From assembly GCF_058153355.1 (NCBI RefSeq), contig NZ_CM177019.1: a stretch of 64,000 nucleotides of DNA. One strand, written 5' to 3'. Positions 1 to 64,000 of the stretch are shown piece by piece. Below the pieces are notes generated by a model, which was not told the DNA's origin, ran no database searches, and was given only the letters and a program-made list of their open reading frames with translations. How positions within the stretch are numbered: position 1 is the first letter of the stretch; the number at the start of each line of letters is the position of its first letter. A program made the position numbers and the translations under genes.

Positions 1-3000
1 AGCGCCTTTAACAAACAGAGCATGAGCTGGAAACTGATGACTCTGCTGCCGCAATTGCTGGATCGCGAAGACTTTACCCTGTTGCGGCATTATCTGACTG
101 ACGATAGCGACAAGCGAAAACTGTTCCAGCTTTCCTCTAAAGCGGCGGACCTGTTTGACCAGTATCTGGTCTATCGCCCGGACTGGCTGGCACAGTGGGA
201 AGCCGGGAATCTGGTAGAAGGACTTGGAGAGGCGCAGGCCTGGCAAGCGCCGTTGTGGAAGGCGCTGGTGGAATATACCCATCAACTCGGGCAACCGCGC
301 TGGCACCGCGCCAATCTCTATCAGCGCTTTATCGAAACGCTGGAGTCCGCGACGACCTGCCCGCCGGGGTTACCTTCGCGCGTCTTTATATGCGGTATTT
401 CCGCGTTACCGCCTGTTTATCTCCAGGCGCTACAGGCGCTGGGTAAACATATTGAAATCCATCTCCTGTTTACCAACCCCTGCCGTTATTACTGGGGCGA
501 CATTAAAGATCCTGCTTATCTGGCGAAACTGCTGACTCGCCAGCGCCGACACAGTTTTGAAGATCGCGAATTACCGCTATTTCGCGACAGCGAAAATGCC
601 GGGCAGCTCTTTAACAGCGATGGTGAACAGGATGTCGGCAACCCGCTGCTGGCCTCATGGGGCAAGCTTGGGCGCGACTACATTTATCTCCTTTCTGATC
701 TGGAGAGCAGCCAGGTGCTGGACGCTTTTGTCGATGTGACGCCAGATAACCTGCTGCATAACATTCAGTCTGACATTCTGGAACTGGAGAACCGCGCCGT
801 TGCGGGTGTGAACATCGAAGAGTTTTCCCGTAGCGATAACAAACGCCCTCTTGATCCACTGGATAGCAGTATCACCTTCCACGTTTGCCATAGCCCGCAG
901 CGTGAAGTTGAAGTTTTACACGATCGCTTGCTGGCGATGCTGGAGGAAGACCCGACACTGACTCCGCGCGACATCATCGTGATGGTGGCCGACATCGACA
1001 GCTACAGTCCGTTTATTCAGGCTGTGTTTGGTAGCGCACCTGCGGATCGTTACCTGCCTTACGCCATTTCCGACCGTCGGGCGCGGCAGTCGCATCCGGT
1101 ACTGGAAGCGTTTATCAGCCTGTTATCACTGCCTGACAGCCGATTTGTGTCGGAAGACGTGCTGGCATTACTGGATGTGCCGGTGCTGGCGGCGCGGTTT
1201 GACATCACCGAAGAAGGGCTGCGTTATTTACGTCAGTGGGTCAACGAGTCCGGCATTCGTTGGGGGATAGATGACGATAACGTTCGCGAGCTGGAACTTC
1301 CCGCCACCGGTCAACACACCTGGCGGTTTGGCCTGACGCGCATGTTGCTGGGCTACGCGATGGAAAGCGCGCAGGGCGAGTGGCAATCGGTTCTGCCTTA
1401 TGATGAATCGAGCGGCTTAATTGCAGAACTGGTGGGGCATCTGGCTTCACTGCTAATGCAGCTAAACATCTGGCGTCGCGGGCTGGCGCAGGAGCGTCCG
1501 CTGGAAGAGTGGTTGCCGGTTTGTCGCGATATGCTCAACGCCTTCTTCCTGCCGGATGCGGAAACCGAAGCGGCGATGACGCTGATCGAACAACAATGGC
1601 AGGCGATTATCGCCGAAGGTTTAGGTGCGCAGTATGGCGACGCGGTGCCGTTGTCACTATTGCGTGATGAACTGGCACAACGTCTGGATCAGGAACGTAT
1701 CAGCCAGCGTTTTCTCGCCGGGCCGGTTAACATTTGTACTCTGATGCCAATGCGTTCCATCCCATTCAGAGTGGTTTGCCTGCTGGGAATGAACGACGGC
1801 GTTTACCCACGCCAGCTTGCGCCATTGGGCTTTGACCTGATGAGTCAGAAACCGAAACGCGGCGACCGTAGCCGTCGCGATGACGACCGCTATCTGTTCC
1901 TGGAAGCGTTAATTTCCGCGCAGCAAAAACTTTATATCAGCTATATCGGGCGTTCCATTCAGGATAACAGTGAACGTTTCCCGTCGGTACTGGTGCAGGA
2001 ACTGATCGACTACATCGGGCAAAGCCATTATCTACCGGGCGATGAAGCGCTCAATTGTGATGAAAGCGAGGCGAGGGTAAAAGCGCATCTTACTTGCCTC
2101 CATACCCGGATGCCGTTTGACCCGCAAAACTACCAGCCCGGTAACTTACAAAGCTATGCGCGCGAGTGGCTACCCGCGGCCAGTCAGGCAGGTAAGGCGC
2201 ATTCTGAATTTGTTCAGCCGCTGCCGTTTACCTTGCCGGAAACCGTGCCGCTGGAGACGCTACAACGATTCTGGGCGCATCCGGTGCGGGCGTTTTTCCA
2301 GATGCGCTTGCAGGTGAACTTCCGTACCGAAGATAGCGAAATTCCCGACACCGAACCTTTTATTCTTGAAGGGCTTAGTCGTTATCAAATCAACCAGCAG
2401 TTATTGAATGCTCTGGTCGAGCAAGATGATGCCGATCGCTTATTCCGCCGCTTCCGGGCGGCAGGGGATTTACCGTATGGCGCTTTTGGTGAAATTTTCT
2501 GGGAAACACAGTGCCAGGAGATGCAGCAGCTTGCCGACAGAGTCATTGCCTGTCGCCAACCGGGGCAAAGTATGGAAATTGATCTCGCCTGCAACGGTGT
2601 GCAAATAACGGGTTGGTTGCCGCAGGTGCAGCCGGATGGCCTGTTACGCTGGCGTCCCTCTTTATTAAGTGTGGCGCAGGGAATGCAACTTTGGCTGGAA
2701 CACCTTGTCTACTGTGCCAGCGGTGGTAATGGTGAAAGTCGCCTTTTTCTACGCAAAGACGGCGAGTGGCGTTTTCCGCCGCTTGCAGCCGAACAGGCTT
2801 TACATTACCTCTCAGAACTGATTGAGGGGTATCGTGAAGGGATGTCCACGCCGCTGCTGGTGTTACCTGAAAGTGGCGGCGCGTGGCTAAAAACCTGTTA
2901 TGACGCGCAAAACGATGCCATGCTGGATGACGATTCCACGTTGCAAAAAGCCCGTACGAAATTCCTTCAGGCTTACGAAGGCAACATGATGGTGCGTGGC

Positions 3001-3120
3001 GAAGGTGATGATATCTGGTATCAACGGCTCTGGCGGCAATTAACACCAGAGACAATGGAAGCCATCGTTGAACAGTCGCAACGTTTCCTGTTACCGCTGT
3101 TTCGCTTTAATCAGTCATGA
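1..3120 (+). CDS. recC: RecBCD exonuclease V gamma subunit RecC, 3-prime portion; gene start lies upstream of the window
   Basis: ORF 22..3120 (1032 aa) stays open to position 1; translation matches the RecC C-terminal region as recalled; conserved position upstream of ptrA-recB-recD. Confidence 0.93.
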   Translation, partial: SAFNKQSMSWKLMTLLPQLLDREDFTLLRHYLTDDSDKRKLFQLSSKAADLFDQYLVYRPDWLAQWEAGNLVEGLGEAQAWQAPLWKALVEYTHQLGQPRWHRANLYQRFIETLESATTCPPGLPSRVFICGISALPPVYLQALQALGKHIEIHLLFTNPCRYYWGDIKDPAYLAKLLTRQRRHSFEDRELPLFRDSENAGQLFNSDGEQDVGNPLLASWGKLGRDYIYLLSDLESSQVLDAFVDVTPDNLLHNIQSDILELENRAVAGVNIEEFSRSDNKRPLDPLDSSITFHVCHSPQREVEVLHDRLLAMLEEDPTLTPRDIIVMVADIDSYSPFIQAVFGSAPADRYLPYAISDRRARQSHPVLEAFISLLSLPDSRFVSEDVLALLDVPVLAARFDITEEGLRYLRQWVNESGIRWGIDDDNVRELELPATGQHTWRFGLTRMLLGYAMESAQGEWQSVLPYDESSGLIAELVGHLASLLMQLNIWRRGLAQERPLEEWLPVCRDMLNAFFLPDAETEAAMTLIEQQWQAIIAEGLGAQYGDAVPLSLLRDELAQRLDQERISQRFLAGPVNICTLMPMRSIPFRVVCLLGMNDGVYPRQLAPLGFDLMSQKPKRGDRSRRDDDRYLFLEALISAQQKLYISYIGRSIQDNSERFPSVLVQELIDYIGQSHYLPGDEALNCDESEARVKAHLTCLHTRMPFDPQNYQPGNLQSYAREWLPAASQAGKAHSEFVQPLPFTLPETVPLETLQRFWAHPVRAFFQMRLQVNFRTEDSEIPDTEPFILEGLSRYQINQQLLNALVEQDDADRLFRRFRAAGDLPYGAFGEIFWETQCQEMQQLADRVIACRQPGQSMEIDLACNGVQITGWLPQVQPDGLLRWRPSLLSVAQGMQLWLEHLVYCASGGNGESRLFLRKDGEWRFPPLAAEQALHYLSELIEGYREGMSTPLLVLPESGGAWLKTCYDAQNDAMLDDDSTLQKARTKFLQAYEGNMMVRGEGDDIWYQRLWRQLTPETMEAIVEQSQRFLLPLFRFNQS

Positions 3121-3295
3121 GTGCTGTATAAAAATTGCGCAATTCATCTGCTTACTTTATGATGCGCACCAGTCACGGACTGATGGTTAAATAGACATAG
3201 GCTGACTCGTGCAGCACAAGATTAAATTCTGCCGGATAATTTTCGTTAACGTATTGAATCTGGTTAGAAAATAAAGTTGATAATGAGGTCCGTGA

Positions 3296-6219
3296 ATGCC
3301 CCGCAGCACCTGGTTCAAAGCATTATTGTTGTTTGTTGCCCTTTGGGCACCCTTAAGTCAGGCAGAAACGGGATGGCAGCCGATTCAGGAAACCATCCGT
3401 AAAAGTGATAAAGATAACCGCCAGTATCAGGCTATACGTCTGGATAACGGTATGGTGGTTTTGCTGGTTTCTGACCCGCAGGCGGTTAAATCGCTCTCGG
3501 CGCTGGTGGTGCCCGTTGGGTCGCTGGAAGATCCCGAGGCATACCAGGGGCTGGCACATTACCTTGAACATATGAGTCTGATGGGTTCGAAAAAGTACCC
3601 GCAGGCTGACAGTCTGGCTGAATACCTCAAAATGCACGGCGGCAGCCACAATGCCAGCACGGCACCGTATCGCACGGCTTTCTATCTGGAAGTTGAGAAC
3701 GACGCCTTACCCGGTGCGGTAGACCGCCTGGCCGATGCTATTGCTGAACCCTTGCTCGACAAGAAATACGCCGAACGTGAGCGTAATGCGGTGAACGCTG
3801 AATTAACCATGGCGCGTACGCGTGATGGGATGCGCATGGCACAGGTCAGCGCAGAAACCATTAACCCGGCACACCCAGGTTCAAAGTTTTCTGGTGGTAA
3901 CCTCGAAACTTTAAGCGATAAACCCGGCAATCCGGTACAGCAGGCGCTGAAAGATTTCCACGAGAAATATTACTCTGCCAATCTGATGAAGGCGGTTATC
4001 TATAGCAAGAAGCCGCTACCGGAGCTGGCGAAGATGGCTGCTGATACTTTCGGTCGCGTGCCGAACAAAGAGAGCAAAAAACCGGAAATCACTGTGCCGG
4101 TAGTCACCGACGCGCAAAAGGGCATTATCATTCATTACGTCCCGGCGCTGCCGCGTAAAGTTCTGCGCGTTGAGTTTCGCATCGATAACAATTCAGCGAA
4201 GTTCCGTAGTAAAACGGATGAATTGATTACCTATCTGATTGGTAATCGCAGCCCAGGTACACTTTCTGACTGGCTGCAAAAGCAGGGATTAGTTGAGGGC
4301 ATTAGCGCCAATTCCGATCCTATCGTCAACGGCAACAGCGGCGTATTAGCGATCTCTGCGTCTTTAACCGATAAAGGTCTGGCGAATCGCGATCAGGTTG
4401 TGGCGGCCATTTTTAGCTACCTCAATCTGTTACGCGAAAAAGGGATTGATAAACAATACTTCGATGAACTGGCGAATGTGCTGGATATCGACTTTCGTTA
4501 TCCGTCAATCACCCGTGATATGGATTACGTCGAATGGCTGGCAGATACCATGATTCGCGTTCCTGTTGAGCATACGCTGGATGCAGTCAATATTGCCGAT
4601 CGGTACGATGCTAAAGCAGTAAAAGAACGCCTGGCGATGATGACGCCGCAGAATGCGCGTATCTGGTATATCAGCCCGAAAGAGCCGCATAACAAAACGG
4701 CTTATTTTGTCGATGCTCCGTATCAGGTCGATAAAATCAGCCCACAAACTTTCGCTGACTGGCAGAAAAAAGCCGCCCACAAACTTTCGCTGACTGGCAG
4801 AAAAAAGCCGCCAATATTGCGCTCTCCTTACCGGAGCTTAACCCTTATATTCCTGACGATTTCTCGCTGATGAAGTCAGAGAAGAAATACGACCATCCAG
4901 AGTTGATTGTGGATGAGGCGAATCTGCGCGTGGTGTATGCGCCGAGCCGTTATTTTGCCAGCGAGCCTAAAGCCGATGTCAGCCTGATTTTGCGTAACCC
5001 GAAAGCCATGGACAGCGCCCGCAATCAGGTGATGTTTGCGCTTAATGATTATCTTGCCGGACTGGCGCTTGATCAGTTAAGCAACCAGGCGTCGGTTGGT
5101 GGCATAAGTTTTTCCACCAATGCTAACAACGGCCTTATGGTTAATGCCAATGGTTACACCCAGCGCCTGCCGCAGCTGTTCCAGGCTCTGCTGGAGGGCT
5201 ACTTTAGCTATACCGCTACGGAAGAGCAGCTTGAGCAGGCGAAGTCCTGGTATAACCAGATGATGGATTCCGCAGAAAAGGGCAAAGCGTTCGAGCAGGC
5301 GATTATGCCCGCGCAGATGCTCTCGCAAGTGCCGTACTTCTCGCGAGATGAACGGCGCAAAATTTTGCCTTCAATCACTTTGAAAGAGGTGCTGGCCTAT
5401 CGCGACGCCTTAAAATCAGGGGCTCGACCAGAGTTTATGGTTATTGGCAACATGACCGAAGCCCAGGCAACAAAGCTGGCACGCGATGTGCAAAAACAGT
5501 TGGGCGCTGATGGTTCGGAGTGGTGTCGTAACAAAGATGTCGTGGTCGATAAAAAACAATCCGTCATCTTTGAAAAAGCCGGTAACAGCACCGACTCCGC
5601 ACTGGCAGCGGTATTTGTACCGACTGGCTACGATGAATACACCAGCTCAGCCTATAGCTCTCTGCTGGGGCAGATCGTACAGCCGTGGTTCTACAATCAG
5701 TTGCGTACCGAAGAACAGTTGGGCTATGCCGTGTTTGCGTTTCCAATGAGCGTGGGACGTCAGTGGGGCATGGGCTTCCTGTTGCAAAGCAATGATAAAC
5801 AGCCTTCATTCTTGTGGGAGCGTTACAAGGCGTTTTTCCCAACCGCAGAGGCAAAATTGCGGACGATGAAGCCAGAAGAGTTTGCGCAAATCCAGCAGGC
5901 GGTAATAACCCAGATGCTGCAGGCACCGCAAACGCTCGGCGAAGAAGCATCGAAGTTAAGTAAAGATTTCGATCGCGGCAATATGCGCTTCGATTCGCGT
6001 GATAAAATCGTGGCCCAGATAAAACTGCTGACGCCGCAAAAACTTGCTGATTTCTTCCATCAGGCGGTGGTCGAGCCGCAAGGCATGGCTATTCTGTCGC
6101 AGATTTCCGGCAGCCAGAACGGGAAAGCCGAATATGTGCATCCTGAAGGCTGGAAAGTGTGGGAGAACGTCAGCGCGTTGCAGCAAACAATGCCCCTGAT
6201 GAGTGAAAAGAATGAGTGA
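3296..6219 (+). pseudogene. ptrA: Protease III (pitrilysin) gene disrupted by a 35-bp tandem duplication; reads as two ORFs 3296..4870 and 4870..6219
   Basis: N-terminal ORF has a signal peptide and the HxxEH zinc motif (HYLEHM); it terminates 20 codons after the duplication; the second ORF continues in another frame; removing one 35-bp copy gives a single 962-aa ORF. Confidence 0.85.
4741..4810 (+). repeat. Perfect tandem duplication, 2 x 35 bp (cccacaaactttcgctgactggcagaaaaaagccg), inside ptrA
   Basis: Positions 4741-4775 and 4776-4810 are identical; the length is not a multiple of 3. Confidence 0.95.
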
Positions 6220-9200
6220 TGTCGCCGAGACACTAGATCCTTTGCGCTTGCCCTTACAGGGCGAGCGCCTGATTGAAGCCTCTGCCGGCACAGGCAAAAC
6301 CTTTACGATTGCGGCGCTCTATTTGCGCCTGTTACTTGGACTAGGCGGTTCTGCCGCCTTTCCCCGCCCGCTGACCGTTGAAGAACTGCTGGTGGTGACC
6401 TTTACCGAGGCTGCCACGGCAGAATTGCGCGGTCGTATCCGTAGCAATATCCACGAGTTGCGCATCGCCTGTCTGCGTGAAACCACCGACAATCCACTGT
6501 ACGAACGCCTGCTGGAAGAGATCGACGATAAAGCGCAAGCCGCGCAGTGGTTGTTGTTAGCCGAACGGCAGATGGATGAAGCGGCAGTCTTTACTATTCA
6601 CGGTTTTTGCCAGCGCATGCTCAACTTGAATGCCTTTGAATCCGGCATGCTGTTTGAGCAGCAGCTGATTGAAGATGAGTCTCTGCTACGCTACCAGGCC
6701 TGCGCCGATTTCTGGCGTCGCCACTGCTACCCGCTGCCGCGTGAAATTGCCCAGGTGGTCTTTGAAACCTGGAAAGGGCCGCAGGCGTTGCTGCGCGATA
6801 TTAATCGTTATCTGCAAGGCGAAGCACCGGTTATCAAAGCACCGCCGCCCGATGATGAAACGCTGGCTTCCCGCCACGCGCAAATTGTGGCGCGTATTGA
6901 TACGGTAAAACAGCAGTGGCGCGACGCAGTGGGTGAACTGGATGCGCTGATCGAATCTTCTGGTATTGATCGACGCAAGTTTAACCGTAGCAATCAGGCT
7001 AAATGGATCGAGAAGATCAGTGCCTGGGCAGAAGAAGAGACCAACAGTTATCAGTTACCGGAGTCGCTGGAAAAATTCTCTCAGCGTTTCTTAGAAGATC
7101 GCACGAAAGCCGGGGGGGAAACCCCGCGACATCCACTGTTTGAGGCGATCGATCAACTGCTTGCAGAACCATTGTCGATCCGTGATCTGGTGATCACCCG
7201 CGCATTGGCTGAGATCCGCGAAACAGTAGCGCGTGAAAAACGCCGCCGTGGCGAATTGGGTTTTGATGACATGTTAAGTCGGCTCGATTCCGCGCTGCGT
7301 AGCGAAAGCGGCGAGGTGTTGGCAGCGGCGATCCGTACGCGATTCCCGGTGGCAATGATTGATGAATTTCAGGATACCGACCCCCAGCAGTACCGAATAT
7401 TTCGCCGTATCTGGCACCATCAACCGGAAACTGCATTGTTGCTGATTGGCGACCCGAAACAGGCTATATATGCATTCCGTGGAGCGGATATCTTCACTTA
7501 TATGAAGGCGCGTAATGAAGTTCACGCGCACTACACCTTAGACACCAACTGGCGCTCAGCACCTGGAATGGTGAACAGCGTGAATAAGCTTTTCAGCCAG
7601 ACTGATGACGCGTTCATGTTTCGCGAAATACCATTTATTCCAGTGAAATCAGCCGGCAAAAATCAGGCGTTACGTTTTGTATTTAAAGGTGAAACGCAGC
7701 CTGCGATGAAAATGTGGCTGATGGAAGGCGAAAGCTGCGGCGTTGGCGATTATCAAAGTACCATGGCGCAGGTATGTGCTGCGCAAATCCGCGACTGGCT
7801 ACAAGCCGGACAGCGGGGCGAAGCGTTGCTGATGAACGGCGACGACGCGCGTCCGGTGCGTGCTTCGGACATCAGTGTGCTGGTGCGCAGCCGCCAGGAG
7901 GCCGCTCAGGTGCGCGATGCCTTAACGCTGCTGGAAATCCCTTCCGTTTACCTTTCGAACCGCGACAGTGTTTTTGAAACTCTGGAAGCGCAGGAGATGC
8001 TTTGGCTGTTGCAGGCGGTGATGACACCAGAACGTGAGAACACCCTGCGCAGTGCGCTGGCAACGTCAATGATGGGGCTGAATGCGCTGGATATTGAAAC
8101 GCTGAATAATGACGAACATGCGTGGGATGCGGTAGTCGAAGAGTTCGATGGTTATCGGCAAATCTGGCGCAAACGTGGCGTTATGCCGATGCTGCGGGCG
8201 CTGATGTCGGCGCGTAACATTGCAGAAAACTTGCTGGCAACAGCAGGCGGTGAGCGGCGTCTTACCGATATCTTGCATATCAGCGAATTGCTACAAGAAG
8301 CCGGAACGCAGCTGGAAAGTGAACATGCGCTGGTACGCTGGTTATCGCAACATATCCTCGAGCCAGACAGTAATGCCTCCAGCCAACAAATGCGTCTCGA
8401 AAGTGATAAACATCTGGTGCAGATTGTCACGATCCACAAATCGAAAGGGCTGGAATATCCATTGGTCTGGCTGCCGTTTATCACCAATTTCCGCGTCCAG
8501 GATCAGGCGTTTTATCACGATCGCCACTCGTTTGAGGCTGTTCTGGATCTTAATGCTGCGCCAGAAAGCGTCGACCTCGCGGAGGCCGAACGTCTGGCGG
8601 AAGATCTGCGTTTGCTTTACGTGGCGCTGACGCGTTCGGTTTGGCATTGCAGTCTCGGCGTTGCACCGCTGGTGCGCCGTCGTGGCGATAAAAAAGGTGA
8701 CACCGACGTCCACCAAAGTGCGCTCGGGCGTTTGCTGCAAAAAGGGGAACCGCAAGATGCGGCAGGGCTTCGCACCTGTATTGAAGCGTTATGCGATGAT
8801 GATATTGCCTGGCAAACGGCACAAACTGGTGATAACCAGCCCTGGCAGGTTAATGATGCTTTAACTGCAGAACTGAATGCGAGGACGCTACAACGATTGC
8901 CCGGCGATAACTGGCGTGTCACCAGCTACTCCGGTTTGCAGCAGCGTGGTCACGGTATCGCTCAGGATCTGATGCCACGGCTGGATGTTGATGCCGCAGG
9001 CGTGGTCAGCGTCGTTGAAGAACCGACGTTAACACCGCATCAGTTCCCGCGTGGTGCGTCACCAGGGACGTTTTTGCACAGTTTGTTTGAAGACCTCGAT
9101 TTTACCCAGCCGGTTGACCCGAACTGGGTACAGGAAAAACTGGAACTCGGCGGCTTTGAATCGCAGTGGGAACCAGTGTTGACCGAGTGGATCACGGCTG

Positions 9201-9754
9201 TCCTCCAGGCACCTCTCAATGAAACGGGTGTTAGCCTGAATCAGCTTTCCGACCGCGATAAACAGGTGGAGATGGAGTTTTACCTGCCGATTAGTGAACC
9301 GCTCATCGCCAGCCAGCTTGATGCACTAATTCGCCAGTTTGATCCGCTATCCGCTGGCTGCCCGCCGCTGGAGTTCATGCAGGTACGCGGCATGTTAAAA
9401 GGCTTTATCGACCTGGTATTCCGCCACGAAGGGCGTTATTACCTGCTCGACTATAAATCCAACTGGCTGGGTGAAGACAGTTCGGCTTATACCCAACAGG
9501 CTATGGCAGCGGCGATGCAGGCACACCGCTATGATCTGCAATATCAGCTTTATACCCTGGCGCTGCATCGTTATCTGCGCCATCGCATTGCTGATTACGA
9601 CTATGATCGTCACTTTGGCGGCGTTATCTATCTGTTCCTGCGTGGCGTTGATAAAGAACATCCGCAACAAGGGATTTACACAACCCGACCCAACGCCGGG
9701 TTGATTGACCTGATGGATGAGATGTTTGCCGGTATGACCCTGGAGGAGGCGTAA
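6212..9754 (+). CDS. recB: RecBCD helicase/nuclease beta subunit RecB
   Basis: 1180 aa from [10 protein letters not shown]; Walker A motif GTGKTF; start overlaps the ptrA stop; UvrD-like helicase plus C-terminal nuclease region. Confidence 0.95.
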
Positions 9755-11580
9755 TGAAATTGCAAAAGCAATTACTGGAAGCTGTGGAGCACAAACAGCT
9801 ACGCCCGCTGGATGTGCAATTTGCCCTGACCGTGGCGGGAGATGAACATCCTGCCGTCACCCTCGCGGCAGCCCTGTTAAGCCACGACGCCGGGGAAGGG
9901 CATGTCTGTTTACCGCTCTCACGACTGGAAAATAACGAGGAGTCACATCCGCTGTTAGCAACCTGCGTCAGCGAAATTGGTGAGTTACAAAATTGGGAAG
10001 AATGCTTGCTGGCTTCACAAGCGGTCAGCCGGGGAGATGAACCAACGCCGATGATCCTCTGTGGTGATCGTCTTTATTTGAATCGCATGTGGTGTAACGA
10101 GCGCACAGTGGCACGCTTTTTCAACGAAGTGAATCATGCCATTGAGGTTGATGAAGCTCTACTGGCGCAAACCCTGGACAAACTTTTTCCAGTAAGCGAT
10201 GAAATTAACTGGCAAAAAGTGGCGGCGGCAGTGGCGCTGACGCGGCGGATCTCGGTGATTTCCGGCGGCCCTGGCACCGGTAAAACGACCACCGTAGCGA
10301 AGTTGCTGGCAGCGTTAATTCAAATGGCAGACGGCGAACGCTGCCGTATCCGTCTGGCTGCACCAACGGGTAAAGCTGCCGCGCGCTTAACCGAATCTCT
10401 CGGCAAGGCTTTGCGCCAGTTACCGCTGACCGATGAACAAAAGAAACGCATTCCGGAAGATGCCAGCACTTTGCACCGATTGCTGGGTGCGCAGCCGGGT
10501 AGCCAGCGTTTACGTCATCATGCCGGTAACCCGCTGCATCTTGATGTGCTGGTGGTAGATGAAGCGTCAATGATCGATCTGCCTATGATGTCGAGACTGA
10601 TCGACGCCTTGCCCGATCATGCGCGAGTGATCTTTCTCGGCGATCGTGATCAACTGGCCTCGGTTGAGGCTGGGGCTGTGCTGGGCGATATCTGCGCTTA
10701 TGCCAACGCGGGCTTTACCGCCGAGCGTGCCGGGCAGTTGAGCCGCCTGACGGGAACTCACGTTCCGTCAGGAACTGGCACAGAAGCGGCATCTTTGCGC
10801 GACAGTCTCTGCCTGCTGCAAAAAAGCTATCGTTTCGGCAGCGATTCTGGCATTGGTCAGTTAGCTGCGGCGATCAACCGTGGTGATAAAACGGCAGTGA
10901 AAACCGTTTTTCAGCAGGATTTTACTGATATCGAAAAACGGCTTTTACAGAGCGGCGAAGACTATATTGCGATGCTTGAGGAGGCTCTTGCGGGTTACGG
11001 GCGTTATCTGGATCTGCTGCAAGCGCGTGCCGAGCCGGATTTAATCATTCAGGCGTTCAATGAATACCAGCTTTTGTGCGCCCTGCGGGAAGGGCCGTTT
11101 GGCGTGGCTGGATTGAATGAGCGAATTGAGCAGTTTATGCAACAGAAGCGCAAAATTCATCGTCATCCGCACTCACGCTGGTACGAAGGCCGGCCGGTAA
11201 TGATTGCCCGCAATGACAGCGCGCTTGGGTTGTTTAATGGTGATATCGGCATTGCGCTGGATCGTGGGCAGGGGACGCGCGTCTGGTTTGCGATGCCGGA
11301 TGGCAATATTAAGTCTGTGCAACCGAGCCGCCTGCCAGAACACGAAACCACGTGGGCGATGACGGTACATAAATCGCAGGGATCGGAGTTTGACCATGCG
11401 GCGTTGATTTTACCGAGCCAACGCACGCCAGTTGTAACGCGAGAGCTGGTTTACACTGCGGTGACCCGCGCGCGTCGCCGTCTGTCGTTGTATGCCGATG
11501 AGCGCATATTAAGTGCGGCAATCGCCACTCGTACTGAGCGGCGCAGTGGTCTGGCGGCGTTGTTTAGTTCGCGGGAATAA
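9754..11580 (+). CDS. recD: RecBCD helicase alpha subunit RecD
   Basis: 608 aa; Walker A motif GGPGTGKTT; start overlaps the recB stop. Confidence 0.95.
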
Positions 11581-11584
11581 ACGT

Positions 11585-11850
<266 letters not shown>

Positions 11851-13154
11851 CGCTGGTAGTTGTACAACTGCTTTTTGCTCTCGGGCAGTAAATCAATATC
11901 CACCGGGGTAAATCCACGTTCCTGGAACCAGTGAATACTGCGCGTGGTCAGTACAAACAATTTGCTTAATCCGCTTTGCTTCGCCTGAGCGGCAATGCGC
12001 TCCAGCAAAACCTCGCCCCTTGATGAGCTGCGGTAATCCGGGTGAACGGCCACACAGGCCATTTCCCCAATCTTCTCTTCCGGGAACGGATAGAGTGCTG
12101 CGCAGGCAATAGTCGTGTTATCGCGCTGAATAATAGTGAATTTGTCGATTTCCATCTCCAGTTGCTCGCGAGAACGGCGTACCAGAATACCTTGCTGCTC
12201 CAGTGGGCGAATCAACTCCAGAATGCCGCCAATATCGTTGATGGTTGCGCGACGAATTTGCTCGGCGCTTTCCATCACAATCTGCGTACCGATACCGTCA
12301 CGTGAGAACAACTCTTGCAACAGCGCGCCATCTTCCTGGTAACTAATTAAATGACAGCGACGTACGCCGCTGCGGCAGGCTTTCACCGCACCACGCAAAA
12401 AGCGCACCGTACCGGAGTTGTAATCGCCTTTCTCTTCCTGAGCTTCTACCCGTGCTTGTGCTTCGTTAGGGAAAAGCTCGGAGACAATATCGCCGTCGTC
12501 ATTAGTGACGCCCTGTGAAGAGCAAAAACCAATCATCTTTTCAGCTTTCAGTTTGATGGCCAGTTGAGTGGCGATCTCTTCCGAGGTCAGATTAAAGCTC
12601 TCGCCAGTGACTGAAACCGCGACCGGCCCCAGCAGCACTATCGCACCGCTGTCCAGTTGACGATGAATCGCATCTTCGTCAATCCGCCGGATACGCCCGC
12701 TATGGCAGTAATCCACACCGTCATCCACGCCCAGCGGCTGGGCAATAATAAAATTGCCACTGACGACGTTGATATGCGCGCCCTGCAGCGGCGTGTTATT
12801 GAGACTCATCGACAGGCGAGCAGTAATATCCAGTTGCAATGTTCCCGCAGCCTGCTTCACCAGTTCTAGTGTTTTGGCGTCGGTCACGCGTATATTTTTG
12901 TGATATAGCGGTTCGTGGTGATGCGCTGCCAGATTCGCATCGATCTGCGGGCGCGCTCCATAGACCACGACCAGACGGATGCCGAGGCTGTGCAGCAACC
13001 CGATATCATTAACGATACTGGAGAAATTCTCATGCTCAATGGCTTCACCGCCGAGCATGATGACAAACGTTTTTCCCCGGTGGGTATTGATATAAGGAAC
13101 CGAATGGCGGAATCCCTCGACCAACTCGGTTTTACGTTCCTTCACCACGGCACA

Positions 13155-13200
13155 CCTCTTTGCATGATTATTCGTAATTATTGTATTTTTATTCTGTTTT
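13155..13200 (-). promoter_or_regulatory. Putative ArgR operator (ARG boxes) overlapping the argA promoter
   Basis: AT-rich imperfect palindromes (reverse strand: cagaataaaaataca, aattacgaataatcatgca) just upstream of the argA RBS; resembles the ARG box consensus TnTGAATwwwwATTCAnw. Confidence 0.4.
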
Positions 13201-13378
13201 TTCACTGGGTGCAAGTGCAAATTTTACGCATGAGCAACTTTTTTATCAGTAATGCCGTGAATATAAAAAGAATGTTTACCGTTTATTAGATGACAGATTA
13301 TGCGTCTTTCGCTAAAGTTTCCGGTCAAATTAGTCGTTTATTTGTTACACAGCTTAGATTTTTTTGCTCGGGAGATGC

Positions 13379-14632
13379 ATGTCGGGATCCAACACAGCAA
13401 TCAGCCGTCGTCGTTTACTGCAAGGCGCGGGTGCCATGTGGCTATTGAGCGTAAGTCAGGTCAGTCTGGCTGCGGTCAGCCAGGTCGTGGCGGTGCGCGT
13501 CTGGCCTGCGTCCAGCTACACCCGTGTGACGGTAGAATCTAATCGTCAGCTGAAATATAAGCAGTTCGCGTTGAGTAACCCTGAACGCGTGGTGGTGGAT
13601 ATCGAAGATGTAAACCTGAACTCAGTGCTCAAGGGGATGGCGGCACAAATTCGTGCTGATGACCCGTTCATCAAGTCGGCGCGCGTCGGGCAGTTTGACC
13701 CGCAAACCGTGCGGATGGTTTTTGAGTTAAAGCAAAACGTAAAACCGCAGCTGTTTGCCCTTGCTCCGGTCGCCGGGTTTAAAGAGCGTCTGGTGATGGA
13801 TCTCTATCCTGCCAATGCTCAGGACATGCAGGACCCGCTGCTGGCGCTGCTGGAGGATTACAATAAAGGCGATCTCGAAAAGCAGGTGCCGCCTGCGCAG
13901 AGTGGCCCGCAGCCAGGCAAAGCAGGGCGCGATCGTCCGATTGTCATTATGCTTGACCCTGGCCATGGCGGCGAAGACTCCGGTGCGGTGGGGAAATACA
14001 AAACGCGTGAAAAAGACGTGGTATTGCAAATTGCCCGCCGTTTGCGCTCTCTGATTGAGAAAGAGGGCAATATGAAAGTTTACATGACCCGTAATGAAGA
14101 CATCTTCATTCCGTTGCAAGTGCGCGTAGCAAAAGCACAGAAACAGCGTGCTGACTTGTTTGTCTCTATTCATGCCGATGCCTTTACCAGTCGCCAGCCG
14201 AGCGGTTCCTCTGTGTTTGCGCTCTCTACCAAAGGTGCAACCAGTACCGCGGCAAAATATCTGGCGCAAACTCAGAACGCCTCGGACTTGATTGGTGGCG
14301 TGAGTAAGAGCGGCGACCGTTATGTCGACCATACTATGTTCGATATGGTGCAGTCGCTGACCATTGCCGACAGTCTGAAGTTTGGTAAAGCTGTGTTGAA
14401 TAAGCTCGGTAAAATCAACAAGCTGCATAAAAATCAGGTTGAACAAGCCGGGTTTGCCGTGCTGAAAGCGCCTGATATACCCTCCATTTTGGTCGAAACG
14501 GCGTTTATCAGTAACGTTGAGGAAGAACGTAAACTGAAAACGGCAACCTTCCAGCAGGAAGTTGCGGAATCAATCCTCGCAGGGATAAAAGCGTATTTTG
14601 CCGATGGGGCGACGCTGGCGAGAAGGGGATAA
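13379..14632 (+). CDS. amiC: N-acetylmuramoyl-L-alanine amidase AmiC (Tat-exported)
   Basis: 417 aa from [20 protein letters not shown] (twin-arginine signal); AMIN domain and amidase_3 domain; divergent from argA. Confidence 0.93.
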
Positions 14633-14805
14633 TGTTTTTATTTATTCAATGAATTTATATTTCGTTGAATAGATAATATTTACCTGAATATTAGACGTTG
14701 GTTTTGTGACTGATGTCGAATATTTGAATGTCGGCTTGAAAAATAAGCCGACCATCTCTTTAATTAAGCACAATTCCGTGTAATGTATATGCATTAGTTA
14801 ATCAT

Positions 14806-14878
14806 CTTGTAACTGTTAAATCAGGCAAGGCAATGTTTGAAGTAATTATTACTTCTGACGTGCCTTGCCTTTTTTTTT
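14806..14878 (+). promoter_or_regulatory. RAT-like antiterminator target overlapping an intrinsic terminator, in the leader of the antiterminator gene
   Basis: cttGTAACTGttaaatCAGGCAAGGCA resembles the RAT consensus GGATTGTTACTG...GCAGGCAAAACC; stem caggcaaggca / tgccttgcc with nested palindrome gaagtaat-t-attacttc, followed by a run of 9 T. Confidence 0.6.
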
Positions 14879-14889
14879 GGAGCTATGGA

Positions 14890-15714
14890 ATGATCATCGA
14901 AAAAGTCATGAACAATAATTGTGTACAGGCATCGATGAATGGACAGGAGGTTATCATTTCTGGGCCTGGCGTCGGTTACAACAAAAAATATGGAATGTCG
15001 GTCCCTGAGCATCCGGCTAACCGGATTTTTTATGTCAGAAATGAACAAAAAAATAAACTCTACAAATTGATTGAACATGTGGATATTGAGTATGTTTTTG
15101 TTGCCGAAAAAATAGTGCAATATGCGGAGAACAATCTCGAAAAAAATCTCAATCCATCGCTACTATTGATTCTTGCTGATCATATTTCGAATGCAATATC
15201 CCGAGTCGCTTCAGGCATACAAATTAATAATGTTTTCCTTGATGAAATCAAAGCGTTGTACAAAGCAGAGTATGCGATAAGTCGCGATGCATTAACTATC
15301 ATTAATGAGCAATTCAGCGTTCAACTTCCTGATGATGAGATTGGTTTTATAGCATTGCATATTTTAAATAATTATGAAAATTCAGTTGATTATGAATCAG
15401 TACGGATTATTGAGTTGTCGCAAATAATCACGGGGCTTATTGAAGTTGTTTATAACAGAAAGGTGGACAGAAGTTCATTTAATTATTCCAGGTTCATGAT
15501 ACACCTTAAATATTTTTCAAGTCGCGTATTATGCAATGAAAAAATAAAACAGAAAGATATTGGTGATCTCTATGAACAGTTTCTTGAGAAAGACATTCTG
15601 TTACAGCGCGCAATTCATGAAATTGAAAGGTATTTGTACGCCACTTTTAAATATGAATTGATTTTGGAAGAAAAACTATATCTCTCTATTCGCACCAAAG
15701 TATTAATGGACTAA
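14890..15714 (+). CDS. BglG/LicT/SacY-family transcription antiterminator (CAT RNA-binding domain plus two PRD domains)
   Basis: 274 aa from MIIEKVMNNNCVQASMNGQEVIISGPGVGY (typical CAT N-terminus); RBS GGAG about 10 nt upstream; ORF track start at 14833 lies inside the leader hairpin. Confidence 0.85.
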   Translation: MIIEKVMNNNCVQASMNGQEVIISGPGVGYNKKYGMSVPEHPANRIFYVRNEQKNKLYKLIEHVDIEYVFVAEKIVQYAENNLEKNLNPSLLLILADHISNAISRVASGIQINNVFLDEIKALYKAEYAISRDALTIINEQFSVQLPDDEIGFIALHILNNYENSVDYESVRIIELSQIITGLIEVVYNRKVDRSSFNYSRFMIHLKYFSSRVLCNEKIKQKDIGDLYEQFLEKDILLQRAIHEIERYLYATFKYELILEEKLYLSIRTKVLMD

Positions 15715-15745
15715 TTATATATAACATTTATATGAGATAACCCGC

Positions 15746-17326
15746 ATGAAACAAAAGAAAGCCTGGAGTTTTTTTCAGAGCCTGGGAAAGGCATTTATGT
15801 ATCCCATCGCTCTGCTAAGTGTATGTGGCATGATGTTAGGGCTAGGAAGTGGTTTAGCCAGCGATGATATGGCAAAATTAATTCCACTACTGGCTATTCC
15901 CGTAATTAAAACCATTCTTGATTTTATTGTTAGCCTTGGTTTGTTTGCCTTTGTCAATTTACCTGTATTGTTTGCGATAGCTATACCTCTGGGGTTATTA
16001 AAAGAGAAAGAGGATAAAGCCTATGGCGCTTTTTCTGGCTTAATTGGTTTCATGGCGATGCATCTGGGAACGAACTTTTATCTTAAACAACATGACTTAT
16101 TGGTCGCTGCTGATCAAATGTCGACACATGGGCAAACCATTATTCTGGGAATCCAGTCCTACAATACCAGTGTGTTGGGTGGGATTATAGCAGGATTATT
16201 AGTCGCCAGTATGTATAAAAAGATCGTTAACTTACGTATTCCTGAATCATTAGGATTTTATAGTGGCCCACGCCTGGTGCCTATTATTACACTGATTGTG
16301 ATGAGCGGATTTGGTCTGATCATCCCTTTTATCTGGCCGCCATTTTTCAATCTTTTCATGCTCATTGGCCACTGGATTTCAACTTCCGGTCCTGTTGGCT
16401 ATTTTTTCTATGCAGTCGCCGAACGCGTGACGATACCTTTTGGTTTAAATCACCTGGTGACGTCAGTTTTCCGCTTTACCCCCATCGGCGGATCGGCAGT
16501 GATCGGCGGAGAAGAGTATTATGGCACCCTGAACATGTTTATGGCGTACGTCAAAGAGAATGCGGTCATTCCGCTGGATTTGGCGGGGAAAATGGAACAG
16601 GGCAAACTGATGATTCAGTATGGTCTGGCTGGTGCCGCGCTGGCGATGTATCGCACTGCTCATGCTCAAAACAGAAAAGCTATCAAAGCATTGCTTATTT
16701 CCGGGGTGCTTACAGTCATTATTGGCGGCGTCAGCGAACCGATTGAGTTTCTGTTCTTATTTGTCAGTCCACTGCTATTTGTCTTCCATGCTTTTATGAA
16801 TGGATTCGCCAACATGGTCTTGCCATATATGGGCGTGAAGATGGGATTTACTGGCGATCTGATTCAATTTATTAGCTTTGGCGTATTGCGTGGCACAAGA
16901 ACAGGTTGGCCAATAGCGGTGTGTGTCGAAGTGGCCTATTTCTTTATTTATTACTTTGTGTTCCGTTGGACTATTCTCAAATTTAACCTGATGACGGTAG
17001 GCCGTGAAGAGTCCAGTCCTGTCACGCTGAACGCTCATGAGGATACGGCTATAGCGGATATCCCAACGCTTGATAAATCAGAGCTGCAAGCAGCGGAGCA
17101 GATGGTTAAGGCACTTGGTGGTAAAGAGAATATTAAATCCCTGGATAATTGCGTAACTCGTTTACGTTTAACAATCGCAGATATGGGATTGATTGACGAG
17201 GCAGCAATAAAAAGAGCTGGCGGAATTGCGGTTGTTAAACTTGATCAAAATACCCTACAAGTCATTATCGGTACTAAAGTCATCGCCTTGCGTCGGGATA
17301 TGGATAACTACATGGGGATATGCTGA
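15746..17326 (+). CDS. PTS glucose-family EIICB component, MalX-like, no EIIA domain
   Basis: 526 aa; multi-pass EIIC; C-terminal EIIB with phosphorylatable Cys in LDNCVTRLRL; several blocks resemble E. coli MalX as recalled. Confidence 0.88.
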   Translation: MKQKKAWSFFQSLGKAFMYPIALLSVCGMMLGLGSGLASDDMAKLIPLLAIPVIKTILDFIVSLGLFAFVNLPVLFAIAIPLGLLKEKEDKAYGAFSGLIGFMAMHLGTNFYLKQHDLLVAADQMSTHGQTIILGIQSYNTSVLGGIIAGLLVASMYKKIVNLRIPESLGFYSGPRLVPIITLIVMSGFGLIIPFIWPPFFNLFMLIGHWISTSGPVGYFFYAVAERVTIPFGLNHLVTSVFRFTPIGGSAVIGGEEYYGTLNMFMAYVKENAVIPLDLAGKMEQGKLMIQYGLAGAALAMYRTAHAQNRKAIKALLISGVLTVIIGGVSEPIEFLFLFVSPLLFVFHAFMNGFANMVLPYMGVKMGFTGDLIQFISFGVLRGTRTGWPIAVCVEVAYFFIYYFVFRWTILKFNLMTVGREESSPVTLNAHEDTAIADIPTLDKSELQAAEQMVKALGGKENIKSLDNCVTRLRLTIADMGLIDEAAIKRAGGIAVVKLDQNTLQVIIGTKVIALRRDMDNYMGIC

Positions 17327-18501
17327 TGGATGTTTTTAATACTCCTATTTCCCGCAAAGGAACATATTGTACCCAATGGGACTTTTGCGAGGACAGATTT
17401 GGTGTAAAAGATGTATTACCATTCTCTATTTCAGATATGGATCTTCCGATACCGGAAGCTATCATCAGGGCATTAAGAAAACGTCTGGAACACCCGATTT
17501 TAGGGTACAGCCGTTGGCAGCATGATGACTATCTGAATGCGATAGTCAATTGGTATCATCAACAATATAAAACTGAAATCAAACCAGAATGGATCACCTA
17601 TAGCCCAAGCGTGATGTACTCCATTGCTAAAGCAATAGAGTTATTGACATCGCATGGTGATAATATTCTCGTTTTTACACCTGTCTATAATGCATTTTTT
17701 GATATAATTAAACATAGCGAGAGAAATATTCTGACAGCCTCTTTGATTATAAAAAATGAGGGGGGCTACGCTATCAATTGGCAAGATTTTGATCTTAAGA
17801 TTCAAAGCGCAAAGATGGTGTTATTATGTAATCCTCATAACCCGACAGGAACCGTCTGGTCGGAAGAAGAGCTGCATAAAATCGCTGCAAGCTGTGCAAG
17901 ACATAATGTCTGGTTATGTTCAGATGAAATTCACAGTGATTTTGTTTTTAATCGTAGCTTTACATCTGCGCTTAAAATAAAAAAAGAAAAAGTAGTGGTG
18001 TTTAATTCGATATCGAAGACATTTAATGTTCCTGCGCTAACAGGATCGTATATGATTTCAACTGACGATAATTTTAATCATAAGTTCAGAACGATATCAA
18101 GATATCGCGATTTTGTAAACTCCCCATCCGTACTGAATATAATTGCAACTATTATTGCCTATAACGAATGTGAGGGATGGTTAACGTCATTAAAGGCACA
18201 TATTGCCTCTAACATTCAATTCACCCAGCAGTATCTGAACGAAAATACTCCAGAATTGATCGTAAGGCCAGCTGATGGTTGCTATTTTTCGTGGATAGAT
18301 TGCTCTGCTATTGGTTATCCCTTTGATGAATTCTACAGTCGATTAATTCATGAAGGCAAAGTGGGCATTATGGCGGGGAATGTCTATGGAACGGAGGGGG
18401 AGGGCTACCTTCGTCTGAACCTGGCCTGCGGTCGAGAAAAATTATATATGGGGCTTACGCGTCTTGCGAGTGTAATTAAAAATATTAATCAAGGAAAATA
18501 A
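17326..18501 (+). CDS. PLP-dependent C-S lyase of the MalY/PatB family (class I/II aminotransferase fold); alternative start 17320
   Basis: GTYCTQWDF motif near the N-terminus and SISKTFNVPALTGSY with the PLP lysine, both parallel to MalY as recalled; ATG overlaps the PTS stop (TGATG), suggesting translational coupling. Confidence 0.85.
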   Translation: MDVFNTPISRKGTYCTQWDFCEDRFGVKDVLPFSISDMDLPIPEAIIRALRKRLEHPILGYSRWQHDDYLNAIVNWYHQQYKTEIKPEWITYSPSVMYSIAKAIELLTSHGDNILVFTPVYNAFFDIIKHSERNILTASLIIKNEGGYAINWQDFDLKIQSAKMVLLCNPHNPTGTVWSEEELHKIAASCARHNVWLCSDEIHSDFVFNRSFTSALKIKKEKVVVFNSISKTFNVPALTGSYMISTDDNFNHKFRTISRYRDFVNSPSVLNIIATIIAYNECEGWLTSLKAHIASNIQFTQQYLNENTPELIVRPADGCYFSWIDCSAIGYPFDEFYSRLIHEGKVGIMAGNVYGTEGEGYLRLNLACGREKLYMGLTRLASVIKNINQGK

Positions 18502-18503
18502 AA

Positions 18504-19100
18504 ATGAACAGCACGGATCTTATCCATCTCATTAAACATTTTATGCGTAACGAACATAAAGCAGTTGAAGAAGTTATTGATTCTCCCCTTTCGGAGGTCG
18601 CAAATTTAATTAAAGTATTACAGTCTTGTCAGGGGAAAGTTGTTTTTATTGGTGTCGGTAAGTCCGGTATTATTGCCCGAAAACTCGCCGCAACATTTGC
18701 CAGCACTGGAACTCCCTCGTTTTTTGTTCACGGTACTGAAGCCGTACACGGCGATCTTGGGATGGTGGCGAAAGATGATGTTGTTATTCTTATTTCAAAC
18801 AGTGGTGAGACGACAGAAATCCTGGCAACACTACCTAGTCTGAAAAAAATGGGTAATTATTTGATCTCCTTTACCCGCAGTCATCGCTCATCGCTTGCGA
18901 TAAGTTGTGATTTATCCGTTGAAATTCCCGTAAAAAGTGAGGCGGATAATTTAGGTTTAGCGCCGTCATGCTCATCAACAGTCGTTCTGGTTGTTGGTGA
19001 TGCGGTGGCGCTTGCGCTCTCCGAATTGAAAAAGTTTACTCGTGCTGATTTCGGCTTATATCATCCAGGAGGTGCGCTCGGTATTAAAGCAAACTCATAA
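18504..19100 (+). CDS. Stand-alone SIS-domain sugar-phosphate isomerase, similar to the KpsF/GutQ catalytic domain, without CBS domains
   Basis: 198 aa; motifs VVFIGVGKSGIIARKLAATFASTGTPSFFVH and ILISNSGET resemble the SIS domain of arabinose-5-phosphate isomerases; starts 2 bp after the lyase stop with RBS AAGGAAAA. Confidence 0.8.
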   Translation: MNSTDLIHLIKHFMRNEHKAVEEVIDSPLSEVANLIKVLQSCQGKVVFIGVGKSGIIARKLAATFASTGTPSFFVHGTEAVHGDLGMVAKDDVVILISNSGETTEILATLPSLKKMGNYLISFTRSHRSSLAISCDLSVEIPVKSEADNLGLAPSCSSTVVLVVGDAVALALSELKKFTRADFGLYHPGGALGIKANS

Positions 19101-19170
19101 TTTTAGAATATAAAACAGTAACCGGTCACGCCATCTTTTGGGGTGGCGTTCATTGATGTGAGTGTCAGCT

Positions 19171-20118
19171 ATGAAAAACGTTCTGGTCACCGTTCCCAGC
19201 TTTTCAGCGCGTTGTGTTTCTGCCAGCAAGCTGCTAAGAGAAAATCATTTTAACCTTATTATCAAGAATAATGTGGAGCATCTGGTTAAATCAGAATCCA
19301 CAGTATTACGAGAATCTATTTGCGCAGTCATTGCCGGAAAAGATTGTTATCAAGCGGATACGTTATCGCGACTACCAGGAGTGAAAATAATATCGAGATT
19401 CGGGACAGGGATTGATAATATTGATCTTCATACGGCTCGACAATCAGGTATTGTGGTCAATAATGCTGTTGGGATTAATTCAAATGCAGTCGCGGAATTT
19501 ATCATTGGTCTTATTTTTGCGAGCATGAGAAATATCCCCGGTAGCTATCATGCAATGCAAAATGGTTATTGGGGCGAGTCGCATGGCTGCGAGTTACAAG
19601 GTAAACGTATTGGCCTGCTTGGCTATGGCAATATTGGCAAAACACTGGCGAAAAGGTTATCTGGTTTTGATGTTGAGCTTTTAGCTTTTGACAAACAACC
19701 CGATTTCCAGGCCGCAGGCAAAGATGGAGTTCAGTTCGTATCAATTGAAGATATCTTTATGCAGTCTCATGTCATCATCGTTCTTTTGCCATTTTCTCCG
19801 GAGCTGGAGAACTTCATTAGTCATAAATATTTGTCGATGATGCGCAATGGTGCTCTTATCATCAACGCCGCAAGGGGAAAGTTGCTGGATGAGGGTGCTT
19901 TACTTCAGGTAATTGAAGAACGAAATGTTTTTGCAGCACTGGATGTGTTTAGCTCTGAACCGCTAGCGCAATTTAGCCCATTGCTACATGCCAGGAATAT
20001 CATTACAACGCCGCATATTGCGGCCGCCACCGTTGAGTCATACCAGCAAACCGGGATATACGTTGCCAGGTCGATAATAGATTTCTTTGCAGGAAGGGAG
20101 ATAAAAAACGTGCTGTGA
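19171..20118 (+). CDS. D-isomer-specific 2-hydroxyacid dehydrogenase family protein (NAD-binding)
   Basis: Rossmann motif GLLGYGNIGKTLAKRL; family hallmarks of catalytic Arg, Glu and His appear present; ORF track offers a GTG start at 19162. Confidence 0.8.
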   Translation: MKNVLVTVPSFSARCVSASKLLRENHFNLIIKNNVEHLVKSESTVLRESICAVIAGKDCYQADTLSRLPGVKIISRFGTGIDNIDLHTARQSGIVVNNAVGINSNAVAEFIIGLIFASMRNIPGSYHAMQNGYWGESHGCELQGKRIGLLGYGNIGKTLAKRLSGFDVELLAFDKQPDFQAAGKDGVQFVSIEDIFMQSHVIIVLLPFSPELENFISHKYLSMMRNGALIINAARGKLLDEGALLQVIEERNVFAALDVFSSEPLAQFSPLLHARNIITTPHIAAATVESYQQTGIYVARSIIDFFAGREIKNVL

Positions 20119-20143
20119 GGTCAGCTAAGGAAGATTTCAGGTA

Positions 20144-20177
20144 CAAAAAAACCGCAATCTGTGAAACACATTGCGGT
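20144..20177 (-). terminator. Intrinsic terminator of the tRNA-fMet operon; also the right boundary of the accessory cassette
   Basis: Hairpin accgcaat...attgcggt with a run of 7 T on the minus strand. Confidence 0.7.
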
Positions 20178-20196
20178 TTATCAGCATCATAAGTGT

Positions 20197-20273
<77 letters not shown>

Positions 20274-20316
20274 TCACCGTACTGCTTTACTTCATCAAAT
20301 TTTGATTGGTTGCGGG

Positions 20317-20393
<77 letters not shown>

Positions 20394-20591
20394 CGCACTA
20401 TACTCCGCTCGCGTTTTCATGCAACCTTTTTTTTACCCGGATCACGGATTTGGCATGATTTTGAGCAAAAACAAATCACTAAAGCCTGTTTTTTGTGCAA
20501 AATTTGCGTCAGGGAGAGGCTGCTCATTTCATTAAACGCGGCGGTTTGTTATCTTCATTGCGCCTTATTTTTTAAACTGAAGAAGAGAACA

Positions 20592-21689
20592 ATGAAAGGA
20601 CGTTGGGTAAAGTACCTTCTTATGGGCACGGTTGTGGCAATGCTTGCCGCCTGCTCTTCCAAACCAACCGATCGCGGACAGCAATATAAAGACGGGAAAT
20701 TTACCCAGCCTTTCTCTCTGGTAAACCAGCCAGATGCCGTTGGCGCGCCAATTAACGCCGGTGATTTTGCCGAGCAAATTAACCATATCCGTACTTCGTC
20801 ACCGCGTCTGTATGGCAACCAGAGTAATGTTTATAATGCGGTGCAGGAGTGGCTACGCGCAGGCGGTGATACCCGCAATATGCGTCAGTTCGGCATTGAC
20901 GCCTGGCAGATGGAAGGTGCCGACAACTATGGCAACGTGCAGTTTACGGGCTATTACACGCCTGTCATTCAGGCGCGCCATACCCGTCAGGGCGAGTTCC
21001 AGTATCCTATTTACCGTATGCCGCCAAAACGTGGTCGTCTGCCGTCTCGTGCGGAGATCTACGCGGGAGCATTGAGCGATAAATACATCCTCGCTTACAG
21101 CAACTCTCTGATGGATAACTTCATTATGGATGTGCAGGGTAGCGGGTATATCGATTTTGGTGATGGCAGTCCGCTTAACTTCTTCAGCTATGCCGGAAAG
21201 AATGGTCATGCCTATCGCAGTATTGGTAAGGTGCTGATTGACCGTGGCGAAGTGAAAAAAGAAGATATGTCGATGCAGGCGATTCGTCACTGGGGTGAAA
21301 CACACAGTGAAGCCGAGGTTCGCGAGCTGCTGGAACAGAACCCGTCTTTCGTCTTCTTTAAACCGCAATCTTTTGCTCCGGTGAAAGGGGCAAGTGCGGT
21401 GCCGCTGGTTGGTCGCGCTTCAGTTGCGTCCGATCGTTCCATTATCCCGCCTGGTACAACCTTACTGGCAGAAGTGCCGCTGCTGGATAATAACGGCAAA
21501 TTTAACGGTCAGTACGAACTGCGGCTGATGGTGGCGCTGGATGTCGGTGGTGCAATCAAAGGCCAACACTTCGATATTTATCAAGGTATCGGGCCGGAAG
21601 CCGGACACCGCGCAGGTTGGTACAACCACTATGGACGTGTTTGGGTGCTGAAAACCGCCCCGGGCGCAGGTAACGTCTTTAGCGGCTGA
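20592..21689 (+). CDS. mltA: Membrane-bound lytic murein transglycosylase A (lipoprotein)
   Basis: 365 aa from MKGRWVKYLLMGTVVAMLAACSS (lipobox); the longer ORF from 20310 runs through the tRNA genes and is spurious. Confidence 0.92.
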   Translation: MKGRWVKYLLMGTVVAMLAACSSKPTDRGQQYKDGKFTQPFSLVNQPDAVGAPINAGDFAEQINHIRTSSPRLYGNQSNVYNAVQEWLRAGGDTRNMRQFGIDAWQMEGADNYGNVQFTGYYTPVIQARHTRQGEFQYPIYRMPPKRGRLPSRAEIYAGALSDKYILAYSNSLMDNFIMDVQGSGYIDFGDGSPLNFFSYAGKNGHAYRSIGKVLIDRGEVKKEDMSMQAIRHWGETHSEAEVRELLEQNPSFVFFKPQSFAPVKGASAVPLVGRASVASDRSIIPPGTTLLAEVPLLDNNGKFNGQYELRLMVALDVGGAIKGQHFDIYQGIGPEAGHRAGWYNHYGRVWVLKTAPGAGNVFSG

Positions 21690-21765
21690 TGTGTTATTCT
21701 GTATACCGTTTTGACGGATACGACAGGGTGAGGGATAACCTCGCCCTTTTTAATTCTGAGGTGCT

Positions 21766-22572
21766 ATGTCTGTGGTAATTAGTGATGCATGGCGTCAGCG
21801 TTTTGGTGGCACTGCGCGTCTGTATGGTGAAAAAGCGTTGCAACTGTTTGCTGATGCGCATATTTGTGTGGTCGGTATCGGTGGCGTTGGTTCCTGGGCG
21901 GCGGAAGCGCTGGCGCGCACGGGTATTGGCGCAATCACACTTATCGATATGGATGATGTGTGCGTCACTAATACCAATCGGCAAATTCACGCGCTGCGAG
22001 ATAACGTCGGGCTGGCCAAAGCGGAAGTCATGGCCGAACGTATTCGCCAGATTAACCCGGAGTGCCGTGTAACGGTGGTGGATGACTTCGTGACGCCGGA
22101 TAACGTAGCGCAATATATGAGTGCCGGTTATTCGTACGTGATTGATGCCATTGATAGTGTGCGACCCAAAGCGGCGCTGATTGCTTATTGTCGGCGCAAC
22201 AAAATCCCTCTGGTCACGACTGGTGGTGCTGGTGGGCAGATTGATCCGACGCAGATTCAGGTTACCGATCTGGCGAAAACGATTCAGGACCCGCTGGCGG
22301 CGAAGTTGCGCGAGCGCCTGAAAAGCGATTTTGGCGTAGTGAAAAACAGCAAAGGTAAGCTTGGCGTGGATTGCGTGTTCTCTACCGAAGCGCTGGTGTA
22401 CCCGCAGTCAGACGGTACGGTGTGCGCGATGAAAGCCACGGCAGAAGGGCCGAAGCGGATGGATTGTGCATCTGGATTTGGTGCGGCGACGATGGTGACC
22501 GCCACCTTTGGTTTTGTTGCGGTTTCTCATGCGTTGAAGAAGATGATGGCGAAAGCGGCGCGTCAGGGGTAA
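21766..22572 (+). CDS. tcdA: tRNA threonylcarbamoyladenosine dehydratase (ThiF/MoeB-like E1 fold)
   Basis: 268 aa; nucleotide-binding motif VVGIGGVGSW; convergent with csdE. Confidence 0.9.
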   Translation: MSVVISDAWRQRFGGTARLYGEKALQLFADAHICVVGIGGVGSWAAEALARTGIGAITLIDMDDVCVTNTNRQIHALRDNVGLAKAEVMAERIRQINPECRVTVVDDFVTPDNVAQYMSAGYSYVIDAIDSVRPKAALIAYCRRNKIPLVTTGGAGGQIDPTQIQVTDLAKTIQDPLAAKLRERLKSDFGVVKNSKGKLGVDCVFSTEALVYPQSDGTVCAMKATAEGPKRMDCASGFGAATMVTATFGFVAVSHALKKMMAKAARQG

Positions 22573-22578
22573 ACAATC

Positions 22579-22613
22579 AGGTCGGATGCGACGCGAACGT
22601 CTTATCCGACCTG
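22579..22613. repeat. REP palindromic element between tcdA and csdE
   Basis: caggtcggatgcgacgcgaacgtcttatccgacctgg. Confidence 0.5.
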
Positions 22614-22622
22614 GTTTTGTGC

Positions 22623-23066
22623 TTAACCCTGCTTTGCCGCCGCGATAATCGCCTCGCTTAACGCATTCAACCCCTGACTGCGAGAGGCGCTAAGTTGCGC
22701 ACGCAATCCCAGCTCATCAAACAATGCCAGCGGCGACTGTGCTTGCAATTCGGCGGCGGTTTTCCCCTCAACGGCAGTCAACAACACCGCCAGCAGGCCG
22801 CGCACAATGCGTCCTTCGCTGTCGCCAAAGAAATGCATCGTGCCGTTTTCAGCCACGGTATACCCCAGCCAGACGCGGTTTTCGCATCCGGCAATCTCTT
22901 TAGCCTGCGCTTTTAACTCGTCTGGCAAAGCTGGAAGCTGTTTCCCCAACATAATTAGCTGACGATATTTGTCTTCCCATTGAGTCAACGGCGCGAAAGT
23001 TTCGTGTAACGTCTTTACGGTAACGGTTGTGCCGAACGGGTGTCCGGCGTATTGCTGGTTCGTCAT
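22623..23066 (-). CDS. csdE: Sulfur acceptor protein CsdE (SufE-like)
   Basis: 147 aa; start overlaps the csdA stop. Confidence 0.9.
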
Positions 23067-24271
23067 TAATCCACCAATAATTCCAGCGCGCGGTCAACGG
23101 CGTTCACCAGCGCATCCACATCATTCTTTGTATTATATGGCGCAAACGAGGCGCGCAGAGTGCCGGTTACGCCTAATTCTGCCAGTAGCGGCTGCGCGCA
23201 ATGCTGCCCGGCGCGCAGGGCAATACCGTACTCTGCCAACAGCGTCACCATATCGCTGTGATGAACTCCCGCGAAATCAAAGGCCAGCAGGCTGGAATCC
23301 TGGCAGCGGAATGAACGAAAACCTGGACGTTTCGTCAGCGCATCTTCCGCCAGCGTTGCTAAGCTACGGCTCCAGCTTTCGGCCTGGTTGATATCGTAAT
23401 CTGCCAGCCATTCCAGCGCCGCGCTTAATCCTATGACACCAGCGACATTTGGCGTTCCAGCTTCCAGTTTCCACGGCGCAGATTGAGTCGTGAAGCCGTC
23501 AAAACTCACTTCGTGAACCATTTTGCCGCCGCCCAGCCAGGGCGACATCGCTTCCAGCAGTTCTGATTTGCCATACAGCACGCCGATACCTGTCGGGCCA
23601 TACAGTTTGTGACCTGAAAAAGCATAGAAATCAATATCCAGTTGCTGAACATCCGCGGGGAAATGCACCGCCCCCTGAGCACCATCAACCATCACCACCA
23701 TCCCGGCTGAATGAGCAAAGGTAATCGCTCGCGCCAGATCCGGGCAACCGCCAGTAACGTTCGACATCTGACCCAACGCCAGAATCCGACTACGAGGTGT
23801 GATCAGTTCTGGCAACAAATCGACATCCGGCAGTCGCTGTGCATTCAGCGGCAATTTCACCACTTTGGCTCCAGTTTGTTGGGCGACCATCAGCCAGGGG
23901 ACGAGGTTGGCGTGGTGCTCTGCCACACTGACAATAATTTCATCGCCCGGTTGCAGACGCGGACGCGCATAGCATTGTGCCACCATGTTGATGGATTCAG
24001 TGGTGCCGCGCGTCCAGACGATATTTTTGTCATCTGATGCATTCAGTAATTGCGCCACTTTCTCCCGCGCAGCTTCATAACGCGCGGTCAGGCGTTGGGC
24101 TTCGGCAAACTGGCTGCGATGGACGTTTCCGGCGCTCAGGCTGTAAAACTGTCGGGTGGCTTCAACCACGGCTTCAGGTTTAAGCGCGGTCGCGGCGCTG
24201 TCGAGATAGACGCCCGCATCCTGTAGCGCGGGAAACTGGGCGCGAAACTGCGCGGGATTAAAAACGTTCAT
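23066..24271 (-). CDS. csdA: Cysteine sulfinate desulfinase / cysteine desulfurase CsdA
   Basis: 401 aa from [16 protein letters not shown]; class V aminotransferase with PLP lysine in FSGHKLYGP; ORF track extends 12 codons upstream. Confidence 0.92.
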
Positions 24272-24462
24272 GGTACTCCTCGGCTTGATGCACCGATCGT
24301 GACGCAAAATTCACTTCGATACAAGGAGAGTGCTAACCATCAGAATTATCTGGATATCCTGGCGAAGCCGCGTCAGTAACATATGCTGAATAGTGTTAGG
24401 CGTTAATTTTAGCCTGTTAATCAATACTATTAAGATTTATTAATCGCTTTAAGGAGAAGATG

Positions 24463-24690
24463 ATGAAAAAGACTGCCGCAATTATTTCTGCCTGTATGCT
24501 GACTTTTGCCCTGAGCGCCTGTTCCGGTTCGAACTATGTGATGCACACCAATGACGGACGTACCATCGTCTCTGACGGCAAACCACAGACTGATAACGAT
24601 ACCGGTATGATTTCGTATAAAGACGCTAATGGCAACAAACAGCAGATCAACCGTACCGACGTGAAAGAGATGGTCGAACTGGATCAGTAA
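24463..24690 (+). CDS. ygdI: Small lipoprotein YgdI (DUF903)
   Basis: 75 aa with lipobox LSAC. Confidence 0.85.
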
Positions 24691-24706
24691 TTCGCGATCG
24701 CAAGGT

Positions 24707-24912
24707 AAAAAAAAGCACCGCAATTAGGCGGTGCTACATTAATCACTATGGACAGACAGGGTAAATGTACAGGAAGTGAAAAAAGGTAGCTTTGCTACCA
24801 TGGTCTGAATCGCAGACCAATTGCAAACACAACAACACAACATCACAACCGTAAGCCAAAAGTTCACCAGAACACGCATTCCGATAAAACTTTTCGTTCC
24901 GGCTCAGGAAGT
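24707..24912 (-). ncRNA. gcvB: GcvB small regulatory RNA, divergent from gcvA
   Basis: Minus-strand sequence from acttcctgagccggaacgaaaag through the GU-rich region gttgtgatgttgtgttgttgtgtttg to the terminator agcaccgcctaattgcggtgcttttttt matches GcvB as recalled. Confidence 0.9.
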
Positions 24913-25040
24913 GCCGCCACTATAGGTATTTGCTGGTAGAAGCTCAACGGACAATTTATAATGGCTCAGATTAAAAAAACTAATAGGTTACACAGTGTGA
25001 TCTAATTGTTAAATTCATTTAACATCAAAGTTTAAAAGCC

Positions 25041-25958
25041 ATGTCTAAACGATTACCACCGCTAAATGCCTTACGAGTTTTTGATGCCGCAGCACGCCAT
25101 TTAAGTTTCACTCGCGCAGCAGAAGAGCTTTTTGTGACCCAGGCCGCAGTAAGTCATCAAATCAAGTCTCTTGAGGATTTTCTGGGGCTAAAACTGTTCC
25201 GCCGCCGTAATCGTTCACTCCTGCTGACCGAGGAAGGTCAAAGCTATTTCCTCGATATCAAAGAGATATTTTCGCAATTAACCGAAGCGACGCGTAAACT
25301 CCAGGCCCGTAGCGCCAAGGGGGCGTTGACGGTCAGTTTACTCCCCAGTTTCGCCATACATTGGTTGGTTCCACGACTTTCCAGCTTTAATTCAGCTTAT
25401 CCGGGAATTGACGTTCGCATCCAGGCGGTTGATCGTCAGGAAGATAAGTTGGCGGATGATGTTGACGTGGCGATATTCTATGGTCGGGGCAACTGGCCGG
25501 GGCTACGGGTGGAAAAACTTTACGCCGAATATTTATTGCCGGTGTGTTCGCCGCTACTGCTGACAGGCGATAAACCCTTGAAGACCCCTGAAGACTTGGC
25601 TAAACATACGTTATTACATGATGCGTCTCGCCGTGACTGGCAGACATATACTCGCCAATTGGGGTTAAATCATATCAACGTTCAGCAAGGACCAATATTT
25701 AGTCATAGCGCCATGGTGCTGCAAGCGGCTATCCACGGGCAGGGAGTGGCGCTGGCGAATAACGTGATGGCGCAATCTGAAATCGAGGCCGGACGTCTTG
25801 TTTGCCCGTTTAATGATGTTCTGGTCAGTAAAAATGCTTTTTATCTGGTTTGTCATGACAGTCAGGCAGAACTGGGTAAAATAGCCGCCTTTCGCCAATG
25901 GATCCTGGCGAAAGCCGCTGCTGAACAAGAAAAATTCCGCTTTCGTTATGAACAATAA
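25041..25958 (+). CDS. gcvA: LysR-family glycine cleavage system regulator GcvA
   Basis: 305 aa; N-terminal HTH and LysR substrate domain. Confidence 0.93.
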   Translation: MSKRLPPLNALRVFDAAARHLSFTRAAEELFVTQAAVSHQIKSLEDFLGLKLFRRRNRSLLLTEEGQSYFLDIKEIFSQLTEATRKLQARSAKGALTVSLLPSFAIHWLVPRLSSFNSAYPGIDVRIQAVDRQEDKLADDVDVAIFYGRGNWPGLRVEKLYAEYLLPVCSPLLLTGDKPLKTPEDLAKHTLLHDASRRDWQTYTRQLGLNHINVQQGPIFSHSAMVLQAAIHGQGVALANNVMAQSEIEAGRLVCPFNDVLVSKNAFYLVCHDSQAELGKIAAFRQWILAKAAAEQEKFRFRYEQ

Positions 25959-25976
25959 TTTACGTAGGGTACGACC

Positions 25977-26372
25977 ATGACCAGCCGTTTTATGCTGATT
26001 TTCGCCGCCATTAGCGGCTTCATTTTTGTGGCGCTGGGCGCTTTTGGCGCGCATGTGTTAAGTAAAACCATGGGGGCCGTTGAGATGGGCTGGATCCAGA
26101 CCGGCCTCGAATACCAGGCGTTCCATACGCTGGCGATCTTAGGTCTGGCGGTGGCAATGCAGCGTCGCATCAGTATCTGGTTTTACTGGAGTAGCGTTTT
26201 CCTCGCGTTAGGCACGGTGCTGTTCAGCGGCAGCCTTTATTGCCTGGCGTTGTCGCATTTGCGTTTGTGGGCATTTGTCACACCGGTTGGCGGCGTGAGC
26301 TTCCTCGCGGGCTGGGCGCTAATGTTAGTCGGAGCTATCCGTTTAAAGCGCAAGGGCGTAAGTCATGAATAA
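25977..26372 (+). CDS. ygdD: DUF423 inner membrane protein YgdD
   Basis: 131 aa, hydrophobic, conserved position. Confidence 0.85.
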
Positions 26373-27465
26373 GGTTGTATTGCTGTGCCGTCCGGGCTTT
26401 GAAAAAGAGTGCGCCGCAGAAATTACCGATAAAGCCGGCCAGCGGGAAATTTTCGGTTTTGCCCGCGTGAAAGAGAATGCGGGTTATGTCATTTATGAAT
26501 GTTATCAACCTGATGATGGCGATAAGTTAATCCGTGAGCTGCCGTTCAGTTCATTAATTTTTGCCCGCCAGTGGTTTGTGGTTGGGGAGCTTTTGCAGCA
26601 TTTGCCGCCAGAAGATCGTATTACCCCCATTGTCGGCATGTTACAGGGCGTAGTAGAGAAGGGCGGTGAACTGCGTGTTGAAGTTGCCGATACCAACGAA
26701 AGCAAAGAGTTGCTGAAATTCTGCCGTAAATTCACCGTGCCGCTACGCGCTGCCTTGCGCGATGCCGGGGTGCTGGCGAACTATGAAACGCCGAAGCGTC
26801 CGGTTGTGCATGTATTCTTTATTGCACCAGGTTGCTGCTATACCGGTTACTCATACAGCAACAATAATTCGCCGTTCTATATGGGCATTCCGCGTCTGAA
26901 ATTTCCGGCAGATGCGCCGAGTCGTTCCACGCTCAAACTGGAAGAGGCATTTCATGTGTTTATTCCGGCGGATGAGTGGGATGAACGTCTGGCGAACGGG
27001 ATGTGGGCGGTGGATTTAGGTGCTTGCCCAGGCGGCTGGACCTACCAACTGGTGAAGCGCAACATGTGGGTATATTCCGTTGATAACGGCCCGATGGCAC
27101 AAAGCCTGATGGATACCGGGCAGGTGACGTGGCTGCGGGAAGACGGTTTCAAATTCCGTCCGACACGCAGCAATATCTCCTGGATGGTATGCGATATGGT
27201 TGAAAAACCGGCGAAAGTTGCGGCATTGATGGCGCAGTGGCTGGTTAATGGCTGGTGCCGTGAAACCATTTTCAACCTCAAACTGCCGATGAAAAAACGC
27301 TACGAAGAAGTGTCACATAATCTGGCGTATATTCAGGCACAGCTTGATGAACATGGCATAAATGCTCAGATTCAGGCGCGACAGTTGTATCACGATCGTG
27401 AAGAAGTGACGGTGCATGTCCGCCGCATCTGGGCTGCGGTGGGAGGCCGTCGCGACGAGCGATAA
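26365..27465 (+). CDS. rlmM: 23S rRNA 2-prime-O-ribose C2498 methyltransferase RlmM
   Basis: 366 aa; start overlaps the ygdD stop. Confidence 0.9.
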
Positions 27466-27508
27466 CTAACAAGGCCGGGGCGTCGTCTCCGGCCTGCTCC
27501 CATTTCTG

Positions 27509-28240
27509 TCAGGCTGTTACCAAAGAAGCCGCAACCTGGCGCTCATCAGAAATAATGTGCGTGACCTCATCCAGATGCCCGATGCGGGCTTCCCCTGAAC
27601 GATTAAATTTACTTTTATCAATCAATAACAACGATTGCGCGGCACGTTTTAATAGCATCGATTTGTAATCAGCGTTGATGGCATTGGAGTCCCACAGTGC
27701 ACCGCTGCTATCGATCCCTTCACAAGAAAAAATAAACAGATCGATTTCCAGCGATTTAAGTTGGGAAATCAGCGAGGGATTGACGTAACAGCCATATTTG
27801 CGCTCAAGTGTGCCGCCGGAACTGATCAGTTGAATGCGTTCACGTTTACCGAGTTCATGGCAAATCGGATGGCTATTGGTGAAGACCTGAATGTCGATGT
27901 CAGGCAACTGGCGTGCCAGATACCAGCAGGTTGAACTGGCGTCTAAGGCTATCACCATCCCTTCTTCAATCCACGCGAGCGCTTCGCGCGCGATATCTGC
28001 TTTATGCGCATAATGGCTTTTCAGCCGGATGTGAAAGGGATCGCCACTGTCTTGATTTTGACGGTGGATATATTTAGCGCGCCCATGATTGCGCAGAATT
28101 TTACCCTGCGTCTGTAATTCATTGAGATCGCGACGAATGGTTTCTTTACTGACCTTTAGCTGTTCAGAGAGCGCTTCCGTGGTCAGGCTGGTATGGTTCA
28201 GCAGCAGGTCGACTATCGCTTGCTGGCGTGCCGCTTTCAT
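27509..28240 (-). CDS. fucR: DeoR-family L-fucose operon activator FucR
   Basis: 243 aa from MKAARQQAIVDLL. Confidence 0.92.
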   Translation of the reverse strand: MKAARQQAIVDLLLNHTSLTTEALSEQLKVSKETIRRDLNELQTQGKILRNHGRAKYIHRQNQDSGDPFHIRLKSHYAHKADIAREALAWIEEGMVIALDASSTCWYLARQLPDIDIQVFTNSHPICHELGKRERIQLISSGGTLERKYGCYVNPSLISQLKSLEIDLFIFSCEGIDSSGALWDSNAINADYKSMLLKRAAQSLLLIDKSKFNRSGEARIGHLDEVTHIISDERQVAASLVTA

Positions 28241-28297
28241 ATTTTTCACCCCATCATTCGATAACCGCCCGCGTCATGCGGGCGTACCGGTATGAGA

Positions 28298-28720
28298 TTA
28301 CGGTGTTACCCCTTTTTTTAAAAGAATATTCCCGTACTTCGCTCGTTCGCCTGTGATAACGATCGCAAAGGCTTTTTGCGCCCGTTCATAAAACGCAAAA
28401 CGATTGATGCGGATGATGTCAGGACAGGGGGCTTGTAGTGAAAGCGCATTTCGATAACGTCGTTCTACTTCAGGATCGAGAGTGTCACCCTCTACCGCTG
28501 CCATCATCACCAGCGGCGGTGCATAACTGTCCAGTTCAAATAACGGGATAATCGCCTGGAGTAAGTCGCTCACCAACAGGCCATCAGCACGGATCACCTG
28601 CGGTCCCATCGAATGGGCGGGAAAGTGAGCATCGGAAAAAATAATTTCATCTCCATGTCCCATCTCTGCCAGCACTTTCAATAGTTCGGGAGAAATTAAC
28701 GGCGAAATAGTTTTCAGCAT
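28298..28720 (-). CDS. fucU: L-fucose mutarotase FucU
   Basis: 140 aa, RbsD/FucU family. Confidence 0.92.
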
Positions 28721-28721
28721 T

Positions 28722-30140
28722 TCACACTTCCTCTATAAATTCAGGTTCAGTTTGTGGGTAGAAATAACGGTACTGATAATGAATCTGCGCGCGAGCTTCT
28801 TCCGGGCTGTTAAATTCCCCTACGCCATACCAACCGAACAGCGCAGCTCCTGCGACGGTCGTTTCGGCGTCGTCGAGAACTTTTACCGGAATATCAAGCA
28901 TATTGGCTTTAATCTGATTCCACAATGTGTTGCGACTTCCTCCACCGACTAACAATAATTCAGAGGCTTTAAAGTGCCCGATTTTTTCCAGCATCTGTAG
29001 ATTGCGCTGTAATTGCGCGGTTAACCCTTCCAGCGCCGCGCGATAGAAATGCCCCCGCGTGGTATTAAGCGTCACTCCTTGCCAGCCAGCGTTCTGACAC
29101 GACAATAAATCACACTGCATTTTCACGCCATCCGCGCCAGGCGCGATCAGACGAGCCTCTTCAATCAACATTTGCCAGGGCGTTTCAGTAGTCCAGAACA
29201 GTTTTCTCACCCATTCCAGCACGCCGGATGCCAGCCATTGCATACCGGGGTTATACAATCCTGCCTGGCTATCCAGTTCGCAGGTGGAACCGGCGTACTG
29301 ACTTAGCAGTGAAGTATCAACATGCGTACTGCGGACCATTAAAATTTCCCAGGTACCGGAAGAGAGCACGGGTTCATTTTGTTCGGCACCAGCACCAAAA
29401 AGGGCGAACTGGGTATCATGACCTGCAGAAATTACCGGTATGCCAACGGGTAAGCCGAGCATTGCTGCGGCGCTGTTCTGTAGCGTACCTATCTGTTCAC
29501 CCGCTTCCACCAGACGAGGGAAGAGTCGGCGTGGAATACCGGTGGCTTGTAAAATTTGCGGACTGAAATCGCGTTGCTGGATATCCAGCATCTGGCTGGT
29601 TCCGGCCATGGTGATATCAGTAGTCAATTCGCCGGTTAAACGGTGGTTAATCAGCGACGAAATAAAGAGCCAGGCGTGCGCGCGTTCCAGCAGTTGTGGA
29701 TGATTTTCTTTCAACCACACCAATTTATATAACGTATTGAAACTAAAGGCTCCGACGCCAGAAATAGCCTGCAACTGCTGTGCGGAGATCAACCGTTCAA
29801 TATTGTCCATTACCGCTGCTGTTCGCGGACATTTCCAGCTAATGATCGGATAGAGCAAATCGCCTTGCTTATCTACCAGAGCGCCATCCACACCAAAGGT
29901 GGTGACGGCGATACCGCGGATGTGGCATTCAGTCAGTTCACTATTGATTTGCCGACAGCAATCAGCAAAGCGTTGCAAAATGGCGTCTAAAGACCACTGG
30001 TGCCAGGTGTTGTTTTCCATCGCGATATCGCTGGCATTAGGCGTTGAGGCGCGGGCAACAATTTTTCCCTGCCGATTAACCGCGATGGCCCTGACATTGG
30101 TTGCGCCACAGTCGAGTACCAGGATAACTTCTTGTTTCAT
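28722..30140 (-). CDS. fucK: L-fuculokinase FucK
   Basis: 472 aa from [15 protein letters not shown] (FGGY kinase family); ORF track extends 10 codons upstream. Confidence 0.92.
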
Positions 30141-30248
30141 AATCGCTCCTGCAATATAGCCGGATAACATTGCTTATCCGGCTAACCACTCTTGCTTGTT
30201 CAGGCCCGGAAGCCGGAGCGACCGGGCATCACATCAGGGAGTAATGTA

Positions 30249-32024
30249 TTAACGCTTGTACAACGGGCCGTAGTTCTGGCAAGCGCGGTAATCCTGGCCT
30301 TCAATATCCATGCCGTGCGCAGCCCAGGCAGAAGGACGATACACTTTGGTCTCTTCAACGTTGTGCATACATACCGGGATACGCAGCATGGAGGCGAGAG
30401 TGATAAAGTCTGCGCCAACGTGGCCGATGGTCAGAACCCCATGGTTAGCGCCCCAGTTCGCCATTACCGAGTACACATCCGTAAACGGCCCTTTACCGGT
30501 GAGGCGCGGTGCAAACCAGGTGGTTGGCCAGGTTGAGTTGGTGCGTTTGTTGAGGATGTCATGCACATCCTTCGGTAACTCAACGCTCCAGCCTTCCGCG
30601 ATTTGCAGTACCGGTCCCAGGCCTTTGATGATGTTGACACGGGTCATGGTGAACGGGACACCGCCTTCAGTAAGGAAGCGGGAAGAGTAACCACCGCCAC
30701 GGAAATATTCGTGGATAGCCGGGCACCATTCGGTCGCGGCGAGGCAAGCGTCAGCCTCTTGCTGAGAGATTTCCCAGTGCGGCTTCATCGTCGGTTTACC
30801 TTCGCTGTCGCGTTGTTTACAGGAACCGTCCAGCGCAGCAGAACCGGAGTTGATCAAGTGGATAATGCCGTGTTCTGCCAGTCCGTCCAGTTTATGCCCC
30901 GTTACACGCTCAATTGCTTCTGGTGACCAGTAGGTACGCACATCGGCAAATACCTGAGCGGTGCCGGTGAGCTGGTGACCCATTAGCATTGCCACGCCGT
31001 TAAGACTGTCGTTTTCGGTCGCCACGACAAAGGGTTCGCGTACGCCATTCCAGTCAAATGAACTGTTGAGGATCGCTTCGGCGGTGTCGCCATTGGGATA
31101 TTGATCGGTCCAGTGACGTTGCCCCTGGAAGCCCGCAGCGATGGCGTTGTAACCAAGAGATTCTTCCACGCGACCAATATCGGCCAGTTTGCTGTTGCCT
31201 TGCATCATGTCGCGGATACACATCGCCATCAGTAAACTTTCGCGTAGAACTGCGCGGCTTTGCTCGGCATTGCGTTGATACTGTTTGTTATTTTCATCTT
31301 CGCCATAGCGGAAGTTTTTATCAGCCCAGGCCAGCGCCATTTCCAGTTCTGCTTCGTCGTAAATCTTCTGATCAATACGGCGACGCAGTTCGGTCATATC
31401 CACCGCCTGGACTTTCATTCCCAGCCAGGATTCAAAGAAGTTGTGGTCAACGATGGAACCGGCGATCCCCATCGAAACGCCGCCCAGCGACAGATAGCTT
31501 TTACCTTTCATACTGGCGACTGCCAAACCGGCGCGGGCAAAGCGCAGCAGTTTTTCTTCAACGTCGGCAGGAATCGATGTGTCATCGGCATCCTGAACGT
31601 CATGACCGTAAATGGAGAATGCCGGGATTCCTTTCTGACTGTGAGCTGCCAGAGCTGCGGCGAGGTAAACAGCGCCTGGGCGTTCAGTGCCGTTAAAGCC
31701 CCAAATGGCTTTCGGGCGGGTAGGGTCCATGTCAATGGTTTCACTGCCATAGCACCAGCAAGGCGTTACCGTAATGGTGAGGCCTACATTCTGGCTGCTG
31801 AATTTTTCTTCGCAAGCAGCAGCTTCAGCCATACCCGCGATACAGGTATCGGAAATGACACACTCGACGGCAGCTCCGCAGGCATGGCGCAGTTTCTCGG
31901 TCAGCAGTGCGGCCGTAGCTTTCGCCATATTCATTGTTTGTTCTTCAAGCGACTCACGAACACCCATGCGACGACCGTCAATAACCGGGCGGATACCAAT
32001 TTTCGGTAAGCTGATTTTTTTCAT
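30249..32024 (-). CDS. fucI: L-fucose isomerase FucI
   Basis: 591 aa. Confidence 0.95.
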
Positions 32025-32056
32025 TACAGATTCCTCACTTTATTCGGAAAATATGT

Positions 32057-33373
32057 TCAGTTAGTTGCCGTTTGAGAACGGAAACGGGCAAAGATAAAGA
32101 TGACCGCGAAGCAGAGTGCGGGGATCAGTTCGGCTGTGGGGATGTTGCCCGCCGCGTCACTGACAAAACCCATGACCGGAGTGACAATACCGCCGCCAAT
32201 AATGGTCATAACGATGAAGGACGAGCCGTATTTGGTGTCCTGGCCGAGATTCTTTATGCCCAGCGAGAAGATTGTTGGGTACTGAATCGACATAAAGGCG
32301 CTGCATAAAGTCAGGGCTATTAAACCCACATGACCGCCAGCGAAGGCTGAGATCAGGCACAGTGCCATAGCGATTAATGCGTAGGCTGCCAGGACTTTGT
32401 GTGGTGCGAAGCGACTGATGAGCCAGGTGCCGGTGAAACGACCAATAAAGAAGCACACCATGGTTCCGGTTAAATAGTTAGCGGCAAAGCCTGCGGTCAT
32501 ACCTGGAATTTCTTCTACAGCGTAGCGAATCAAATAGCTCCAGCAGGCCGTTTGCGCGCCGACGTAGCAGAATTGCGCTAATACTGCCCAGCGCCAGTGG
32601 CGAATACGCGCCAGGCGAGAAAGCGATGCGGAGAACGATCCTTGTTTGGCGTCACTGTGATTATCACTCTGCAATGCCGGGAATTTCGTCAGCATGATCA
32701 GCAGGGCGACCAGTAACACGATAGCCACGATGATCATATAAGGTGTCTGTACCGATAATACCAGGCTGTGTTTATACGCACTCAATTGCTCTGGTGACAT
32801 TTTATCGAGAACGTCTTGCGATTGATGTGGCACGTTAGACAAAATAAGACTTTGCCCAAAGACAACCGCAATAATTGCGCCAAATGAGTTAAATGTTTGC
32901 GCAAGATTTAAGCGAAAGTGACCGCTGCTTTCTGGTCCTAATACCGTAACGAAAGGGTTTGCGGCAGTTTCCAGACAACCTAATCCGGCTGCAATAATAA
33001 ATAGGCCAATTAAAAATAAGGTGTAGTTCATTATTTCTGCGGCGGGCCAGAATAATGCAGCGCCGAAGGCATATAAAAACAATCCGGTAATAATCCCTGC
33101 TTTATAACTGAGTTTTTTCATCAATATCCCGGCAGGGATTGGGATAATGAAATAACCAAAGTAAAAGGCCGATTGGATCAGACCTGCCTGAAAGTTTGTC
33201 AGCGTAAAAGCCTGCTGAAATTGAGGCAATAAAATGTCGTTAAGGTTATTGGCTACCGCCCAAAGAAAAAACAGTGAGCACAGCAGCGCGAATGGAATAA
33301 TGTAACTTCTGCTTTGCCCTGCATCTTTATCTACCGCACGGTAACTCTGCGTTTGTATTGATGTGTTTCCCAT
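32057..33373 (-). CDS. fucP: L-fucose:H+ symporter FucP (MFS)
   Basis: 438 aa, 12-TM MFS transporter. Confidence 0.95.
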   Translation of the reverse strand: MGNTSIQTQSYRAVDKDAGQSRSYIIPFALLCSLFFLWAVANNLNDILLPQFQQAFTLTNFQAGLIQSAFYFGYFIIPIPAGILMKKLSYKAGIITGLFLYAFGAALFWPAAEIMNYTLFLIGLFIIAAGLGCLETAANPFVTVLGPESSGHFRLNLAQTFNSFGAIIAVVFGQSLILSNVPHQSQDVLDKMSPEQLSAYKHSLVLSVQTPYMIIVAIVLLVALLIMLTKFPALQSDNHSDAKQGSFSASLSRLARIRHWRWAVLAQFCYVGAQTACWSYLIRYAVEEIPGMTAGFAANYLTGTMVCFFIGRFTGTWLISRFAPHKVLAAYALIAMALCLISAFAGGHVGLIALTLCSAFMSIQYPTIFSLGIKNLGQDTKYGSSFIVMTIIGGGIVTPVMGFVSDAAGNIPTAELIPALCFAVIFIFARFRSQTATN

Positions 33374-33919
33374 AGCATCCTCTTAGGTTCAGAAGCTTAA
33401 GCACGTAATCGGTTATGTTTTCAAAAGTGCAAAACCAGCGAGTTCGGGCTTCATATCAGTGAATATTTGCCTGTCTGAAATGAACTCATGGATTCATTTT
33501 CAAATAAAAAACGCTCTGTAATATGACGGCGGTCACACTTATTAGCTGGAAGGTGACTTTATGTGACTACCATCACTTTAATAATCGAAATTTCATGCCC
33601 GTTTCAGAAAATAAATCATAAAAAACACAAACCCGATGACCGTATTAATTGTTTGTGCCGAAAACGGGCATTTCTGGCGAGGGGGAATGGAAAAATGACC
33701 GTTTTGATAAATATTTTTAAGAGCGGTCATTTTTAATAGGGTTATAAAAAGAGAACTTGCAGTTATTTACTGTGATTAGTTGAACCAGGTCACAAAATAT
33801 AAGCTTGTGAATTTCTTTCTGGTTAATCAGGAAGAAGATGGTGGGTAATTAAACGGCTAATTCAATAGTGTGAAAGGAACAACATTATTGCCCTGTTTTG
33901 AATCAGAGAGAGGTAGCTA
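33374..33919. promoter_or_regulatory. Divergent fucPIKUR / fucAO control region
   Basis: 546-bp AT-rich intergenic region between divergent operons; individual CRP or FucR sites not resolved by eye. Confidence 0.5.
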
Positions 33920-34567
33920 ATGGAACGAAATAAACTTGCTCGTCAGATTATTGACACTTGCCTGGAAATGACCCGCTTGGGACTGAACCAGGGGACAGCG
34001 GGTAACGTCAGTGTACGTTATCAGGATGGGATGCTGATTACGCCTACAGGTATTCCATATGAAAAACTGACGGAGTCGCATATTGTCTTTATTGATCGCA
34101 ACGGTAAACATGAGGAAGGAAAGCTCCCCTCAAGCGAATGGCGTTTCCATATGGCGGCCTATCAAAGCAGACCGGATGCCAACGCGGTTGTTCACAATCA
34201 TGCCGTTCATTGCACAGCAGTTTCTATTCTTAACCGACCAATCCCCGCTATTCACTACATGATTGCGGCGGCTGGCGGTAATTCTATTCCTTGCGCGCCT
34301 TATGCGACCTTTGGAACTCGGGAACTTTCTGAACATGTTGCGCTGGCTCTCAAAAACCGTAAGGCAACTTTGTTACAACATCATGGGCTTATCGCTTGTG
34401 AGGTGAATCTGGAGAAAGCGTTATGGCTGGCGCATGAGGTTGAAGTGCTGGCGCAGCTTTACCTGACGACCCTGGCGATTACGGACCCGGTGCCAGTGCT
34501 GAGCGATGAAGAGATTGCCGTAGTGCTGGAGAAATTCAAAACCTACGGGTTACGGATTGAAGAGTAA
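33920..34567 (+). CDS. fucA: L-fuculose-1-phosphate aldolase FucA
   Basis: 215 aa, class II aldolase. Confidence 0.95.
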   Translation: MERNKLARQIIDTCLEMTRLGLNQGTAGNVSVRYQDGMLITPTGIPYEKLTESHIVFIDRNGKHEEGKLPSSEWRFHMAAYQSRPDANAVVHNHAVHCTAVSILNRPIPAIHYMIAAAGGNSIPCAPYATFGTRELSEHVALALKNRKATLLQHHGLIACEVNLEKALWLAHEVEVLAQLYLTTLAITDPVPVLSDEEIAVVLEKFKTYGLRIEE

Positions 34568-34594
34568 TTTCGTAAAGCAAAAAGGAGCAGGATG

Positions 34595-35743
34595 ATGGCT
34601 AACAGAATGATTCTGAACGAAACGGCATGGTTTGGTCGGGGAGCTGTTGGGGCCTTAACTGATGAGGTGAAACGCCGTGGTTATCAGAAGGCACTGATCG
34701 TCACCGATAAAACGCTGGTGCAATGCGGCGTGGTGGCGAAAGTGACCGATAAGATGGATGCTGCAGGGCTGGCATGGGCGATTTACGATGGTGTAGTGCC
34801 CAACCCGACAATTACTGTCGTCAAAGAAGGGCTTGGTGTATTCCAGAGTAGCGGTGCGGATTACCTGATCGCTATTGGTGGTGGTTCTCCACAGGACACG
34901 TGTAAAGCGATTGGCATCATCAGCAACAACCCGGAATTCGCCGATGTGCGCAGTCTGGAAGGGCTTTCCCCGACCAATAAACCCAGTGTACCGATTCTGG
35001 CAATCCCCACCACAGCAGGCACTGCGGCAGAAGTGACCATTAACTATGTGATTACTGACGAAGAAAAACGACGCAAGTTCGTTTGTGTTGATCCGCATGA
35101 TATCCCGCAGGTGGCATTTATTGACGCTGACATGATGGATGGTATGCCGCCTGCGCTGAAAGCCGCGACGGGTGTCGATGCGCTCACTCATGCTATTGAG
35201 GGGTATATTACTCGTGGTGCGTGGGCGCTAACCGATGCGCTGCACATTAAAGCGATTGAAATTATTGCTGGGGCGCTACGAGGATCGGTTGCTGGTGATA
35301 AGGATGCCGGAGAAGAAATGGCGCTCGGGCAGTATGTTGCGGGTATGGGCTTCTCGAATGTTGGGTTAGGGTTGGTGCATGGTATGGCGCATCCACTGGG
35401 CGCGTTTTATAACACGCCACACGGTGTTGCGAACGCCATCCTGTTACCGCATGTCATGCGTTATAACGCCGAATTTACTGGCGAGAAGTACCGCGATATT
35501 GCGCGTGTAATGGGCGTAAAAGTGGAAGGTATGAGCCTGGAAGAGGCGCGTAATGCCGCTGTTGAAGCGGTGTTTGCTCTCAACCGTGATGTCGGTATTC
35601 CGCCACATTTGCGTGATGTTGGGGTACGCAAGGAAGACATTCCGGCACTGGCGCAGGCGGCACTGGATGATGTTTGTACCGGTGGCAACCCGCGTGAAGC
35701 AACGCTTGAGGATATTGTAGCGCTTTACCATACCGCCTGGTAA
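34595..35743 (+). CDS. fucO: L-1,2-propanediol oxidoreductase (lactaldehyde reductase) FucO
   Basis: 382 aa from MANRMILNETAWFG; iron-containing alcohol dehydrogenase family. Confidence 0.93.
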   Translation: MANRMILNETAWFGRGAVGALTDEVKRRGYQKALIVTDKTLVQCGVVAKVTDKMDAAGLAWAIYDGVVPNPTITVVKEGLGVFQSSGADYLIAIGGGSPQDTCKAIGIISNNPEFADVRSLEGLSPTNKPSVPILAIPTTAGTAAEVTINYVITDEEKRRKFVCVDPHDIPQVAFIDADMMDGMPPALKAATGVDALTHAIEGYITRGAWALTDALHIKAIEIIAGALRGSVAGDKDAGEEMALGQYVAGMGFSNVGLGLVHGMAHPLGAFYNTPHGVANAILLPHVMRYNAEFTGEKYRDIARVMGVKVEGMSLEEARNAAVEAVFALNRDVGIPPHLRDVGVRKEDIPALAQAALDDVCTGGNPREATLEDIVALYHTAW

Positions 35744-35797
35744 ATGCGCTGATGTGATAATGCCGGATACGACGTTTGCGGCGTATCCGGCACGCCG

Positions 35798-36664
<867 letters not shown>

Positions 36665-38032
36665 TTAATCGCAGGCAACGATCTTCATCGCCAGGCCACC
36701 ACGAGAGGTTTCGCGGTACTTGGCATTCATATCTTTACCTGTTTCGTACATGGTTTCGATAACTTTATCGAGGCAGACACGAGGTTCGCTGGTACGGCGT
36801 AGCGCCATACGTGCAGCGTTCACCGCTTTTACTGCCGCAATGGCGTTACGCTCAATGCACGGTACCTGAACTTGTCCAGCAACCGGGTCACAAGTCAGAC
36901 CGAGGTTGTGTTCCATGGCGATTTCCGCCGCGATGCACACCTGCGCCGGGCTTGCGCCTAACAGTTCTGCCAGACCAGCTGCCGCCATAGAGCACGCCAC
37001 GCCAACTTCACCCTGGCAACCCACTTCGGCACCAGAAATCGAGGCGTTCATCTTATAAAGAGAACCAATCGCGCTTGCTACCAGCAGGTAACGAGCCAGT
37101 GAGTTAGCGTTCACTTCGCGGATAAACTTGTCGTAGTACGCCAGCACTGCCGGGATAATCCCGCACGCACCGTTAGTCGGCGCAGTCACCACGCGACCGC
37201 CCGCAGCGTTCTCTTCGTTCACTGCCAGCGCAAACATGTTGATCCAGTCAACAACTGCCATCGGATCAGTGGTGGTTTTATCCTGGCTAACCAGCATCCG
37301 GCGCAGTGCCGCAGCGCGGCGTGGAACGCGCAGTTTGCCTGGCAACACGCCTTCGGTGGCAATACCGCGCTCAATACCGCCACGCATTACTTCCCAGACG
37401 TTCGCCAGGTGCTGTTCCAGTTCTTCTTTGCTGTGCAGCGCCAGCTCGTTTTTCATCATCAGACCAGAGAGTGACAGCCCGGTCTCCTGACAATGTTTTT
37501 GAAGATCGGCAGCGGAACTGTACGGATAAGGAACTTCAACCGGTGCGCTATCCTGCTGGCCAAAATGTTCTTCATCAACGATAAAGCCACCGCCGATAGA
37601 GTAGTAAGTCTGGCTGTAAACGACTTTATCGCCCGCCAGCGCGGTAATGCGCATGCCGTTTTCATGCAGAGAAAGGTTATCGGCATGGAAGTTCATGCAC
37701 TGATCAACCGGGAACTCCACTTCGTGCTGACCGTTTGCCAACATCAGGCGACCATGAGTATTCACATCCTGAATAAAACCAGGGATGGAATCGATATCCA
37801 CGGTATCCGGCAGGTTACCCGCCAGACCCATAATTATGGCGATATCTGTGTGGTGGCCTTTACCGGTCAGAGAGAGCGAGCCGTACACGTCAACCACCAC
37901 GCGGGTCACGTCTTTAAGCAGGTTACGGGCAATCAGATCGTCGGTAAATTGCTTACCCGCTTTCATTGGTCCAACGGTATGAGAACTGGAAGGGCCAATG
38001 CCGATTTTGAAAATATCGAATACGCTAATCAT
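36665..38032 (-). CDS. sdaB: L-serine dehydratase 2
   Basis: 455 aa; Fe-S L-serine dehydratase family. Confidence 0.93.
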   Translation of the reverse strand: MISVFDIFKIGIGPSSSHTVGPMKAGKQFTDDLIARNLLKDVTRVVVDVYGSLSLTGKGHHTDIAIIMGLAGNLPDTVDIDSIPGFIQDVNTHGRLMLANGQHEVEFPVDQCMNFHADNLSLHENGMRITALAGDKVVYSQTYYSIGGGFIVDEEHFGQQDSAPVEVPYPYSSAADLQKHCQETGLSLSGLMMKNELALHSKEELEQHLANVWEVMRGGIERGIATEGVLPGKLRVPRRAAALRRMLVSQDKTTTDPMAVVDWINMFALAVNEENAAGGRVVTAPTNGACGIIPAVLAYYDKFIREVNANSLARYLLVASAIGSLYKMNASISGAEVGCQGEVGVACSMAAAGLAELLGASPAQVCIAAEIAMEHNLGLTCDPVAGQVQVPCIERNAIAAVKAVNAARMALRRTSEPRVCLDKVIETMYETGKDMNAKYRETSRGGLAMKIVACD

Positions 38033-38089
38033 AGGAAATACATCGCGTTAAAACGGAGGAAGCGCCGCCCGAAAGCGGCGCGAAAGGAC

Positions 38090-39379
38090 TTAGCTGAACA
38101 GAGAGTAGAAGATTGCGGAGATTGCAATCAGACCCATCACGACAACGAATACGTTGCTGATGTGACCGCTGTACTTACGCATTGCCGGTACTTTCTGGAT
38201 TGCGTACATCGGCATCAGGAACAGGATCATCGCGATGATTGGGCCGCCCAGGGTTTCAATCATACCCAGGATGCTCGGGTTCAGGGTGGCAACAATCCAG
38301 GTCGTTACCAGCATGAACAGCGCAGTGATACGGTTCAGCTTGTTGATTTCGATAGACTTACCTTTACCACGCAGAGATTTAATCACCATACCGTTGAAGC
38401 CTTCACGTGCACCCAGGTAGTGGCCGAGGAAGGATTTGGTGATAGCGATAATCGCGATAATCGGAGCCATCCACGCGATGATCGGCGCGTTAAAGTGGTT
38501 AGCCAGGTAAGACAGAATAGAGATGTTCTGCTCTTTAGCCGCAGCCAGGTCTGCCGGAGTCAGGCTCAGTACGCAGCTGAAGACGAAGAACATTACGGTC
38601 AGCACCATCATGATGTGTGCGAATGCCAGGATCTTCGAGCATTTCTGTTCTGCCATATCGCCGTACTCTTCACGCTTCGCAACGGCGAAAGAAGAGATGA
38701 TCGGAGAGTGGTTGAACGAGAACACCATGACCGGAATCGCCAGCCACAGGGTCATCCACAGACCGTTGCCGGTTGCCGATGCAGTGTCCAGAGACAGCGT
38801 TTCCAGTGCTGCGCCGTTCCACTGAGGGATCAGGTACAGAGCCAGCAGCATCAGTACACCAACAAACGGGAATACCAGAATACTCATCGCCTTCACGATC
38901 ATCTGCTCACCGAAGCGAACAATGGTCATCATACCCACAATCAGGATCAGAGACAGAATCGCACGCGGCGGCGGCGTCATACCCAGCTGGTGAGACATGA
39001 AGCTTTCAACCGTGTTGGTGATTGCCACACTGTAAACCAGCAGGATCGGGTAGATAGCAAAGAAGTAGAGCAGGGTAATCAGTTTACCTGCACCAATACC
39101 AAAGTGTTCTTCTACAACCTCGGTGATGTCTTCGCCTGGGTTTTTACCAGACAGTACGAAGCGAGTCAGGCCGCGGTGAGCAAAAAACGTCATCGGGAAC
39201 GCAAGGATAGCCATGATGATCAGCGGGATCATACCGCCAACACCGGCGTTGATTGGCAGGAACAGCACGCCCGCGCCGATTGCCGTGCCGTAAAGGCCCA
39301 GCATCCACATGGTGTCTGTCTTGCGCCATGCACTACGTGAGTCTTTCGACACAATCGTGCTGGTTTGAGTCGTTTCCAT
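38090..39379 (-). CDS. sdaC: Serine:H+ symporter SdaC
   Basis: 429 aa from [13 protein letters not shown]; HAAAP family transporter. Confidence 0.93.
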
Positions 39380-39935
39380 CAATTTCTCCTGGAGGAATGC
39401 AAATAATTCAGCTTTTAGCCAGTTCAGCCCGGGAAGGTGCCTGACCGTAAAAATGAAATCTGTCTATCGGCGATGGCTTAATCATTTTCCGCCGTAATAA
39501 TTTGAGGGCGGAAAGATACACACAAGTTATGTATCTATCAGTGATCTTGATCTCAAATACAATAATCTACTTGGAAGATAGATAATCTCAACGCTTTACT
39601 CTGTAAATCAAAAGTAAAAGAGAATTTAAGGGCAATATTTGCCCATTAAACGACATCTGACCTCTTCCGGGGCGCGCAATATATGTAGGTTGAGCTGAAA
39701 AAATCAATACTTTTAGTGAATAATGTGGATAATTTATTTTTCATAGCGATAAAATGTGGTTTGTGAAAACAGGGAAACGTTTGCGTTGCAATATAAATTG
39801 TATGACATATTAACTGTGATGATATTTATCGCGTGAGGATGGTAAGAAACATTTATATAACAAATGAAATGAATTGATGAGTAAGTAACCAAAAACGAGA
39901 AAACCCGGCAACAAACGTCACCGGGGAAGGGGAGA

Positions 39936-41300
39936 TTACGTGCAGATTTCGTAGCAAGGGATGTAGGCTGAGCCTGGCAACTTCATACGATGCTGGGCAA
40001 CAAAACCCTGTAGCAGGTCGTCCATACGACGCATAATCTCTTTATCGCCGTTGATTTTGTAAGGACCAAACTCTTCAATGGCGCGAATACCGACTTCTTT
40101 TACGTTACCCGCCACAATACCGGAGAACGCACGACGCAGATCAGCGGCCAAAACTTCTACTGGCTGATCCGGATACAGTTTCAGATTAGCCATGTTCTCG
40201 TGAGACGGCTCAAACGGCATTTGCAGATCGGGCGCAATGCGCATTGACCAGTTAAAGCTGTAGGCATCGCCCGTATCGCGACGGTTTTCTTTCACCAGCG
40301 GCATCGATTTTTTCATCTGACGAGCGACTTCAGCGGCGTCATCAATGATGATGCGATAATGGCGTCGCGCGTTTTCTCCCAGCGTATGCACGACAAACTC
40401 GTCCAGTACGCGGAAGTAGTCTGCGCTCTCTTTCGGGCCGGTGAGGATCAATGGTAAAACCTGATCTTTGTTGGCCGGGTTCATTAAAATTCCCAGCAAA
40501 TACAGCAACTCTTCTGCCGTACCCACACCGCCAGGGAAGATAATGATACCGTGAGCGATACGGACAAACGCTTCCAGACGTTTTTCGATATCTGGCATGA
40601 TGATCAATTCGTTGACCAGCGGGTTAGGCGGTTCAGCGGCGATAATCGACGGCTCTGTCATACCAATAAAACGACTGTCTTTGTAACGCTGCTGTGCGTG
40701 TCCGACCGCAGCACCTTTCATCGGCGCTTCCATCGCTCCCGGACCACAGCCGGTGCAGATATTCAGCTCACGCAGGCCCAGCTGATTCCCGACGCGACGG
40801 GCATACAAATACTCGTTTTCGTTAATTGAGTGCCCGCCCCAGCAGACCACCATATTTGGCGCTTCACCGACATGCAGTGCGCGAGCGTTACGCAAGATGG
40901 AAAAGACCAGGTTAGTGATGTGGACGGAGTTGTCGAGATTCAGGTTGGGAAAACGAACGGTGTTATGGATTTGCCCGTAAACGAAGAGAATGTCACGCAG
41001 AACCGCGAACAAGTTGGCCTGCAAAGCGCGGATAATACGCCCATCGACAAAAGCTTCTTCCGGGGGATTAATCAGTTCCAGCTTTACGCCGCGTTCACGG
41101 CGCAGGACGTTAATATCGAAATTTTCAAAACGAGACAGCAATTCTTTGCTGTTATCGGTCAAACTACCGGAGTTCAGTACGGCAAGTGAACAGTTGCGAA
41201 ACAGTTGATAGAGGTCGCTGCTGGCGGTGCGTTTAAGCATATCCACTTCCAGCTGCGACAACATATCCATGGAGCCAAGCGGGCTAATATGTGTAATCAA
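39936..41300 (-). CDS. ppnN: Nucleotide 5-prime-monophosphate nucleosidase PpnN (YgdH; LOG family)
   Basis: 454 aa. Confidence 0.9.
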
Positions 41301-41411
41301 GAAAAACTCCTTATGGGACGAATATCGTCATTCCCTTTGATTACAATAGCCCTGCCTGATGACCTTTCACAACCTTCTGCGTGAATCCAGCACGCAAAAT
41401 TGAGAAAAAAT

Positions 41412-42260
41412 TTATTGCCGAACCAGTCTTGTGGTCGATGGGACAAAATCGCTATTACTGCGCCACGGGTTAATGTCCAGACCGCCACGACGGGTATAAC
41501 GTGCGTAAACGCTCAATTTCTCTGGCTGGCAGAAGCGTAACAGGTCATTAAAGATGCGTTCCACGCACTGTTCATGGAACTCGTTGTGATGACGGAAAGA
41601 GACCAGGTAACGCAGCAGTTTTTCCCTGTCAATTTGGCGTCCGCGATACTGAATTTGGATCGAACCCCAATCTGGTTGATGGGTGATCAGGCAATTTGAT
41701 TTCAGCAGGTGGCTGACAAGCGTCTCTTCTACTACTTTTTCGCCACTGGTGGCATTCTCCAGATAGTCAGTAGTGAATTCATAGTTATCGATAGTGATAT
41801 CCTGGTTATCAATGCAAGTGCCATTGAAATGACCTATCGGTTGGCCTTCCAGTTCATCAAGGCGATATAACGCCACGCTAACATTACCCTGGGCGCAAGT
41901 GCTTAAGTCGCGCTCCAGCGTCTGGCGCACCTCATCCCAGTTATTAAAACGCGTCTGGTTAAAACTGTTGAGATAGAGCTTAAAACTCTTCGACTCAATC
42001 AGATTTGCGCTGGTGTAATCAAGTTCAACATGACCGACGGCGACCTGCGGCAAACCTTTCGCATTCAGCCAGGAAAGTTCATATAGCGTCCAGATATCCG
42101 TACCATGAAATGGCAGGTTATCCGCTTTCAGACCCAGCGGATCGCGATTCAGACTACGCGGAACGCCTTGTAGCAGGCTGGCGTCATAGGTATCCCGGTA
42201 ATCGGTTGATTTTCCAAGAGTCAGGCCCGCAAGTGCCTGATGGTTTGCATAAGAAGACAT
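41412..42260 (-). CDS. queF: NADPH-dependent 7-cyano-7-deazaguanine reductase QueF
   Basis: 282 aa, two-domain QueF type. Confidence 0.9.
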
Positions 42261-42327
42261 GTTTCACCGTCATAAACCAGATAAACTAAACGACAAGTGT
42301 ATCTGGTTTAAGTGAAGAGAGAAATTA

Positions 42328-42873
42328 GTGGACGATTTGACCGCACAAGCCTTGAAAGATTTTACTGCACGCTACTGCGATGCGTGGCATGAAGAGCATA
42401 AAAGCTGGCCGTTAAGTGAGGAACTGTACGGCGTTCCTTCACCGTGCATTATTTCAACTACTGAAGATGCCGTATACTGGCAACCCCAGCCGTTTACCGG
42501 GGAACAAAATGTAAACGCGGTTGAACGCGCTTTTGATATTGTGATACAACCCACAATTCATACCTTTTATACGACTCAGTTTGCCGGGGATATGCACGCG
42601 CAGTTTGGCGATATCAAACTGACATTGCTGCAAACCTGGAGTGAAGACGACTTCCGTCGGGTGCAGGAAAATCTGATTGGTCATCTGGTGACTCAGAAAA
42701 GGCTAAAACTGCCGCCCACGCTATTTATCGCGACGCTGGAAGAAGAGTTAGAGGTCATCTCGGTGTGTAATCTCTCCGGTGAAGTGTGCAAAGAGACGCT
42801 GGGAACACGCAAACGGACGCATTTAGCCTCAAATCTTGCGGAATTCCTTAATCAACTTAAGCCTCTTCTGTAA
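42328..42873 (+). CDS. syd: SecY-interacting protein Syd
   Basis: 181 aa; divergent from queF. Confidence 0.9.
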
Positions 42874-42892
42874 TCCAAATACCCCATCTTGT

Positions 42893-42910
42893 TGTGAGAG
42901 ATCTCTTACA
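42893..42910 (+). promoter_or_regulatory. UvrY (BarA-UvrY) binding palindrome upstream of csrB
   Basis: Perfect 18-bp palindrome tgtgagagatctcttaca about 170 bp upstream of the csrB start. Confidence 0.8.
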
Positions 42911-43082
42911 GACTCTGTAGGAGATCGCCAGGAAATAAGCGAATACTTAAAAAGATAAGAATCGTTATTTTCATTTAAAATCAATATATTGCTTGTTAAT
43001 TCTTAACTTTCATATGAAATTTTCCTTAAGGCATTGTCTGTAAGCGCCTTGTAAGACTTCGCGAAAAAGACGATTCTATCTT

Positions 43083-43449
43083 CGTCGACAGGGAGTCAGA
43101 CAACGAAGTGAACATCAGGATGATGACACTTCTGAAGGACACACCAGGAGGGTGTTTCAGGGAAAGGCTTCTGGATGAAGCGAAGAGGATGACGCAGGAC
43201 GCGTTAAAGGACACCTCCAGGATGGAGAATGAGAACCGGTCAGGATGATTCGGTGGGTCAGGAAGGCCAGGGACACTTCAGGATGAAGTATCACATCGGG
43301 GTGGTGTGAGCAGGAAGCAATAGTTCAGGATGAACTATTGGCCGCAAGGCCAGAGGAAAAGTTGTTAAGGATGAGCAGGGAGCAACAAAAGTAGCTGGAA
43401 TGCTGCGAAACGAACCGGGAGCACTGTGAATACAGTGCTCCCTTTTTTT
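43083..43449 (+). ncRNA. csrB: CsrB, the CsrA-sequestering sRNA
   Basis: About 367 nt with many repeated GGA-containing motifs (caggatg, aaggaca, aggatga); terminator ccgggagcactgtgaatacagtgctccc plus T run; location between syd and yqcC. Confidence 0.92.
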
Positions 43450-43494
43450 ATTCCTGCTATCCTTCGCGGCAGTTTTTCTTATTGAGGTTGCTTT

Positions 43495-43824
43495 ATGACC
43501 ACTCATGACCGCGTTCGTCTCCAGTTGCAGGCGCTTGAAGCGTTACTACGTGAACATCAGCACTGGCGAAACGATGAACCCCAGCCGCATCAATTTAACA
43601 GTACCCAACCGTTCTTTATGGACACCATGGAACCACTGGAGTGGTTGCAGTGGGTGCTGATCCCGCGAATGCACGATTTGTTAGATAACAACCAGCCGTT
43701 ACCGGGCGCTTTTGCCGTTGCACCCTATTATGAAATGGCGCTGGCGACGGACCACCCGCAACGCGCGCTTATTCTGGCTGAGCTGGAAAAACTGGATGCT
43801 CTTTTTGCGGATGATGCGAGCTAA
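43495..43824 (+). CDS. yqcC: DUF446 protein YqcC
   Basis: 109 aa. Confidence 0.85.
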   Translation: MTTHDRVRLQLQALEALLREHQHWRNDEPQPHQFNSTQPFFMDTMEPLEWLQWVLIPRMHDLLDNNQPLPGAFAVAPYYEMALATDHPQRALILAELEKLDALFADDAS

Positions 43825-44606
43825 TGCTGGAAATACTCTATCAGGATGAATGGCTGGTTGCGGTAAATAAACCCTCCGGCTGGCTGGTTCACCGCAGCTG
43901 GCTGGATCGCGACGAGAAAGTAGTGGTCATGCAAACCGTGCGTGACCAGATAGGCCAGCATGTTTTTACTGCTCATCGTCTGGACCGACCAACTTCTGGT
44001 GTGTTGTTGATGGGATTATCCGGCGAGGCCGGACGGCTGCTGGCACAACAGTTTGAACAGCACCAAATCCAGAAACGTTACCATGCGATTGTGCGCGGCT
44101 GGTTGATGGAAGAAGCAGTTCTGGATTATCCACTGGTGGAAGAACTGGACAAAATCGCTGATAAATTCGCCCGCGAAGATAAAGGTCCACAGCCAGCGGT
44201 GACACATTATCGCGGTCTGGCGACCGTAGAAATGCCTGTAGCGACCGGACGTTACCCGACTACGCGCTACGGTCTGGTGGAACTGGAGCCGAAAACAGGA
44301 CGCAAGCATCAGCTCCGTCGCCATCTTGCCCACTTGCGCCATCCGATTATTGGCGACAGCAAACATGGTGATTTACGTCAGAATCGTAGCGGTGTTGAAC
44401 ATTTTGGCCTTCAGCGGTTAATGCTGCATGCCAGTCAGTTGTCATTGACACATCCATTTACTGGCGAGCCGCTGACTATTCACGCGGGCCTGGACGACAC
44501 CTGGATGCAGGCGTTATCACAATTTGGCTGGCGTGGTCTGCTTCCTGAAAATGAAAGGGTTGAGTTCAGCGCGCCATCGGGTCAGGATGGAGAGATAAGT
44601 TCCTAA
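43824..44606 (+). CDS. truC: tRNA pseudouridine(65) synthase TruC
   Basis: 260 aa; RluA-family motif HRLDRPTSG. Confidence 0.92.
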
Positions 44607-44623
44607 TCCAGGGAGAAAACGGT

Positions 44624-45073
44624 ATGGCGGAAATTGGTATTTTTGTGGGCACCATGTACGGAAATTCACTGTTAGTGGCGGAAGAAGCGGAAGCAATTCT
44701 GACCGCGCTGGGCCACAAAGTAACGGTATTTGAAGATCCTGAATTAAGTGACTGGCTGCCCTATCAGGATAAGTTCGTTCTGGTGGTTACGTCCACGACC
44801 GGGCAGGGCGACCTTCCTGATAGCATTGTGCCGCTCTTTCAGGGAATTAAAGATACCCTGGGCTTCCAGCCGAATCTGCGTTATGGCGTGATTGCGCTCG
44901 GCGACAGTAGTTATGTGAATTTCTGCAATGGCGGCAAACAGTTCGATGCCTTGTTGCAGGAACAGAGCGCTCAGCGAGTTGGCGAAATGCTGTTGATTGA
45001 CGCCAGTGATAACCCGGAACCGGAAACGGAATCAAATCCGTGGGTCGAACATTGGGGCACGCTGTTGTCCTGA
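44624..45073 (+). CDS. yqcA: Flavodoxin-like protein YqcA
   Basis: 149 aa, FMN-binding flavodoxin fold. Confidence 0.88.
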
Positions 45074-45492
45074 AAAATTGCCGTTTTAAGCAAACTGAAT
45101 CGAATCTTTTCAGGCAAATGCCAGTAAAAACTGCTTCATAGCGCGGATTTTTACTGGCGTTTGCCTGGAGTCAAGCGATCCATTTCATACTCTTCTTTAT
45201 TTCTTCGTTTTAATCCTTCCTTTCTTGTTCTTGTTTTCATTTCCGTGAAGTGGATTCCACCGTCCAGGGCTAATGCCAAAATCGGGCCTCATTGAACGCA
45301 TTAATGTTGTGTTGTTGCACGGTGAGCCGCTATGGCGCGCTTTTTATACTGTTATTGCCAGATATAAACACGCGCCGTATTCGGCGAACGACCTATAAAA
45401 ACGGCAAAAAATACCCTACGTCACCTCTGATTTCCTGGCGATGTCGCAGTCCAGAGTGAGCGTGGCTAACGCGAATTTTCAGGAGTGCAACA

Positions 45493-46845
45493 ATGAGTTC
45501 TTTAAGTCAGGCTGCGAGCAGTGTGGAAAAACGCACGAATGCTCGTTACTGGATAGTGGTGATGTTGTTTATCGTCACATCCTTCAACTACGGCGACCGC
45601 GCTACGCTCTCTATCGCCGGTTCGGAAATGGCCAAAGATATCGGCCTTGATCCTGTGGGAATGGGCTATGTGTTCTCTGCTTTCTCATGGGCTTATGTTA
45701 TCGGGCAGATCCCTGGTGGCTGGTTGCTGGACCGTTTTGGTTCAAAACGCGTCTACTTCTGGTCGATCTTTATCTGGTCGATGTTTACCTTGCTGCAAGG
45801 CTTCGTCGATATCTTTAGTGGATTCGGCATTATCGTTGCCCTGTTTACGCTGCGCTTCCTGGTCGGGCTTGCTGAAGCGCCATCTTTCCCCGGTAACAGT
45901 CGCATTGTAGCGGCCTGGTTTCCGGCGCAGGAAAGGGGAACTGCAGTGTCTATTTTTAACTCCGCCCAATACTTCGCAACAGTGATCTTCGCGCCGATTA
46001 TGGGCTGGCTGACTCATGAAGTGGGTTGGTCACATGTCTTCTTCTTCATGGGCGGTCTGGGCATTGTCATCAGCTTTATCTGGTTGAAAGTCATCCATGA
46101 GCCAAATCAACATCCGGGCGTAAATCAGAAAGAGCTGGAGTACATCGCCGCGGGTGGTGCGCTGATCAATATGGATCAGCAAAACACCAAAGTTAAAGTA
46201 CCGTTCAGCGTGAAGTGGGGGCAGATCAAACAGCTGCTCGGGTCACGGATGATGATCGGCGTTTATATCGGTCAGTACTGTATCAACGCCCTGACTTACT
46301 TCTTTATTACCTGGTTCCCGGTTTATCTGGTGCAGGCACGCGGGATGTCGATTCTGAAAGCGGGCTTTGTGGCTTCCGTTCCGGCGGTTTGCGGTTTTAT
46401 CGGCGGTGTGCTGGGTGGGATTATTTCCGACTGGCTGATGCGCCGCACGGGATCGCTGAACATTGCGCGTAAAACACCGATCGTAATGGGCATGTTGCTG
46501 TCGATGGTGATGGTGTTCTGCAACTACGTCAACGTTGAGTGGATGATCATCGGCTTTATGGCGCTGGCCTTCTTCGGTAAGGGCATCGGGGCGCTGGGTT
46601 GGGCAGTAATGGCAGATACCGCGCCAAAAGAGATCAGCGGTCTTTCCGGTGGCCTGTTCAATATGTTTGGTAACATTTCCGGTATCGTCACGCCAATCGC
46701 AATTGGTTATATCGTTGGCACGACTGGCTCCTTTAATGGGGCGCTGATTTATGTTGGTGTTCATGCCCTAATCGCGGTACTGAGCTACCTGGTGCTGGTG
46801 GGCGATATCAAGCGTATCGAGCTGAAACCTGTTGCGGGGCAATAA
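45493..46845 (+). CDS. gudP: Glucarate/galactarate MFS transporter GudP
   Basis: 450 aa, 12-TM MFS. Confidence 0.9.
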
Positions 46846-46846
46846 G

Positions 46847-48187
46847 ATGGCGACACAATCCAGTCCTGTTATTACTGATATGAAAGTCATTCCGGTGGCC
46901 GGGCATGACAGCATGTTGCTTAATATTGGTGGGGCACATAACGCATATTTCACCCGCAATATTGTGGTACTCACCGATAACGCCGGGCATACCGGTATTG
47001 GTGAAGCGCCCGGCGGAGAGGTGATTTATCAGACACTGGTCGATGCTATTCCGATGGTGCTGGGCCAGGAGGTCGCACGCCTGAATAAAGTGGTTCAGCA
47101 GGTGCATAAAGGTAATCAGGCTGCCGATTTTGATACCTTCGGCAAAGGTGCCTGGACTTTTGAATTGCGCGTTAATGCCGTGGCGGCGCTGGAAGCCGCC
47201 TTGCTTGACCTGCTAGGTAAGGTGCTGAATGTTCCGGTCTGCGAACTGCTAGGGCCAGGCAAGCAACGTGACGCTATTACCGTCCTCGGTTATCTGTTTT
47301 ATATCGGTGATCGGACTAAAACCGATCTTCCTTATCTGGAAAATACGCCGGGCAACCATGAGTGGTATCAGTTGCGCCACCAAAAAGCGATGAACAGCGA
47401 AGCCGTTGTGCGTCTGGCGGAAGCCTCACAGGATCGCTATGGCTTTAAAGATTTCAAACTTAAGGGCGGCGTGTTACCTGGCGAGCAAGAAATCGACACT
47501 GTTCGTGCATTGAAGAAACGCTTCCCGGATGCGCGAATTACCGTTGATCCCAACGGTGCATGGCTGCTTGATGAAGCCATTTCTCTGTGCAAAGGGCTGA
47601 ATGATGTTCTCACCTATGCGGAAGACCCGTGCGGCGCTGAGCAGGGTTTCTCCGGACGTGAAGTGATGGCGGAGTTTCGACGGGCGACCGGATTGCCCGT
47701 CGCGACTAACATGATCGCCACCAACTGGCGCGAAATGGGCCATGCGGTGATGCTCAATGCGGTAGATATTCCACTTGCCGATCCGCATTTCTGGACGCTT
47801 TCCGGTGCAGTCCGCGTGGCGCAACTTTGCGACGACTGGGGGCTGACCTGGGGCTGCCATTCCAATAACCACTTTGATATCTCTCTGGCGATGTTTACCC
47901 ATGTGGGTGCGGCGGCACCGGGTAATCCTACCGCTATCGATACCCACTGGATTTGGCAGGAGGGAGATTGTCGCCTGACCAAAAATCCGCTGGAGATTAA
48001 AAACGGAAAAATTGCCGTTCCTGATGCGCCCGGTCTGGGCGTGGAACTGGACTGGGAGCAGGTACAAAAGGCGCATGAGGCCTATAAACGTCTGCCTGGC
48101 GGTGCGCGTAACGACGCGGGCCCGATGCAGTACCTGATCCCCGGCTGGACCTTTGACCGTAAACGTCCCGTTTTCGGCCGTCATTGA
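46847..48187 (+). CDS. gudX: Glucarate dehydratase-related protein GudX (enolase superfamily)
   Basis: 446 aa from [24 protein letters not shown]; paralog of gudD. Confidence 0.9.
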
Positions 48188-48207
48188 TTTTGAAAAAGGA
48201 CATAGAT

Positions 48208-49548
48208 ATGAGTTTTCAATTTACGACGCCTGTTGTTACTGAAATGCAGGTCATCCCGGTGGCGGGCCATGACAGTATGCTGATGAATCTGAGTGGTGCA
48301 CACGCACCGTTCTTCACGCGTAATATTGTGATTATCAAAGATAATTCTGGTCACACTGGCGTAGGGGAAATTCCCGGCGGCGAGAAAATCCGTAAAACGC
48401 TGGAAGATGCAATTCCGCTGGTGGTGGGTAAAACGCTGGGTGAATACAAAAACGTTCTGACGCTGGTGCGTAATACATTTGCCGATCGTGATGCCGGCGG
48501 GCGCGGTTTGCAGACATTTGATTTGCGGACCACTATTCATGTGGTTACTGGGATAGAAGCGGCAATGCTGGATCTGCTGGGGCAGCATCTGGGGGTTAAC
48601 GTGGCATCGCTGCTGGGCGATGGTCAACAGCGTAGCGAAGTCGAAATGCTCGGTTATCTGTTCTTCGTCGGTAATCGCAAAGCCACACCGCTGCCGTATC
48701 AAAGCCAGCCGGATGACTCATGCGACTGGTATCGCCTGCGTCACGAAGAAGCGATGACGTCGGATGCGGTGGTGCGCCTGGCGGAAGCGGCATATGAAAA
48801 ATATGGCTTCAACGATTTCAAACTGAAGGGCGGTGTACTGGCCGGAGAAGAAGAAGCCGAATCTATTGTGGCACTGGCGCAACGCTTCCCGCAGGCGCGT
48901 ATTACCCTCGATCCTAACGGTGCCTGGTCGCTGAACGAAGCGATTAAAATCGGTAAATACCTGAAAGGTTCGCTGGCTTATGCAGAAGATCCGTGTGGTG
49001 CGGAGCAAGGTTTCTCCGGGCGTGAAGTGATGGCAGAGTTCCGTCGCGCGACTGGCCTGCCGACCGCAACCAATATGATCGCCACCGACTGGCGGCAGAT
49101 GGGCCATACGCTCTCGTTACAATCCGTTGATATCCCGCTGGCGGATCCGCATTTCTGGACGATGCAAGGTTCGGTACGTGTGGCGCAAATGTGCCATGAA
49201 TTTGGCCTGACCTGGGGGTCACACTCTAACAACCACTTCGATATTTCCCTGGCGATGTTTACCCATGTAGCCGCTGCTGCACCGGGTAAAATTACTGCTA
49301 TTGATACGCACTGGATCTGGCAGGAAGGCAATCAGCGTCTGACCAAAGAACCGTTTGAGATCAAAGGCGGGCTGGTACAGGTGCCGCAAAAACCAGGATT
49401 GGGCGTAGAAATCGATATGGATCAGGTGATGAAAGCCCACGAGCTGTATCAGAAACACGGGCTTGGCGCGCGTGACGATGCAATGGGAATGCAGTATCTG
49501 ATTCCTGGCTGGACGTTCGATAACAAGCGTCCGTGCATGGTGCGTTAA
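48208..49548 (+). CDS. gudD: D-glucarate dehydratase GudD
   Basis: 446 aa from [25 protein letters not shown]. Confidence 0.92.
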
Positions 49549-49558
49549 GACAGAAAAC

Positions 49559-49588
49559 CAAAACCGGCTCTGTCAGGAGCCGGTTTTT
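49559..49588. terminator. Bidirectional intrinsic terminator between convergent gudD and barA
   Basis: Hairpin aaccggctc tgtcagg agccggtt flanked by A and T runs. Confidence 0.7.
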
Positions 49589-49605
49589 ACTGGATAACAT
49601 ATTTA

Positions 49606-52362
49606 TTACCCAAGAATTTTGCTGGCTTCGCGCGCTACATTATCCATCTCGTCCAACAGTTCCAGCAGCTCCGGCTCCAAATCTTCTTCTTTAGTACCGC
49701 TGCGTAGCTGTTGTTCGATCAGTTGGCAGAGATTCTTCATACGCGGCACACCGCTATAGCCGCAACTGCCATGCAGTTTATGAATCAAATCAACCAGGCC
49801 TTCCGGGTTTTCTCCAACCAGCTGTTCCTCAACTTTGTTGCGAACTTCAGGCAGGAAATCGAGTAACATTTGCAGCATATCGCGCGCTAAATCGGTTTTT
49901 CCTGCTGCCTGGCGTAGTGCCAGTTGCCAGTCGAGGGTCGCATTCGGGTTCACCACAATTTCATTGACTTCGGGGGTCACGACGCGAGAGGAAATACCGC
50001 TGCCAGGCTTGTAGCGCAACAGCAAATTATGCAATCGTTCTTCTTCAATCGGTTTCGCCAGATAATCGCTCATCCCTGCGCCAAGCAGCTTCTCTTTTTG
50101 CCCGGCCATTGCATGCGCCGTTACCGCGATAACCGGCGTTTGTTGCTGATGGGGGAGCTGGTGGATGAGTTCGCAGGCCCGAATACCGTCCATGTCCGGC
50201 ATTTGAATATCCATTAAGATCAAATCGAACGGCATCTGTTTCGCCCGTTCAACCGCCTGATGCCCGCTATCGCAAAGTTCCACATGTTGCACCATATCTT
50301 CCAGCAATGCGCCGATAAGTTTCAGGTTAGCGGGGTTGTCATCAATCGCCATGACTGTCATTGCCAGCTTACTTTCATCGGTTACAGGCAAAAGCGTGTT
50401 TTGTTTGTGATGACAAAATTCCGTCAGGGCAGGGAACAGGCGCGTAGGTGTTAATGGTTTCAGCAGACACGCGCCGATACCATCTTGCTTAAGTTTTTCA
50501 GCATTGACTTGTGCATGGCAAGGAAGTGCCAGCATCAGAAAATCGGTCATCGATACCGCTTTCGCTAATCGCTCATGTTGCATTGTTAGCGGCTCGCGGA
50601 AGGTCACCGCAATGCCTAATAACATCATGTCGTAATGCGCGGGAGGCAGCGCGGAGAACGTTGGGCTATAAACCACTTCCAGCGGCGTTTCACTTAAAAT
50701 ATCCAGCGTGCATTGCGCTGCTGCGGAGTTTGGTTCGACATAGGCCAGGCGCTTGCCGGCGAGGCACTGGGTGGATGGCCCTTCGATAATAATGTTCGGA
50801 TTCAGATCGAGATTAATGTGGAACCAGAAAGTTGAACCGCGATTCGGCTGGCTATGGAACGAAATATCGCCGCCCATTTCATTAACCAGTTTTTGTGTAA
50901 TCACCAGCCCCAGCCCGGTGCCACCATGACGGCGGGAAATACTGGCATCAGCCTGTCGGAAGGCCTGGAATAAGCGCGATTGATCGCGTTCAGGAATACC
51001 AATGCCGGTATCCCGAATCTGCACTTCAATCTGCACTTTGGTATTACTCAGCGCACGTTTTTCTACCAGAATATCAATGTTGCCATTCTCGGTGAATTTA
51101 ATTGCATTCCCTACCAGGTTAGTGATGATTTGCTGTAATCGCAGTGGGTCGCCAATTACGTTATCGGGCACGTCGCTCTTAATATTGAGCGTCAGTTCCA
51201 GCCCTTTATCGTGAGAAGAATGTGCCAGCAGGGTAACGACTTCATCCAGCGTGCTGCGTAGTGGGAATGGAATACTTTCCAGAATCAGCTTACCTGCTTC
51301 CAGTTTCGAGAAGTCGAGAACATCATTAATAATTGCCAGCAAATTATTTGCCGAACGTTCAATCGTATTCAGGTGGTCGCGCTGCGTTGGCGTTAATTCT
51401 GTTTTCAGCGTCAGGCGGGTAAAGCCAATAACGCCATTGAGCGGAGTTCGCAGCTCGTGGGACATATTTGCCAGAAACTCAGACTTAATCCGCGCCGCTT
51501 CCTGGGCACGTTTTTTCGCCAGATCCAACTCAACGTTCTGAATTTCCATCTGCTCCAGCGTTTCACGCAGATCGGACGTCGCCTGGTCGATATTGTGTTG
51601 CATCTCTTCGTGATAAGCAGCCAGCGACATTGCCATCGAGTTGATGCCATTTTTCAGCATATCCAGCTCGCCGAGCATAAATCCTTCCACTCGGCTGTCG
51701 AGTTGTCCGCGACGGATACGGTCGACGGTATTTACCATGTTGCGAATTGGACCGGTTACATCACGCATGAGTCGCCAGCCAAAAATAAGCGCAATACCGA
51801 TACAAAACAGCATCATCACGCTGGAAATAAAGATCTCTTTATATTGCTGCAAGCGAACCGATTTAAGATCCAGCTCAAGCGCAATATATCCCAACATATT
51901 TTGACTATTTTTGGCATCGCTACTGGGCGATTCGTCGGGGGAGTAACTCTCAGAAATAATCGGCGTGCGGAGGATCATAATATCGCCGTCACGAGTGACA
52001 GTGAGCTGGCGAGGAAACGGCACGTTGCTGCCGAGCTGCATTGATGAGGGATCAAGATGAAAATTGGAGGTGACAAAGAGTCGGTTATTTTCATCATAAA
52101 CCGAAATCGCGCGAACAATATCGGAATGGCGACGATGCAGCACGCTTATTAACTGACCGATAGATTCGCGATTTTGCAGGCTCATGCCATATTCAGTAGA
52201 AACTGCAAGCGGCTCAATAATGCTGGCTCCGGCATCTTCCAGTTGACGCTGCAAGTCGTTATAGCGATGCACAACGAAAAAGATACTCAGCAATAAACCA
52301 ATAAGGACGGTCGGTGCCAGGATCAGAATCATCATGCGTGCGCGCAGGCTGTAGTTGGTCAT
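49606..52362 (-). CDS. barA: Hybrid sensor histidine kinase BarA (HAMP, HisKA, HATPase, receiver, HPt)
   Basis: 918 aa; H-box SHELRTPLN; receiver and HPt domains. Confidence 0.95.
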
Positions 52363-52418
52363 GGAGTTCCGTTATGGGACAATTAAGGTCACACTGTTAA
52401 ATTGAGAAAGTCTCGCCA

Positions 52419-53720
52419 ATGGCGCAATTCTACTCTGCAAAACGACGCACGACGACGCGTCAGATCATAACTGTTTCAGTCAACGACCTCGACTCTTTTG
52501 GTCAGGGCGTGGCACGACATAACGGCAAAGCGTTATTTATTCCTGGATTATTGCCACAGGAAAACGCGGAAGTTACTGTTACTGAAGATAAAAAACAGTA
52601 CGCCCGCGCTAAAGTCGTGCGCCGGTTAAGCGATAGCCCGGAACGCGAAACGCCACGCTGCCCTCATTTTGGCGTATGCGGTGGCTGTCAGCAACAACAC
52701 GCCAGCGAGGATTTACAGCAGCGAAGCAAAAGTGCGGCACTCGCCCGATTAATGAAACACGAAGTCTCTGAAGTGATCGCCGATGTTCCCTGGGGCTATC
52801 GCCGTCGCGCGCGTTTAAGTTTGAACTACTTACCGAAAACACAGCAACTTCAGATGGGGTTTCGCAAAGCTGGCTCCAGTGACATTGTCGACGTTAAACA
52901 ATGCCCCATTTTAGTGCCCCAACTTGAAGCATTGCTGCCCAAAGTCAGGGCATGCCTGGGCAGCTTACAAGCTATGCGCCATCTTGGTCATGTTGAACTG
53001 GTACAAGCAACCAGCGGTACGCTGATGATTTTGCGCCATACCGCACCGCTAAGTTCGGCAGATCGCGAAAAACTGGAACGCTTTTCGCATTCTGAAGGCC
53101 TGGATCTGTATCTCGCCCCCGATAGTGAGATACTCGAAACCGTCTCTGGTGAGATGCCCTGGTATGACTCAAACGGGTTGCGCTTAACTTTTAGCCCGCG
53201 CGATTTTATTCAGGTCAATGCGGGTGTGAACCAAAAAATGGTAGCGCGTGCGTTGGAATGGCTGGATGTACAACCTGAAGATCGCGTACTGGATCTGTTC
53301 TGCGGTATGGGCAACTTTACACTGCCATTGGCGACACAAGCTGCCAGTGTGGTGGGTGTAGAAGGCGTTCCGGCGCTGGTTGAAAAAGGCCAGCAGAATG
53401 CGCGTCTTAATGGCTTACACAATGTGACGTTTTATCACGAAAATCTTGAAGAAGATGTCACAAAGCAGCCGTGGGCGAAAAACGGCTTCGATAAAGTGTT
53501 GCTGGACCCGGCGCGAGCAGGTGCCGCAGGTGTTATGCAGCAAATTATAAAACTGGAACCTATTCGTATAGTTTATGTATCCTGTAATCCTGCAACGCTG
53601 GCTCGGGATAGCGAAGCGTTATTAAAAGCAGGATATACCATTGCGCGACTGGCGATGCTGGATATGTTCCCACACACGGGACATCTGGAATCGATGGTAC
53701 TTTTCTCGCGCGTTAAATAG
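52419..53720 (+). CDS. rlmD: 23S rRNA (uracil1939-C5)-methyltransferase RlmD
   Basis: 433 aa; TRAM domain, Fe-S cysteines and SAM-dependent methyltransferase fold. Confidence 0.93.
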
Positions 53721-53767
53721 TTACGATTTGCCGATTTCGGCAGGTCTGGTCCCTAAAGGAGAGGACG

Positions 53768-56002
53768 ATGGTTGCGGTAAGAAGTGCACATATCAATAAG
53801 GCTGGTGAATTTGATCCGGAAAAATGGATCGCAAGTCTGGGTATTACCAGCCAGAAGTCGTGTGAGTGCTTAGCCGAAACCTGGGCGTATTGTCTGCAAC
53901 AGACGCAGGGGCATCCGGATGCCAGTCTGTTATTGTGGCGTGGTGTTGAGATGGTGGAGATCCTCTCGACATTAAGTATGGACATTGACACGCTGCGGGC
54001 GGCGCTGCTGTTCCCTCTGGCGGATGCCAACGTAGTTAGCGAAGATGTGCTGCGTGAGAGCGTCGGTAAGTCGGTCGTTAACCTTATTCACGGCGTGCGT
54101 GATATGGCGGCGATCCGCCAGCTGAAAGCGACGCATACTGATTCTGTTTCCTCCGAACAGGTCGATAACGTTCGCCGGATGTTATTGGCGATGGTCGATG
54201 ATTTCCGCTGCGTGGTCATCAAACTGGCAGAGCGTATTGCTCATCTGCGCGAAGTAAAAGACGCGCCGGAAGATGAGCGCGTACTGGCGGCAAAAGAGTG
54301 CACCAATATCTACGCGCCGTTGGCGAACCGTCTTGGGATTGGGCAACTGAAATGGGAGCTGGAAGATTACTGCTTCCGTTATCTCCACCCGACCGAATAC
54401 AAACGCATCGCAAAACTGCTGCATGAACGCCGTCTCGATCGCGAACACTATATCGAAGAGTTTGTCGGCCATCTGCGCGCTGAGATGAAAGCTGAAGGCG
54501 TTAAAGCTGAAGTGTATGGCCGTCCGAAACACATCTACAGTATCTGGCGCAAAATGCAGAAAAAGAACCTCGCCTTCGATGAGCTGTTTGATGTGCGTGC
54601 GGTACGTATTGTCGCCGAGCGTTTACAGGATTGTTATGCCGCACTGGGGATAGTGCACACTCACTATCGCCACCTGCCGGATGAGTTCGATGATTACGTT
54701 GCGAACCCGAAACCGAACGGTTATCAGTCTATTCATACTGTGGTGCTGGGGCCGGGCGGTAAAACCGTTGAAATCCAAATCCGCACCAAACAGATGCATG
54801 AAGATGCAGAGTTAGGTGTTGCTGCGCACTGGAAATATAAAGAAGGCGCGGCAGCTGGCGGTGCACGTTCGGGACATGAAGACCGAATTGCCTGGCTGCG
54901 TAAACTGATTGCGTGGCAGGAAGAGATGGCTGATTCCGGCGAAATGCTCGACGAAGTACGCAGCCAGGTCTTTGACGACCGGGTGTATGTATTTACGCCG
55001 AAAGGTGATGTCGTTGATTTGCCTGCGGGATCAACGCCGCTGGACTTCGCTTACCACATCCACAGTGATGTCGGACACCGCTGCATCGGGGCAAAAATAG
55101 GCGGGCGCATTGTGCCGTTCACCTACCAGTTGCAGATGGGCGACCAGATTGAAATTATCACCCAGAAACAGCCGAACCCCAGCCGTGACTGGTTAAACCC
55201 AAACCTCGGTTACGTCACAACCAGCCGTGGGCGTTCGAAAATTCACGCCTGGTTCCGTAAACAGGACCGTGACAAAAACATTCTGGCAGGGCGGCAAATC
55301 CTTGACGACGAGCTGGAACATCTGGGGATCAGCCTGAAAGAAGCAGAAAAACATCTGCTGCCGCGTTACAACTTCAATGATGTCGACGAGTTGTTGGCAG
55401 CGATTGGTGGCGGGGATATCCGTCTCAATCAGATGGTGAACTTCCTGCAATCACAATTTAATAAACCGAGTGCCGAAGAGCAGGATGCCGCCGCGCTGAA
55501 GCAACTTCAGCAAAAAAGCTATACGCCACAAAACCGCAGTAAAGATAACGGTCGGGTGGTGGTTGAAGGTGTCGGCAACCTGATGCACCACATCGCGCGT
55601 TGCTGCCAGCCGATTCCTGGAGATGAGATTGTCGGCTTCATTACCCAGGGGCGCGGTATTTCAGTACACCGCGCCGATTGCGAACAATTGGCGGAACTGC
55701 GCTCCCATGCGCCAGAACGCATTGTTGACGCGGTATGGGGCGAGAGCTACTCCGCCGGATATTCGCTGGTGGTCCGCGTGGTGGCTAATGATCGTAGTGG
55801 GTTGTTACGTGATATCACGACCATTCTCGCCAACGAGAAAGTGAACGTGCTTGGCGTTGCCAGCCGTAGCGACACCAAACAGCAACTGGCGACCATCGAC
55901 ATGACCATTGAGATTTACAACCTGCAAGTGCTGGGCCGCGTGCTGGGTAAACTCAACCAGGTGCCGGATGTTATCGACGCGCGTCGGTTGCACGGGAGTT
56001 AG
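53768..56002 (+). CDS. relA: GTP pyrophosphokinase ((p)ppGpp synthetase I) RelA
   Basis: 744 aa. Confidence 0.95.
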   Translation: MVAVRSAHINKAGEFDPEKWIASLGITSQKSCECLAETWAYCLQQTQGHPDASLLLWRGVEMVEILSTLSMDIDTLRAALLFPLADANVVSEDVLRESVGKSVVNLIHGVRDMAAIRQLKATHTDSVSSEQVDNVRRMLLAMVDDFRCVVIKLAERIAHLREVKDAPEDERVLAAKECTNIYAPLANRLGIGQLKWELEDYCFRYLHPTEYKRIAKLLHERRLDREHYIEEFVGHLRAEMKAEGVKAEVYGRPKHIYSIWRKMQKKNLAFDELFDVRAVRIVAERLQDCYAALGIVHTHYRHLPDEFDDYVANPKPNGYQSIHTVVLGPGGKTVEIQIRTKQMHEDAELGVAAHWKYKEGAAAGGARSGHEDRIAWLRKLIAWQEEMADSGEMLDEVRSQVFDDRVYVFTPKGDVVDLPAGSTPLDFAYHIHSDVGHRCIGAKIGGRIVPFTYQLQMGDQIEIITQKQPNPSRDWLNPNLGYVTTSRGRSKIHAWFRKQDRDKNILAGRQILDDELEHLGISLKEAEKHLLPRYNFNDVDELLAAIGGGDIRLNQMVNFLQSQFNKPSAEEQDAAALKQLQQKSYTPQNRSKDNGRVVVEGVGNLMHHIARCCQPIPGDEIVGFITQGRGISVHRADCEQLAELRSHAPERIVDAVWGESYSAGYSLVVRVVANDRSGLLRDITTILANEKVNVLGVASRSDTKQQLATIDMTIEIYNLQVLGRVLGKLNQVPDVIDARRLHGS

Positions 56003-56097
56003 TCTTACATAGCTGGATATGGCGTCAGCCGTATCCAGCGATATCTTTTACTCGAAGGTATTACACCTGACAGACCCGCAATTTTCAGGACATTCTA

Positions 56098-56889
56098 ATG
56101 AATCAAATCGACCGTTTGCTCACTATTATGCAGCGTCTTCGCGACCCGGAAAACGGCTGCCCGTGGGATAAAGAGCAGACATTTGCCACCATTGCACCTT
56201 ACACCCTTGAAGAAACCTACGAAGTGCTGGACGCCATCGCCCGTGAAGATTTTGACGATCTGCGCGGTGAGCTCGGCGATCTATTGTTTCAGGTGGTGTT
56301 TTACGCGCAAATGGCTCAGGAAGAAGGGCGCTTTGATTTTAATGATATCTGCGCCGCGATTAGCGATAAGCTAGAACGTCGCCATCCACATGTTTTTGCA
56401 GGCAGTTCTGCCGAAAACAGTAATGAAGTGCTTGCCCGTTGGGAGCAAATCAAAACCGAAGAGCGCGCGCAGAAAGCGCAGCATTCGGCGCTGGACGATA
56501 TTCCTCGTAGTTTACCGGCTTTAATGCGTGCGCAAAAAATCCAGAAACGTTGCGCCAACGTTGGCTTCGATTGGACGACGCTTGGTCCGGTAGTCGATAA
56601 AGTCTACGAAGAGATCGACGAGGTGATGTACGAGGCGCGGCAGGCTGTTGTCGACCAGGCTAAACTGGAGGAGGAAATGGGTGACCTGCTGTTTGCCACG
56701 GTCAACATGGCCCGCCATTTAGGGACAAAAGCAGAGATTGCACTACAAAAAGCCAATGAAAAATTCGAGCGCCGTTTTCGCGAAGTGGAGCGTATTGTTG
56801 CCGCGCGTGGACTGGAAATGACAGGTGTTGACCTCGAAACAATGGAAGAAGTCTGGCAACAGGTAAAACGGCAGGAAATTGATCTCTAA
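56098..56889 (+). CDS. mazG: Nucleoside triphosphate pyrophosphohydrolase MazG
   Basis: 263 aa from MNQIDRLLTIMQRLRDPENGCPWD; starts only 95 bp after the relA stop. Confidence 0.93.
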   Translation: MNQIDRLLTIMQRLRDPENGCPWDKEQTFATIAPYTLEETYEVLDAIAREDFDDLRGELGDLLFQVVFYAQMAQEEGRFDFNDICAAISDKLERRHPHVFAGSSAENSNEVLARWEQIKTEERAQKAQHSALDDIPRSLPALMRAQKIQKRCANVGFDWTTLGPVVDKVYEEIDEVMYEARQAVVDQAKLEEEMGDLLFATVNMARHLGTKAEIALQKANEKFERRFREVERIVAARGLEMTGVDLETMEEVWQQVKRQEIDL

Positions 56890-57101
56890 GGGAATTACGT
56901 GGTCAAGCGCGATTTGTGTCATTTTTTAAATGACAAGCGCTTGATTTGCGTCAAAAACATTTACCCCAAAGGGGCTATTTTCTCACTCCTGATTTCAATA
57001 GTGCGCTGGCGAAGAGGAGGGATAATGAAAGTTTGTGGCACAGGTCATGTTCGGGTATACTGCTTTCCCGTCCTGGTTATTCCATCGTCTTTTCAACCTA
57101 A

Positions 57102-58754
<1,653 letters not shown>

Positions 58755-58826
58755 GTAAAAAAGTTAGAACGGCAACGCGTACCCAGGGTACGCGTTGTTT
58801 GTCTGGAGTTTCAGTTTAACTAGTGA

Positions 58827-60140
<1,314 letters not shown>

Positions 60141-60181
60141 GTCTGACTTTATCTGATTTAAAAATGCCAGCCTTCGGGCTG

Positions 60182-61607
60182 TAATGCCGATCAGTTAAGG
60201 ATCAGTTGACCGATCCAGTGGCTGTGTAAGAATCCGGAAACGCTCACTTGTTTCCGGATTTTTTTATGCACATTGGACAGGCTCTTGATCTGGTATCCCG
60301 TTACGATTCTCTGCGTAACCCACTGACTTCTCTGGGGGATTACCTCGACCCCGAACTCATCTCTCGTTGCCTTGCCGAATCAGGTACTGTAACGCTACGC
60401 AAGCGCCGTCTTCCCCTCGAAATGATGGTCTGGTGTATTGTTGGCATGGCGCTTGAGCGTAAAGAACCTCTTCACCAGATTGTGAATCGCCTGGACATCA
60501 TGCTGCCGGGCAATCGCCCCTTCGTTGCCCCCAGTGCCGTTATTCAGGCCCGCCAGCGCCTGGGAAGTGAGGCTGTCCGCCGCGTGTTCACGAAAACAGC
60601 GCAGCTCTGGCATAACGCCACGCCGCATCCGCACTGGTGCGGCCTGACCCTGCTGGCCATCGATGGTGTGTTCTGGCGCACACCGGATACACCAGAGAAC
60701 GATGCAGCCTTCCCCCGCCAGACACATGCCGGGAACCCGGCGCTCTACCCGCAGGTCAAAATGGTCTGCCAGATGGAACTGACCAGCCATCTGCTGACGG
60801 CTGCAGCCTTCGGCACGATGAAGAACAGCGAAAATGAGCTTGCTGAGCAACTTATAGAACAAACCGGCGATAACACTCTGACGTTAATGGATAAAGGTTA
60901 TTACTCACTGGGACTGTTAAATGCCTGGAGCCTGGCGGGAGAACACCGCCACTGGATGATACCTCTCAGAAAGGGAGCGCAATATGAAGAGATCAGAAAA
61001 CTGGGTAAAGGCGATCATCTGGTGAAGCTGAAAACCAGCCCGCAGGCACGAAAAAAGTGGCCGGGACTGGGAAATGAAGTGACAGCCCGCCTGCTGACCG
61101 TGACGCGCAAAGGAAAAGTCTGCCATCTGCTGACGTCGATGACGGACGCCATGCGCTTCCCCGGAGGAGAAATGGCGGATCTGTACAGTCATCGCTGGGA
61201 AATCGAACTGGGATACAGGGAGATAAAACAGACGATGCAACTGAGCAGGCTGACGCTGAGAAGTAAAAAGCCGGAGCTTGTGGAGCAAGAGCTGTGGGGT
61301 GTCTTACTGGCTTATAATCTGGTGAGATATCAGATGATTAAAATGGCGGAACATCTGAAAGGTTACTGGCCGAATCAACTGAGTTTCTCAGAATCATGCG
61401 GAATGGTGATGAGAATGCTGATGACATTGCAGGGCGCTTCACCGGGACGTATACCGGAGCTGATGCGCGATCTTGCAAGTATGGGACAACTTGTGAAATT
61501 ACCGACAAGAAGGGAAAGGGCCTTCCCGAGAGTGGTAAAGGAGAGGCCCTGGAAATACCCCACAGCCCCGAAAAAGAGCCAGTCAGTTGCTTAACTGACT
61601 GGCATTA
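60182..61607 (+). mobile_element. IS4 insertion sequence, complete (1426 bp) with terminal inverted repeats
   Basis: Left end taatgccgatcagttaagg and right end ccttaactgactggcatta are inverted repeats; flanked by direct repeats cagccttcgggctg at 60168-60181 and 61608-61621; joining the flanks gives aaaaatgccagccttcgggctggcatttttt. Confidence 0.9.
60266..61594 (+). CDS. insG: IS4 transposase (DDE family)
   Basis: 442 aa from [16 protein letters not shown]; enclosed by the IS4 terminal repeats. Confidence 0.9.
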
Positions 61608-61639
61608 CAGCCTTCGGGCTGGCATTTTTTATGGCTGAG

Positions 61640-62545
61640 TTACCAGCGACCGGAAGCACCGCCACCGCCAGAAGAACCGCCACCTCCGCTAAATCCGCCG
61701 CCACTTGAGCCGCCACCGGAAGAGGATGAAGAAGAACCTTTTCTTGAAGCTCTTTCTTTACCGAGCGTCTTGTATTTGGCTCGTAGCTTTTTATTAACGA
61801 TAAGCCAAAAGATAAGCAGCGCTACGATCGCAAAAGGCGTTAACATACCGCAGGCAACGATTAAATTCGTCCATGGTCCTGGCTCGGCAACATAGAGGAA
61901 TACCATCCCGTAAATTGCGGCAGTGAGAGTTATCCAGGGTAGATTCGACGGATCGGTAAAAACAACAAAATATGAAAGCACTGCCAGCAATATAAGTACA
62001 GCAAGCGAAAATGGGATAGGGGGATTGATACTGTAATAATTCCCCCTGCCTTCCGGTAATTCACCATTCATCAGAAGTGCGCCGATATTTTCGCTTGCCA
62101 GTGTTAACCCCCCCATCAGGTCATCACTTTTGAAAGCAGGGATTAATATGTCACGGATAATCTTTGCCGCTTGCAGGTCGGTAACCACCCCTTCCAGCCC
62201 ATAGCCGACTTCTATACGAACAGCATGATCTTCCCAGGCAACCAGAAGTAAAATGCCATCGTTTCGCTGCTTATCTCCCAGTTTCCAGCTATCAAAAACG
62301 CGTGTTGCATATTGTTCAATAGAATCGTCTCCGGTGGATGGCACTATTAATACGGCGACCTGTGCCCGTGTTTTTTGTGTAATATCCTGCAGCTGTTGTG
62401 TCAGTGATTGTTGTTCAGACGTGCTTAAGGTACCAGTAATATCGGTCACCTGTTGGCGCAGCTCCGGCACAGCAATTTGCTGGGCAAGCACAGGAAGGCA
62501 CCATAAAGTGAGTAGAAAAAGGATTATACGCATAACGATCACCAA
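61640..62545 (-). CDS. TPM-domain (YgcG-like) membrane protein with a Gly/Ser-rich C-terminal tail
   Basis: 301 aa; signal peptide, TPM-type region (ILLLVAWEDHAVRIEVGYGLE), two or three TM helices, tail SSSSSSGGGSSGGGFSGGGGSSGGGGASGRW. Confidence 0.75.
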   Translation of the reverse strand: MVIVMRIILFLLTLWCLPVLAQQIAVPELRQQVTDITGTLSTSEQQSLTQQLQDITQKTRAQVAVLIVPSTGDDSIEQYATRVFDSWKLGDKQRNDGILLLVAWEDHAVRIEVGYGLEGVVTDLQAAKIIRDILIPAFKSDDLMGGLTLASENIGALLMNGELPEGRGNYYSINPPIPFSLAVLILLAVLSYFVVFTDPSNLPWITLTAAIYGMVFLYVAEPGPWTNLIVACGMLTPFAIVALLIFWLIVNKKLRAKYKTLGKERASRKGSSSSSSGGGSSGGGFSGGGGSSGGGGASGRW

Positions 62546-63687
62546 CGGCCGGATGAACTGCCGCCTCCTGAAGAACCGCCGCCACCGCGGAAAGAATTTT
62601 TCGACGAAGAGCGAGAATGAGCATTACGATTCCCCGTTTTCCTGTTGCTTTTATGTCCTGATCCCAGTTTAAGATTGCCAGTAAATTTGGCCACAATGAT
62701 CAGCAGAACGATGCCTGCAATGGTTATTGGGCCGATAAAATGATCAATTAGCCCAATAATTGTTGAGATGAATGCTATATCTTTATTACTGGCGAACACC
62801 AGGCACCATCCCACAACAATTATCAGCAGCACGACAAACAATGAGTTTCGTTCGGATTGAGAAAACTGCTGAGTCGTCTTTTGTTTTTTCACTTTAGCGT
62901 TTTTATTTTGGGGGGCCAGCATCATAGGAAATGCGCGGCATATATTAAAAACTACCGCGAGACGCTGCCAGCAGATTGCTGCGAAAAATAAACTAAAACA
63001 AACGACCGATACCCGCCGAATGATGACATCGTCCTGAAAGGAGAAAAACCAGACCATAGGAGTAATCATCGATATCATCCATATGCCAGGCCCGGGACGG
63101 CTGGTAAATCGCCAGAGGACAACGATGGCAACGATCATCAGTAATGTCCAGGCAAGACATGGCAGCGAGCGTTGCGGATTAGCAAACAGATGATTGGCTA
63201 AAGCATCCAAAGGGCTAAGGTTCGCTTTGATATGGGTAAACTGTGCGATGCTTTCAATTCCCTGCGTTAACCCGGAGAAGAGATTATTTTTTTTGAATTC
63301 CGGTTGCATATGGTAATGAACAATTTGCGCAGCTTGTTCCGGTGGCAGCATCTCTTCCAGTCCATGCCCAATCTTCATTGACGCCAGCCCTTCCGGCCAA
63401 ACGACGAGAATTAAGATACCTTCGCCGTACCGCTTCTCTCCAACAGGTTTCCAGTGATATATCCCGTAGCTTTGCGAGGCTGCAAGTTTAATGTCTTTAC
63501 CCCCAGTGGTCGGCGTTACCAACACGGCCACCTGAAAGTGGTTTTGCTGCTCGAGAGTCTGTAATTGTTGATTTAAAGCAGTTTGTTCTTCTGTCGTTAA
63601 TGTCCCGGTTAAGTCAGTTACTGAAGGCAATTGTTCAGCGAATGCCTGGAAACCACATAGCATCAGAAGTAAGAGAAAAATACGCAT
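62539..63687 (-). CDS. Paralogous TPM-domain polytopic membrane protein with a Gly/Ser-rich tail
   Basis: 382 aa; signal peptide, TPM-type region (ILILVVWPEGLASMKIGHGLE), several TM helices, tail GGGGSSGGGSSSGRW; stop overlaps the start of the downstream gene. Confidence 0.7.
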   Translation of the reverse strand: MRIFLLLLMLCGFQAFAEQLPSVTDLTGTLTTEEQTALNQQLQTLEQQNHFQVAVLVTPTTGGKDIKLAASQSYGIYHWKPVGEKRYGEGILILVVWPEGLASMKIGHGLEEMLPPEQAAQIVHYHMQPEFKKNNLFSGLTQGIESIAQFTHIKANLSPLDALANHLFANPQRSLPCLAWTLLMIVAIVVLWRFTSRPGPGIWMISMITPMVWFFSFQDDVIIRRVSVVCFSLFFAAICWQRLAVVFNICRAFPMMLAPQNKNAKVKKQKTTQQFSQSERNSLFVVLLIIVVGWCLVFASNKDIAFISTIIGLIDHFIGPITIAGIVLLIIVAKFTGNLKLGSGHKSNRKTGNRNAHSRSSSKNSFRGGGGSSGGGSSSGRW

Positions 63688-63714
63688 TTCAATTCCTTTT
63701 GTTACCAGCGCCCG

Positions 63715-64000
63715 GAGGCGCCACCGCCGCCAGATGAACCGCCGCCGCCGCTGAAATTATCATTGTCAAAAGAGGATGAAGAGGAAGATGACGACGATGA
63801 TGAAGAACGCCTGGAGGCCGAGTTACTTCTTTCGTAATGTGACGGTCGGTTGGCACTGCGCATCGAATCCCGAACCTTTTTGCCGAAGGGGGTAAAAGCG
63901 ATGGCGACAGCCAGGAACGGTGTGGCGAAGCAGAGTAATGTTGCGAGTACTCCCCAGCTTCCGCTGAAACCTGCTATAGGTAAAACAAAGGCCAGTACAA
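63715..64000 (-). CDS. C-terminal portion of a third paralog; gene continues beyond the window
   Basis: Minus-strand reading frame open to the window edge; ends ...DNDNFSGGGGSSGGGGASGRW, the same tail as the two upstream genes. Confidence 0.55.

Follow-up and report, generated by a model that had tools for sequence, protein, structure and literature searches.

A 35-bp tandem duplication probably inactivates ptrA in a single E. coli isolate

The ptrA locus and the 35-bp repeat

Pitrilysin (protease III), a zinc protease of the M16A type that resides in the periplasm, is encoded by ptrA, and this gene was analysed within a 64-kb stretch of E. coli DNA, here called the window. The gene lies on the plus strand together with its neighbours in the order recC–ptrA–recB–recD, a synteny that agrees with the annotation of strain 2020CK-00188. 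The upstream neighbour recC (22..3120) belongs to a separate operon and is represented by its 3′ part, the start of the gene being located upstream of the window; the full 1122-aa recC is present in the genome L013. The genes recB (6212..9754, 1180 aa) and recD (9754..11580, 608 aa) are intact, and recD is the last gene of the ptrA–recB–recD operon (PMC12342828, PMC2586629). The ATG of recB at 6212 and the ptrA stop codon at 6217–6219 give an overlap of 8 nt; the overlap as such had been noted in an earlier reading of this DNA that was made from the sequence only. The own Shine-Dalgarno sequence of recB is weak (−2.5 kcal/mol).

Within ptrA, positions 4741–4775 (CCCACAAACTTTCGCTGACTGGCAGAAAAAAGCCG) are repeated at 4776–4810 as a perfect match, arranged head-to-tail and without a spacer. 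This exact duplication, already recognized in the sequence-only reading, was borne out by direct comparison of both copies. Copy 1 (4741..4775, plus strand) is the ancestral single-copy sequence and covers about codons 482–494 of PtrA. Copy 2 (4776..4810, plus strand) is the inserted copy and moves the downstream frame by +2. Tandem Repeats Finder describes the array with a period of 35, 2.3 copies and a score of 146, and the runner-up array within the 64 kb scores 53. Besides the ptrA repeat, no perfect tandem duplication whose period lies between 15 and 200 was found across the window. According to our arithmetic, about 64000 × 4^-35, or 5e-17, perfect adjacent 35-mers are expected by chance in 64 kb. 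The identity at period 35 spans 4740–4812, and the unit is thus bordered by a 3-bp microhomology, GCC, which lies at the left border at 4740..4742 (plus strand) and recurs at 4775–4777 and 4810–4812. The ancestral allele reads GCC-N32-GCC, and the same arrangement is seen in the single-copy relatives. Microhomology of at least 3 bp is expected by chance in about 5% of arbitrary duplications (our arithmetic), and the GCC triplet is regarded as weak evidence for a microhomology-mediated origin. Neither a DNA hairpin nor a quasi-palindrome favouring slippage was found at the repeat (z = 0.3 and 0.8), and a scan of the duplication junction revealed no newly made promoter or terminator.

The deletion of one copy from the sequence restores a single ORF of 962 aa, just as the sequence-only reading had anticipated. 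The product of this one-copy ORF is near-identical to the protease III structure 1Q2L, with which it aligns over residues 24–962 (2096 bits, E = 0), and it is likewise comparable to the insulin-degrading enzyme (IDE). Pfam identifies the domains Peptidase_M16 (54–191), M16_C (216–395) and M16_M (400–675), followed in the C-terminal part by a further M16_C (681–857) and by PqqF-like_C_4 (778–875). The zinc-binding motif HXXEH is present as HYLEH. The restored PtrA thus shows the four domains, the HXXEH motif and the hinge loop of the M16A clamshell proteases, whose hinge comprises ~30 aa (PMC12731061). Residues P501–P508 of PtrA align to residues 525–532 of IDE, and the hinge residue F530 of IDE is equivalent to Y506. 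Homology places Ala494 within a hinge loop of roughly 26 residues that joins the catalytic N-half (domains 1–2) to the C-half (domains 3–4). Unlike the intact M16A members, the ptrA gene studied here is interrupted in this hinge, which makes it a pseudogene or a split gene. Instead of one ORF of ~962 aa, as is typical of pitrilysin, two ORFs of 524 and 449 aa are present, and tblastn aligns two frames.

Distribution of the duplication and evidence for its reality

The sequence-only reading had called for a comparison with other isolates, and near-identical relatives proved to be single-copy. L006 (GCA_043012465.1) and L008 (SRR28786219) carry one copy, and over 9.5–11.5 kb only 1 SNP separates them from the window. 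The single-copy allele is found with identical sequence in these two genomes and in the strains 2020CK-00188 and 2017-02-2CC. Over a further 41 kb the relatives are 1–4 SNPs away from the window per locus of 12.7–20.8 kb, plus one 1-bp indel. The repeat number does not vary as it would at a phase-variable locus: one copy is present in every other genome examined. The junction 42-mer (4755–4796) was detected in 0 of 5,426 complete E. coli genomes, and a junction 32-mer had no match in the GTDB representative genomes or in the JGI metagenomes. When the duplication-specific tail peptide was searched in a protein set of 5.8 billion clusters, the matches were limited to short, noisy fragments of PtrA that lack the tail. 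The 524-aa and 449-aa fragments gave no exact match. An exact search for truncated PtrA products in a cluster collection was uninformative, as this collection holds no partial products: even the positive control, the 478-aa product called on L009, was absent. Judged by the sequences compared, the 35-bp duplication is private to one E. coli isolate and recent.

An independent view of the junction was obtained from Logan, which is a k=31 graph. In Logan all 31-mers in the contigs of an accession are distinct, and the graph needs k-mers that are seen at least twice (PMC12424806). The 31-mers starting at 4740–4747 are repeated at 4775–4782, and unitig ends were thus predicted beforehand at 4769 and 4783. 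In the accession SRR31441161, contig 59 ends at window position 4769 and contig 204 begins at 4783, which matches the prediction. These contigs of 4,769 and 6,944 bp are 100% identical to the window, with 0 differences. The Logan contigs of the single-copy strains L004, L007 and L008 run unbroken across the site. A contig-join error is therefore unlikely. If the repeat had been a product of assembly, the junction would be missing from the independent graph; the contigs break as predicted instead. A join caused by k-mer overlap was rejected: further tandem duplications are absent, and the breaks in the independent graph coincide with the borders that had been predicted. The evidence for the junction consists of k=31 contig ends rather than raw reads, and such a graph is blind to the copy number (2 or 3) and to the allele fraction, since a mixture of wild type and duplication adds no new k-mers. 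In methodological terms, the precise positions at which k=31 Logan contigs end can substitute for read-level evidence of a short tandem duplication.

The sequence-only reading had offered two explanations, a recent slippage or duplication event and an assembly error. The relatives, the absence of the junction elsewhere and the Logan contigs favour the first over the second, and the duplication is probably real. A technical artefact is considered unlikely, whether it stems from joined contig ends or overlapping k-mers, from faulty polishing, from chimeric molecules in the library or PCR, or from a mutation carried by a minority of the culture. Such an artefact would fit the occurrence of the duplication in one genome only, and a sub-population or a recurrent chimera would break k=31 contigs likewise (PMC12424806). 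SRR31441161 is possibly also the run behind the window. If the two are the same data, their agreement excludes a join error of the assembler, but leaves room for an artefact of the library or of PCR and for a mutation acquired in culture. However, two different assemblies concur on the exact borders, and no further tandem duplication or indel error is seen in the 64 kb. The 43 other reference genes that were compared all have their full length and no gaps, and the window is free of indels relative to its relatives except at a fucK deletion that the relatives carry. Furthermore, the sequence of ptrA is unique and offers no repeat at which a contig could break, and the GCC microhomology is the trace expected of biological slippage.

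Reading frames and predicted products of ptrA

Since 35 is not a multiple of three, ptrA is frameshifted after Ala494. The 5′ fragment (3296..4870, plus strand, 524 codons) codes for the signal peptide and for the catalytic M16 domain with its HYLEH motif, as well as for domain 2. Its 524-aa product comprises the native residues 1–494 followed by 30 out-of-frame residues. Two premature stop codons, TGA TGA, lie in the shifted frame at 4868..4873 (plus strand), and the first of them overlaps the ATG at 4870–4872 as TGATG. The TGA at 4868–4870 is the 20th codon past copy 2, which is where the sequence-only reading had the upstream frame end; the remainder of PtrA in another frame from ATG 4870 was confirmed as well. 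This 3′ fragment (4870..6219, plus strand) encodes 449 aa, corresponding to the native Met514–Glu962 with domains 3–4. It begins with MKSEKKYDHPE... and has no signal peptide. No Shine-Dalgarno sequence was found before ATG 4870 (duplex energy +0.3 kcal/mol). Of the earlier suggestion that ptrA could still yield two fragments, the geometry is thus right, with the TGATG overlap, while the restart lacks a Shine-Dalgarno sequence and the C-fragment a signal peptide. The annotation of this genome should describe ptrA as a gene whose frame is broken by a 35-bp duplication, not as two genes.

Most ribosomes are expected to produce an exported N-half bearing 30 junk residues and to stop at TGA 4868. 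A few may re-initiate at the overlapping ATG 4870, which would lead to a cytoplasmic C-half. As the C-half has no signal peptide, the two halves would reside in different compartments, and the C-fragment could not rejoin the exported N-half. We predict that protease III activity is essentially lost. The ATG at 4870 is not a compensatory restart codon: the Met514 codon is present in the intact ptrA of 2017-02-2CC and LR-28 and in near-identical single-copy relatives, and it is hence older than the duplication.

Copy 2 contains the heptamer A_AAA_AAG at 4801..4807 (plus strand), which, like the position of the break in the hinge, goes beyond what the sequence-only reading had described. Frame arithmetic and the translation '...TGRKKPP...' place it in the zero frame of the mutant (AGA AAA AAG). 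A −1 slip at this site enters the native ptrA frame, which is open from 4759 to 6219, and would give a PtrA of 974 aa with a 12-aa insert (HKLSLTGRKKAA). The site therefore has the X_XXY_YYZ form in the zero frame together with an open −1 frame. The slipperiness of A_AAA_AAG has been documented (PMC4066793, PMC10861913). The site resembles that of dnaX (PMC4344849, PMC4066793, PMC10861913) in the identical heptamer, its correct phase and an open −1 frame that encodes the remainder of the genuine protein. It differs from the dnaX type in having neither an upstream SD-like element, none being evident on direct reading of the sequence, nor a stable downstream stem-loop: the search for a strong stimulator gave only a 5-bp hairpin at a distance of 13 nt (−5.5 kcal/mol, z = −0.9). 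Unlike a conserved programmed site, the in-phase heptamer exists only through the private duplication. One systematic study found that heptamers without stimulators reach at most ~10 times a background of 0.055% (PMC4066793). Perhaps 0.1 to a few percent of the ribosomes could yield a PtrA of full length whose hinge carries 12 additional residues. The duplication allele may consequently be slightly leaky, and the heptamer would represent low-level, non-programmed suppression at best. The allele offers a clean test case of such suppression at A_AAA_AAG.

Mutations in the gene of protease III, such as ptr3 and ptr-32::Cm, have been used in laboratory strains for protein production. In those alleles, too, protease III is lost through a lesion within ptr, directly upstream of recB. 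They differ from the present case in that they are laboratory alleles, whereas the ptrA duplication is spontaneous, occurs in a sequenced isolate and is another type of lesion.

Origin of the allele and its possible effect on recB

We propose that ptrA has probably been inactivated through the frameshift caused by a real, very recent and strain-private microhomology-mediated tandem duplication (MTD). While the DNA was being replicated, a new strand with GCC at its end would have re-paired with the identical GCC located 35 nt upstream, through slippage or template switching, after which the intervening 35 nt would have been copied twice. The locus shows exact copies, microhomology at the borders, and the single-copy ancestral allele in the closest relatives. 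It is comparable with the frameshifting MTDs of S. pombe ssp1, which also consist of short, exact head-to-tail copies with a few bases of microhomology (PMC8639346); as in ssp1, the duplication in ptrA shifts the frame and would inactivate the gene. The perfect copies of MTDs allow precise reversion (PMC8639346), and the ptrA copies are perfect too. In contrast to the ssp1 examples, the microhomology in ptrA is just 3 bp long, and the reversion is predicted. MTDs were detected ~20 times less often in E. coli than in S. pombe (PMC8639346). Short duplications of this type are reversible (PMC8639346, PMC7145654) and are lost far faster than they are gained (PMC8639346). The two perfect copies would be a substrate for RecA-independent deletion, and by analogy the ptrA allele is probably reversible.

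The genes ptrA, recB and recD form one operon in which ptrA contains the ribosome-binding site of recB, and events at the ribosome-binding site of ptrA affect how RecB is translated (PMC12342828). In the mutant, poor translation of the ~1.35 kb of mRNA that precedes recB could reduce the expression of recB and recD, by loss of translational coupling and by Rho-dependent polarity. Between 4870 and 6212, rut-like windows rich in C and poor in G are only mild, with a C/G ratio of at most 1.5. A polar effect of the duplication on recB–recD is plausible, and the effect on recB suggested in the sequence-only reading fits the published operon structure (PMC12342828). The isolate may serve as a natural probe of whether the synthesis of RecB and RecD depends on ptrA being translated, which PMC12342828 does not settle.

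The same operon structure, the weak Shine-Dalgarno sequence of recB and the reversion that far outpaces the formation of such duplications (PMC8639346) could be taken together as signs of a selected, reversible switch. In this switch protease III would be turned off and RecBCD dosage lowered by polarity or lost coupling, until precise loss of a copy resets both. We consider this highly improbable: the allele is a singleton without recurrence in the 5,426 genomes or in the relatives, the copy number is constant between isolates, and it is simpler to assume that a dispensable protease has been lost neutrally. From the older literature, ptr mutants are not known to have a growth phenotype. A leaky version of the switch, in which −1 slippage partially and copy loss fully rescues the gene while protease III is off and RecBCD dosage down, is less credible still; if it were true, the allele would be a natural one that directly tests the translational coupling of RecB to ptrA. 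It is scarcely conceivable that the N-half and a restarted C-half reassemble into a functional two-chain, M16B-like enzyme, since the break in a natural hinge, the TGATG overlap and the M16B relatives that function as two separate chains of ~50 kDa (PMC12731061) are set against the different compartments of the two halves, the unassisted start at ATG 4870 and the junk tail of the N-half. We thus return to the recent tandem duplication, an ordinary, strain-private, pseudogenising mutation in the gene of a dispensable protease, which matters little in itself.

A SNP in the promoter region at 3154 was also considered as a compensatory change. This is unsupported, as both alleles occur in other E. 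coli. The window and its relatives differ by roughly 1 SNP per 5–10 kb anyway.

The 35-bp duplication in ptrA

The ptrA gene (3296-6219), encoding protease III (pitrilysin), is preceded by recC, which ends at 3120, and is followed by recB (6212-9754) and, 3′ of it, recD (9754-11580); argA lies on the other strand relative to these four genes. Within ptrA, the 35-bp unit CCCACAAACTTTCGCTGACTGGCAGAAAAAAGCCG at 4741-4775 is repeated identically at 4776-4810. Tandem Repeats Finder describes the array with a period of 35, 2.3 copies and a score of 146, the runner-up array in the window scoring 53. When the 64 kb were scanned for exact tandem duplications (periods 15-200), this 35-mer was the sole one; by our arithmetic, chance alone would place about 5e-17 perfect adjacent 35-mers in a sequence of this length. 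Deletion of one copy yields a single 962-aa ORF, which carries the M16A domain set and whose residues 24-962 match the E. coli protease III structure 1Q2L.

With both copies present, native residues 1-494 are encoded by the first ORF (3296-4870), which then adds 30 out-of-frame residues, HKLSLTGRKKPPILRSPYRSLTLIFLTISR, before ending at TGA 4868-4870; a second TGA follows directly. The native frame resumes at ATG 4870 (Met514), which overlaps the premature stop as TGATG, and runs to 6219 (449 aa). The sequence-only reading had described the exact repeat, the single 962-aa ORF left on removal of one copy, the end of the upstream frame 20 codons on, the continuation from ATG 4870 in another frame and the overlap of recB with the ptrA stop, and all of this was confirmed; the recB overlap is 8 nt, from ATG 6212.

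The period-35 identity extends over 4740-4812, giving the unit GCC at both borders; the ancestral allele is therefore reconstructed as GCC-N32-GCC. We propose that slipped mispairing or template switching on the 3-bp GCC microhomology led to the 35 nt being copied twice, because the GCC pair is 35 nt apart, the unit is exact and no hairpin was found near the duplication (z = 0.3 and 0.8). Such a mutation belongs to the class of microhomology-mediated tandem duplications (PMC8639346). Taken alone, the 3-bp microhomology is weak evidence, as chance would give an equally long match in about 5% of arbitrary duplications.

Authenticity and distribution of the duplicated allele

The duplication had been regarded as either a recent event or an assembly error, and comparison with other isolates of the lineage had been suggested. 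Relatives were identified by an exact look-up of the RecB protein, which returned six contigs. Those from GCA_043012465.1 (NCBI) and SRR28786219 (Logan, a set of independent k=31 assemblies of sequencing runs) each differ from the window by one SNP, at 3154, over 11.5 kb and 9.5 kb, respectively. Both contain a single copy of the 35-mer and an intact ptrA of 962 aa. Among further pieces of these genomes, loci of 12.7-20.8 kb carry 1-4 SNPs each, and there is one 1-bp indel, at which the window state is intact. The single copy in relatives about 99.98% identical indicates that the duplication postdates the split from them.

A third near-identical RecB match, Logan contig SRR31441161_204, agrees with the window at every base over 6,944 bp; it begins at 4783 and so does not cross the duplication. 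In the k=31 de Bruijn graph behind the Logan contigs, each 31-mer is kept once per accession, and pieces below 150 bp are dropped (PMC12424806). With the duplication, the 31-mers that begin at 4740-4747 are computed to recur at 4775-4782 and to collapse into a 38-bp node that has two entries and two exits, so that the left-flank unitig would end at 4769 and the right-flank unitig would start at 4783. The start at 4783 was seen before this prediction; the left contig was then predicted to carry a 491-residue truncated ptrA product. An exact look-up of the 491-aa truncated PtrA returned one contig, SRR31441161_59, which ends at 4769 and matches the window at all 4,769 shared bases, including A at 3154. 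For the single-copy strains L004, L007 and L008 (the last being SRR28786219), the Logan contigs cross the site unbroken. The contig ends, located where predicted, thus indicate that the junction k-mers occur at least twice in the reads of a window-identical isolate, in a graph that does not separate two from three copies or give an allele fraction.

Two assemblers, whose assemblies may share one read set, agree on the duplication borders. A technical artefact is improbable given this agreement, and the break of the contigs as predicted speaks against the assembly error considered earlier. Sloppy assembly is also disfavoured, because the 43 other reference genes compared are without exception full-length and free of gaps, and the window holds no second tandem duplication. 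Probably, the duplication is a genuine, strain-private mutation of an ordinary type that inactivates ptrA, and the recent event of the sequence-only reading is favoured by the single-copy relatives and the Logan contig ends.

The single-copy sequence is present in 5,424 of 5,426 complete E. coli genomes, and the 40 records listed all span 516 bases, not 551. The junction-specific 42-mer between copies 1 and 2 was found in none of the 5,426 genomes, and the junction was absent from GTDB (one genome per species) and from JGI metagenome contigs. Searches of large protein collections with both ptrA fragment proteins and a peptide with the duplication-specific tail gave nothing relevant. The first 20 kb of the window are about 99% identical to the best complete E. 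coli genomes; for 20-45 kb the best matches reach 98.3-98.9%, and the two weakest among the records listed 97.1%. The lineage therefore seems to be sparsely sampled.

The SNP at 3154 (window A, relatives G) is the only one that separates the window from GCA_043012465.1 and SRR28786219 across recC-ptrA-recB-recD. It lies in the spacer of the ptrA-recBD promoter, 4 nt upstream of the likely -10 hexamer TATGAT (3158-3163). As both alleles occur in other E. coli strains, it is probably an ordinary polymorphism, and at the background SNP density one such change is unremarkable; a compensatory role for it was considered and dropped. The fucK gene (28725-30140, minus strand) is intact and full-length in the window; in the closest relatives, GCA_043012465.1 and GCA_015332025.1 (loci L010 and L011), it has a 1-bp deletion at window position 29996 and is not called as a gene. 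Thus, different members of the lineage have lost different genes.

Predicted consequences for protease III and RecBD

PtrA residues P501-P508 align to residues 525-532 of insulin-degrading enzyme (IDE), within the hinge loop that we take to span approximately 516-541, and Y506 corresponds to IDE F530. F530 is a hinge residue (PMC12731061). By this alignment, the point of frame loss (Ala494) and the possible restart (Met514) both fall in the predicted hinge that links the catalytic N-half to the C-half. The N-fragment retains the signal peptide and the HXXEH motif and lacks half of the clamshell; M16 enzymes require both halves (PMC12731061). A signal peptide is missing from the C-fragment, and no Shine-Dalgarno sequence was found before ATG 4870 (anti-SD duplex energy +0.3 kcal/mol; ptrA, -6.3; recD, -12.1). 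For these reasons protease III function is likely to be lost, and a working two-chain enzyme is unlikely to form from the fragments.

At 4872, codon 514 carries an Ile-to-Met change (ATT to ATG), rare in E. coli, which supplies the restart ATG over the premature stop; the exact 55-mer with the G allele occurs in 2 of 5,426 complete genomes. A compensatory role of Met514 was rejected, as two unrelated complete genomes and the single-copy relatives have this ATG in an intact ptrA.

Because the 35-bp insertion is two bases longer than a multiple of 3, the A-run in copy 2 is decoded as AGA AAA AAG. This brings A_AAA_AAG (4801-4807), overlooked in the sequence-only reading, into phase in the mutant frame. 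Among the -1 heptamers known in E. coli, it ranks as the most slippery (PMC4066793, PMC4344849, PMC10861913). The native frame is open from 4759, and a -1 shift at the heptamer re-enters it; such a slip would give a 974-aa PtrA with HKLSLTGRKKAA inserted in the hinge, and may rescue the ptrA frame. Slippage is expected only at a basal rate, because neither an SD-like nor a stable hairpin stimulator was found around the heptamer. One systematic study reports at most about 10 times a 0.055% background (PMC4066793), and the work summarised in PMC10861913 includes -1 slippage above 1%. The re-phased heptamer is one of two small points of interest, the second being the position of the duplication directly upstream of recB.

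In PMC12342828, ptrA-recB-recD is described as a single operon driven by a promoter 5′ of ptrA, with the recB ribosome-binding site placed within ptrA and translational coupling proposed. The SD of recB itself is weak (-2.5 kcal/mol). With translation ending 1.35 kb before recB, the frameshift could reduce RecB and RecD through loss of coupling and Rho polarity. C-rich, G-poor windows between the premature stop and recB are only mild, and a scan found no promoter-like site near recB.

Other features of the window

In E. coli 2020CK-00188, the reference for gene order, mazE and mazF lie between relA and mazG. They are absent at 56003-56097, between the relA end (56002) and the mazG start (56098), and tblastn found neither anywhere in the window. 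A 615-codon ORF (37493-39340, plus strand) lies antisense to sdaB and sdaC and is most likely open by chance. The 2-hydroxyacid/phosphoglycerate dehydrogenase-family gene at 19162-20118 (plus strand, 318 aa) is intact and is annotated as frameshifted in 2020CK-00188. Relative to this reference, a 1.4-kb insertion (60182-61607) is located between eno and a TPM-domain gene. Its ORF (60248-61594, plus strand) encodes an IS4-family transposase (NF033592, 304 bits), and the element ends in imperfect inverted repeats, with the 14-bp direct repeat CAGCCTTCGGGCTG on either side at 60168-60181 and 61608-61621.

What the first reader, a model, noticed from the sequence alone, without database searches (positions are those of the whole stretch)
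14640..20140. AT-rich five-gene accessory cassette between amiC and the tRNA-fMet array: antiterminator, MalX-like PTS, MalY-like C-S lyase, SIS isomerase, 2-hydroxyacid dehydrogenase
Seen in the sequence: between the amiC stop (14632) and the tRNA operon terminator (20144) lie five tightly packed same-strand genes (gaps of 31, -1, 2 and about 70 bp) that look clearly more AT-rich than the flanking core genes. Established knowledge: the products fall in the BglG/LicT antiterminator, glucose-family PTS EIICB, MalY/PatB C-S lyase, KpsF/GutQ-type SIS and D-2-hydroxyacid dehydrogenase families. From memory of K-12, amiC directly abuts the met tRNA genes, so this would be strain-specific, although no integrase or flanking direct repeats are present. 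Inference: the gene set suggests uptake and phosphorylation of a sugar or sugar conjugate, isomerisation of the sugar phosphate, an NAD-dependent redox step and a PLP-dependent elimination. That combination is not a textbook pathway and may be a new catabolic or signalling module.
Basis: partly seen in the sequence, partly recalled or inferred. Interest (0 to 1): 0.82.

Follow-up and report, generated by a model that had tools for sequence, protein, structure and literature searches.

The report
Known ExPEC "malX" PTS operon (paf)
The five AT-rich genes between amiC and the initiator-tRNA genes are real, but they are the long-known "malX/PAI marker" sugar-transport operon of extraintestinal pathogenic E. 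coli (pafR-pafP-c3407-c3406-c3405 of strain CFT073), whose sugar substrate is still unknown.

Summary
Five intact same-strand genes lie at 14890-20118, with gaps of 31, -1, 2 and 70 bp. G+C is 0.40 against 0.52-0.53 in the flanks. The family assignments are correct, K-12 has an empty site, and there is no integrase and no flanking repeat.

The novelty claim fails. The same five genes sit next to amiC in CFT073, where the block is published as c3405-c3410 of PAI-CFT073-metV. The standard ExPEC "PAI/malX" PCR primers match it exactly. Its first two genes are called pafR and pafP, and pafRP mutants are listed as attenuated in mouse UTI. The SIS protein is c3406, identical to PDB 5UQI/5VHU; I recall it as the arabinose-5-phosphate isomerase of Mosberg 2011.

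The cassette is present in 1688 of 5426 complete E. coli genomes, and 3734 have the K-12-type junction. It also occurs in E. whittamii, Atlantibacter (same locus) and Citrobacter. A four-gene core without the dehydrogenase occurs in Enterobacter and Enterococcus termitis.

I add a conserved leader: a RAT antiterminator site (14806-14830) overlapping an intrinsic terminator (14824-14878). All five genes are under purifying selection (dN/dS 0.03-0.11).

The substrate remains unknown. PTS-MalY gene pairs are widespread, which hints at sugar-amino-acid conjugates. Verdict: already known; low interest.

The parts
14730..14752 (+). Hairpin downstream of amiC; likely the amiC terminator and the left edge of the cassette's regulatory region
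   Evidence: Terminator-like site. Fold dG -13.3, z -3.9. Conserved in CFT073.
14806..14830 (+). RAT-like antiterminator target (CUUG-UAA-CUG-UUAAAU-CAG-G-CAAG) in the operon leader
   Evidence: Sequence. It is the only match in the window, with 0 expected by chance. All 7 pairs are paired in 9 lineages from E. coli to Enterococcus, with one compensatory G-C to A-U change. The resemblance to the LicT/BglG RAT consensus is from my own knowledge.
14824..14878 (+). Intrinsic terminator (stem 14824-14869, then U9) whose 5' arm overlaps the 3' half of the RAT; it ends 11 nt before the pafR start
   Evidence: Fold dG -30.4, z -4.0. Equivalent hairpins plus U-runs occur in Citrobacter, Atlantibacter, Enterobacter and Enterococcus, with different stem sequences (dG -26 to -28, z -4 to -8). 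The leader is at least 95% identical in 1687 of 1688 E. coli carriers and occurs once per genome.
14890..15714 (+). pafR-type BglG/LicT-family PRD transcription antiterminator (274 aa)
   Evidence: NCBIfam LicT 227.7 bits, below the 300-bit equivalog cut-off. PDB LicT PRD, CAT-PRD1 and GlcT matches. The orthologue has CAT_RBD + PRD Pfam domains. 97.8% aa identity to CFT073. Three of the four LicT PRD histidines are kept (H98, H157, H205); the fourth is Arg268.
15746..17326 (+). pafP-type glucose-family PTS EIICB permease (526 aa), the 'malX' virulence marker; it has no EIIA domain
   Evidence: TIGR02004 PTS-IIBC-malX 536.6 bits, below the 632.2 cut-off. PtsG structures at E 1e-67. EIIB motif NCVTRLR, Cys469. 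The RPAi forward primer site at 15591-15612 has 2 mismatches. dN/dS 0.025.
17326..18501 (+). MalY/PatB-family PLP-dependent C-S beta-lyase / class I aminotransferase-fold enzyme (391 aa; c3407 type)
   Evidence: TIGR04350 368.2 bits, above the 340 cut-off. Best PDB match is E. coli MalY 1D2F, E 1e-85. PLP-lysine motif SISKTF, K231.
18504..19100 (+). SIS-only KpsF/GutQ-type sugar-phosphate isomerase (198 aa; c3406 type)
   Evidence: 6 substitutions relative to PDB 5UQI/5VHU, which is 100% identical to the CFT073 protein. KdsD SIS domain 2XHZ at E 1e-40. TIGR00393 191.8 bits, below the 203.7 cut-off, because the CBS pair is absent.
19171..20118 (+). D-isomer-specific 2-hydroxyacid dehydrogenase, PGDH-like (315 aa; c3405 type); an accessory part of the cassette
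   Evidence: TIGR01327 210 bits, below the 454 cut-off. PDB PGDH 1WWK at E 2.5e-48. GYGNIG, AARG and TPHIA motifs present. Absent from the Enterobacter and Enterococcus versions and broken in Atlantibacter.
20145..20179 (-). Terminator of the tRNA-fMet operon (stem 20149-20158 / 20170-20179, U-run on the - strand); the same hairpin closes the cassette on the + strand
   Evidence: dG -18.6, z -4.2 on the - strand. Conserved in CFT073, where a 14-nt tRNA 3' remnant and the T6SS island follow it.
20197..20383 (-). Two tRNA-fMet genes (20197-20273 and 20307-20383) forming the right border
   Evidence: ARAGORN, Rfam. K-12 and the closest genome have three copies.

Best explanation
Identity. This is a divergent allele of the already described paf / c3405-c3409 operon. 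It is the amiC-proximal, integrase-less part of what is called PAI-CFT073-metV, and it is the target of the ExPEC 'PAI (malX)' marker PCR.

How it most likely works.
(1) Regulation. Transcription starts in the AT-rich spacer after the amiC terminator and normally stops at the leader terminator (14824-14878). When the permease is busy phosphorylating its sugar, the PRD antiterminator PafR is left unphosphorylated on PRD1. It then binds the RAT hairpin (14806-14830), which overlaps the terminator's 5' arm, and allows read-through into pafR-pafP and the three enzyme genes. This is an autoregulated Bgl/Sac-type circuit.
(2) Transport. PafP is an EIICB protein without EIIA, so it probably takes phosphate from EIIA-Glc (Crr), as its paralogues PtsG and MalX do. 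It would deliver a phosphorylated sugar or sugar conjugate.
(3) Enzymes. The MalY-like PLP enzyme, always encoded directly behind the permease, acts on that product or on its amino-acid moiety (beta-elimination or transamination, giving a 2-oxo acid). The SIS-only isomerase interconverts arabinose-5-P and ribulose-5-P, linking the sugar part to the pentose-phosphate pathway. The optional D-2-hydroxyacid dehydrogenase reduces or oxidises the 2-oxo / 2-hydroxy acid.

Basis of each step. Shown here: locus identity, gene families, the RAT/terminator anatomy and its conservation, and purifying selection. Shown by others: attenuation of pafRP mutants in mouse UTI. From my memory of Mosberg 2011: the A5P isomerase activity of c3406. 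Inferred: the EIIA partner, the order of enzymatic steps, and the nature of the substrate, which is unknown.
For: Identity:
- The same five genes in the same order lie next to amiC in CFT073, at 93-98.5% aa identity.
- PMC2831201 places c3405-c3410 in PAI-CFT073-metV. BEN2908 'GR 19' lists the same five ORFs.
- The RPAi primers published as 'PAI, AF003742, 930 bp' match CFT073 pafR and pafP exactly, 922 bp apart.
- pafR is described as encoded on the metV island, and pafRP mutants are listed as attenuated in bladder and kidney.
- The CFT073 SIS protein is identical to PDB 5UQI/5VHU. The Mosberg 2011 title is cited.

Regulation:
- RAT plus overlapping terminator, conserved with compensatory changes in 9 lineages including Enterococcus.
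- The leader is more conserved than the coding sequence and occurs once per genome.
- PafR has the CAT + PRD architecture and three conserved phosphorylatable histidines.

Functionality:
- All ORFs are intact. dN/dS is 0.025-0.11 at dS 0.14-0.45 against the CFT073 allele.

Functional linkage:
- The PRD-PTS-MalY-SIS order is kept in Escherichia, Citrobacter, Atlantibacter, Enterobacter and Enterococcus termitis.
- A PTS EIICB gene lies directly upstream of a MalY-family gene in about 59 of 80 loci from several phyla.
Against: - No substrate is known, and none can be derived from sequence.
- Glucose-family EIICB permeases phosphorylate hexoses or hexosides, whereas the one reported enzymatic activity is on a pentose phosphate (A5P/Ru5P). 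The chemistry therefore does not yet close.
- No glycoside hydrolase or phosphatase is encoded.
- The fourth LicT-type PRD histidine is Arg in PafR, so HPr-dependent control may differ from LicT.
- From my memory of the Baum 2014 abstract, no in-vitro condition induced the paf promoter, and PafR overexpression changed many unrelated genes. That fits a sensory role as well as a catabolic one.
- The dehydrogenase is dispensable in other genera.
- I could not read the primary papers (Mosberg 2011, Baum 2014, Lloyd 2009).
Confidence: 0.85

Rival explanations
1. The locus is mainly a sensory device, a Bgl-like sensor. PafP senses a host-derived sugar without feeding a dedicated pathway, and PafR antiterminates or otherwise controls virulence, biofilm and motility genes elsewhere in the genome. 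The three enzyme genes are then secondary.
For: A review reports that PafR expression alters virulence, biofilm and metabolism genes and inhibits biofilm and motility, and that pafRP mutants are attenuated (PMC8882828). No hydrolase gene and no obvious complete pathway is present.
Against: The only close copy of the RAT/terminator in 1688 carrier genomes is the operon's own leader (also for the window). The three enzyme genes are under strong purifying selection. The PTS-MalY(-SIS) order is conserved across phyla, which argues for a metabolic unit.
Confidence: 0.2
2. The cassette's main role is to provide an extra arabinose-5-phosphate isomerase, a third paralogue beside KdsD and GutQ. This would boost Kdo supply for LPS or capsule during infection, and the PTS merely couples its expression to a host signal.
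For: The SIS protein is closest to KdsD (NCBIfam E 4e-58; PDB 2XHZ E 1e-40). [quoted passage not shown]' (title). A review treats it as an LPS-precursor enzyme (PMC4470864). The K-12 gut operon likewise joins a PTS, a dehydrogenase and the API GutQ (my own knowledge).
Against: The same four-gene core exists in Enterococcus termitis. The closest SIS-only homologues outside the enterobacteria are in Firmicutes, such as Companilactobacillus, Lactiplantibacillus and Mammaliicoccus. These make no Kdo, so the ancestral role cannot be LPS synthesis. This explanation also leaves the invariable PTS-MalY pairing unexplained.
Confidence: 0.1
3. It is a recently acquired, tRNA-targeted mobile pathogenicity island specific to this strain or to uropathogens.
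For: Low G+C (0.40 vs 0.52). It abuts the 3' end of a tRNA gene. It is absent from K-12. In the literature it is counted as part of PAI-metV.
Against: There is no integrase and no flanking repeat. It is present in 31% of complete E. coli genomes as a clean presence/absence polymorphism against the K-12 junction (1688 vs 3734 of 5426). It has deep allelic divergence (dS up to 0.45). It occupies the same locus in E. whittamii and in the genus Atlantibacter. In CFT073 the tRNA 3' remnant lies beyond the cassette, flanking only the T6SS island.
Confidence: 0.04
4. It is a silent, decaying remnant with no current function.
For: It is AT-rich and so a likely H-NS target (inference). From memory, expression was not detected in vitro. 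The dehydrogenase ORF is broken in one Atlantibacter genome.
Against: All five ORFs are intact here and in CFT073. dN/dS is 0.025-0.11. The leader is highly conserved. A mutant phenotype in mice is reported.
Confidence: 0.03

Closest known systems
paf / c3405-c3410 segment of PAI-CFT073-metV in E. coli CFT073 (pafR, pafP = 'malX' PAI marker, c3407, c3406, c3405)
   Same: Same five genes, order, strand and position next to amiC. 93-98.5% aa identity. The same leader RAT/terminator. The SIS protein differs at 6 of 198 residues from PDB 5UQI.
   Different: In the window the cassette abuts the tRNA-fMet genes directly. In CFT073 a type VI secretion island with a 14-nt tRNA remnant is inserted between them. 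The allele is about 6% divergent at the nucleotide level, and the marker-PCR primer sites are mismatched.
malX-malY operon of E. coli K-12 (MalI-repressed EIICB + beta C-S lyase)
   Same: An EIICB permease of the same subfamily is followed directly by a MalY-family PLP enzyme. MalX is the best NCBIfam model for the permease and MalY (1D2F) the best PDB match for the lyase. Neither has an EIIA domain and neither has an established physiological substrate (the latter from my own knowledge).
   Different: They are paralogues, not orthologues: about 41% (MalX) and 36% (MalY) identity as reported for the BEN2908 copy, and the permease scores below the MalX cut-off. Control is by a PRD antiterminator and RAT instead of the LacI-type MalI (cluster 2). 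The paf cassette has extra SIS and dehydrogenase genes.
bgl operon of E. coli and sacPA/licS/ptsG systems of B. subtilis (BglG/SacT/LicT/GlcT antitermination)
   Same: A CAT-PRD1-PRD2 regulator, a RAT hairpin overlapping an intrinsic terminator in the leader, and a cognate EII permease encoded in the same operon.
   Different: There is a single RAT upstream of the regulator gene and none between regulator and permease (31-bp gap). The fourth PRD histidine is replaced by Arg. No phospho-glycosidase is encoded.
gut (srl) operon of E. coli K-12: glucitol PTS + sorbitol-6-P dehydrogenase + GutQ
   Same: A PTS operon that also encodes a dehydrogenase and an arabinose-5-phosphate isomerase whose role in the pathway is not obvious (from my own knowledge of Meredith & Woodard).
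   Different: A different PTS family (Gut rather than Glc). The dehydrogenase is a short-chain type rather than a D-2-hydroxyacid type. GutQ has CBS domains. No PLP enzyme is present, and regulation is by GutM/SrlR.
MurP-MurQ N-acetylmuramic acid pathway
   Same: A glucose-family EIIBC permease plus a SIS-domain enzyme that removes a three-carbon acid substituent (D-lactate) from a sugar 6-phosphate. This is a conceptual precedent for a 'sugar conjugate in, sugar phosphate plus C3 acid out' scheme.
   Different: The SIS protein here matches MurQ only weakly (E about 3e-7) and KdsD strongly (E 4e-58). MurQ needs no PLP enzyme.

Membership tests
paf / c3405-c3409 operon ('malX PAI marker' locus) of ExPEC | Same five genes, order and chromosomal position (after amiC) as in CFT073 | tested here: met
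   collinear, 93-98.5% aa identity; one 8.4-kb alignment at 93.8% nt identity.
paf / c3405-c3409 operon ('malX PAI marker' locus) of ExPEC | Amplified by the RPAi 'PAI' primers (AF003742, 930 bp) | tested here: inconclusive
   The primers match CFT073 exactly, 922 bp apart. In the window the homologous sites carry 2 mismatches (forward) and more than 3 (reverse). It is the same locus, but this allele would probably be PCR-negative.
BglG/LicT/SacY family PRD antiterminators | N-terminal CAT RNA-binding domain followed by two PRDs | tested here: met
   The match covers LicT profile positions 1-269 of 273. PDB CAT, CAT-PRD1 and PRD1-PRD2 structures match. Pfam CAT_RBD + PRD in the orthologue.
BglG/LicT/SacY family PRD antiterminators | Conserved phosphorylatable histidines in PRD1 and PRD2 | tested here: inconclusive
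   The equivalents of LicT H100, H159 and H207 are present (H98, H157, H205). The H269 equivalent is Arg268.
BglG/LicT/SacY family PRD antiterminators | RAT target overlapping an intrinsic terminator upstream of the regulated genes | tested here: met
BglG/LicT/SacY family PRD antiterminators | Membership of a named equivalog (LicT, GlcT, BglG) | tested here: not met
   All scores are below the curated cut-offs (227.7 vs 300; 178.6 vs 320; 105.3 vs 322). It is a distinct subfamily.
Glucose-family PTS EIICB (MalX subfamily) | EIIC domain plus C-terminal EIIB with the phosphorylatable cysteine; no EIIA | tested here: met
   (NCVTRLR, Cys469). Pfam PTS_EIIC + PTS_EIIB in orthologues.
Glucose-family PTS EIICB (MalX subfamily) | Orthology to K-12 MalX (score above the TIGR02004 / PRK10110 cut-offs) | tested here: not met
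   536.6 vs 632.2 and 525.9 vs 665. K-12-type malXY loci form a separate group at 40-47% identity.
MalY/PatB C-S lyase family (TIGR04350) | Score above the family cut-off; PLP-binding lysine | tested here: met
   368.2 vs 340. SISKTF aligned to MalY SGSKSF.
MalY/PatB C-S lyase family (TIGR04350) | Beta C-S lyase activity | not testable with these tools
   This needs enzymology. A MalY homologue of L. sakei is reported as an amino-acid racemase (title of PMC5845896), so activity cannot be assumed.
KpsF/GutQ arabinose-5-phosphate isomerases | SIS domain plus tandem CBS domains (about 320 aa) | tested here: not met
   198 aa, matching only KdsD profile positions 36-201 of 328. TIGR00393 191.8 bits, below 203.7. 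It is a SIS-only variant.
KpsF/GutQ arabinose-5-phosphate isomerases | A5P <-> Ru5P isomerase activity | not testable with these tools
   Reported for the CFT073 orthologue according to the title of Mosberg 2011 and my memory of that paper. The orthologue is identical to PDB 5UQI/5VHU. The window protein differs at 6 residues.
D-isomer-specific 2-hydroxyacid dehydrogenases | Rossmann GxGxxG motif and the catalytic Arg/His region; family-level similarity | tested here: met
D-isomer-specific 2-hydroxyacid dehydrogenases | Being 3-phosphoglycerate dehydrogenase SerA (as RefSeq names it) | tested here: not met
   TIGR01327 210 vs 454; PRK11790 150.5 vs 404. The RefSeq name 'phosphoglycerate dehydrogenase' overstates what is known.
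tRNA-associated integrative genomic island | Integrase gene and direct repeats derived from the tRNA 3' end at both borders | tested here: not met
   No integrase ORF. No border repeats. In CFT073 the tRNA remnant flanks only the T6SS part.

The most novel reading that the evidence does not exclude
The paf cassette is one branch of a very widespread but functionally unassigned gene pair: a PTS permease followed by a MalY/PatB PLP enzyme. The pair is found in Enterobacterales, Bacilli, Clostridia, Actinobacteria and alphaproteobacterial MAGs. Elsewhere, MalY-family genes accompany Lac- or Fru-family PTS genes and M24/M42 aminopeptidases.

The most novel reading still open is that these systems import sugar-amino-acid conjugates, for example O- or S-glycosyl serine/cysteine or related glyco-amino acids from host glycoproteins, urine or diet. 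They would phosphorylate the sugar and release it by PLP-dependent beta-elimination (sugar phosphate + pyruvate + ammonia). In the paf branch, the SIS isomerase and the 2-hydroxyacid dehydrogenase would then process the two products. This would be a class of PTS substrate and a catabolic logic not yet described, and it would explain the cassette's fitness effect in the urinary tract.
Probability: 0.15. Interest if true: 0.65.

Novelty: already known. Interest (0 to 1): 0.22.

Why it matters
As a discovery it does not matter much. The locus has been PCR-typed in thousands of ExPEC isolates as 'malX/PAI'. It has been deleted in CFT073 and partly characterised biochemically and structurally.

Three points from this analysis have some practical or conceptual value.
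1. The marker is not part of a mobile pathogenicity island. It is an old, integrase-less operon at amiC-metV, shared with E. whittamii and Atlantibacter and related to an Enterococcus operon. 'PAI marker' is therefore a misnomer.
2. Divergent alleles such as this one are mismatched to the standard primers. PCR surveys may therefore under-count carriage outside phylogroup B2.
3. The conserved RAT/terminator leader gives a ready-made reporter for finding the inducer. The substrate of this operon, and of the whole MalX-MalY class, is still an open question.

Tried and rejected
1. I tried to read the primary papers: Mosberg 2011 (DOI and PMC3133213), Lloyd 2009 (DOI), Baum 2014 (PMC4187875) and Lloyd 2007 (PMC1855899). 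None is held. Statements about their content therefore rest on titles, secondary citations and my memory, and are marked as such.

2. Literature searches for c3406/c3407/c3408/c3409, 5UQI/5VHU and RPAi returned almost only irrelevant hits.

3. I looked at the neighbourhoods of the closest SIS-only homologues in Firmicutes for substrate clues. In Lactiplantibacillus the gene sits by a GAT-family PTS with aldolases; in Mammaliicoccus it sits with a PfkB kinase and an MFS transporter. These contexts differ from each other and from the paf cassette, so no substrate could be inferred.

4. A column-wise covariation count for the terminator was abandoned because the 3' arms of distant lineages do not align in register. 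I folded each lineage separately instead.

5. The simple terminator scan missed both the leader terminator and the tRNA terminator because their loops exceed 8 nt.

6. I considered MurQ-type etherase and FrlB-type deglycase identities for the SIS protein. As family assignments these are rejected: MurQ matches at E about 3e-7, KdsD at E 4e-58.

7. I considered SerA, PdxB or GhrB identity for the dehydrogenase. All scores are far below the cut-offs.

8. Recent tRNA-integrase-mediated acquisition was rejected.

9. The structure prediction and fold search tools were not used, because solved structures of the same or close proteins already exist.

Full report
**1. What is in the sequence**

Between the amiC stop (14632) and the first tRNA-fMet gene (20197-20273, - strand) lie five + strand ORFs. 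A 99.5% identical RefSeq genome annotates them the same way:
- PRD antiterminator, 14890-15714
- PTS EIICB, 15746-17326
- MalY/PatB protein, 17326-18501
- SIS-only KpsF/GutQ protein, 18504-19100
- D-2-hydroxyacid dehydrogenase, 19171-20118

G+C is 0.402 for 14633-20196, against 0.529 and 0.516 in the flanks. GC3 is 0.34-0.45, against 0.58 in amiC and 0.55 in mltA.

NCBIfam and PDB sequence searches confirm all five family assignments. Key residues are present: the EIIB cysteine in NCVTRLR, the PLP lysine in SISKTF, and the GxGxxG, Arg and His motifs of the dehydrogenase.

K-12 has only 73 bp between amiC and metV, and that spacer is unrelated in sequence to the cassette ends. There is no integrase ORF, and the only border repeat is the duplicated tRNA gene. 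One correction: the window has two tRNA-fMet genes, not three.

**2. It is a known locus**

A megablast of the cassette against 5426 complete E. coli genomes finds it in 1688 of them, nearly always once and on the chromosome. The K-12-type empty junction is found in 3734. This is a clean presence/absence polymorphism.

In the reference uropathogen CFT073 the same five genes lie directly next to amiC, followed by a type VI secretion cluster. Amino-acid identities to the window are 97.8, 98.5, 95.7, 97.0 and 92.7%.

The literature describes this block in several ways:
- Bryant et al. describe c3405-c3410 as a 'PTS system, maltose/glucose specific' gene set inside PAI-CFT073-metV. It is retained in all four UPEC genomes studied, in E2348/69 and in SMS-3-5 (PMC2831201).
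- A 2026 paper on strain BEN2908 lists the same five ORFs as 'GR 19': PGDH-like, GutQ-like, MalY-like, MalX-like and BglG-like (PMC12928451).
- A review states that pafR is a regulator encoded on the metV island. It lists pafRP and pafP mutants as attenuated in mouse bladder and kidney (PMC8882828).
- The primer pair used world-wide as the ExPEC 'PAI' or 'malX' marker (GGACATCCTGTTACAGCGCGCA / TCGCCACCAATCACAGCCGAAC; AF003742; 930 bp; PMC4654559) matches CFT073 exactly. It runs from the 3' part of the antiterminator gene into the permease gene, 922 bp apart.
- The CFT073 SIS protein is 100% identical to the chain of PDB entries 5UQI/5VHU. The window protein differs at six positions.
- Mosberg et al. 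[quoted passage not shown] From memory, it shows that this protein (c3406) is a CBS-less A5P isomerase.

I could not open the primary papers.

**3. Anatomy added here: the leader**

The 257-bp spacer after amiC contains three elements.
- A hairpin at 14730-14752, probably the amiC terminator.
- A 25-nt element at 14806-14830, CUUG-UAA-CUG-UUAAAU-CAG-G-CAAG. It has the architecture of a LicT/BglG RAT site (the consensus is from my own knowledge).
- A strong hairpin at 14824-14869 followed by nine U residues, ending 11 nt before the pafR start codon (dG -30.4 kcal/mol, z -4.0).

The 3' half of the RAT is the 5' arm of the terminator. This is the classical mutually exclusive arrangement.

The same arrangement is present upstream of the orthologous operon in CFT073, E. 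whittamii, two Citrobacter species, Atlantibacter, two Enterobacter species and Enterococcus termitis. All 7 RAT pairs are paired in all 9 sequences, and one pair changes G-C to A-U on both sides in three of them. Each lineage has its own terminator stem sequence but keeps a -26 to -28 kcal/mol hairpin plus a U-run.

Within E. coli the 87-nt leader is at least 95% identical in 1687 of the 1688 carriers. The cassette as a whole is only 90-95% identical in 1544 of them. The leader occurs once per genome and is not annotated.

PafR keeps three of the four phosphorylatable histidines of LicT; the fourth is arginine. This supports an autoregulated Bgl/Sac-type antitermination switch. From my memory of the Baum 2014 abstract, PafR can act as an antiterminator, which fits.

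**4. Is it functional?**

Between the window allele and the CFT073 allele, dS is 0.14-0.45 and dN/dS is 0.025-0.11 for all five genes. All are under purifying selection.

**5. History**

The cassette is not a typical tRNA island.
- It lacks an integrase and border repeats.
- In CFT073 a 14-nt remnant of the tRNA 3' end (TGGTTGCGGGGGCC) lies after the cassette's distal hairpin and before the T6SS genes. The T6SS island inserted later at the tRNA, and 'PAI-metV' is composite.
- At least 595 genomes have the dehydrogenase gene directly next to the tRNA, as the window does.
- The five genes occupy the same amiC-metV position in E. whittamii and in Atlantibacter hermannii, where the dehydrogenase ORF is broken. 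In Citrobacter they lie elsewhere.
- A four-gene version without the dehydrogenase occurs in Enterobacter at another locus. It also occurs in Enterococcus termitis, whose permease is 71% identical to the window's and whose RAT is nearly identical.
- The nearest SIS-only homologues outside the enterobacteria are in Firmicutes.

Together with the low G+C, this points to an old transfer between Firmicutes and Enterobacteriaceae. Long residence followed, with repeated loss or replacement by homologous recombination in the flanks.

The flanks themselves are unusually divergent. amiC has dN 0 but dS 0.37 against CFT073. The surrounding core genes are only 95-96% identical to K-12 and CFT073.

**6. 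What it does**

The regulatory logic and the transport step can be inferred with fair confidence from the families: an EIICB without EIIA, hence probably Crr-dependent, as for PtsG and MalX.

The chemistry cannot be inferred. The only reported activity, A5P <-> Ru5P, is on a pentose phosphate, whereas glucose-family permeases take hexoses or hexosides. No hydrolase is encoded.

Comparative data give two constraints.
- The conserved core is PRD-PTS-MalY-SIS. The dehydrogenase is an add-on.
- A glucose-family EIICB gene directly precedes a MalY-family gene in about 59 of 80 loci recovered from Enterobacterales, Bacilli, Clostridia, Streptomyces, Varibaculum and alphaproteobacterial MAGs. The K-12 malXY pair, with its LacI-type MalI, is one branch of this group. 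In further loci MalY-family genes sit with Lac-family PTS components plus M24 and M42 aminopeptidases (13 loci), or with Fru-family PTS components (about 10 loci).

A PLP enzyme that cleaves beta-substituted amino acids is thus coupled again and again to sugar PTS permeases, sometimes together with peptidases. This suggests that the transported compounds are sugar-amino-acid conjugates. The 2-oxo acid released by the PLP enzyme would be a natural substrate for the D-2-hydroxyacid dehydrogenase.

This is inference only; I give it about 15%. The rival views are a Bgl-like sensor controlling other genes (about 20%) and an extra A5P isomerase for Kdo supply (about 10%). The first is weakened by the single RAT copy per genome and the selection on the enzyme genes. 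The second is weakened by the presence of the core operon in Gram-positive bacteria.

**7. Comparison with known systems, and verdict**

- The locus is a member of the published paf/c3405-c3409 locus.
- Its regulator is a BglG/LicT-family member, but none of the named equivalogs.
- Its permease is a MalX paralogue, below the MalX cut-off.
- Its lyase passes the PatB-family cut-off.
- Its isomerase is a SIS-only variant that fails the KpsF/GutQ full-length criterion.
- Its dehydrogenase is not SerA, despite the RefSeq name.

The rest of the window is ordinary core genome, recC to gudD, with GcvB and CsrB where expected.

Novelty: already known. Interest: low. The residual value lies in the unannotated leader, the marker-PCR mismatch of this allele, and the still unknown substrate.

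Noticed in passing
window 20197-20383: There are only two tandem tRNA-fMet genes (110-bp period). K-12 (metZ, metW, metV) and the 99.5% identical genome 24A16CRGN010 have three. This is presumably a one-unit deletion by recombination between repeats.
   Followed up: partly
window 11785-14632 (argA-amiC) and flanks 1-24600: There is unusually deep synonymous divergence around the cassette. amiC has dN 0 but dS 0.37 against CFT073, and the flanking core genes are only 95-96% identical to K-12 and CFT073. This suggests an old allelic lineage or a divergent Escherichia clade. The phylogroup was not determined.
   Followed up: partly
window 15591-15612, and the homologous reverse-primer site in the permease gene: The standard 'PAI/malX' RPAi primers have 2 mismatches (forward) and more than 3 (reverse) in this allele, although they match CFT073 perfectly. 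PCR surveys would probably score this strain malX-negative.
   Followed up: yes
L002 (CFT073) about 24290-24590, equivalent to window 20180-20196: In CFT073 a 14-nt remnant of the tRNA 3' end (TGGTTGCGGGGGCC) separates the cassette's distal hairpin from the type VI secretion genes. 'PAI-metV' is therefore composite, and the PTS cassette is not the part that inserted at the tRNA.
   Followed up: partly
L012 (Enterococcus termitis) 5481-9762: A Gram-positive genome carries the same PRD-PTS-MalY-SIS operon. Its permease is 71% identical at the amino-acid level to the E. coli one, and its RAT/terminator leader is nearly identical. This is evidence for inter-phylum transfer of the whole regulatory unit.
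   Followed up: partly
L014-L087 (loci from the genome-contig scan): MalY/PatB-family genes are recurrently adjacent to PTS genes of three different families. Glc-type EIICB occurs in about 59 loci. Lac-type IIC/IIA/IIB with M24 (YpdF-like) and M42 (YpdE/FrvX-like) aminopeptidases occurs in 13 loci. Fru-type IIC/IIA/IIB with a large PRD regulator occurs in about 10 loci.
   Followed up: partly
L004/L010 (Atlantibacter hermannii) 8673-9620 of L004: The dehydrogenase gene of the cassette is split into two in-frame ORFs (132 and 119 aa) in this genome, while the other four genes are intact. This is consistent with the dehydrogenase being dispensable.
   Followed up: partly
window 14796-14882: The leader RNA element is not annotated in any of the 1688 carrier genomes (features under the match: none). 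Yet it is more conserved than the coding sequence of the operon.
   Followed up: yes
window 24707-24912 and 43093-43452: GcvB and CsrB sRNA genes sit at their expected core-genome positions. The local G+C dips at 24-25 kb and 32-34 kb correspond to the ygdI/gcvB/gcvA region and the fucP-fucA regulatory region, not to further islands.
   Followed up: yes

Follow-up and report, generated by a model that had tools for sequence, protein, structure and literature searches.

Among the described BglG/SacY-family antitermination systems, E. coli bglGFB shares with the locus analysed here both the organism and the logic, its antiterminator gene coming first, behind its own RAT-terminator (t1). The bgl RAT has the same bulged-hairpin architecture and is identical at U4–U7, A9–G12 and C19–A25 (RAT positions are numbered as in PMC1635312). 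The first-pass annotation of the locus drew a parallel with bglGFB, which holds for the antiterminator gene standing first behind a RAT-terminator; it fails for the number of switches, as bgl has two RAT-terminators flanking bglG, the second between bglG and bglF, whereas the cassette has one RAT. The two antiterminators are 26% identical in protein sequence and differ in their partners (a beta-glucoside EIIBCA for BglG, a MalX-like EIICB in the cassette), and the RATs differ in the top loop, which is 4 nt on a 4-bp stem in bgl and 6 nt on a 3-bp stem here.

In its architecture, nagY-nagE of E. faecalis (PMC9981650) is nearer to the cassette than bglGFB is. There, an antiterminator gene is followed by a glucose-family EII gene, a single RAT overlaps a terminator in the 5′UTR, and that terminator is kept by compensatory mutations (PMC9981650). 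Host and substrate differ, however, the NagY RAT is poorly similar to the consensus whereas the cassette RAT is near to it, and the cassette adds three enzyme genes. The RATs of B. subtilis sacB, sacPA, licS and bglP (SacY, SacT and LicT systems; PMC1635312, PMC3105407) likewise form a 29-nt UUGU.ACUG...CAGGCAA hairpin overlapping a terminator. The sacB RAT also shares G26 with the cassette, but C3, which can pair with G26 in the cassette, is not seen in the four B. subtilis RAT classes. Lastly, glcT-ptsG of B. subtilis places a glucose-family EII under a CAT-PRD antiterminator (GlcT), but with the RAT between glcT and ptsG, a glcT gene that is not autoregulated and a distinctive lower loop in the ptsG RAT (PMC1635312).

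The locus lies in a 64,000-nucleotide stretch of E. coli chromosome (the window, whose numbering is used throughout) with the order recD-argA-amiC-cassette-tRNA-Met-mltA. Judged from its sequence, its modelled folds and analogy with the family, the leader at about 14794–14889 is very probably a BglG/SacY-type protein-dependent antitermination switch. What this analysis shows is the sequence itself, two mutually exclusive folds with conservation and covariation, which genes the cassette holds, and that each cassette has a single RAT.

Predicted RAT and terminator folds in the leader

The leader contains the following features:
14805–14830, + strand: RAT hairpin, the putative docking site of the antiterminator CAT dimer; the consensus match is 14806–14832.
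14823–14870, + strand: intrinsic terminator hairpin of −27.6 kcal/mol, recovered independently by RNAalifold.
14870–14878, + strand: U tract of nine T, abutting the terminator stem; a T run of at least eight is unbroken in every orthologous leader.
14880–14883, + strand: Shine-Dalgarno sequence GGAG, 6 nt 5′ of the ATG, outside the hairpin and invariant in the leader alignment (A2, below).

The RAT consensus match claimed at first pass is confirmed as a 27-nt match at 14806–14832, read from the sequence as CTTGTAACTGTTAAATCAGGCAAGGCA. The full 27-mer occurs once in the 64 kb window, even with up to three mismatches allowed; the pattern TTGTWACTG-N3-9-CAGGCAA likewise has one match against 0.00 expected, and a looser pattern one against 0.02. 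In order, the leader reads cttGTAACTGttaaatCAGGCAAGGCA (14806–14832), aatgtttgaagtaattattacttctgacg, TGCCTTGCC with T9 (14870–14878), GGAG and the ATG at 14890. It carries the core conserved in the RAT family (UUGUUACUG-loop-CAGGCAA, within roughly 29 nt of RNA) and shares 16 of 29 positions with bgl RAT1. When folded alone, the RAT segment gives a bulged hairpin of −6.3 kcal/mol whose RNAfold architecture is identical to that of the bgl/LicT RAT. The predicted top stem (14813–15/14822–24, CUG/CAG) bears the loop UUAAAU and is separated by an AA bulge (14811–12) from the lower stem (14805–10/14825–30), which is built of U-G, G-C, U-A, U-A, C-G and U-G pairs. Loop 2 (positions 8, 9 and 22) is predicted to be this AA bulge, as in the bgl/LicT RAT. 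Loop 1 (positions 3, 26 and 27), an internal loop in canonical RATs, is instead predicted to be shut by C3-G26 and U2-G/A27; in the modelled fold, the C3-G26 pair may close the lower internal loop.

The element has no annotation in RefSeq and is not caught by Rfam: a search of the leader gave no match even at E ≤ 10, RF03530 (bglG-cis-reg) included. This absence is uninformative, as RF03530 fails on real bgl RATs, scoring the true K-12 sites at 22–24 bits against a gathering threshold of 80 bits; the model is without coverage of enterobacterial RATs. According to the review PMC12591593, Gordon et al. (2015) searched K-12 and UPEC for RATs, and they may already list this site.

The basal stem of the terminator pairs AGGCAAGGCA (14823–14832) with TGCCTTGCCT (14861–14870) over 10 bp, six of them G-C, and supports inner stems of 4 bp and 7 bp with a loop of 3 nt. 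Because the stem is interrupted, a simple terminator scan missed this hairpin. The region 14823–14878 combines a stable GC-containing hairpin with an immediate U tract, as an intrinsic terminator should, and the nine T described at first pass as ending about 12 nt before the antiterminator ATG end 11 nt before it. That annotation had also made the RAT the 5′ half of the terminator hairpin; the two do overlap, although only the ten 3′ bases of the RAT, 14823–14832, form the 5′ arm. Taken as a whole, the leader (106 nt) has a folding energy of −33.9 kcal/mol; dinucleotide shuffles average −19.05 ± 3.17 (z = −4.68), and 0 of 200 were equally stable.

Positions 14823–14830 are common to the 3′ arm of the RAT and the 5′ arm of the terminator, and the in silico comparison suggested at first pass gives mutually exclusive predicted folds of −6.3 and −27.6 kcal/mol. 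When the RAT is enforced, the hairpin left over in the window sequence stops 6–7 nt short of the U tract and the leader becomes about 11 kcal/mol less stable. Constrained folding reproduced the exclusion in four lineages, in line with the usual scheme of antitermination by a stabilizing protein.

Three further structures in the leader were considered. An outer helix of the minimum-free-energy fold (14801–14816/14879–14894) consists of weak pairs with no covariation support and is not part of the element. An in-frame ORF of 293 aa from an ATG at 14833, inside the hairpin, was rejected because it is not conserved (neither the ATG nor the frame is kept in Atlantibacter or Citrobacter) and RefSeq and the homologues begin at 14890. 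Finally, a mini-ORF of two codons at 14885–14893 (ATG-GAA-TGA here, mostly ATG-AAA-TGA elsewhere) overlaps the start codon of the antiterminator gene and is kept in 12 of 12 leaders; it probably plays no part, the distance from the Shine-Dalgarno sequence being better suited to the ATG at 14890.

Antiterminator, cassette genes and chromosomal setting

Behind the leader stand five genes:
14890–15714, + strand: antiterminator gene, 274 aa, CAT-PRD1-PRD2; labelled only 'PRD domain-containing protein' in RefSeq.
15746–17326, + strand: MalX-like PTS EIICB with no EIIA domain (TIGR02004, 536 bits, under the cut-off of 632).
17326–18501, + strand: MalY/PatB-family PLP-dependent C-S lyase (TIGR04350, 368 bits, above the cut-off; RefSeq annotation).
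18504–19100, + strand: KpsF/GutQ-type sugar-phosphate isomerase with the SIS domain only (annotation/NCBIfam).
19171–20118, + strand: phosphoglycerate-dehydrogenase-like 2-hydroxyacid dehydrogenase, the final cassette gene (annotation/NCBIfam).

The first gene had been taken for an antiterminator gene at first pass, and the protein searches agree. Pfam finds CAT_RBD (E = 2.7e-14) and PRD for PRD1 (E = 1.6e-23), LicT is the best NCBIfam model, and residues 57–269 align to the LicT PRD structure 1TLV (E = 1e-31). PRD2 (15439–15639) gives a weak Pfam match (E = 0.085), but its homology is confirmed at the sequence level by the 1TLV alignment, and the protein has the CAT domain and two PRDs of the BglG/SacY family. 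The NCBIfam scores all lie below their cut-offs (LicT, 227.7 bits vs 300; GlcT, second, 178.6 vs 320; BglG, 104.5 vs 322), and the sequence points to a family member that is the orthologue of none of the three.

In the register set by 1H99, the H207D/H269D mutant structure, the invariant H98 and H157 (PRD1) and H205 align with LicT H100, H159 and H207. The fourth position, the HPr-phosphorylated His269 in LicT, is taken by an invariant Arg268 (codon 15691–15693), where BglG has Asn and the Clostridial relatives His; three of the four phosphorylatable PRD histidines are present, the same count as in BglG, which also lacks the fourth. In the CAT domain, the RNA-contact residues K5, N8–N10 and G25 (as listed in PMC3105407) are retained. 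Phe31, which is called strictly conserved (PMC3105407), has Tyr30 as its equivalent. Of the two variable positions tied to specificity, one is Pro26 (shared with SacT) and the other Asn31 (shared with SacY).

The EIICB carries the EIIB cysteine motif NCVTRLRL. Its gene starts 31 nt after the antiterminator gene, the other cassette gaps are 0–70 nt, and a scan for terminators inside the cassette found no convincing one. The single autoregulated switch over the whole cassette that was proposed at first pass accords with this layout: given one RAT, tight gaps and no convincing internal terminator, one leader switch could gate all five genes.

In K-12, just 73 bp separate amiC from metV, which means that about 5.5 kb is inserted in the window. 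The GC content of the cassette is 33–46% against 52–57% in the flanks, and the cassette is horizontally acquired. A survey of 5426 complete E. coli genomes found its leader in 1689 (~31%). One of these is CFT073, in which an identical set of five genes, with this leader, adjoins amiC and a T6SS island follows. By sequence, the window cassette matches the c3405-c3410 cluster of CFT073, known from uropathogenic strains, a 'PTS maltose/glucose specific' block of PAI-CFT073-metV (PMC2831201).

Beyond the last cassette gene, CFT073 carries a type VI secretion island of about 25 kb (L047, 1–24291), PAI-metV in the literature, whereas in the window tRNA genes follow the cassette directly (20118–20197) with no T6SS between. 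The PTS cassette and the T6SS are hence separable modules. Lloyd et al. (2009) and Mosberg et al. (2011) reportedly tie the cluster c3405-c3410 to bladder fitness and place in it an unusual arabinose-5-phosphate isomerase. The window has two tandem tRNA-Met (CAU) genes at 20197–20383, where K-12 has three (metZWV) and so has strain 2013C-4282; mltA is about 110 nt nearer in the window, which equals one repeat unit. In the gap that separates the cassette from the tRNA-Met genes, a hairpin at 20140–20190 (AAACCGCAAT...ATTGCGGTTT) makes a good minus-strand terminator with T7 and is presumably the terminator of the tRNA operon; the K-12 sequence differs there.

On the other side (14633–14760), the cassette starts right at the amiC stop codon, for which reason the K-12 amiC terminator (AAAAAGGCGCTGAATGGCGCTTTTTT) is absent. 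The T tract of the sole intervening hairpin (14730–14752, GTCGGCTT...AAGCCGAC) is poor; E. coli E69 and E. whittamii have changes in the arms of this hairpin that apparently leave the stem paired. With the K-12 terminator gone and so poor a T tract at 14730–14752, read-through from amiC probably reaches the RAT-terminator and ends at 14878.

A scan for the sigma-70 consensus upstream of the leader found no promoter on the + strand. By eye, there are weak candidates at TTGAAA-17-TTTAAT (14736–14764) and a conserved GTGTAnnGTATA block (14778–14789), neither of which was assigned as the promoter, the −35 not being conserved. At 14705–14720, about 100 nt 5′ of the RAT, lies TGTGA-N6-TCGAA, which resembles a CRP half-site and whose TGTGA is kept in every lineage compared, even where the cassette sits elsewhere in the chromosome. 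In E. coli ES7 (L020, 1372–2352), one of 1688 genomes, the IS5-family element ISEc68 is inserted at TTAG just 5′ of the RAT (window 14794–14797) and parts the conserved upstream region from the leader. The insertion recalls the IS activation of cryptic bgl, but it sits downstream of both candidate −10 boxes.

Orthologous leaders and Firmicute relatives

Orthologues were gathered via the antiterminator protein, not via the RAT. The antiterminator orthogroup comprises E. coli and E. whittamii proteins at 93–100% identity and, at 77–80%, those of Atlantibacter hermannii, two Citrobacter species and a few metagenome contigs; below it there is a gap down to Clostridial LicT proteins at 35–37%. Wherever an orthologous locus extends far enough, the five-gene cassette is intact, and it occupies at least three chromosomal contexts (amiC-mltA, beside rnt/rnhA, and beside IS1 and an integrase), the leader moving with it. 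In one metagenomic locus (L006, 6502–8447), an IS1 transposase and part of a phage-type integrase come after the cassette, which fits mobility of the five-gene module. A relaxed RAT pattern that finds both K-12 bgl RATs (the positive control) finds exactly one site in each leader-containing cassette locus, always just 5′ of the antiterminator gene.

The 12 distinct leaders in alignment A2 come from E. coli, E. whittamii, Atlantibacter, Citrobacter and metagenomes. Across them, 2 of 27 columns vary in the RAT core and 13 of 30 in the terminator interior; third codon positions of the antiterminator gene are 48–58% identical between lineages. The nine RAT pairs are 99% paired but invariant; as they never vary there is no covariation, and the RAT fold rests on analogy and on sequence conservation, the sort of constraint that a protein-binding site should show. 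The 21 terminator pairs are 95% paired, against 27–56% when the partners are slid, and three of them have changed on both sides in a compensatory manner. Pair 14830/14863 is G-C in seven sequences and A-U in five, pair 14839/14855 is G-C in ten and A-U in two, and a partial leader (L024) has a G-U intermediate. As judged from these alignments, the leader RAT-terminator is real and selectively maintained.

One further sequence was left out of the alignment: L023 (P0021, a contig of Logan ERR3077528, 56% identity) has a frameshifted antiterminator gene and a degenerate RAT but keeps the T-rich tract. It is decayed or error-ridden, possibly a real pseudogene or possibly a poor assembly.

These comparisons bear on two other ways of reading the element. 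The hairpin and T9 might be a constitutive terminator or insulator for amiC that shields the AT-rich island, its RAT likeness being fortuitous or vestigial. The missing K-12 amiC terminator and the poor T tract at 14730–14752 would suit such a role, but the element is kept where the upstream gene is not amiC (L004, L006, L014 and L017), and the chance expectation of the RAT motif is about zero. Moreover, conservation in the RAT core far exceeds that of the terminator interior and of synonymous sites, which a plain terminator would not need. We regard this explanation as highly improbable.

We give just as little credence to the proposal that RAT binding acts mainly by stabilizing the 5′ end of the mRNA or by modulating translation of the antiterminator rather than through termination. 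The review PMC12591593 gives precedents, with reference to Gulati & Mahadevan 2001 and Gordon et al. 2015: BglG is reported to stabilize the bgl 5′ region, and in E. coli many RAT-like sites have no terminator overlap. The RAT described here, however, does overlap a terminator, a strong one with covarying pairs, and the Shine-Dalgarno sequence (14880–83) lies outside the hairpin.

The same RAT occurs in Firmicute licT loci. A metagenome scan with the exact pattern returned 20 contigs, of which eight have the cassette leader (L029, L033–L036, L045, L046); the other 12, mostly AT-rich, have GGATTGTTACTGTTAAATCAGGCAAGACC and a terminator. In the two of these that were examined (L039 and L040), the element adjoins a LicT equivalog (330 bits), and in L039 it lies between licT and a beta-glucoside EIIBCA gene. 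The Firmicute LicT and the cassette antiterminator are 32% identical. In the Firmicute licT-RAT-bglP loci (L028, L039, L040 and others), the 23-nt TTGTTACTGTTAAATCAGGCAAG is identical to the cassette element, TTAAAT loop included, save for position 8, and a terminator comes next. They differ from the cassette in that the base of their RAT is the canonical GGA...ACC and in its siting between licT and the EIIBCA gene. Since its upper half is shared with these loci, the leader element is, by sequence type, a bona fide LicT/SacY RAT. A Firmicute origin of the element would fit both the shared RAT and the low GC content.

Probable antitermination mechanism and its specificity

From the family, we infer that the CAT domain binds the RAT, that PTS phosphorylation exerts control, and what the signal is. 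On this model, transcripts would start at a promoter or arrive by read-through from amiC, and the RAT hairpin, weak alone, would be made first. By default, the stabler terminator (14823–14870 and U9) would capture the 3′ arm of the RAT, and transcription would stop 11 nt before the ATG. The MalX-like EIICB, presumed by analogy to be both sensor and kinase (the phosphoryl donor) of the antiterminator, would cease to phosphorylate PRD1 at H98/H157 when busy transporting. The dephosphorylated antiterminator would then dimerize and its CAT domains clamp the RAT, so that the basal 10-bp stem beside the U tract could not form and RNA polymerase would read on into the antiterminator gene and the rest of the cassette. 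As the antiterminator gene lies behind its own terminator, the result would be positive autoregulation, dependent on basal read-through.

Alternatively, a non-cognate antiterminator (E. coli BglG, or else some other protein of its family) might act on the RAT and control the cassette by cross-talk. Cross-talk is documented in B. subtilis, the RATs and CAT domains of the family are similar (PMC1635312, PMC3105407), and the upper and middle stems of the cassette RAT are identical to those of the bgl RATs. Against this, the bgl RATs have A3, U8, A26 and A27 whereas the cassette RAT has C3, A8 (C in Atlantibacter), G26 and G27 (A in other lineages), and LicT requires a purine at position 3 and A26 (PMC1635312). 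Furthermore, at every locus the RAT is inherited together with the antiterminator gene next to it, and this holds in hosts and settings that have nothing to do with bgl. Control by a non-cognate protein thus seems to us improbable, if slightly less so than the two readings set aside above. On sequence grounds, we infer that the cassette RAT and CAT domain are a cognate pair insulated from BglG.

A wider proposal can be put forward tentatively, as possible but unlikely. The RAT and CAT domain would form a distinct orthogonal class (C3-G26; Pro26/Tyr30/Asn31; degenerate PRD2) with HPr activation perhaps altered by the degenerate PRD2 and its Arg at the LicT His269 position, within a self-contained module that a few Enterobacteriaceae received from Firmicutes. 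The E. coli copy of its terminator would double as the amiC terminator, and amiC read-through would feed a uropathogen-fitness operon.

Cognate antitermination, as set out above, makes the element an additional member of the BglG/SacY class, not a new mechanism. It would give E. coli a second BglG-type switch, probably orthogonal to the first, in ~31% of complete genomes. The compact RAT-terminator is a ready reporter (leader-lacZ or leader-gfp) for finding the PTS substrate, and the same leader reporter could also probe control of the antiterminator by the EIICB.

Follow-up and report, generated by a model that had tools for sequence, protein, structure and literature searches.

A PTS permease gene and a PLP-dependent lyase gene that resemble malX and malY lie side by side in a 64-kb stretch of DNA (the window), and they raise the question of whether they form a second MalXY system tied to the maltose regulon or serve a pathway of their own. 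We conclude, with a probability of roughly 0.8, that the two genes form the core of a five-gene PTS operon for catabolism, induced by its substrate, and that the locus is the amiC-metV cluster already described in UPEC CFT073 (c3405-c3410 of PAI-metV). The operon sits between amiC and tRNA-Met and has the flagged pair as its middle, so that the interval on which the sequence-only reading had focused (15746-18501) covers two of the five genes and leaves out the leader. The features of the locus are as follows, in the order in which they occur.

14740..14806, + strand: conserved upstream block, probably the operon promoter; similarity to the Citrobacter and Atlantibacter modules begins at 14739-14740
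14805..14832, + strand: RAT, the predicted site for the CAT domain of the antiterminator; TTGTAACTGTTAAATCAGGCAAG at 14807-14829
14823..14878, + strand: intrinsic terminator, hairpin 14823-14870 plus T9 run 14870-14878; its 5' arm overlaps the RAT
14890..15714, + strand: BglG/LicT-family transcription antiterminator, 274 aa (NCBIfam LicT, Pfam CAT_RBD and PRD)
15746..17326, + strand: PTS glucose-family EIICB permease, MalX-like, without an EIIA domain, 526 aa (TIGR02004 and PtsG models)
17326..18501, + strand: PatB/MalY-family PLP-dependent beta C-S lyase, 391 aa (TIGR04350), coupled to the EIICB gene
18504..19100, + strand: single-domain SIS sugar-phosphate isomerase, 198 aa, without a CBS pair; orthologue of CFT073 c3406
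19171..20118, + strand: D-isomer-specific 2-hydroxyacid dehydrogenase, annotated as 'phosphoglycerate dehydrogenase' (PGDH, GhrB and glyoxylate reductase models; PDB matches)
20197..20383, - strand: two tRNA-Met genes of the metZWV locus (ARAGORN and Rfam tRNA), the right-hand border of the cluster

The cluster is AT-rich, with a GC content of 34-45% against 50-56% in its flanks, which makes it a likely H-NS target, and it could be silenced by H-NS under most conditions, a point against the catabolic-operon reading. The 3' end of the first tRNA-Met points towards the operon. The T6SS genes that adjoin the cluster in PAI-metV are missing from the window, so that the operon is immediately next to tRNA-Met. 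Direct repeats and tRNA-derived att sites were looked for at the cluster borders and none were found.

Ahead of the operon lies a canonical RAT that overlaps a terminator, and both elements show compensatory changes across genera. In the 64-kb window the RAT pattern matches only at 14807-14829, where 0.01 matches were expected by chance, and the same pattern is matched in the leader of K-12 bglG and in that of every orthologous locus. Across 10 leaders, 97% of the RAT cells are paired, with one compensatory pair (G-C to A-U), while the terminator has 91% of its cells paired, five pairs with compensatory changes, and slid controls at 36-54%. The terminator hairpin dominates the fold of the 113-nt leader (14780-14892; -33.3 kcal/mol, z = -4.2). 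In BglG/SacY (LicT) systems, too, the regulated genes are preceded by an intrinsic terminator that a RAT partly overlaps. A simple terminator scan, which reported sites at chance level (4 found versus 4.2 expected), missed the leader terminator because its stem is long and interrupted; an Rfam scan of 14400-20500 with permissive E-values returned tRNAs only and no match to a curated RAT family. Upstream of the RAT, the motifs CATCTC...ATT...GTGTAnnGTATA are conserved, and the Citrobacter module used in this comparison lies elsewhere in the chromosome. Promoter hexamers could not be made out in this block, and its probable role as the operon promoter is therefore one that we infer.

The antiterminator gene starts at the ATG at 14890, after GGAG; the ATG at 14833 given in the open reading frame list was rejected as a start, as it would fall inside the terminator. 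The protein scores 227.7 bits with NCBIfam LicT over residues 1-268, under the equivalog cut-off, and carries an N-terminal CAT RNA-binding domain (Pfam CAT_RBD, residues 1-55, E = 2.7e-14) followed by a PRD1 (Pfam E = 1.6e-23). The second PRD is weak in Pfam (E 0.085), although the LicT model still aligns over residues 1-268. The equivalents of BglG His101, His160 and His208 are invariant, and the fourth LicT-type histidine is replaced by Arg (Asn in BglG); this Arg and the weak second PRD count against the reading as an antitermination operon. Taken with the RAT and its overlapping terminator, the CAT_RBD and PRD gene at 14890-15714 supports the earlier suggestion that the pair is under antiterminator control.

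The permease and lyase reading frames (15746-17326 and 17326-18501) bear out the translational coupling noted at first sight: at ATATGCTGATGGATG, the A of the EIICB stop codon TGA (17324-17326) is also the first letter of the lyase ATG at 17326, giving a TGATG overlap. RefSeq places the lyase start at this codon in a 99.8%-identical strain, and homologues in six genera share it. The permease has an EIIC domain followed by an EIIB domain (EIIB_glc TIGR00826, 62 bits against a cut-off of 45.75, residues 412-509), in which the phospho-cysteine is kept (the Cys in LDNCVTRLRL). The malX models are its best-scoring ones, but it nonetheless falls outside the MalX equivalog, with 536.6 bits for TIGR02004 (cut-off 632.2) and 525.9 for PRK10110 (cut-off 665); the PtsG model gives 352.6. 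Its identity is 42-43% to K-12 MalX (BLASTP E 4e-144), 37% to PtsG, 70% to the C. difficile protein and 85% to the Citrobacter protein.

The lyase passes the cut-off of the PatB C-S lyase model TIGR04350 (368.3 bits against 340) and keeps all of the PLP and active-site residues examined (K233, Y121, N173, D201, H204, S230, S232 and R372). From these features it is predicted to be a catalytically competent, beta-eliminating PLP enzyme. Identity to K-12 MalY is 36% (BLASTP, E 3e-97), to the C. difficile orthologue 49%, and to PatB-family proteins encoded in other, unrelated PTS settings 44-48%. The C. difficile PLP transferase structures 4DGT/4DQ6 were not equated with CD3029, as their score of 289 bits is under the ~400 for the 49%-identical orthologue.

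The isomerase has a KdsD-type SIS domain (PDB 2XHZ, E = 1e-40). The KdsD model covers it at 197 bits over residues 30-195 only, at profile positions 36-201 of 328, and in this profile match the C-terminal tandem CBS domains of KpsF/GutQ/KdsD are absent from the 198-aa protein; TIGR00393 gives 191.8 bits, below its cut-off of 203.7. PDB entries 5UQI/5VHU also match (E = 8.8e-121); 5UQI has the exact sequence of the CFT073 protein (100% identity), which in turn is 97% identical to the isomerase of the window. In the 2011 work of Mosberg and colleagues, CFT073 c3406 reportedly interconverts arabinose-5-P and ribulose-5-P and complements mutants without arabinose-5-phosphate isomerase. Deletion of c3406 alone is said to have caused no colonisation defect in that work, which counts against the catabolic-operon reading. 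The last gene product falls short of the SerA equivalogs (TIGR01327, 210 bits against 454; PRK11790, 150.5 against 404), and by its profile matches it is classed as a generic D-2-hydroxyacid dehydrogenase; among the versions of the module, those of Escherichia, Citrobacter and Atlantibacter alone carry its gene.

At the species level it is correct to speak of a second pair, since canonical malXY is present in 5423 of 5426 complete E. coli genomes and this cluster in 1686-1688 of them, about 31%. Colinear modules were also found in C. difficile, Citrobacter, Enterobacter, Atlantibacter, E. whittamii and Enterococcus termitis, and the four-gene core of antiterminator, EIICB, lyase and SIS is kept from C. 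difficile and Enterococcus to the enterobacteria. A scan of genome contigs with a single protein gave only 7 true loci, and the taxonomic distribution is thus a lower bound. Likeness to MalX and MalY, as first noticed, holds in pairwise alignment, whereas the proposed paralogy is not supported: the Firmicute proteins are closer for the permease (70% against 43% for MalX) and for the lyase (49% against 36% for MalY). For the lyase only, even PatB proteins from unrelated contexts are closer than MalY, a result that the sequence-only reading had itself named as speaking against its view. Judged by these identities, the pair is not a recent MalXY duplicate and is a xenologue nearer to the Firmicute pairs. 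With its own BglG-type antiterminator instead of MalI, it is distinct from malXY and very probably has its own substrate, as had been supposed.

We propose that the operon would work as follows. Transcription would begin upstream of 14806 and end by default at the terminator of the leader (14823-14878). During transport of the cognate carbohydrate, the EIICB would cease to phosphorylate PRD1 of the antiterminator, following the BglG/LicT paradigm; the antiterminator would then dimerise, its CAT domain would bind the RAT (14805-14832), and the terminator could not form. RNA polymerase would read through the five genes, that of the antiterminator included. Because the operon encodes no EIIA, the EIICB is proposed to import and phosphorylate its sugar through the general EIIA-Glc (Crr). 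The lyase, acting as a beta-eliminating PLP enzyme and not as a modulator of MalT, would process the phosphorylated product together with the SIS isomerase and the 2-hydroxyacid dehydrogenase towards central metabolism, presumably in some such order. We know of no precedent for a C-S lyase in a sugar pathway, and this counts against the catabolic reading. Literature searches found no physiological substrate for MalX/MalY-type pairs or PTS-linked PatB enzymes. The literature met on such enzymes consisted only of a paper on an L. sakei MalY racemase/lyase and of C-S lyase reviews. D-arabinose, glucosaminate, Amadori or S-glycosyl conjugates and O-glycosyl-serine were considered as substrates; each is without supporting data, and we therefore put forward no single sugar.

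It had been suggested that the lyase might cross-talk with MalT or with sulfur metabolism, and the two parts of this suggestion fared differently. If the pair were a MalXY paralogue and its lyase, like MalY, bound MalT and counteracted it, an unnamed sugar would be tied to the maltose regulon. The order of EIICB and lyase genes is indeed that of malX-malY, the EIICB scores highest with MalX models, and the top solved structure for the lyase is MalY (1D2F, 291 bits). However, the residues through which MalY touches MalT in the cryo-EM complex (A84, C181, D182, E185, S218, N219, A221 and R222; PMC10427625) are replaced in the lyase at every one of the eight positions (A84E, C181E, D182E, E185H, S218L, N219K, A221K and R222K), seven times non-conservatively, with small or neutral residues giving way to charged or bulky ones, and V. 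furnissii MalY, with only two such substitutions, does not repress (PMC10427625). The same substitutions are found in C. difficile and other orthologues, which suggests that the MalT patch is specific to MalY, and the xenologous origin of the pair points the same way. The replacement of all eight contacts makes cross-talk with MalT unlikely, and we give the MalT-antagonist role as a whole very little chance. The link to cysteine and sulfur metabolism remains plausible, because the PatB cut-off is passed, the catalytic residues are kept, and C. difficile MalY-CD3029 is a strongly regulated enzyme with cysteine desulfhydrase activity in vitro (PMC6143707, PMC5767170). On this basis the lyase might be mainly a sulfur amino-acid enzyme, a cysteine desulfhydrase or cystathionase yielding H2S, pyruvate and ammonia, with the PTS and antiterminator merely tying its expression to carbohydrate and the transported sugar left untouched; E. 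coli MalY, too, has no known sugar-related substrate. Against this, the lyase gene is coupled to that of the EIICB and colinear with EIICB and SIS genes across phyla, and genes of the PatB family are repeatedly found, along with peptidase genes, next to PTS genes of other families, so that a role on a transported conjugate is suggested instead. We regard a purely sulfur-metabolic role as rather doubtful.

Two further explanations concern the operon as a whole. It might be a cryptic remnant like K-12 bgl, rarely or never expressed, as its AT-rich DNA, its absence from 69% of E. coli genomes and the occasional lyase-SIS fusion ORFs in some strains might lead one to expect. Purifying selection on all five genes (dN/dS 0.025-0.14, with 0.10-0.14 for the lyase, at an allelic dS of up to 0.57) and frames intact in all loci examined speak against this, and a c3405-10 deletion mutant reportedly showed a defect in urinary-tract colonisation of mice in the 2009 study of Lloyd and colleagues; silence of this kind is improbable. 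Alternatively, the cluster might not be catabolic but stand in for KdsD/GutQ from a virulence island, making arabinose-5-phosphate for the synthesis of Kdo, LPS or capsule, given that the SIS protein is KdsD-like, that its CFT073 counterpart is said to have the isomerase activity and to complement, and that the CFT073 cluster lies inside PAI-metV. Yet C. difficile and Enterococcus, Gram-positives that lack LPS, have the module too, a sugar-PTS antiterminator governs it, the single-domain SIS homologues of Firmicutes are located in other sugar-uptake clusters with kinases and transporters, and the window has the operon without the T6SS island; the chance of such a back-up role is slight indeed.

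Within the catabolic operon that we favour, the four-gene core may, as a tentative proposal only, make up a pathway devoted to a gut-derived sugar-amino-acid or thio-conjugate or an amino-sugar acid, in which the PLP enzyme would act on the phosphorylated PTS product and the isomerase would pass arabinose-5-P into the pentose phosphate pathway. If true, this would for the first time explain in physiological terms why MalX-type permeases are paired with MalY-type lyases, a long-standing puzzle, and it might account for the fitness defect reported in UPEC. About one third of E. coli genomes carry the cluster, including the ST131, UTI89 and CFT073 lineages, and it is an annotated accessory operon that has been published before. 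What is added here is that the core is common to C. difficile (70% permease identity), that the lyase is intact without the MalT patch, and that PatB lyases recur by PTS genes. Together, these three points leave a narrower question, namely which of the compounds transported would require a PLP beta-lyase, and they steer experiments away from MalT cross-talk.

Among known systems, CFT073 c3405-c3410 carries all five genes beside amiC in an unchanged order, with protein identities of 93-99%; Bryant et al. (2010, PMC2831201) name it as a 'PTS system, maltose/glucose specific' block of PAI-CFT073-metV. It differs in that its operon adjoins the T6SS genes of PAI-metV, and the allele of the window is about 94% identical to it in nucleotides. 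The C. difficile module CD3027-CD3031, of which CD3027-CD3030 is expressed as an operon (PMC6143707, PMC5767170), shares the colinear antiterminator, EIICB, lyase and SIS genes, the EIICB/lyase overlap and RAT/terminator control, with identities of 70% for EIICB (CD3030), 49% for the lyase (CD3029) and 52% for SIS. It adds its own EIIA-Glc gene, lacks the dehydrogenase, and has its RAT-terminators as four tandem 104-nt units between the antiterminator and EIICB genes, whereas the RAT in the window lies upstream of the antiterminator.

K-12 malI-malXY likewise has a glucose-family EIICB followed by a PatB/MalY-type PLP lyase and no EIIA, but it is controlled by the LacI-type repressor MalI, has a 9-nt gap between malX and malY where the window has the TGATG overlap, and lacks genes for a SIS protein and a dehydrogenase. 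E. coli bglGFB and the B. subtilis licT-bglPH and sacY-type systems also combine a CAT and PRD antiterminator with a RAT that overlaps a terminator and with a neighbouring cognate EII, and bgl also has its first terminator ahead of the antiterminator gene; in contrast to bgl, the antiterminator of the window is 30% identical to BglG, its permease is MalX-like and not of the beta-glucoside type, and there is no phospho-glycosidase. A SIS enzyme within a PTS sugar operon is also found with gutQ in the E. coli glucitol PTS operon and in the frl/gfr deglycase operons. GutQ is an arabinose-5-phosphate isomerase as well, and its model matches the window isomerase at 163 bits. Compared with gutQ and with the PTS and SIS deglycase operons frl/gfr (PMC5270733), the isomerase described here has no CBS domains, belongs with another PTS family, and is nearest to KdsD and not to the FrlB/GlmS-type deglycases.

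The EIICB and lyase genes belong to a larger unit of five co-directional genes, which lies between amiC and two tRNA-Met genes:

13364-14632, amiC, left neighbour of the block
14890-15714, + strand, antiterminator gene (CAT_RBD+PRD)
15746-17326, + strand, EIICB gene (526 aa in the ORF table)
17326-18501, + strand, PLP lyase gene (ORF table; ATG at 17326)
18504-19100, + strand, SIS protein gene (198 aa)
19171-20118, + strand, D-2-hydroxyacid dehydrogenase gene
20197-20383, - strand, two tRNA-Met genes, right neighbours

The block is AT-rich, with a GC content of 34-45% versus 50-56% in its flanks. The two tRNA-Met copies are identical and 110 nt apart; strain 24A16CRGN010 (~99% identical) has three at this locus.

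The EIICB stop codon (TGA, 17324-17326) and the lyase ATG share a TGATG overlap (ATATGCTGATGGATG). RefSeq annotates the lyase from this ATG in an E. coli genome with 99.8% identity, and the aligned lyase homologues of six genera start at this very position. In BLASTP searches of the K-12 proteins, the EIICB was 42% identical to MalX (E = 4e-144) and the lyase 36% identical to MalY (E = 3e-97). The sequence-only reading had described a coupled pair resembling MalX and MalY, and these identities, in agreement with the coordinates and the overlap, confirmed its observation. It had also called the pair a second one. Since the canonical malXY is present in 5423 of 5426 complete E. coli genomes, the cluster, found in 1686-1688 of them (ST131 and UTI89 among the carriers), is a real second pair where it occurs. 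The observation was correct, and the interpretation was partly right.

The best NCBIfam models for the EIICB were those of MalX, yet its score fell under their cut-offs (536.6 vs 632.2). The lyase passed the PatB C-S lyase cut-off (368.3 vs 340), the match of the SIS protein was limited to the isomerase half of KdsD/GutQ, and the dehydrogenase scored far under the SerA cut-off. The cysteine of the EIIB domain is conserved, and the EIICB has no EIIA domain. In an A-rich run (18495-18508, AAAATAAAAATG), the stop codon of the lyase gene and the start codon of the SIS gene are separated by 2 nt, and a frameshift at this point could join the two proteins; some E. coli/Shigella records (P0002-P0005, P0009, P0010) hold lyase-SIS fusion ORFs of 550-592 aa (PF00155 + PF01380).

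Table. Identity of homologues to the window proteins (EIICB; lyase).
Citrobacter: 85%; 69%
Enterobacter: 77%; 51%
C. difficile: 70%; 49%
Granulicatella (other PTS context): n/a; 48%
C. intestinale (other PTS context): n/a; 44%
K-12 MalX / MalY: 43%; 36%
K-12 PtsG: 37%; n/a

Judged by these identities, the pair is no recent duplicate of MalXY. For the lyase, the outcome that the sequence-only reading had itself named as refuting was observed, as the 36% identity to MalY does not exceed that to family members from unrelated contexts (44-48%); its closest solved structure is MalY. A colinear antiterminator-EIICB-lyase-SIS core was found in C. difficile (CD3027-CD3031), and likewise in Enterococcus termitis, Enterobacter, Citrobacter, Atlantibacter and E. 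whittamii, while the dehydrogenase gene is confined to the Escherichia, Citrobacter and Atlantibacter versions.

Antiterminator control was supported by the CAT_RBD+PRD gene and by an upstream ribonucleic antiterminator (RAT) overlapping a terminator with compensatory changes. The RAT motif (TTGTAACTGTTAAATCAGGCAAG, 14807-14829), upstream of the antiterminator gene, is the sole pattern match in 64 kb (0.01 expected), and the pattern also matches the leaders of K-12 bglG and of all orthologous loci retrieved. Its 3' part doubles as the 5' arm of a long terminator hairpin (14823-14870), after which comes a T9 run, and this hairpin dominates the 113-nt leader (14780-14892; -33.3 kcal/mol, z = -4.2). 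Across ten enterobacterial leaders, the terminator was 91% paired, with compensatory changes at five pairs (slid controls 36-54%), and the RAT helices reached 97% pairing, including one G-C to A-U swap. In the antiterminator, the histidines that correspond to BglG His101, His160 and His208 are conserved. We infer a standard BglG/LicT-type mechanism, with the phosphorylation logic taken from the family paradigm: transcription would stop at the leader terminator by default, and when the EIICB is occupied with substrate, the antiterminator would bind the RAT and allow read-through of the entire operon, its own gene included.

Two further elements lie upstream. A CRP-like half-palindrome (TGTGA-N6-TCGAA, 14702-14725), ~85 nt upstream of the RAT, is kept in Escherichia leaders, outside the block common with Citrobacter. 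A hairpin without a T-run (GTCGGCTTGAAAAATAAGCCGAC, 14730-14752), 100 nt past the amiC stop, may serve either to terminate amiC or to insulate the operon promoter.

The C. difficile module has its own EIIA-Glc gene, whereas the E. coli operon has none; because the EIICB also lacks this domain, Crr is the probable phosphoryl donor in E. coli. Between the C. difficile antiterminator and EIICB genes (L003, 4974-5392) are four tandem 104-nt units with a 92% match, each with a RAT (GGATTGTAACTGGTTAAGCAGGCAAAACC) and, after it, a terminator; read-through would thus need four successive antitermination events.

The lyase had also been proposed to cross-talk with MalT. In the MalT-MalY cryo-EM structure, MalY makes contact through A84, C181, D182, E185, S218, N219, A221 and R222, and V. 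furnissii MalY fails to repress with just the two changes D182C and S218V (PMC10427625). In a nine-sequence alignment, all eight positions are replaced in the window lyase (E, E, E, H, L, K, K and K, respectively), while the PLP lysine K233 and Y121, N173, D201, H204, S230, S232 and R372 are invariant. Cross-talk with MalT is therefore unlikely on residue evidence, and the lyase is likely to be catalytically competent. The proposed link to cysteine metabolism is still plausible by analogy, since cysteine desulfhydrase activity in vitro and co-expression with the PTS genes are reported for the C. difficile orthologue (PMC6143707, PMC5767170).

Genes of the PatB/MalY family are repeatedly found next to other PTS families together with peptidases. 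At the Granulicatella and Clostridium intestinale loci (L008, L011), the homologues adjoin fructose-/cellobiose-type PTS, PRD regulators and M20/M24/M42 peptidases, and a L. sakei homologue shows the same PTS-peptidase-lyase association (PMC5845896). In Neobacillus, an EIICB-lyase pair of the MalX clade is accompanied by an RpiR/SIS regulator, and single-domain SIS homologues occur within other sugar-uptake clusters. As leads only, these contexts are compatible with a substrate that is taken up as a sugar conjugate or as a derivative of an amino sugar, whose product would enter the pentose phosphate pathway via arabinose-5-P.

Pairwise dN/dS was 0.025-0.14 over all five genes, highest in the lyase but still clearly constrained, and dS between E. 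coli alleles reached 0.14-0.57. In Atlantibacter hermannii (L016, 1900-13584), the operon occupies the argA-amiC / tRNA-Met-mltA position, as in Escherichia; in Citrobacter it lies at a different chromosomal site. The shared site points to either old residence with repeated loss or transfer via flanking homology. At the core gene amiC, the window is about 94% identical to most E. coli: the identity is 90-95% for 5333 of 5425 genomes and reaches 99% or more for 18 only. Against CFT073, recC-recD is 96-97% identical and argA-amiC-operon 93.9%, which suggests that argA-amiC (11788-14632) is a divergent segment imported along with the operon. Border repeats were looked for at the cluster edges and none were found, and the locus does not resemble a typical integrase island. 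It resembles an ancient presence/absence polymorphism, transferred together with its flanking DNA through homologous recombination.

The locus is already described and annotated. The window SIS protein matches PDB 5UQI/5VHU (E = 9e-121), and the 5UQI sequence is 97% identical to it and 100% identical to the CFT073 SIS protein, c3406. Mosberg et al. reportedly described c3406 as an arabinose-5-phosphate isomerase that lacks CBS domains and viewed the cluster as an operon serving an unknown carbohydrate, and Lloyd et al. (2009) are said to have observed a colonisation defect upon c3405-10 deletion. Bryant et al. (PMC2831201) placed c3405-c3410 in PAI-CFT073-metV and listed them among the blocks conserved in UPEC, under 'PTS system, maltose/glucose specific'. 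In CFT073, the same five genes stand beside amiC and adjoin the type VI secretion (T6SS) genes of PAI-metV, whereas in the window the operon is present and the T6SS island is absent.

Follow-up and report, generated by a model that had tools for sequence, protein, structure and literature searches.

The 198-amino acid (aa) protein encoded at positions 18504–19100 on the plus strand of the window—the whole 64,000-nucleotide (nt) stretch of DNA analysed—is very probably, judged by orthology and domain content, a complete and functional single-domain arabinose-5-phosphate isomerase (API) that interconverts ribulose 5-phosphate (Ru5P) and arabinose 5-phosphate (A5P), its gene being fourth in a PTS operon of five genes that was acquired horizontally and lies between amiC and the tRNA-fMet genes. 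This SIS-only, KpsF/GutQ-type sugar-phosphate isomerase is the product of the same gene as its ortholog in E. coli CFT073, present here in another E. coli lineage. The two proteins are identical at 192 of 198 residues (97%; CFT073 C_RS16165) and differ by six substitutions (S3N, R15H, H18L, V32F, T104A, and R128H), all of which spare the proposed catalytic residues. C_RS16165 is 100% identical to the chain crystallised in PDB entries 5UQI and 5VHU, and the window isomerase shares the length and the ends of 5UQI. The amiC-adjacent locus, the five-gene operon, and the 198-aa SIS-only architecture are the same in CFT073; however, a type VI secretion cluster separates the dehydrogenase gene from the tRNAs in that strain, whereas only 78 nt do so in the window. 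We take c3406 to be the locus tag of the CFT073 isomerase on PAI-metV. On PAI-CFT073-metV, the locus forms part of the genes c3405–c3410, which carry the label ‘PTS system, maltose/glucose specific’ (PMC2831201); Mosberg et al. (2011, J Bacteriol 193:2981) reported an arabinose-5-phosphate isomerase from this same island. A literature search on c3406, c3405, PAI-metV, and the enzyme returned no later functional work. To our knowledge, no substrate of the operon has been reported since 2009–2011. The exact isomerase sequence is already named arabinose-5-phosphate isomerase in public sources and RefSeq routinely annotates all five operon genes. The gene, its missing CBS domains, the in vitro activity of the CFT073 ortholog, and the structure are already on record. 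The sequence-only reading had left the pair without a known substrate; the isomerase, however, has a characterised counterpart, since crystal structures exist for its CFT073 ortholog and an arabinose-5-phosphate isomerase from that island was published in 2011.

Pfam assigns the 198-aa protein a single domain, SIS (PF01380, 90 bits, residues 41–170), and detects no CBS domain (PF00571) in it. The best NCBIfam models are those of KdsD, KpsF/GutQ, and GutQ (197, 192, and 163 bits); MurQ etherase and HxlB models match weakly. Of each of the three best models only the SIS half is covered—positions 36–201 of 328 in the case of KdsD—and since the CBS half is missing, the scores fall below the full-length family cut-offs (191.8 versus 203.7 for TIGR00393, 197 versus 505 for KdsD NF008141, and 163 versus 481 for GutQ NF008581). 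A tblastn search with K-12 KdsD aligned its residues 48–201 to window positions 18627–19088 at 59% identity, while the CBS half (residues 200–328) had no match within the 5.56-kb block that carries the operon. Translation of 19000–20200 revealed stops in all three forward frames between 19098 and 19161. With the CBS half unmatched and every frame closed, a frameshift or sequencing error, for which the stretch 19100–19170 had been singled out, cannot restore a CBS-containing protein, and the original description of a SIS domain without CBS domains, with no remnant of the latter downstream, is borne out. A CBS-like tblastn match elsewhere in the window (46371–46586, minus strand, E = 5e-4) lies antisense within an MFS transporter open reading frame and was discarded as noise. 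Apart from fragments, all of the best 120 database homologues share its length, about 200 aa, and over 1,800 sequences in the database conserve the protein at 97–99%. K53, E105, E146, and H187 form invariant alignment columns opposite K59, E111, E152, and H193 of KdsD. The latter four are presumably the catalytic residues proposed for KdsD from its structure (PDB 2XHZ).

The isomerase and dehydrogenase genes are the last two of five genes that run in one direction with intergenic gaps of −1 to 70 nt. The first (14890–15714, plus strand) encodes a 274-aa BglG/LicT-family transcription antiterminator with Pfam CAT_RBD (54 bits) and PRD (92 bits) domains in succession. Its match to the NCBIfam LicT model spans positions 1–269 of 273 but, at 227 bits, does not reach the equivalog cut-off of 300, and the BglG equivalog cut-off is missed as well; RefSeq lists it as a PRD domain-containing protein starting at 14890. 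The mechanically predicted start of this open reading frame, 14833, falls within the terminator described below. The second gene (15746–17326, plus strand) encodes a PTS EIICB permease of the glucose/maltose (MalX-like) family, with PTS_EIIC (250 bits) and PTS_EIIB (54 bits) domains and no EIIA domain according to Pfam. Its match to TIGR02004 (PTS-IIBC-malX) reaches 537 bits, short of the cut-off of 632. The third (17326–18501, plus strand) encodes a 391-aa PLP-dependent C-S lyase of the MalY/PatB family that exceeds the TIGR04350 PatB C-S lyase cut-off (368 versus 340 bits) and whose closest solved structure is E. coli MalY (1D2F, E = 1e-85).

The fifth gene (19171–20118, plus strand), whose start codon lies 70 nt past the end of the isomerase gene, encodes a 315-aa D-isomer-specific 2-hydroxyacid dehydrogenase of the short PGDH-like type (Pfam 2-Hacid_dh_C PF02826, 159 bits; 2-Hacid_dh PF00389, 72 bits). 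Profile searches thus place both neighbours in the families first proposed: the isomerase is a SIS protein of the KpsF/GutQ type and the downstream protein a member of the 2-Hacid_dh family. The GxGxxG motif had likewise been recognised correctly and corresponds to G151-Y-G153-N-I-G156 (window positions 19621–19638). The start codon needs a minor correction: in a 99.7%-identical strain, the gene as annotated by RefSeq begins, once mapped onto the window, at the ATG at 19171 rather than at the GTG at 19162. The closest solved structure is a short PGDH (1WWK, E = 2.5e-48); alignment with 1WWK and a second PGDH structure, 1YGY, matches GYGNIG, naaRG, sEP, and tpHiaa, the last three of which contain the catalytic Arg, Glu, and His. 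However, the ‘IVRS’/‘LVRS’ of PGDH is aligned opposite ‘VIAG’ in the dehydrogenase, so that the ‘VRS’ motif is replaced by ‘IAG’. The ‘RS’ motif of PGDH binds the substrate anion. Scores also remain under the PGDH equivalog cut-offs (TIGR01327, 210 versus 454; NF008759, 150 versus 404). Although RefSeq names the gene D-3-phosphoglycerate dehydrogenase, 2-hydroxyacid dehydrogenase with the substrate unassigned is therefore the more appropriate designation. Taken together, domain and operon data uphold the initial picture of a minimal KpsF/GutQ-type isomerase residing in a PTS operon beside a 2-hydroxyacid dehydrogenase.

A RAT-like antiterminator target, TTGTAACTGTTAAATCAGGCAA, is located at 14807–14828 (plus strand) and its 3′ end shares 6 nt with the 5′ arm of an intrinsic terminator (14823–14879, plus strand) directly 5′ of the antiterminator gene. 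The RAT core, TTGTWACYG-N4-8-CRGGCAA, is common to both K-12 bgl RATs and was located by pattern search, as MAFFT alignment with the K-12 bgl RATs set the short boxes out of register; it occurs once in the 64-kb window, against an expectation of 0 by chance. The terminator consists of a hairpin (14823–14870, AGGCAAGGCA...TGCCTTGCCT) followed by a run of nine T residues (14871–14879), and its RNA folds at −30.4 kcal/mol (z = −4.5), a value equalled by none of 200 shuffled sequences. The RAT core also appears in the CFT073 and Citrobacter leaders. In a leader alignment, the RAT is nearly invariant with respect to Atlantibacter and Enterobacter while its flanks diverge; compensatory changes (GGCAAGACA/TGTCTTGC) keep the terminator stem paired in Atlantibacter, and the stem is rebuilt in Enterobacter. 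No second RAT or terminator is present in the 31-nt gap ahead of the PTS gene. A generic promoter and terminator scan performed no better than on shuffled sequence and overlooked the leader terminator, whose stem is larger than the scan allows, and an Rfam scan of 14500–20600 (E ≤ 1) yielded two tRNAs and sub-threshold noise, the leader matching no family. This clearly defined RAT/terminator leader is one addition of the present analysis, and removal of the terminator could force expression of the operon.

The operon occupies a 5.56-kb block of about 40% G+C (0.39–0.42, versus about 0.52 in the flanks), with amiC on one side and the tRNA-fMet genes on the other. The right-hand bound is formed by two initiator tRNA-Met genes on the minus strand (20197–20273 and 20307–20383), identified by ARAGORN and by Rfam tRNA matches of 61 bits each. 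In K-12, where the layout is amiC-metV-metW-metZ-mltA, the block is absent and the amiC-metV spacer measures about 70 bp. Boundary alignment shows that the block swaps cleanly for this spacer, with no obvious direct repeats at its edges, and the open reading frame list contains no integrase within it. These exact insertion boundaries are another small addition. Of 5,426 complete E. coli genomes, 1,683 (31%) carry the block, and in a Citrobacter it occupies a different chromosomal site. Together with the low G+C content and the absence from K-12, this distribution supports horizontal acquisition.

Two Enterobacter loci keep the order antiterminator-PTS-MalY-SIS at 61–65% identity and do so without the dehydrogenase, which is evidence that the latter is optional and does not belong to the core of the operon—the third small addition made here. 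The PTS-lyase-SIS core recurs in a metagenomic contig, and its conservation points to a genuine pathway under selection. Firmicutes, which have no Kdo, hold many SIS-only homologues of about 200 aa in sugar-utilisation clusters of other kinds, for example LacI-SIS-PfkB kinase-MFS; this speaks for a catabolic role of the isomerase. The nearest homologues of the isomerase outside Enterobacteriaceae belong to Gram-positive bacteria that lack Kdo synthesis. Isomerase and dehydrogenase, first described as a pair, do not form a conserved unit in these comparisons: the operon has five genes, Enterobacter dispenses with the dehydrogenase, and the Firmicute partners are different ones.

The operon combines features of several known systems. 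As in K-12 malI-malXY, the gene for a MalY/PatB C-S lyase comes immediately after that for a MalX-type EIICB. In K-12, malXY is controlled by the MalI repressor. In contrast, the window operon is predicted to be under antiterminator and RAT control, has an isomerase and a dehydrogenase added, and its PTS remains below the MalX cut-off. With bgl and licT, it shares a CAT-PRD antiterminator and a leader in which a RAT of the same core overlaps an intrinsic terminator, but it has only one RAT/terminator, located upstream of the antiterminator gene, and unlike in bgl the regulated PTS belongs to the glucose/maltose rather than the beta-glucoside family. The isomerase is 59% identical to residues 48–201 of KdsD, in the SIS domain, and has the four proposed catalytic residues in common with it. 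KdsD, GutQ, and KpsF differ from it in carrying C-terminal tandem CBS domains of about 130 aa, and the isomerase gene is accessory and horizontally acquired rather than core.

The leader arrangement suggests how the operon might work. Transcription would begin in a 257-nt leader (14633–14889) and halt at the terminator unless the antiterminator binds the RAT; in such a scheme, relief of termination would rely on TTGTAACTG and CAGGCAA. If bgl and licT are a guide, the PRD may be phosphorylated by the cognate EIICB and HPr, and read-through would therefore be limited to conditions in which the sugar is present. Lacking an EIIA domain, the MalX-like EIICB probably relies on the general EIIA-Glc to import and phosphorylate some sugar or glycoside. 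The PTS product would then be processed by the MalY/PatB lyase, the SIS isomerase, and, in operons that have it, the dehydrogenase, with the isomerase contributing an aldose-ketose step that may join this product to the pentose-phosphate pool. As the sequence-only reading proposed, the isomerase and the dehydrogenase may both act on the PTS product. Several points count against the preferred reading: no glucose-family PTS is known to yield A5P or Ru5P, so that the connection between the PTS product and an A5P isomerase lacks an explanation; the role of a C-S lyase within a sugar pathway is left unexplained; and the dehydrogenase falls short of the PGDH equivalog threshold.

It is conceivable, if doubtful, that the physiological substrate of the isomerase is another PTS-derived sugar phosphate, such as a hexose phosphate or a substituted sugar phosphate, and that A5P turnover represents a side or in vitro activity. 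The position of the gene in a glucose/maltose-family PTS operon, the antiterminator-PTS-lyase-SIS core kept in Enterobacter, and the varied sugar-catabolic clusters around the Firmicute homologues all speak for such a substrate, as does the fact that MurQ etherase and HxlB, of other SIS families, catalyse different reactions through the same enolisation chemistry. The Bacteroides fragilis API (PDB 3ETN) and a Listeria monocytogenes SIS protein (PDB 3FXA) are KpsF/GutQ-like, SIS-only proteins of about 200–220 aa (E about 5e-30 each), although both are far more distant from the isomerase than the KdsD SIS domain is and their genomic contexts differ. The Listeria protein is reported to be a glucose-6-phosphate isomerase, which favours a different sugar phosphate here too and implies that neither SIS-only architecture nor API-like sequence fixes physiological specificity. 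The Bacteroides protein is cited as an arabinose-5-phosphate isomerase (PMC13326640). Against a different substrate stands the 59% identity to the catalytic domain of KdsD, with all proposed catalytic residues retained. API activity is published for the CFT073 ortholog. Other sugar phosphates that were tried reportedly did not serve as substrates.

Less likely still, the isomerase would serve as a back-up or regulatory supplier of A5P for Kdo, capsule, or a signal, in the manner of GutQ and outside the catabolism of an imported sugar. It would share its activity with KdsD, GutQ, and KpsF. The gut operon brings together a PTS, a dehydrogenase, and the arabinose-5-phosphate isomerase GutQ, and in this it parallels the window operon. 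A link between the CFT073 enzyme and LPS precursor supply is drawn in the secondary literature (PMC4470864). However, E. coli already possesses KdsD and GutQ, and many strains KpsF as well; the nearest homologues outside Enterobacteriaceae come from Gram-positives without Kdo; and expression would be gated by a sugar-specific antiterminator. Deletion of c3405–c3410 in CFT073 reportedly lowered urinary-tract colonisation, and deletion of c3406 by itself is said to have caused no colonisation defect, the latter again speaking against a supply role.

That the gene is a truncated KdsD/KpsF-type remnant, a pseudogene whose CBS domains were lost by frameshift, deletion, or sequencing error, draws on the sole fact that canonical E. 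coli APIs bear two CBS domains and is refuted to the point of negligible probability by the lack of CBS-like sequence in any frame and the stops in every frame after 19100, by the dehydrogenase gene beginning 70 nt downstream, by the crystallised and widely conserved 198-aa form, and by a standard length of about 200 aa in thousands of homologues across phyla.

A complete single-domain arabinose-5-phosphate isomerase remains the preferred assignment. There is nevertheless some, albeit lesser, chance that the operon constitutes a new pathway for some compound that may be a glycoside or a sugar conjugate and require a C-S lyase, and that the physiological substrate of the SIS enzyme is not A5P. 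If so, a MalX-like PTS, a PatB-type lyase, a KpsF-type SIS protein, and a non-PGDH 2-hydroxyacid dehydrogenase would be its unusual, defining enzyme set.

The 198-aa open reading frame at 18504–19100 lies exactly where the sequence-only reading had placed a KpsF/GutQ-like SIS isomerase, and its product (the SIS protein) consists of a single Pfam SIS domain. That CBS domains are missing is borne out as well: Pfam gives none, and the CBS half of KdsD finds no match by tblastn in the block, the low-G+C operon region that carries the gene. The NCBIfam KdsD, KpsF and GutQ models match the protein strongly, with the matches confined to the SIS halves of the models. Its alignment with K-12 KdsD reaches approximately residue 201 of 328, and tblastn of KdsD on the window places residues 48–201 at 18627–19088 with 59% identity. 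A frameshift that would restore a CBS-containing isomerase was checked by tblastn and inspection of the reading frames; this explanation fails because stop codons occur in all three frames within 19098–19161 and the CBS half is unmatched in the block. Elsewhere in the window, tblastn aligns the CBS region of KdsD weakly (E = 5e-4) with 46371–46586 on the minus strand; this stretch runs antisense within the open reading frame of an MFS transporter (45493–46845, 450 aa), and the match is taken to be due to chance.

A sequence search of the PDB retrieved 5UQI and 5VHU ("phosphosugar isomerase", 198 aa), which match the SIS protein end to end (E = 9e-121). The 5UQI chain is 100% identical to the SIS protein of CFT073, from which the protein of the window differs by six substitutions (192/198 identical, 97%). 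Mosberg et al. reportedly identified the product of c3406, the CFT073 gene, as homologous to the arabinose-5-phosphate isomerases (APIs) of E. coli but limited to the SIS domain, without the CBS pair; they are said to have found API activity in the recombinant protein and to have proposed that c3405–c3410 serve, as one operon, to take up and use an unknown carbohydrate. Mice were reportedly still colonised by a c3406 deletion strain, and Lloyd et al. in 2009 are said to have reported a defect for the c3405–c3410 deletion. The Mosberg et al. paper (2011, J Bacteriol 193:2981) is cited in two reference lists, and a review summarizes the enzyme as an API converting ribulose 5-phosphate to arabinose 5-phosphate (A5P). 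Bryant et al. (PMC2831201) place c3405–c3410 within PAI-CFT073-metV and label this set of genes "PTS system, maltose/glucose specific". The exact SIS protein sequence of the window occurs on at least 1,000 contigs of a public collection, and some public sources label it arabinose-5-phosphate isomerase. The proposed catalytic residues of KdsD (K59, E111, E152 and H193) align with the invariant K53, E105, E146 and H187 of the SIS protein, and the six substitutions all lie away from these positions. The protein is homologous to the catalytic domain of KdsD, GutQ and KpsF and works in the same way, but without the CBS pair it falls outside the definition of that two-module family. It belongs to the single-domain c3406 type, of which it is in fact the ortholog. 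The observation brings nothing new. The feature has already been annotated, biochemically characterized, and crystallized.

The block interrupts a chromosome of E. coli type, with ArgA and AmiC encoded on its left and two initiator tRNA-Met genes, MltA, TcdA, CsdE, and CsdA on its right. It spans 5.56 kb from the amiC stop (14632) to the first tRNA (20197) with a G+C content of 0.39–0.42, as opposed to ~0.52 in the flanks; the corresponding interval in K-12 measures only ~70 bp. Its five genes, all in the same direction, encode an antiterminator of the BglG/LicT family that combines a CAT and a PRD domain (14890–15714), a MalX-like PTS EIICB lacking an EIIA domain (15746–17326), a MalY/PatB C-S lyase scoring above the PatB family cut-off and with E. 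coli MalY as top structure match (17326–18501), the SIS protein, and a D-2-hydroxyacid dehydrogenase (19171–20118). Among complete E. coli genomes, 1,683 of 5,426 carry the block (≥80% of the query covered). Beyond its right end, a mechanically called TTG open reading frame of 459 aa (20310–21689, plus strand) starts inside an opposite-strand tRNA-Met gene and extends into mltA; its first ~90 codons are an extension artefact, the true MltA start being further downstream as in K-12.

In CFT073 the same five genes stand beside amiC, with a type VI secretion cluster after them. While this cluster places ~25 kb (L002, 1–24590) between dehydrogenase gene and tRNAs, the window has a spacer of 78 nt (20119–20383 compared), and the metabolic block and the secretion cluster are therefore separable parts of 'PAI-metV'. 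Two initiator tRNA-Met copies are present in the window, and three in K-12 (L014, 1888–2184) and in a 99.7%-identical strain (L001). The cassette's chromosomal site differs between genera: it adjoins the RNase T gene in Citrobacter sp. U14242 (L011, 3382–8621) and a fructose-PTS-like cluster in Enterobacter (L006 and L012, 3392–7591). With no integrase visible at these Citrobacter and Enterobacter loci, the cassette must travel as one unit by some other route.

The 257-nt leader of the block shows a classical RAT/terminator arrangement, RAT denoting the antiterminator target. A hairpin at 14823–14870 (−30.4 kcal/mol, z = −4.5) is followed by nine T, and TTGTAACTGTTAAATCAGGCAA lies directly 5′ of it with a six-base overlap. 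The two known BglG targets in K-12 are TTGTTACTG-N6-CAGGCAA and TTGTTACCG-N7-CGGGCAA; the core they share with the leader occurs once in the 64-kb window, where none is expected by chance, and is also present in the CFT073 and Citrobacter leaders. When aligned with the Atlantibacter and Enterobacter leaders, the RAT box is nearly invariant between diverging flanks, and the changes in the terminator stem are compensatory. Antitermination in the presence of the PTS substrate is therefore the most likely way in which the operon is turned on; by analogy with bgl and licT, this control would follow a phosphorylation logic. Since the maximal open reading frame of the antiterminator begins at 14833, within the terminator hairpin, 14890 is the credible start. 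The block resembles malXY in its PTS–lyase pair and bgl in its antitermination.

As the sequence-only reading had noted, the SIS gene is followed by a dehydrogenase with a GxGxxG motif: the protein has the two 2-Hacid_dh domains, and its dinucleotide-binding motif reads GYGNIG. As a small correction, RefSeq annotation of the 99.7%-identical strain places the start at an ATG mapping to 19171. The RefSeq name phosphoglycerate dehydrogenase (PGDH) should not be taken to fix its substrate. The PGDH equivalog score is 210 bits against a cut-off of 454, and the catalytic Arg, Glu, and His are kept, with "IAG" replacing the "VRS" of PGDH structures, a motif that forms part of the substrate anion site. 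The lineage is narrow (E. coli, Citrobacter at ~71%, the remainder at ≤48%). The nearest Firmicute relative (40% identity) belongs to a Cohnella faecalis cluster (L016, 2786–10626) of the order GntR, ABC transporter, dehydrogenase, DHDPS-like protein, NanE, and ROK kinase, an arrangement reminiscent of sialic-acid-type catabolism and a hint that sugar-acid intermediates are the substrates of the dehydrogenase clade. The spacer between the SIS and dehydrogenase genes contains an 8-bp hairpin (19128–19149; ACGCCATC / GGGTGGCGT, loop TTTTGG), no canonical terminator because a T-run is absent after it; it could be a processing or stabilizing element, or a weak attenuator parting the dehydrogenase from the core genes.

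The proposal that isomerase and dehydrogenase form a functional unit holds only in part. All five genes occur in one Citrobacter at a different site; in Atlantibacter the block occupies the site that it has in the window, with the dehydrogenase called in one of two assemblies, and a metagenomic contig encodes PTS, aminotransferase, SIS protein (64% identity), and dehydrogenase (48%). Against a fixed pair, two Enterobacter loci comprise antiterminator, PTS, lyase, and SIS protein (61–65% identical) without dehydrogenase, and the Firmicute partners differ. In Atlantibacter hermannii L004 no gene is called at the expected dehydrogenase place (7606–9383), although one is present in L005; this may reflect a pseudogene or local loss and agrees with the dehydrogenase being dispensable. 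A 3,437-bp Logan contig carries a predicted 398-aa protein (P0132) with SIS and 2-Hacid_dh Pfam domains and 80% identity to the dehydrogenase of the window, either a naturally fused SIS–dehydrogenase protein or an artefact of a frameshift or of assembly.

That the operon's pathway represents really new chemistry, with A5P not the physiological substrate, appears rather unlikely. SIS-only proteins of ~200 aa number in the thousands, and the best 120 matches are all SIS-only, many of them from Firmicutes. The SIS-only homologue of lactobacilli is accompanied by a DHDPS-like enzyme and a KDPG-type aldolase, with a divergent PTS of the galactitol family next to them, and in Mammaliicoccus the order is LacI, SIS, PfkB kinase, MFS. 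The Firmicutes carrying such homologues make no Kdo, which argues for a SIS-only subfamily that is catabolic rather than a supplier of LPS precursors.

Follow-up and report, generated by a model that had tools for sequence, protein, structure and literature searches.

The stretch of DNA analysed here (the window, 64,000 nt of contig NZ_CM177019.1) contains a csrB sRNA gene of 369 nt with 22 GGA motifs at positions 43084–43452 of the plus strand. CsrB is a decoy RNA that titrates the regulator CsrA. According to a scan of the whole window with Rfam 15, the CsrB family (RF00018) matches positions 43093–43452 of the plus strand with a score of 377.1 bits (E = 1.2e-109), the gathering score of the model being 71 bits. 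The match is complete, spanning model positions 1–356 of 356 without truncation, and no non-canonical pairs were flagged in it. The csrB ncRNA of E. coli K-12 MG1655 (b4408, 369 nt) aligns without gaps with 43084–43452, and the entire syd–yqcC intergenic region was aligned with that of K-12 over 621 columns with zero gaps. The family match and the gap-free alignment bear out an earlier note on this DNA, which had placed a csrB locus here; the 367-nt sRNA ending at 43449 described in that note is the same RNA, ended at the T-run 3 nt short of 43452. Exact identity with reference csrB, which according to the note would leave nothing unusual, was not observed, the RNA differing from that of K-12 by five substitutions (nt 52, 67, 253, 283, and 340). 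Two ORFs overlapping csrB, 43291–43506 on the minus strand (71 aa) and 43108–43248 on the plus strand (46 aa), were rejected as coding sequences because the region corresponds to a full-length, experimentally characterised ncRNA.

The gene order around csrB is that of K-12, namely ppnN-queF-syd-csrB-yqcC-truC-yqcA-gudPXD-barA. The upstream flank is formed by syd (42328–42873, plus strand), identified by the NCBIfam model NF003439 (286.7 bits) and by synteny with K-12. On the downstream side, an ORF of 109 aa (43495–43824, plus strand) occupies the position of K-12 yqcC; the same position holds a YqcC-family gene in E. coli 2013C-4282 and a gene with the PF04287 (DUF446) domain in a closely related Logan contig (L003, hereafter the sister contig). 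The truC gene was recognised by NF008321, and the assignments of yqcA, gudP, gudX, and gudD are probable ones, drawn from the K-12 gene order together with the matching Pfam content of the sister contig.

The barA gene, encoding the sensor kinase that phosphorylates UvrY, is located at 49606–52362 on the minus strand. Its product of 918 aa matches the NCBIfam equivalog NF008318 with 1621.7 bits (cut-off 890 bits), residues 1–917 covering profile positions 1–917 of 920. The Pfam domains sCache_4, HAMP, HisKA, HATPase_c, Response_reg, and Hpt were found in the identical protein encoded by the sister contig. The gene has the same relative position as in K-12, with 6154 bp between its nearer end and the 3′ end of csrB; this agrees with the earlier statement that BarA is encoded about 6 kb away in the same window.

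Some other features of the window were noted as well. The barA–gudD intergenic region (49549–49605) is approximately 58 bp long both here and in the sister contig, K-12 having 232 bp there; about 165 bp of the K-12 sequence find no counterpart in the alignment and may represent a REP-type element. Further along, relA (53768–56002) directly precedes mazG (56098–56889), the mazE-mazF toxin-antitoxin module of K-12 (~690 bp) being absent; this relA–mazG junction without mazEF was found in 1006 of 5425 complete E. coli genomes and is thus a common variant. On the minus strand, two tandem initiator tRNA-Met(CAU) genes are present at 20197–20383 versus three in K-12 (metZ, metW, and metV), which looks like copy-number variation in a tandem array. 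In addition, a full-length GcvB sRNA gene is located at 24707–24912 of the minus strand (Rfam RF00022, 199 bits versus a threshold of 42).

The region upstream of csrB contains the control elements described for E. coli. The 18-bp inverted repeat TGTGAGAGATCTCTTACA, the upstream binding site of phosphorylated UvrY (UvrY~P), is present as an exact match at 42893–42910, and its centre falls between −183 and −182 when position 43084 is taken as the csrB +1. In the work of Zere et al. 2015 (PMC4682653), ChIP-exo and DNase I footprinting located UvrY~P at the same sequence, centred at −183/−182. No chance matches to this repeat are expected, as judged from 100 shuffles of the window, and it is identical in 64 of 103 aligned rows comprising the window, species representatives of Enterobacterales, and E. 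coli loci. The intact UvrY palindrome reported earlier is therefore present at exactly its published position. A partially conserved extra half-site, TGTAGGAGA, follows 5 bp downstream of the repeat (42916–42924, plus strand); it is identical in K-12, and an auxiliary TGTAGGAGA element was described at this distance from the palindrome (PMC4682653).

A candidate IHF site, AATCAATATATTG, was detected as a match to the consensus pattern WATCAANNNNTTR at 42979–42991 on the plus strand (−105 to −93). It is located between the two published UvrY crosslinking regions, and a putative IHF site between both UvrY sites was proposed previously, the level of CsrB being approximately 10-fold lower without IHF (PMC4682653). 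Among promoters of the csrB/csrC type, an IHF site in this place is a feature of csrB specifically. The second of these regions, promoter-proximal and including the core promoter, corresponds by transfer of the published in vivo UvrY crosslinking coordinates (−56 to +25, PMC4682653) to 43028–43108 of the plus strand. Four differences from K-12 were found upstream of the RNA (42890, 42985, 42988, and 42992). Two of them, 42985 and 42988, fall on unspecified N positions of the IHF motif, 42992 lies one base beyond this motif, and 42890 is situated 3 bp upstream of the inverted repeat. Positions 42993–43134 (−91 to +51) are identical to those of K-12. A sigma-70 consensus scan of 42700–43600 revealed no promoter-like site; this result was not counted against csrB because K-12 has the identical sequence from −91 to +51, and it fits an activator-dependent promoter.

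As for the RNA itself, the 22 GGA motifs in the csrB of the window occupy the same positions as the 22 of K-12, and the CsrB family has a median of 22 GGA motifs (range 16–25). The strict CAGGA[UCA]G form accounts for 8 of the 22 motifs here vs 9 in K-12. Partition-function folding in the ViennaRNA program gave a mean unpaired probability above 0.5 at 19 of the 22 GGA motifs in both RNAs, with essentially equal per-site values. The many GGA-containing repeats described earlier are thus borne out, and the check suggested at that time, an alignment with reference csrB and a count of GGA motifs in loop contexts, gave the same counts for the window and for K-12. The published numbering of GGA sites 1–22 and the positions of A327 and A331 map exactly onto the window.

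The 3′ end of the RNA is formed by an intrinsic terminator (43417–43449, plus strand) that consists of an 11-bp stem with seven G-C pairs and a 4-nt loop (43417–43442), followed by TTTTTTT (43443–43449); a strong terminator had been claimed at this place, and the structure agrees with this. Immediately upstream lies the unstructured segment (43407–43416, plus strand) that contains the necessary RNase E cleavage site, with A327 at 43410 and A331 at 43414, as in K-12. Vakulskis et al. 2016 (PMC5027483) report that RNase E initiates the decay of CsrB by cutting at A327/A331, immediately before the terminator, that CsrA prevents the cut when it occupies GGA sites 20 and 21, and that CsrD counteracts this protection. 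Sites 20 (43379) and 21 (43397) are identical to those of K-12, as is the whole stretch 43379–43416 that comprises both sites and the cleavage segment. The sole variant of the 3′ control region is the C283U substitution beside site 19.

The frequencies of the five substitutions were assessed in E. coli by counting those complete genomes, of approximately 5400, that contain an exact copy of a short window segment spanning the substitution. States in other species were taken from 101 csrB loci of a collection with one genome per species, in which the polymorphic positions were entered as N in the search pattern; this set is a sample rather than a census, and the main representatives of E. coli, E. 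fergusonii, and S. enterica subsp. enterica are outside it. The E. coli frequencies of the window alleles at nt 52, 67, 253, 283, and 340 were 43%, 0.3%, 0%, 0%, and 33%, respectively. A csrB identical to that of the window was absent from all 5425 complete E. coli genomes, the best match (99.5%, two mismatches) being shared by five of them.

Among the records searched, every non-K-12 RefSeq E. coli record in the matches listed lacks an annotated feature at the csrB match, and K-12 carries an ncRNA annotation there. One csrB-like match belongs to a plasmid record, and 1 of 5426 E. coli genomes gave no match. The exact enterobacterial csrB 3′ block was also found in assemblies labelled as Phyllobacterium myrsinacearum (L067, a 797-bp contig) and Chryseobacterium sp. 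18061 (L102); both labels are outside Enterobacterales, and contaminating contigs in these assemblies are the most likely cause.

Three of the five substitutions occur in complete E. coli genomes. At nt 52 (43135, plus strand), C of K-12 is replaced by A 2 nt 5′ of GGA site 3, which changes CAGGACA to AAGGACA (43135–43141). The A was found in 2230 of 5189 E. coli genomes (43%) and also in E. albertii, E. whittamii, and other Escherichia representatives. The heptamer AAGGACA is already present at GGA site 9 of K-12 csrB, and AA is the second most frequent dinucleotide preceding GGA in the CsrB family. At nt 340 (43423, plus strand), G of K-12 is replaced by A in the terminator stem, where a G-U pair becomes A-U; the predicted stability of the stem is −19.9 kcal/mol versus −19.5 in K-12. 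This A is present in 1792 of 5419 E. coli genomes (33%) and in 97 of 102 aligned relatives.

The third substitution, U to G at nt 67 (43150, plus strand), falls in a hairpin loop, directly 3′ of GGA site 4, and converts CAGGAUGG to CAGGAGGG; the CAGGAGGG at 43145–43152 corresponds to CAGGATGG in K-12. The G was found in 17 of 5246 E. coli genomes (0.3%) and in the sister contig. Among species, this column is mixed (T 43, C 30, A 17, and G 7), CAGGAGG occurs in other genera also, and in the 91 full-length family members the N of CAGGA-N-G is U in 443 cases, A in 118, C in 112, and G in 17. The position of nt 67 was already called variable in the literature, and GGA site 20 (CAGGGAGCA), an experimentally confirmed CsrA site, likewise has G after GGA (PMC5027483). 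The local hairpin has a predicted energy of −5.1 kcal/mol versus −5.6 in K-12, its GGA still being unpaired with a probability of 0.92. The earlier note had pointed to repeats reading aaggaca and caggaggg and had left open whether these are standard. Both repeats exist, at 43135–43141 and 43145–43152, and both represent normal variation, AAGGACA being common in E. coli and CAGGAGG rare; judged from these comparisons, the variant repeats fall inside the normal range of the CsrB family. The account of variants in that note was thus right as to the two queried repeats but missed the differences at 43336, 43366, and 43423.

The remaining two substitutions were not found in any complete E. coli genome searched. 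At nt 253 (43336, plus strand), G of K-12 is replaced by U in the 3′ arm of the hairpin that presents GGA site 17, so that an A/G mismatch becomes an A-U pair. None of 5423 E. coli genomes has T here, and a scan of JGI metagenome contigs for the nt-253 U haplotype gave no match. This allele is common to the window and the sister contig, and the column is variable in other species. According to the folding predictions, the site-17 stem is extended from 5 to 8 bp, and its energy changes from −3.1 to −5.8 kcal/mol.

At nt 283 (43366, plus strand), C of K-12 is replaced by U 3 nt 5′ of GGA site 19, a change that is private to the window. T at this position is absent from all 5417 E. coli genomes and from the JGI metagenome contigs scanned, and the sister contig has C. 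With the position left as N in the search pattern, C was found in 102 of 102 aligned relatives from Enterobacterales; the base belongs to the conserved 3′ block of the RNA. In the Rfam consensus, nt 283 is a conserved upper-case C pairing with G290 and closing the AAGGAU loop of GGA site 19; therefore, C283U gives a U-G wobble. The 2-bp site-19 hairpin taken alone has an energy of 0.0 kcal/mol for both alleles in ViennaRNA, and the hairpin is not predicted.

The distribution of these alleles should be considered together with the position of the window within the species. The 25-kb segment 30000–54999 reaches a maximum identity of 98.7% to any of 5426 complete E. coli genomes, none attaining 99%. 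The identity of the window is 97.0–97.6% to K-12 and 89–95% to representatives of other Escherichia species; on these figures, it belongs to E. coli sensu stricto. The exact BarA protein of the window was found in only five contigs of Logan SRA assemblies. By these comparisons, the lineage is sparsely represented among complete E. coli genomes, and such sparse sampling explains the nt-253 allele without anything unusual.

Taken together, the locus is almost certainly the chromosomal csrB of a sparsely sampled E. coli lineage with the full known regulatory architecture, its mechanism being read from the E. coli literature. At the level of sequence, the regulatory architecture is demonstrably present, and the best-supported reading is that of a fully functional, canonical csrB. 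By this mechanism, BarA would phosphorylate UvrY, and UvrY~P would bind the 18-bp inverted repeat at −183/−182. IHF would bend the intervening AT-rich DNA, and UvrY~P together with IHF would activate the weak csrB promoter, so that csrB transcription presumably depends on BarA and UvrY. In the resulting 369-nt transcript, approximately 19–22 GGA motifs would be exposed, the majority of them in loops of hairpins or in single-stranded linkers, and would jointly sequester many CsrA dimers from their mRNA targets. From the near-identity to the characterised K-12 RNA (PMC5027483), we infer that the RNA of the window binds and sequesters CsrA. As for decay, RNase E would cut within the unstructured stretch that precedes the terminator, CsrA occupying sites 20 and 21 would protect the RNA from this cut, and CsrD would lift the protection.

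No GGA motif is lost and no helix is broken by the five substitutions in the RNA, all of which lie outside the promoter, the UvrY site, GGA sites 20 and 21, and the cleavage site. On the allele distribution, they are natural polymorphism, two of them being common, one rare, one lineage-specific, and one private. This polymorphism looks neutral or nearly so; strict neutrality of the change at 43366 is assumed.

The private allele could also have a technical origin, the T at 43366 having been introduced during sequencing or assembly. In favour of this, the T occurs once only, at a site that is invariant elsewhere, and the sister assembly reads C at this site with an identity of 99.98% to the window over 20.6 kb. 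However, of the four positions at which the window and the sister contig differ, three (41862, 43366, and 52871) have a base in the window that neither the sister contig nor K-12 has, these two being in agreement. At the fourth, 53249, it is the sister contig that departs from the base common to the window and K-12. Such a pattern is that of ordinary strain divergence. Moreover, the change is a C-to-T transition located outside a homopolymer. An error at this position is thus rather unlikely.

Much less credence still can be given to the suggestion that C283U, possibly with the stem-completing G253U, is functionally meaningful, altering how far CsrA occupies sites 17 and 19 or how readily RNase E reaches the region of nt 280, and hence the half-life of CsrB or its capacity for sequestration. 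The invariance of C at nt 283 in all aligned relatives, E. coli genomes, and the sister contig, its conserved pairing with G290, and the extension of the site-17 stem by U at nt 253 speak for such an effect, as do the in vitro cleavage of full-length CsrB by RNase E near nt 280 and the CsrA-induced changes at 278–281, 289, and 291 around site 19 (PMC5027483). Nevertheless, a functional C283U is improbable because the U283-G290 pairing is retained, CsrB has 22 redundant sites, and sites 18 and 19 were published as mostly dispensable for decay control (PMC5027483); besides, the predicted accessibility is the same in both RNAs (1.00 vs 1.00 for site 17 and 0.78 vs 0.77 for site 19), and no change falls in sites 20 and 21 or in the cleavage site. 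If C283U and G253U did measurably change CsrB stability or CsrA titration, the allele would be a natural csrB regulatory variant, and C283U, if real and functional, would provide a natural tool for probing GGA site 19.

With the canonical csrB as the preferred reading, the locus is already known and ordinary and contains minor variants only. Its limited significance is that a textbook regulatory sRNA locus is confirmed as intact in a rarely sampled E. coli lineage. In addition, the csrB allele frequencies over approximately 5400 genomes show that GGA motifs, the UvrY box, and decay-control elements are conserved, whereas loop-flanking and stem positions drift.

Three known loci can be compared with the csrB of the window. 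One is that of Logan contig SRR28786219_144 (L003), which is nearly identical over its aligned length and encodes the same BarA protein; it shares A at nt 52, G at nt 67, U at nt 253, and A at nt 340, and differs at nt 283, where it has C. Among complete genomes, the closest allele is that of E. coli 2013C-4282 (NZ_CP027579.1) and four other genomes, with an identity of 99.5%. The csrB of 2013C-4282 shares A at nt 52, G at nt 67, A at nt 340, and all four upstream alleles, and differs by having the usual G253 and C283; over the 25 kb around the locus, this genome is only 98.5% identical to the window and is therefore not of the same lineage. As for K-12 csrB (b4408), it differs from that of the window by five substitutions in the RNA and four upstream of it, the window states at nt 253 and 283 being absent from approximately 5420 complete E. 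coli genomes. At the same time, the two share the length of 369 nt without indels, the flanking genes and strand relations, the positions of the 22 GGA motifs, the UvrY repeat at −183/−182, the TGTAGGAGA half-site, the sequence from −91 to +51, and the architecture of the terminator.
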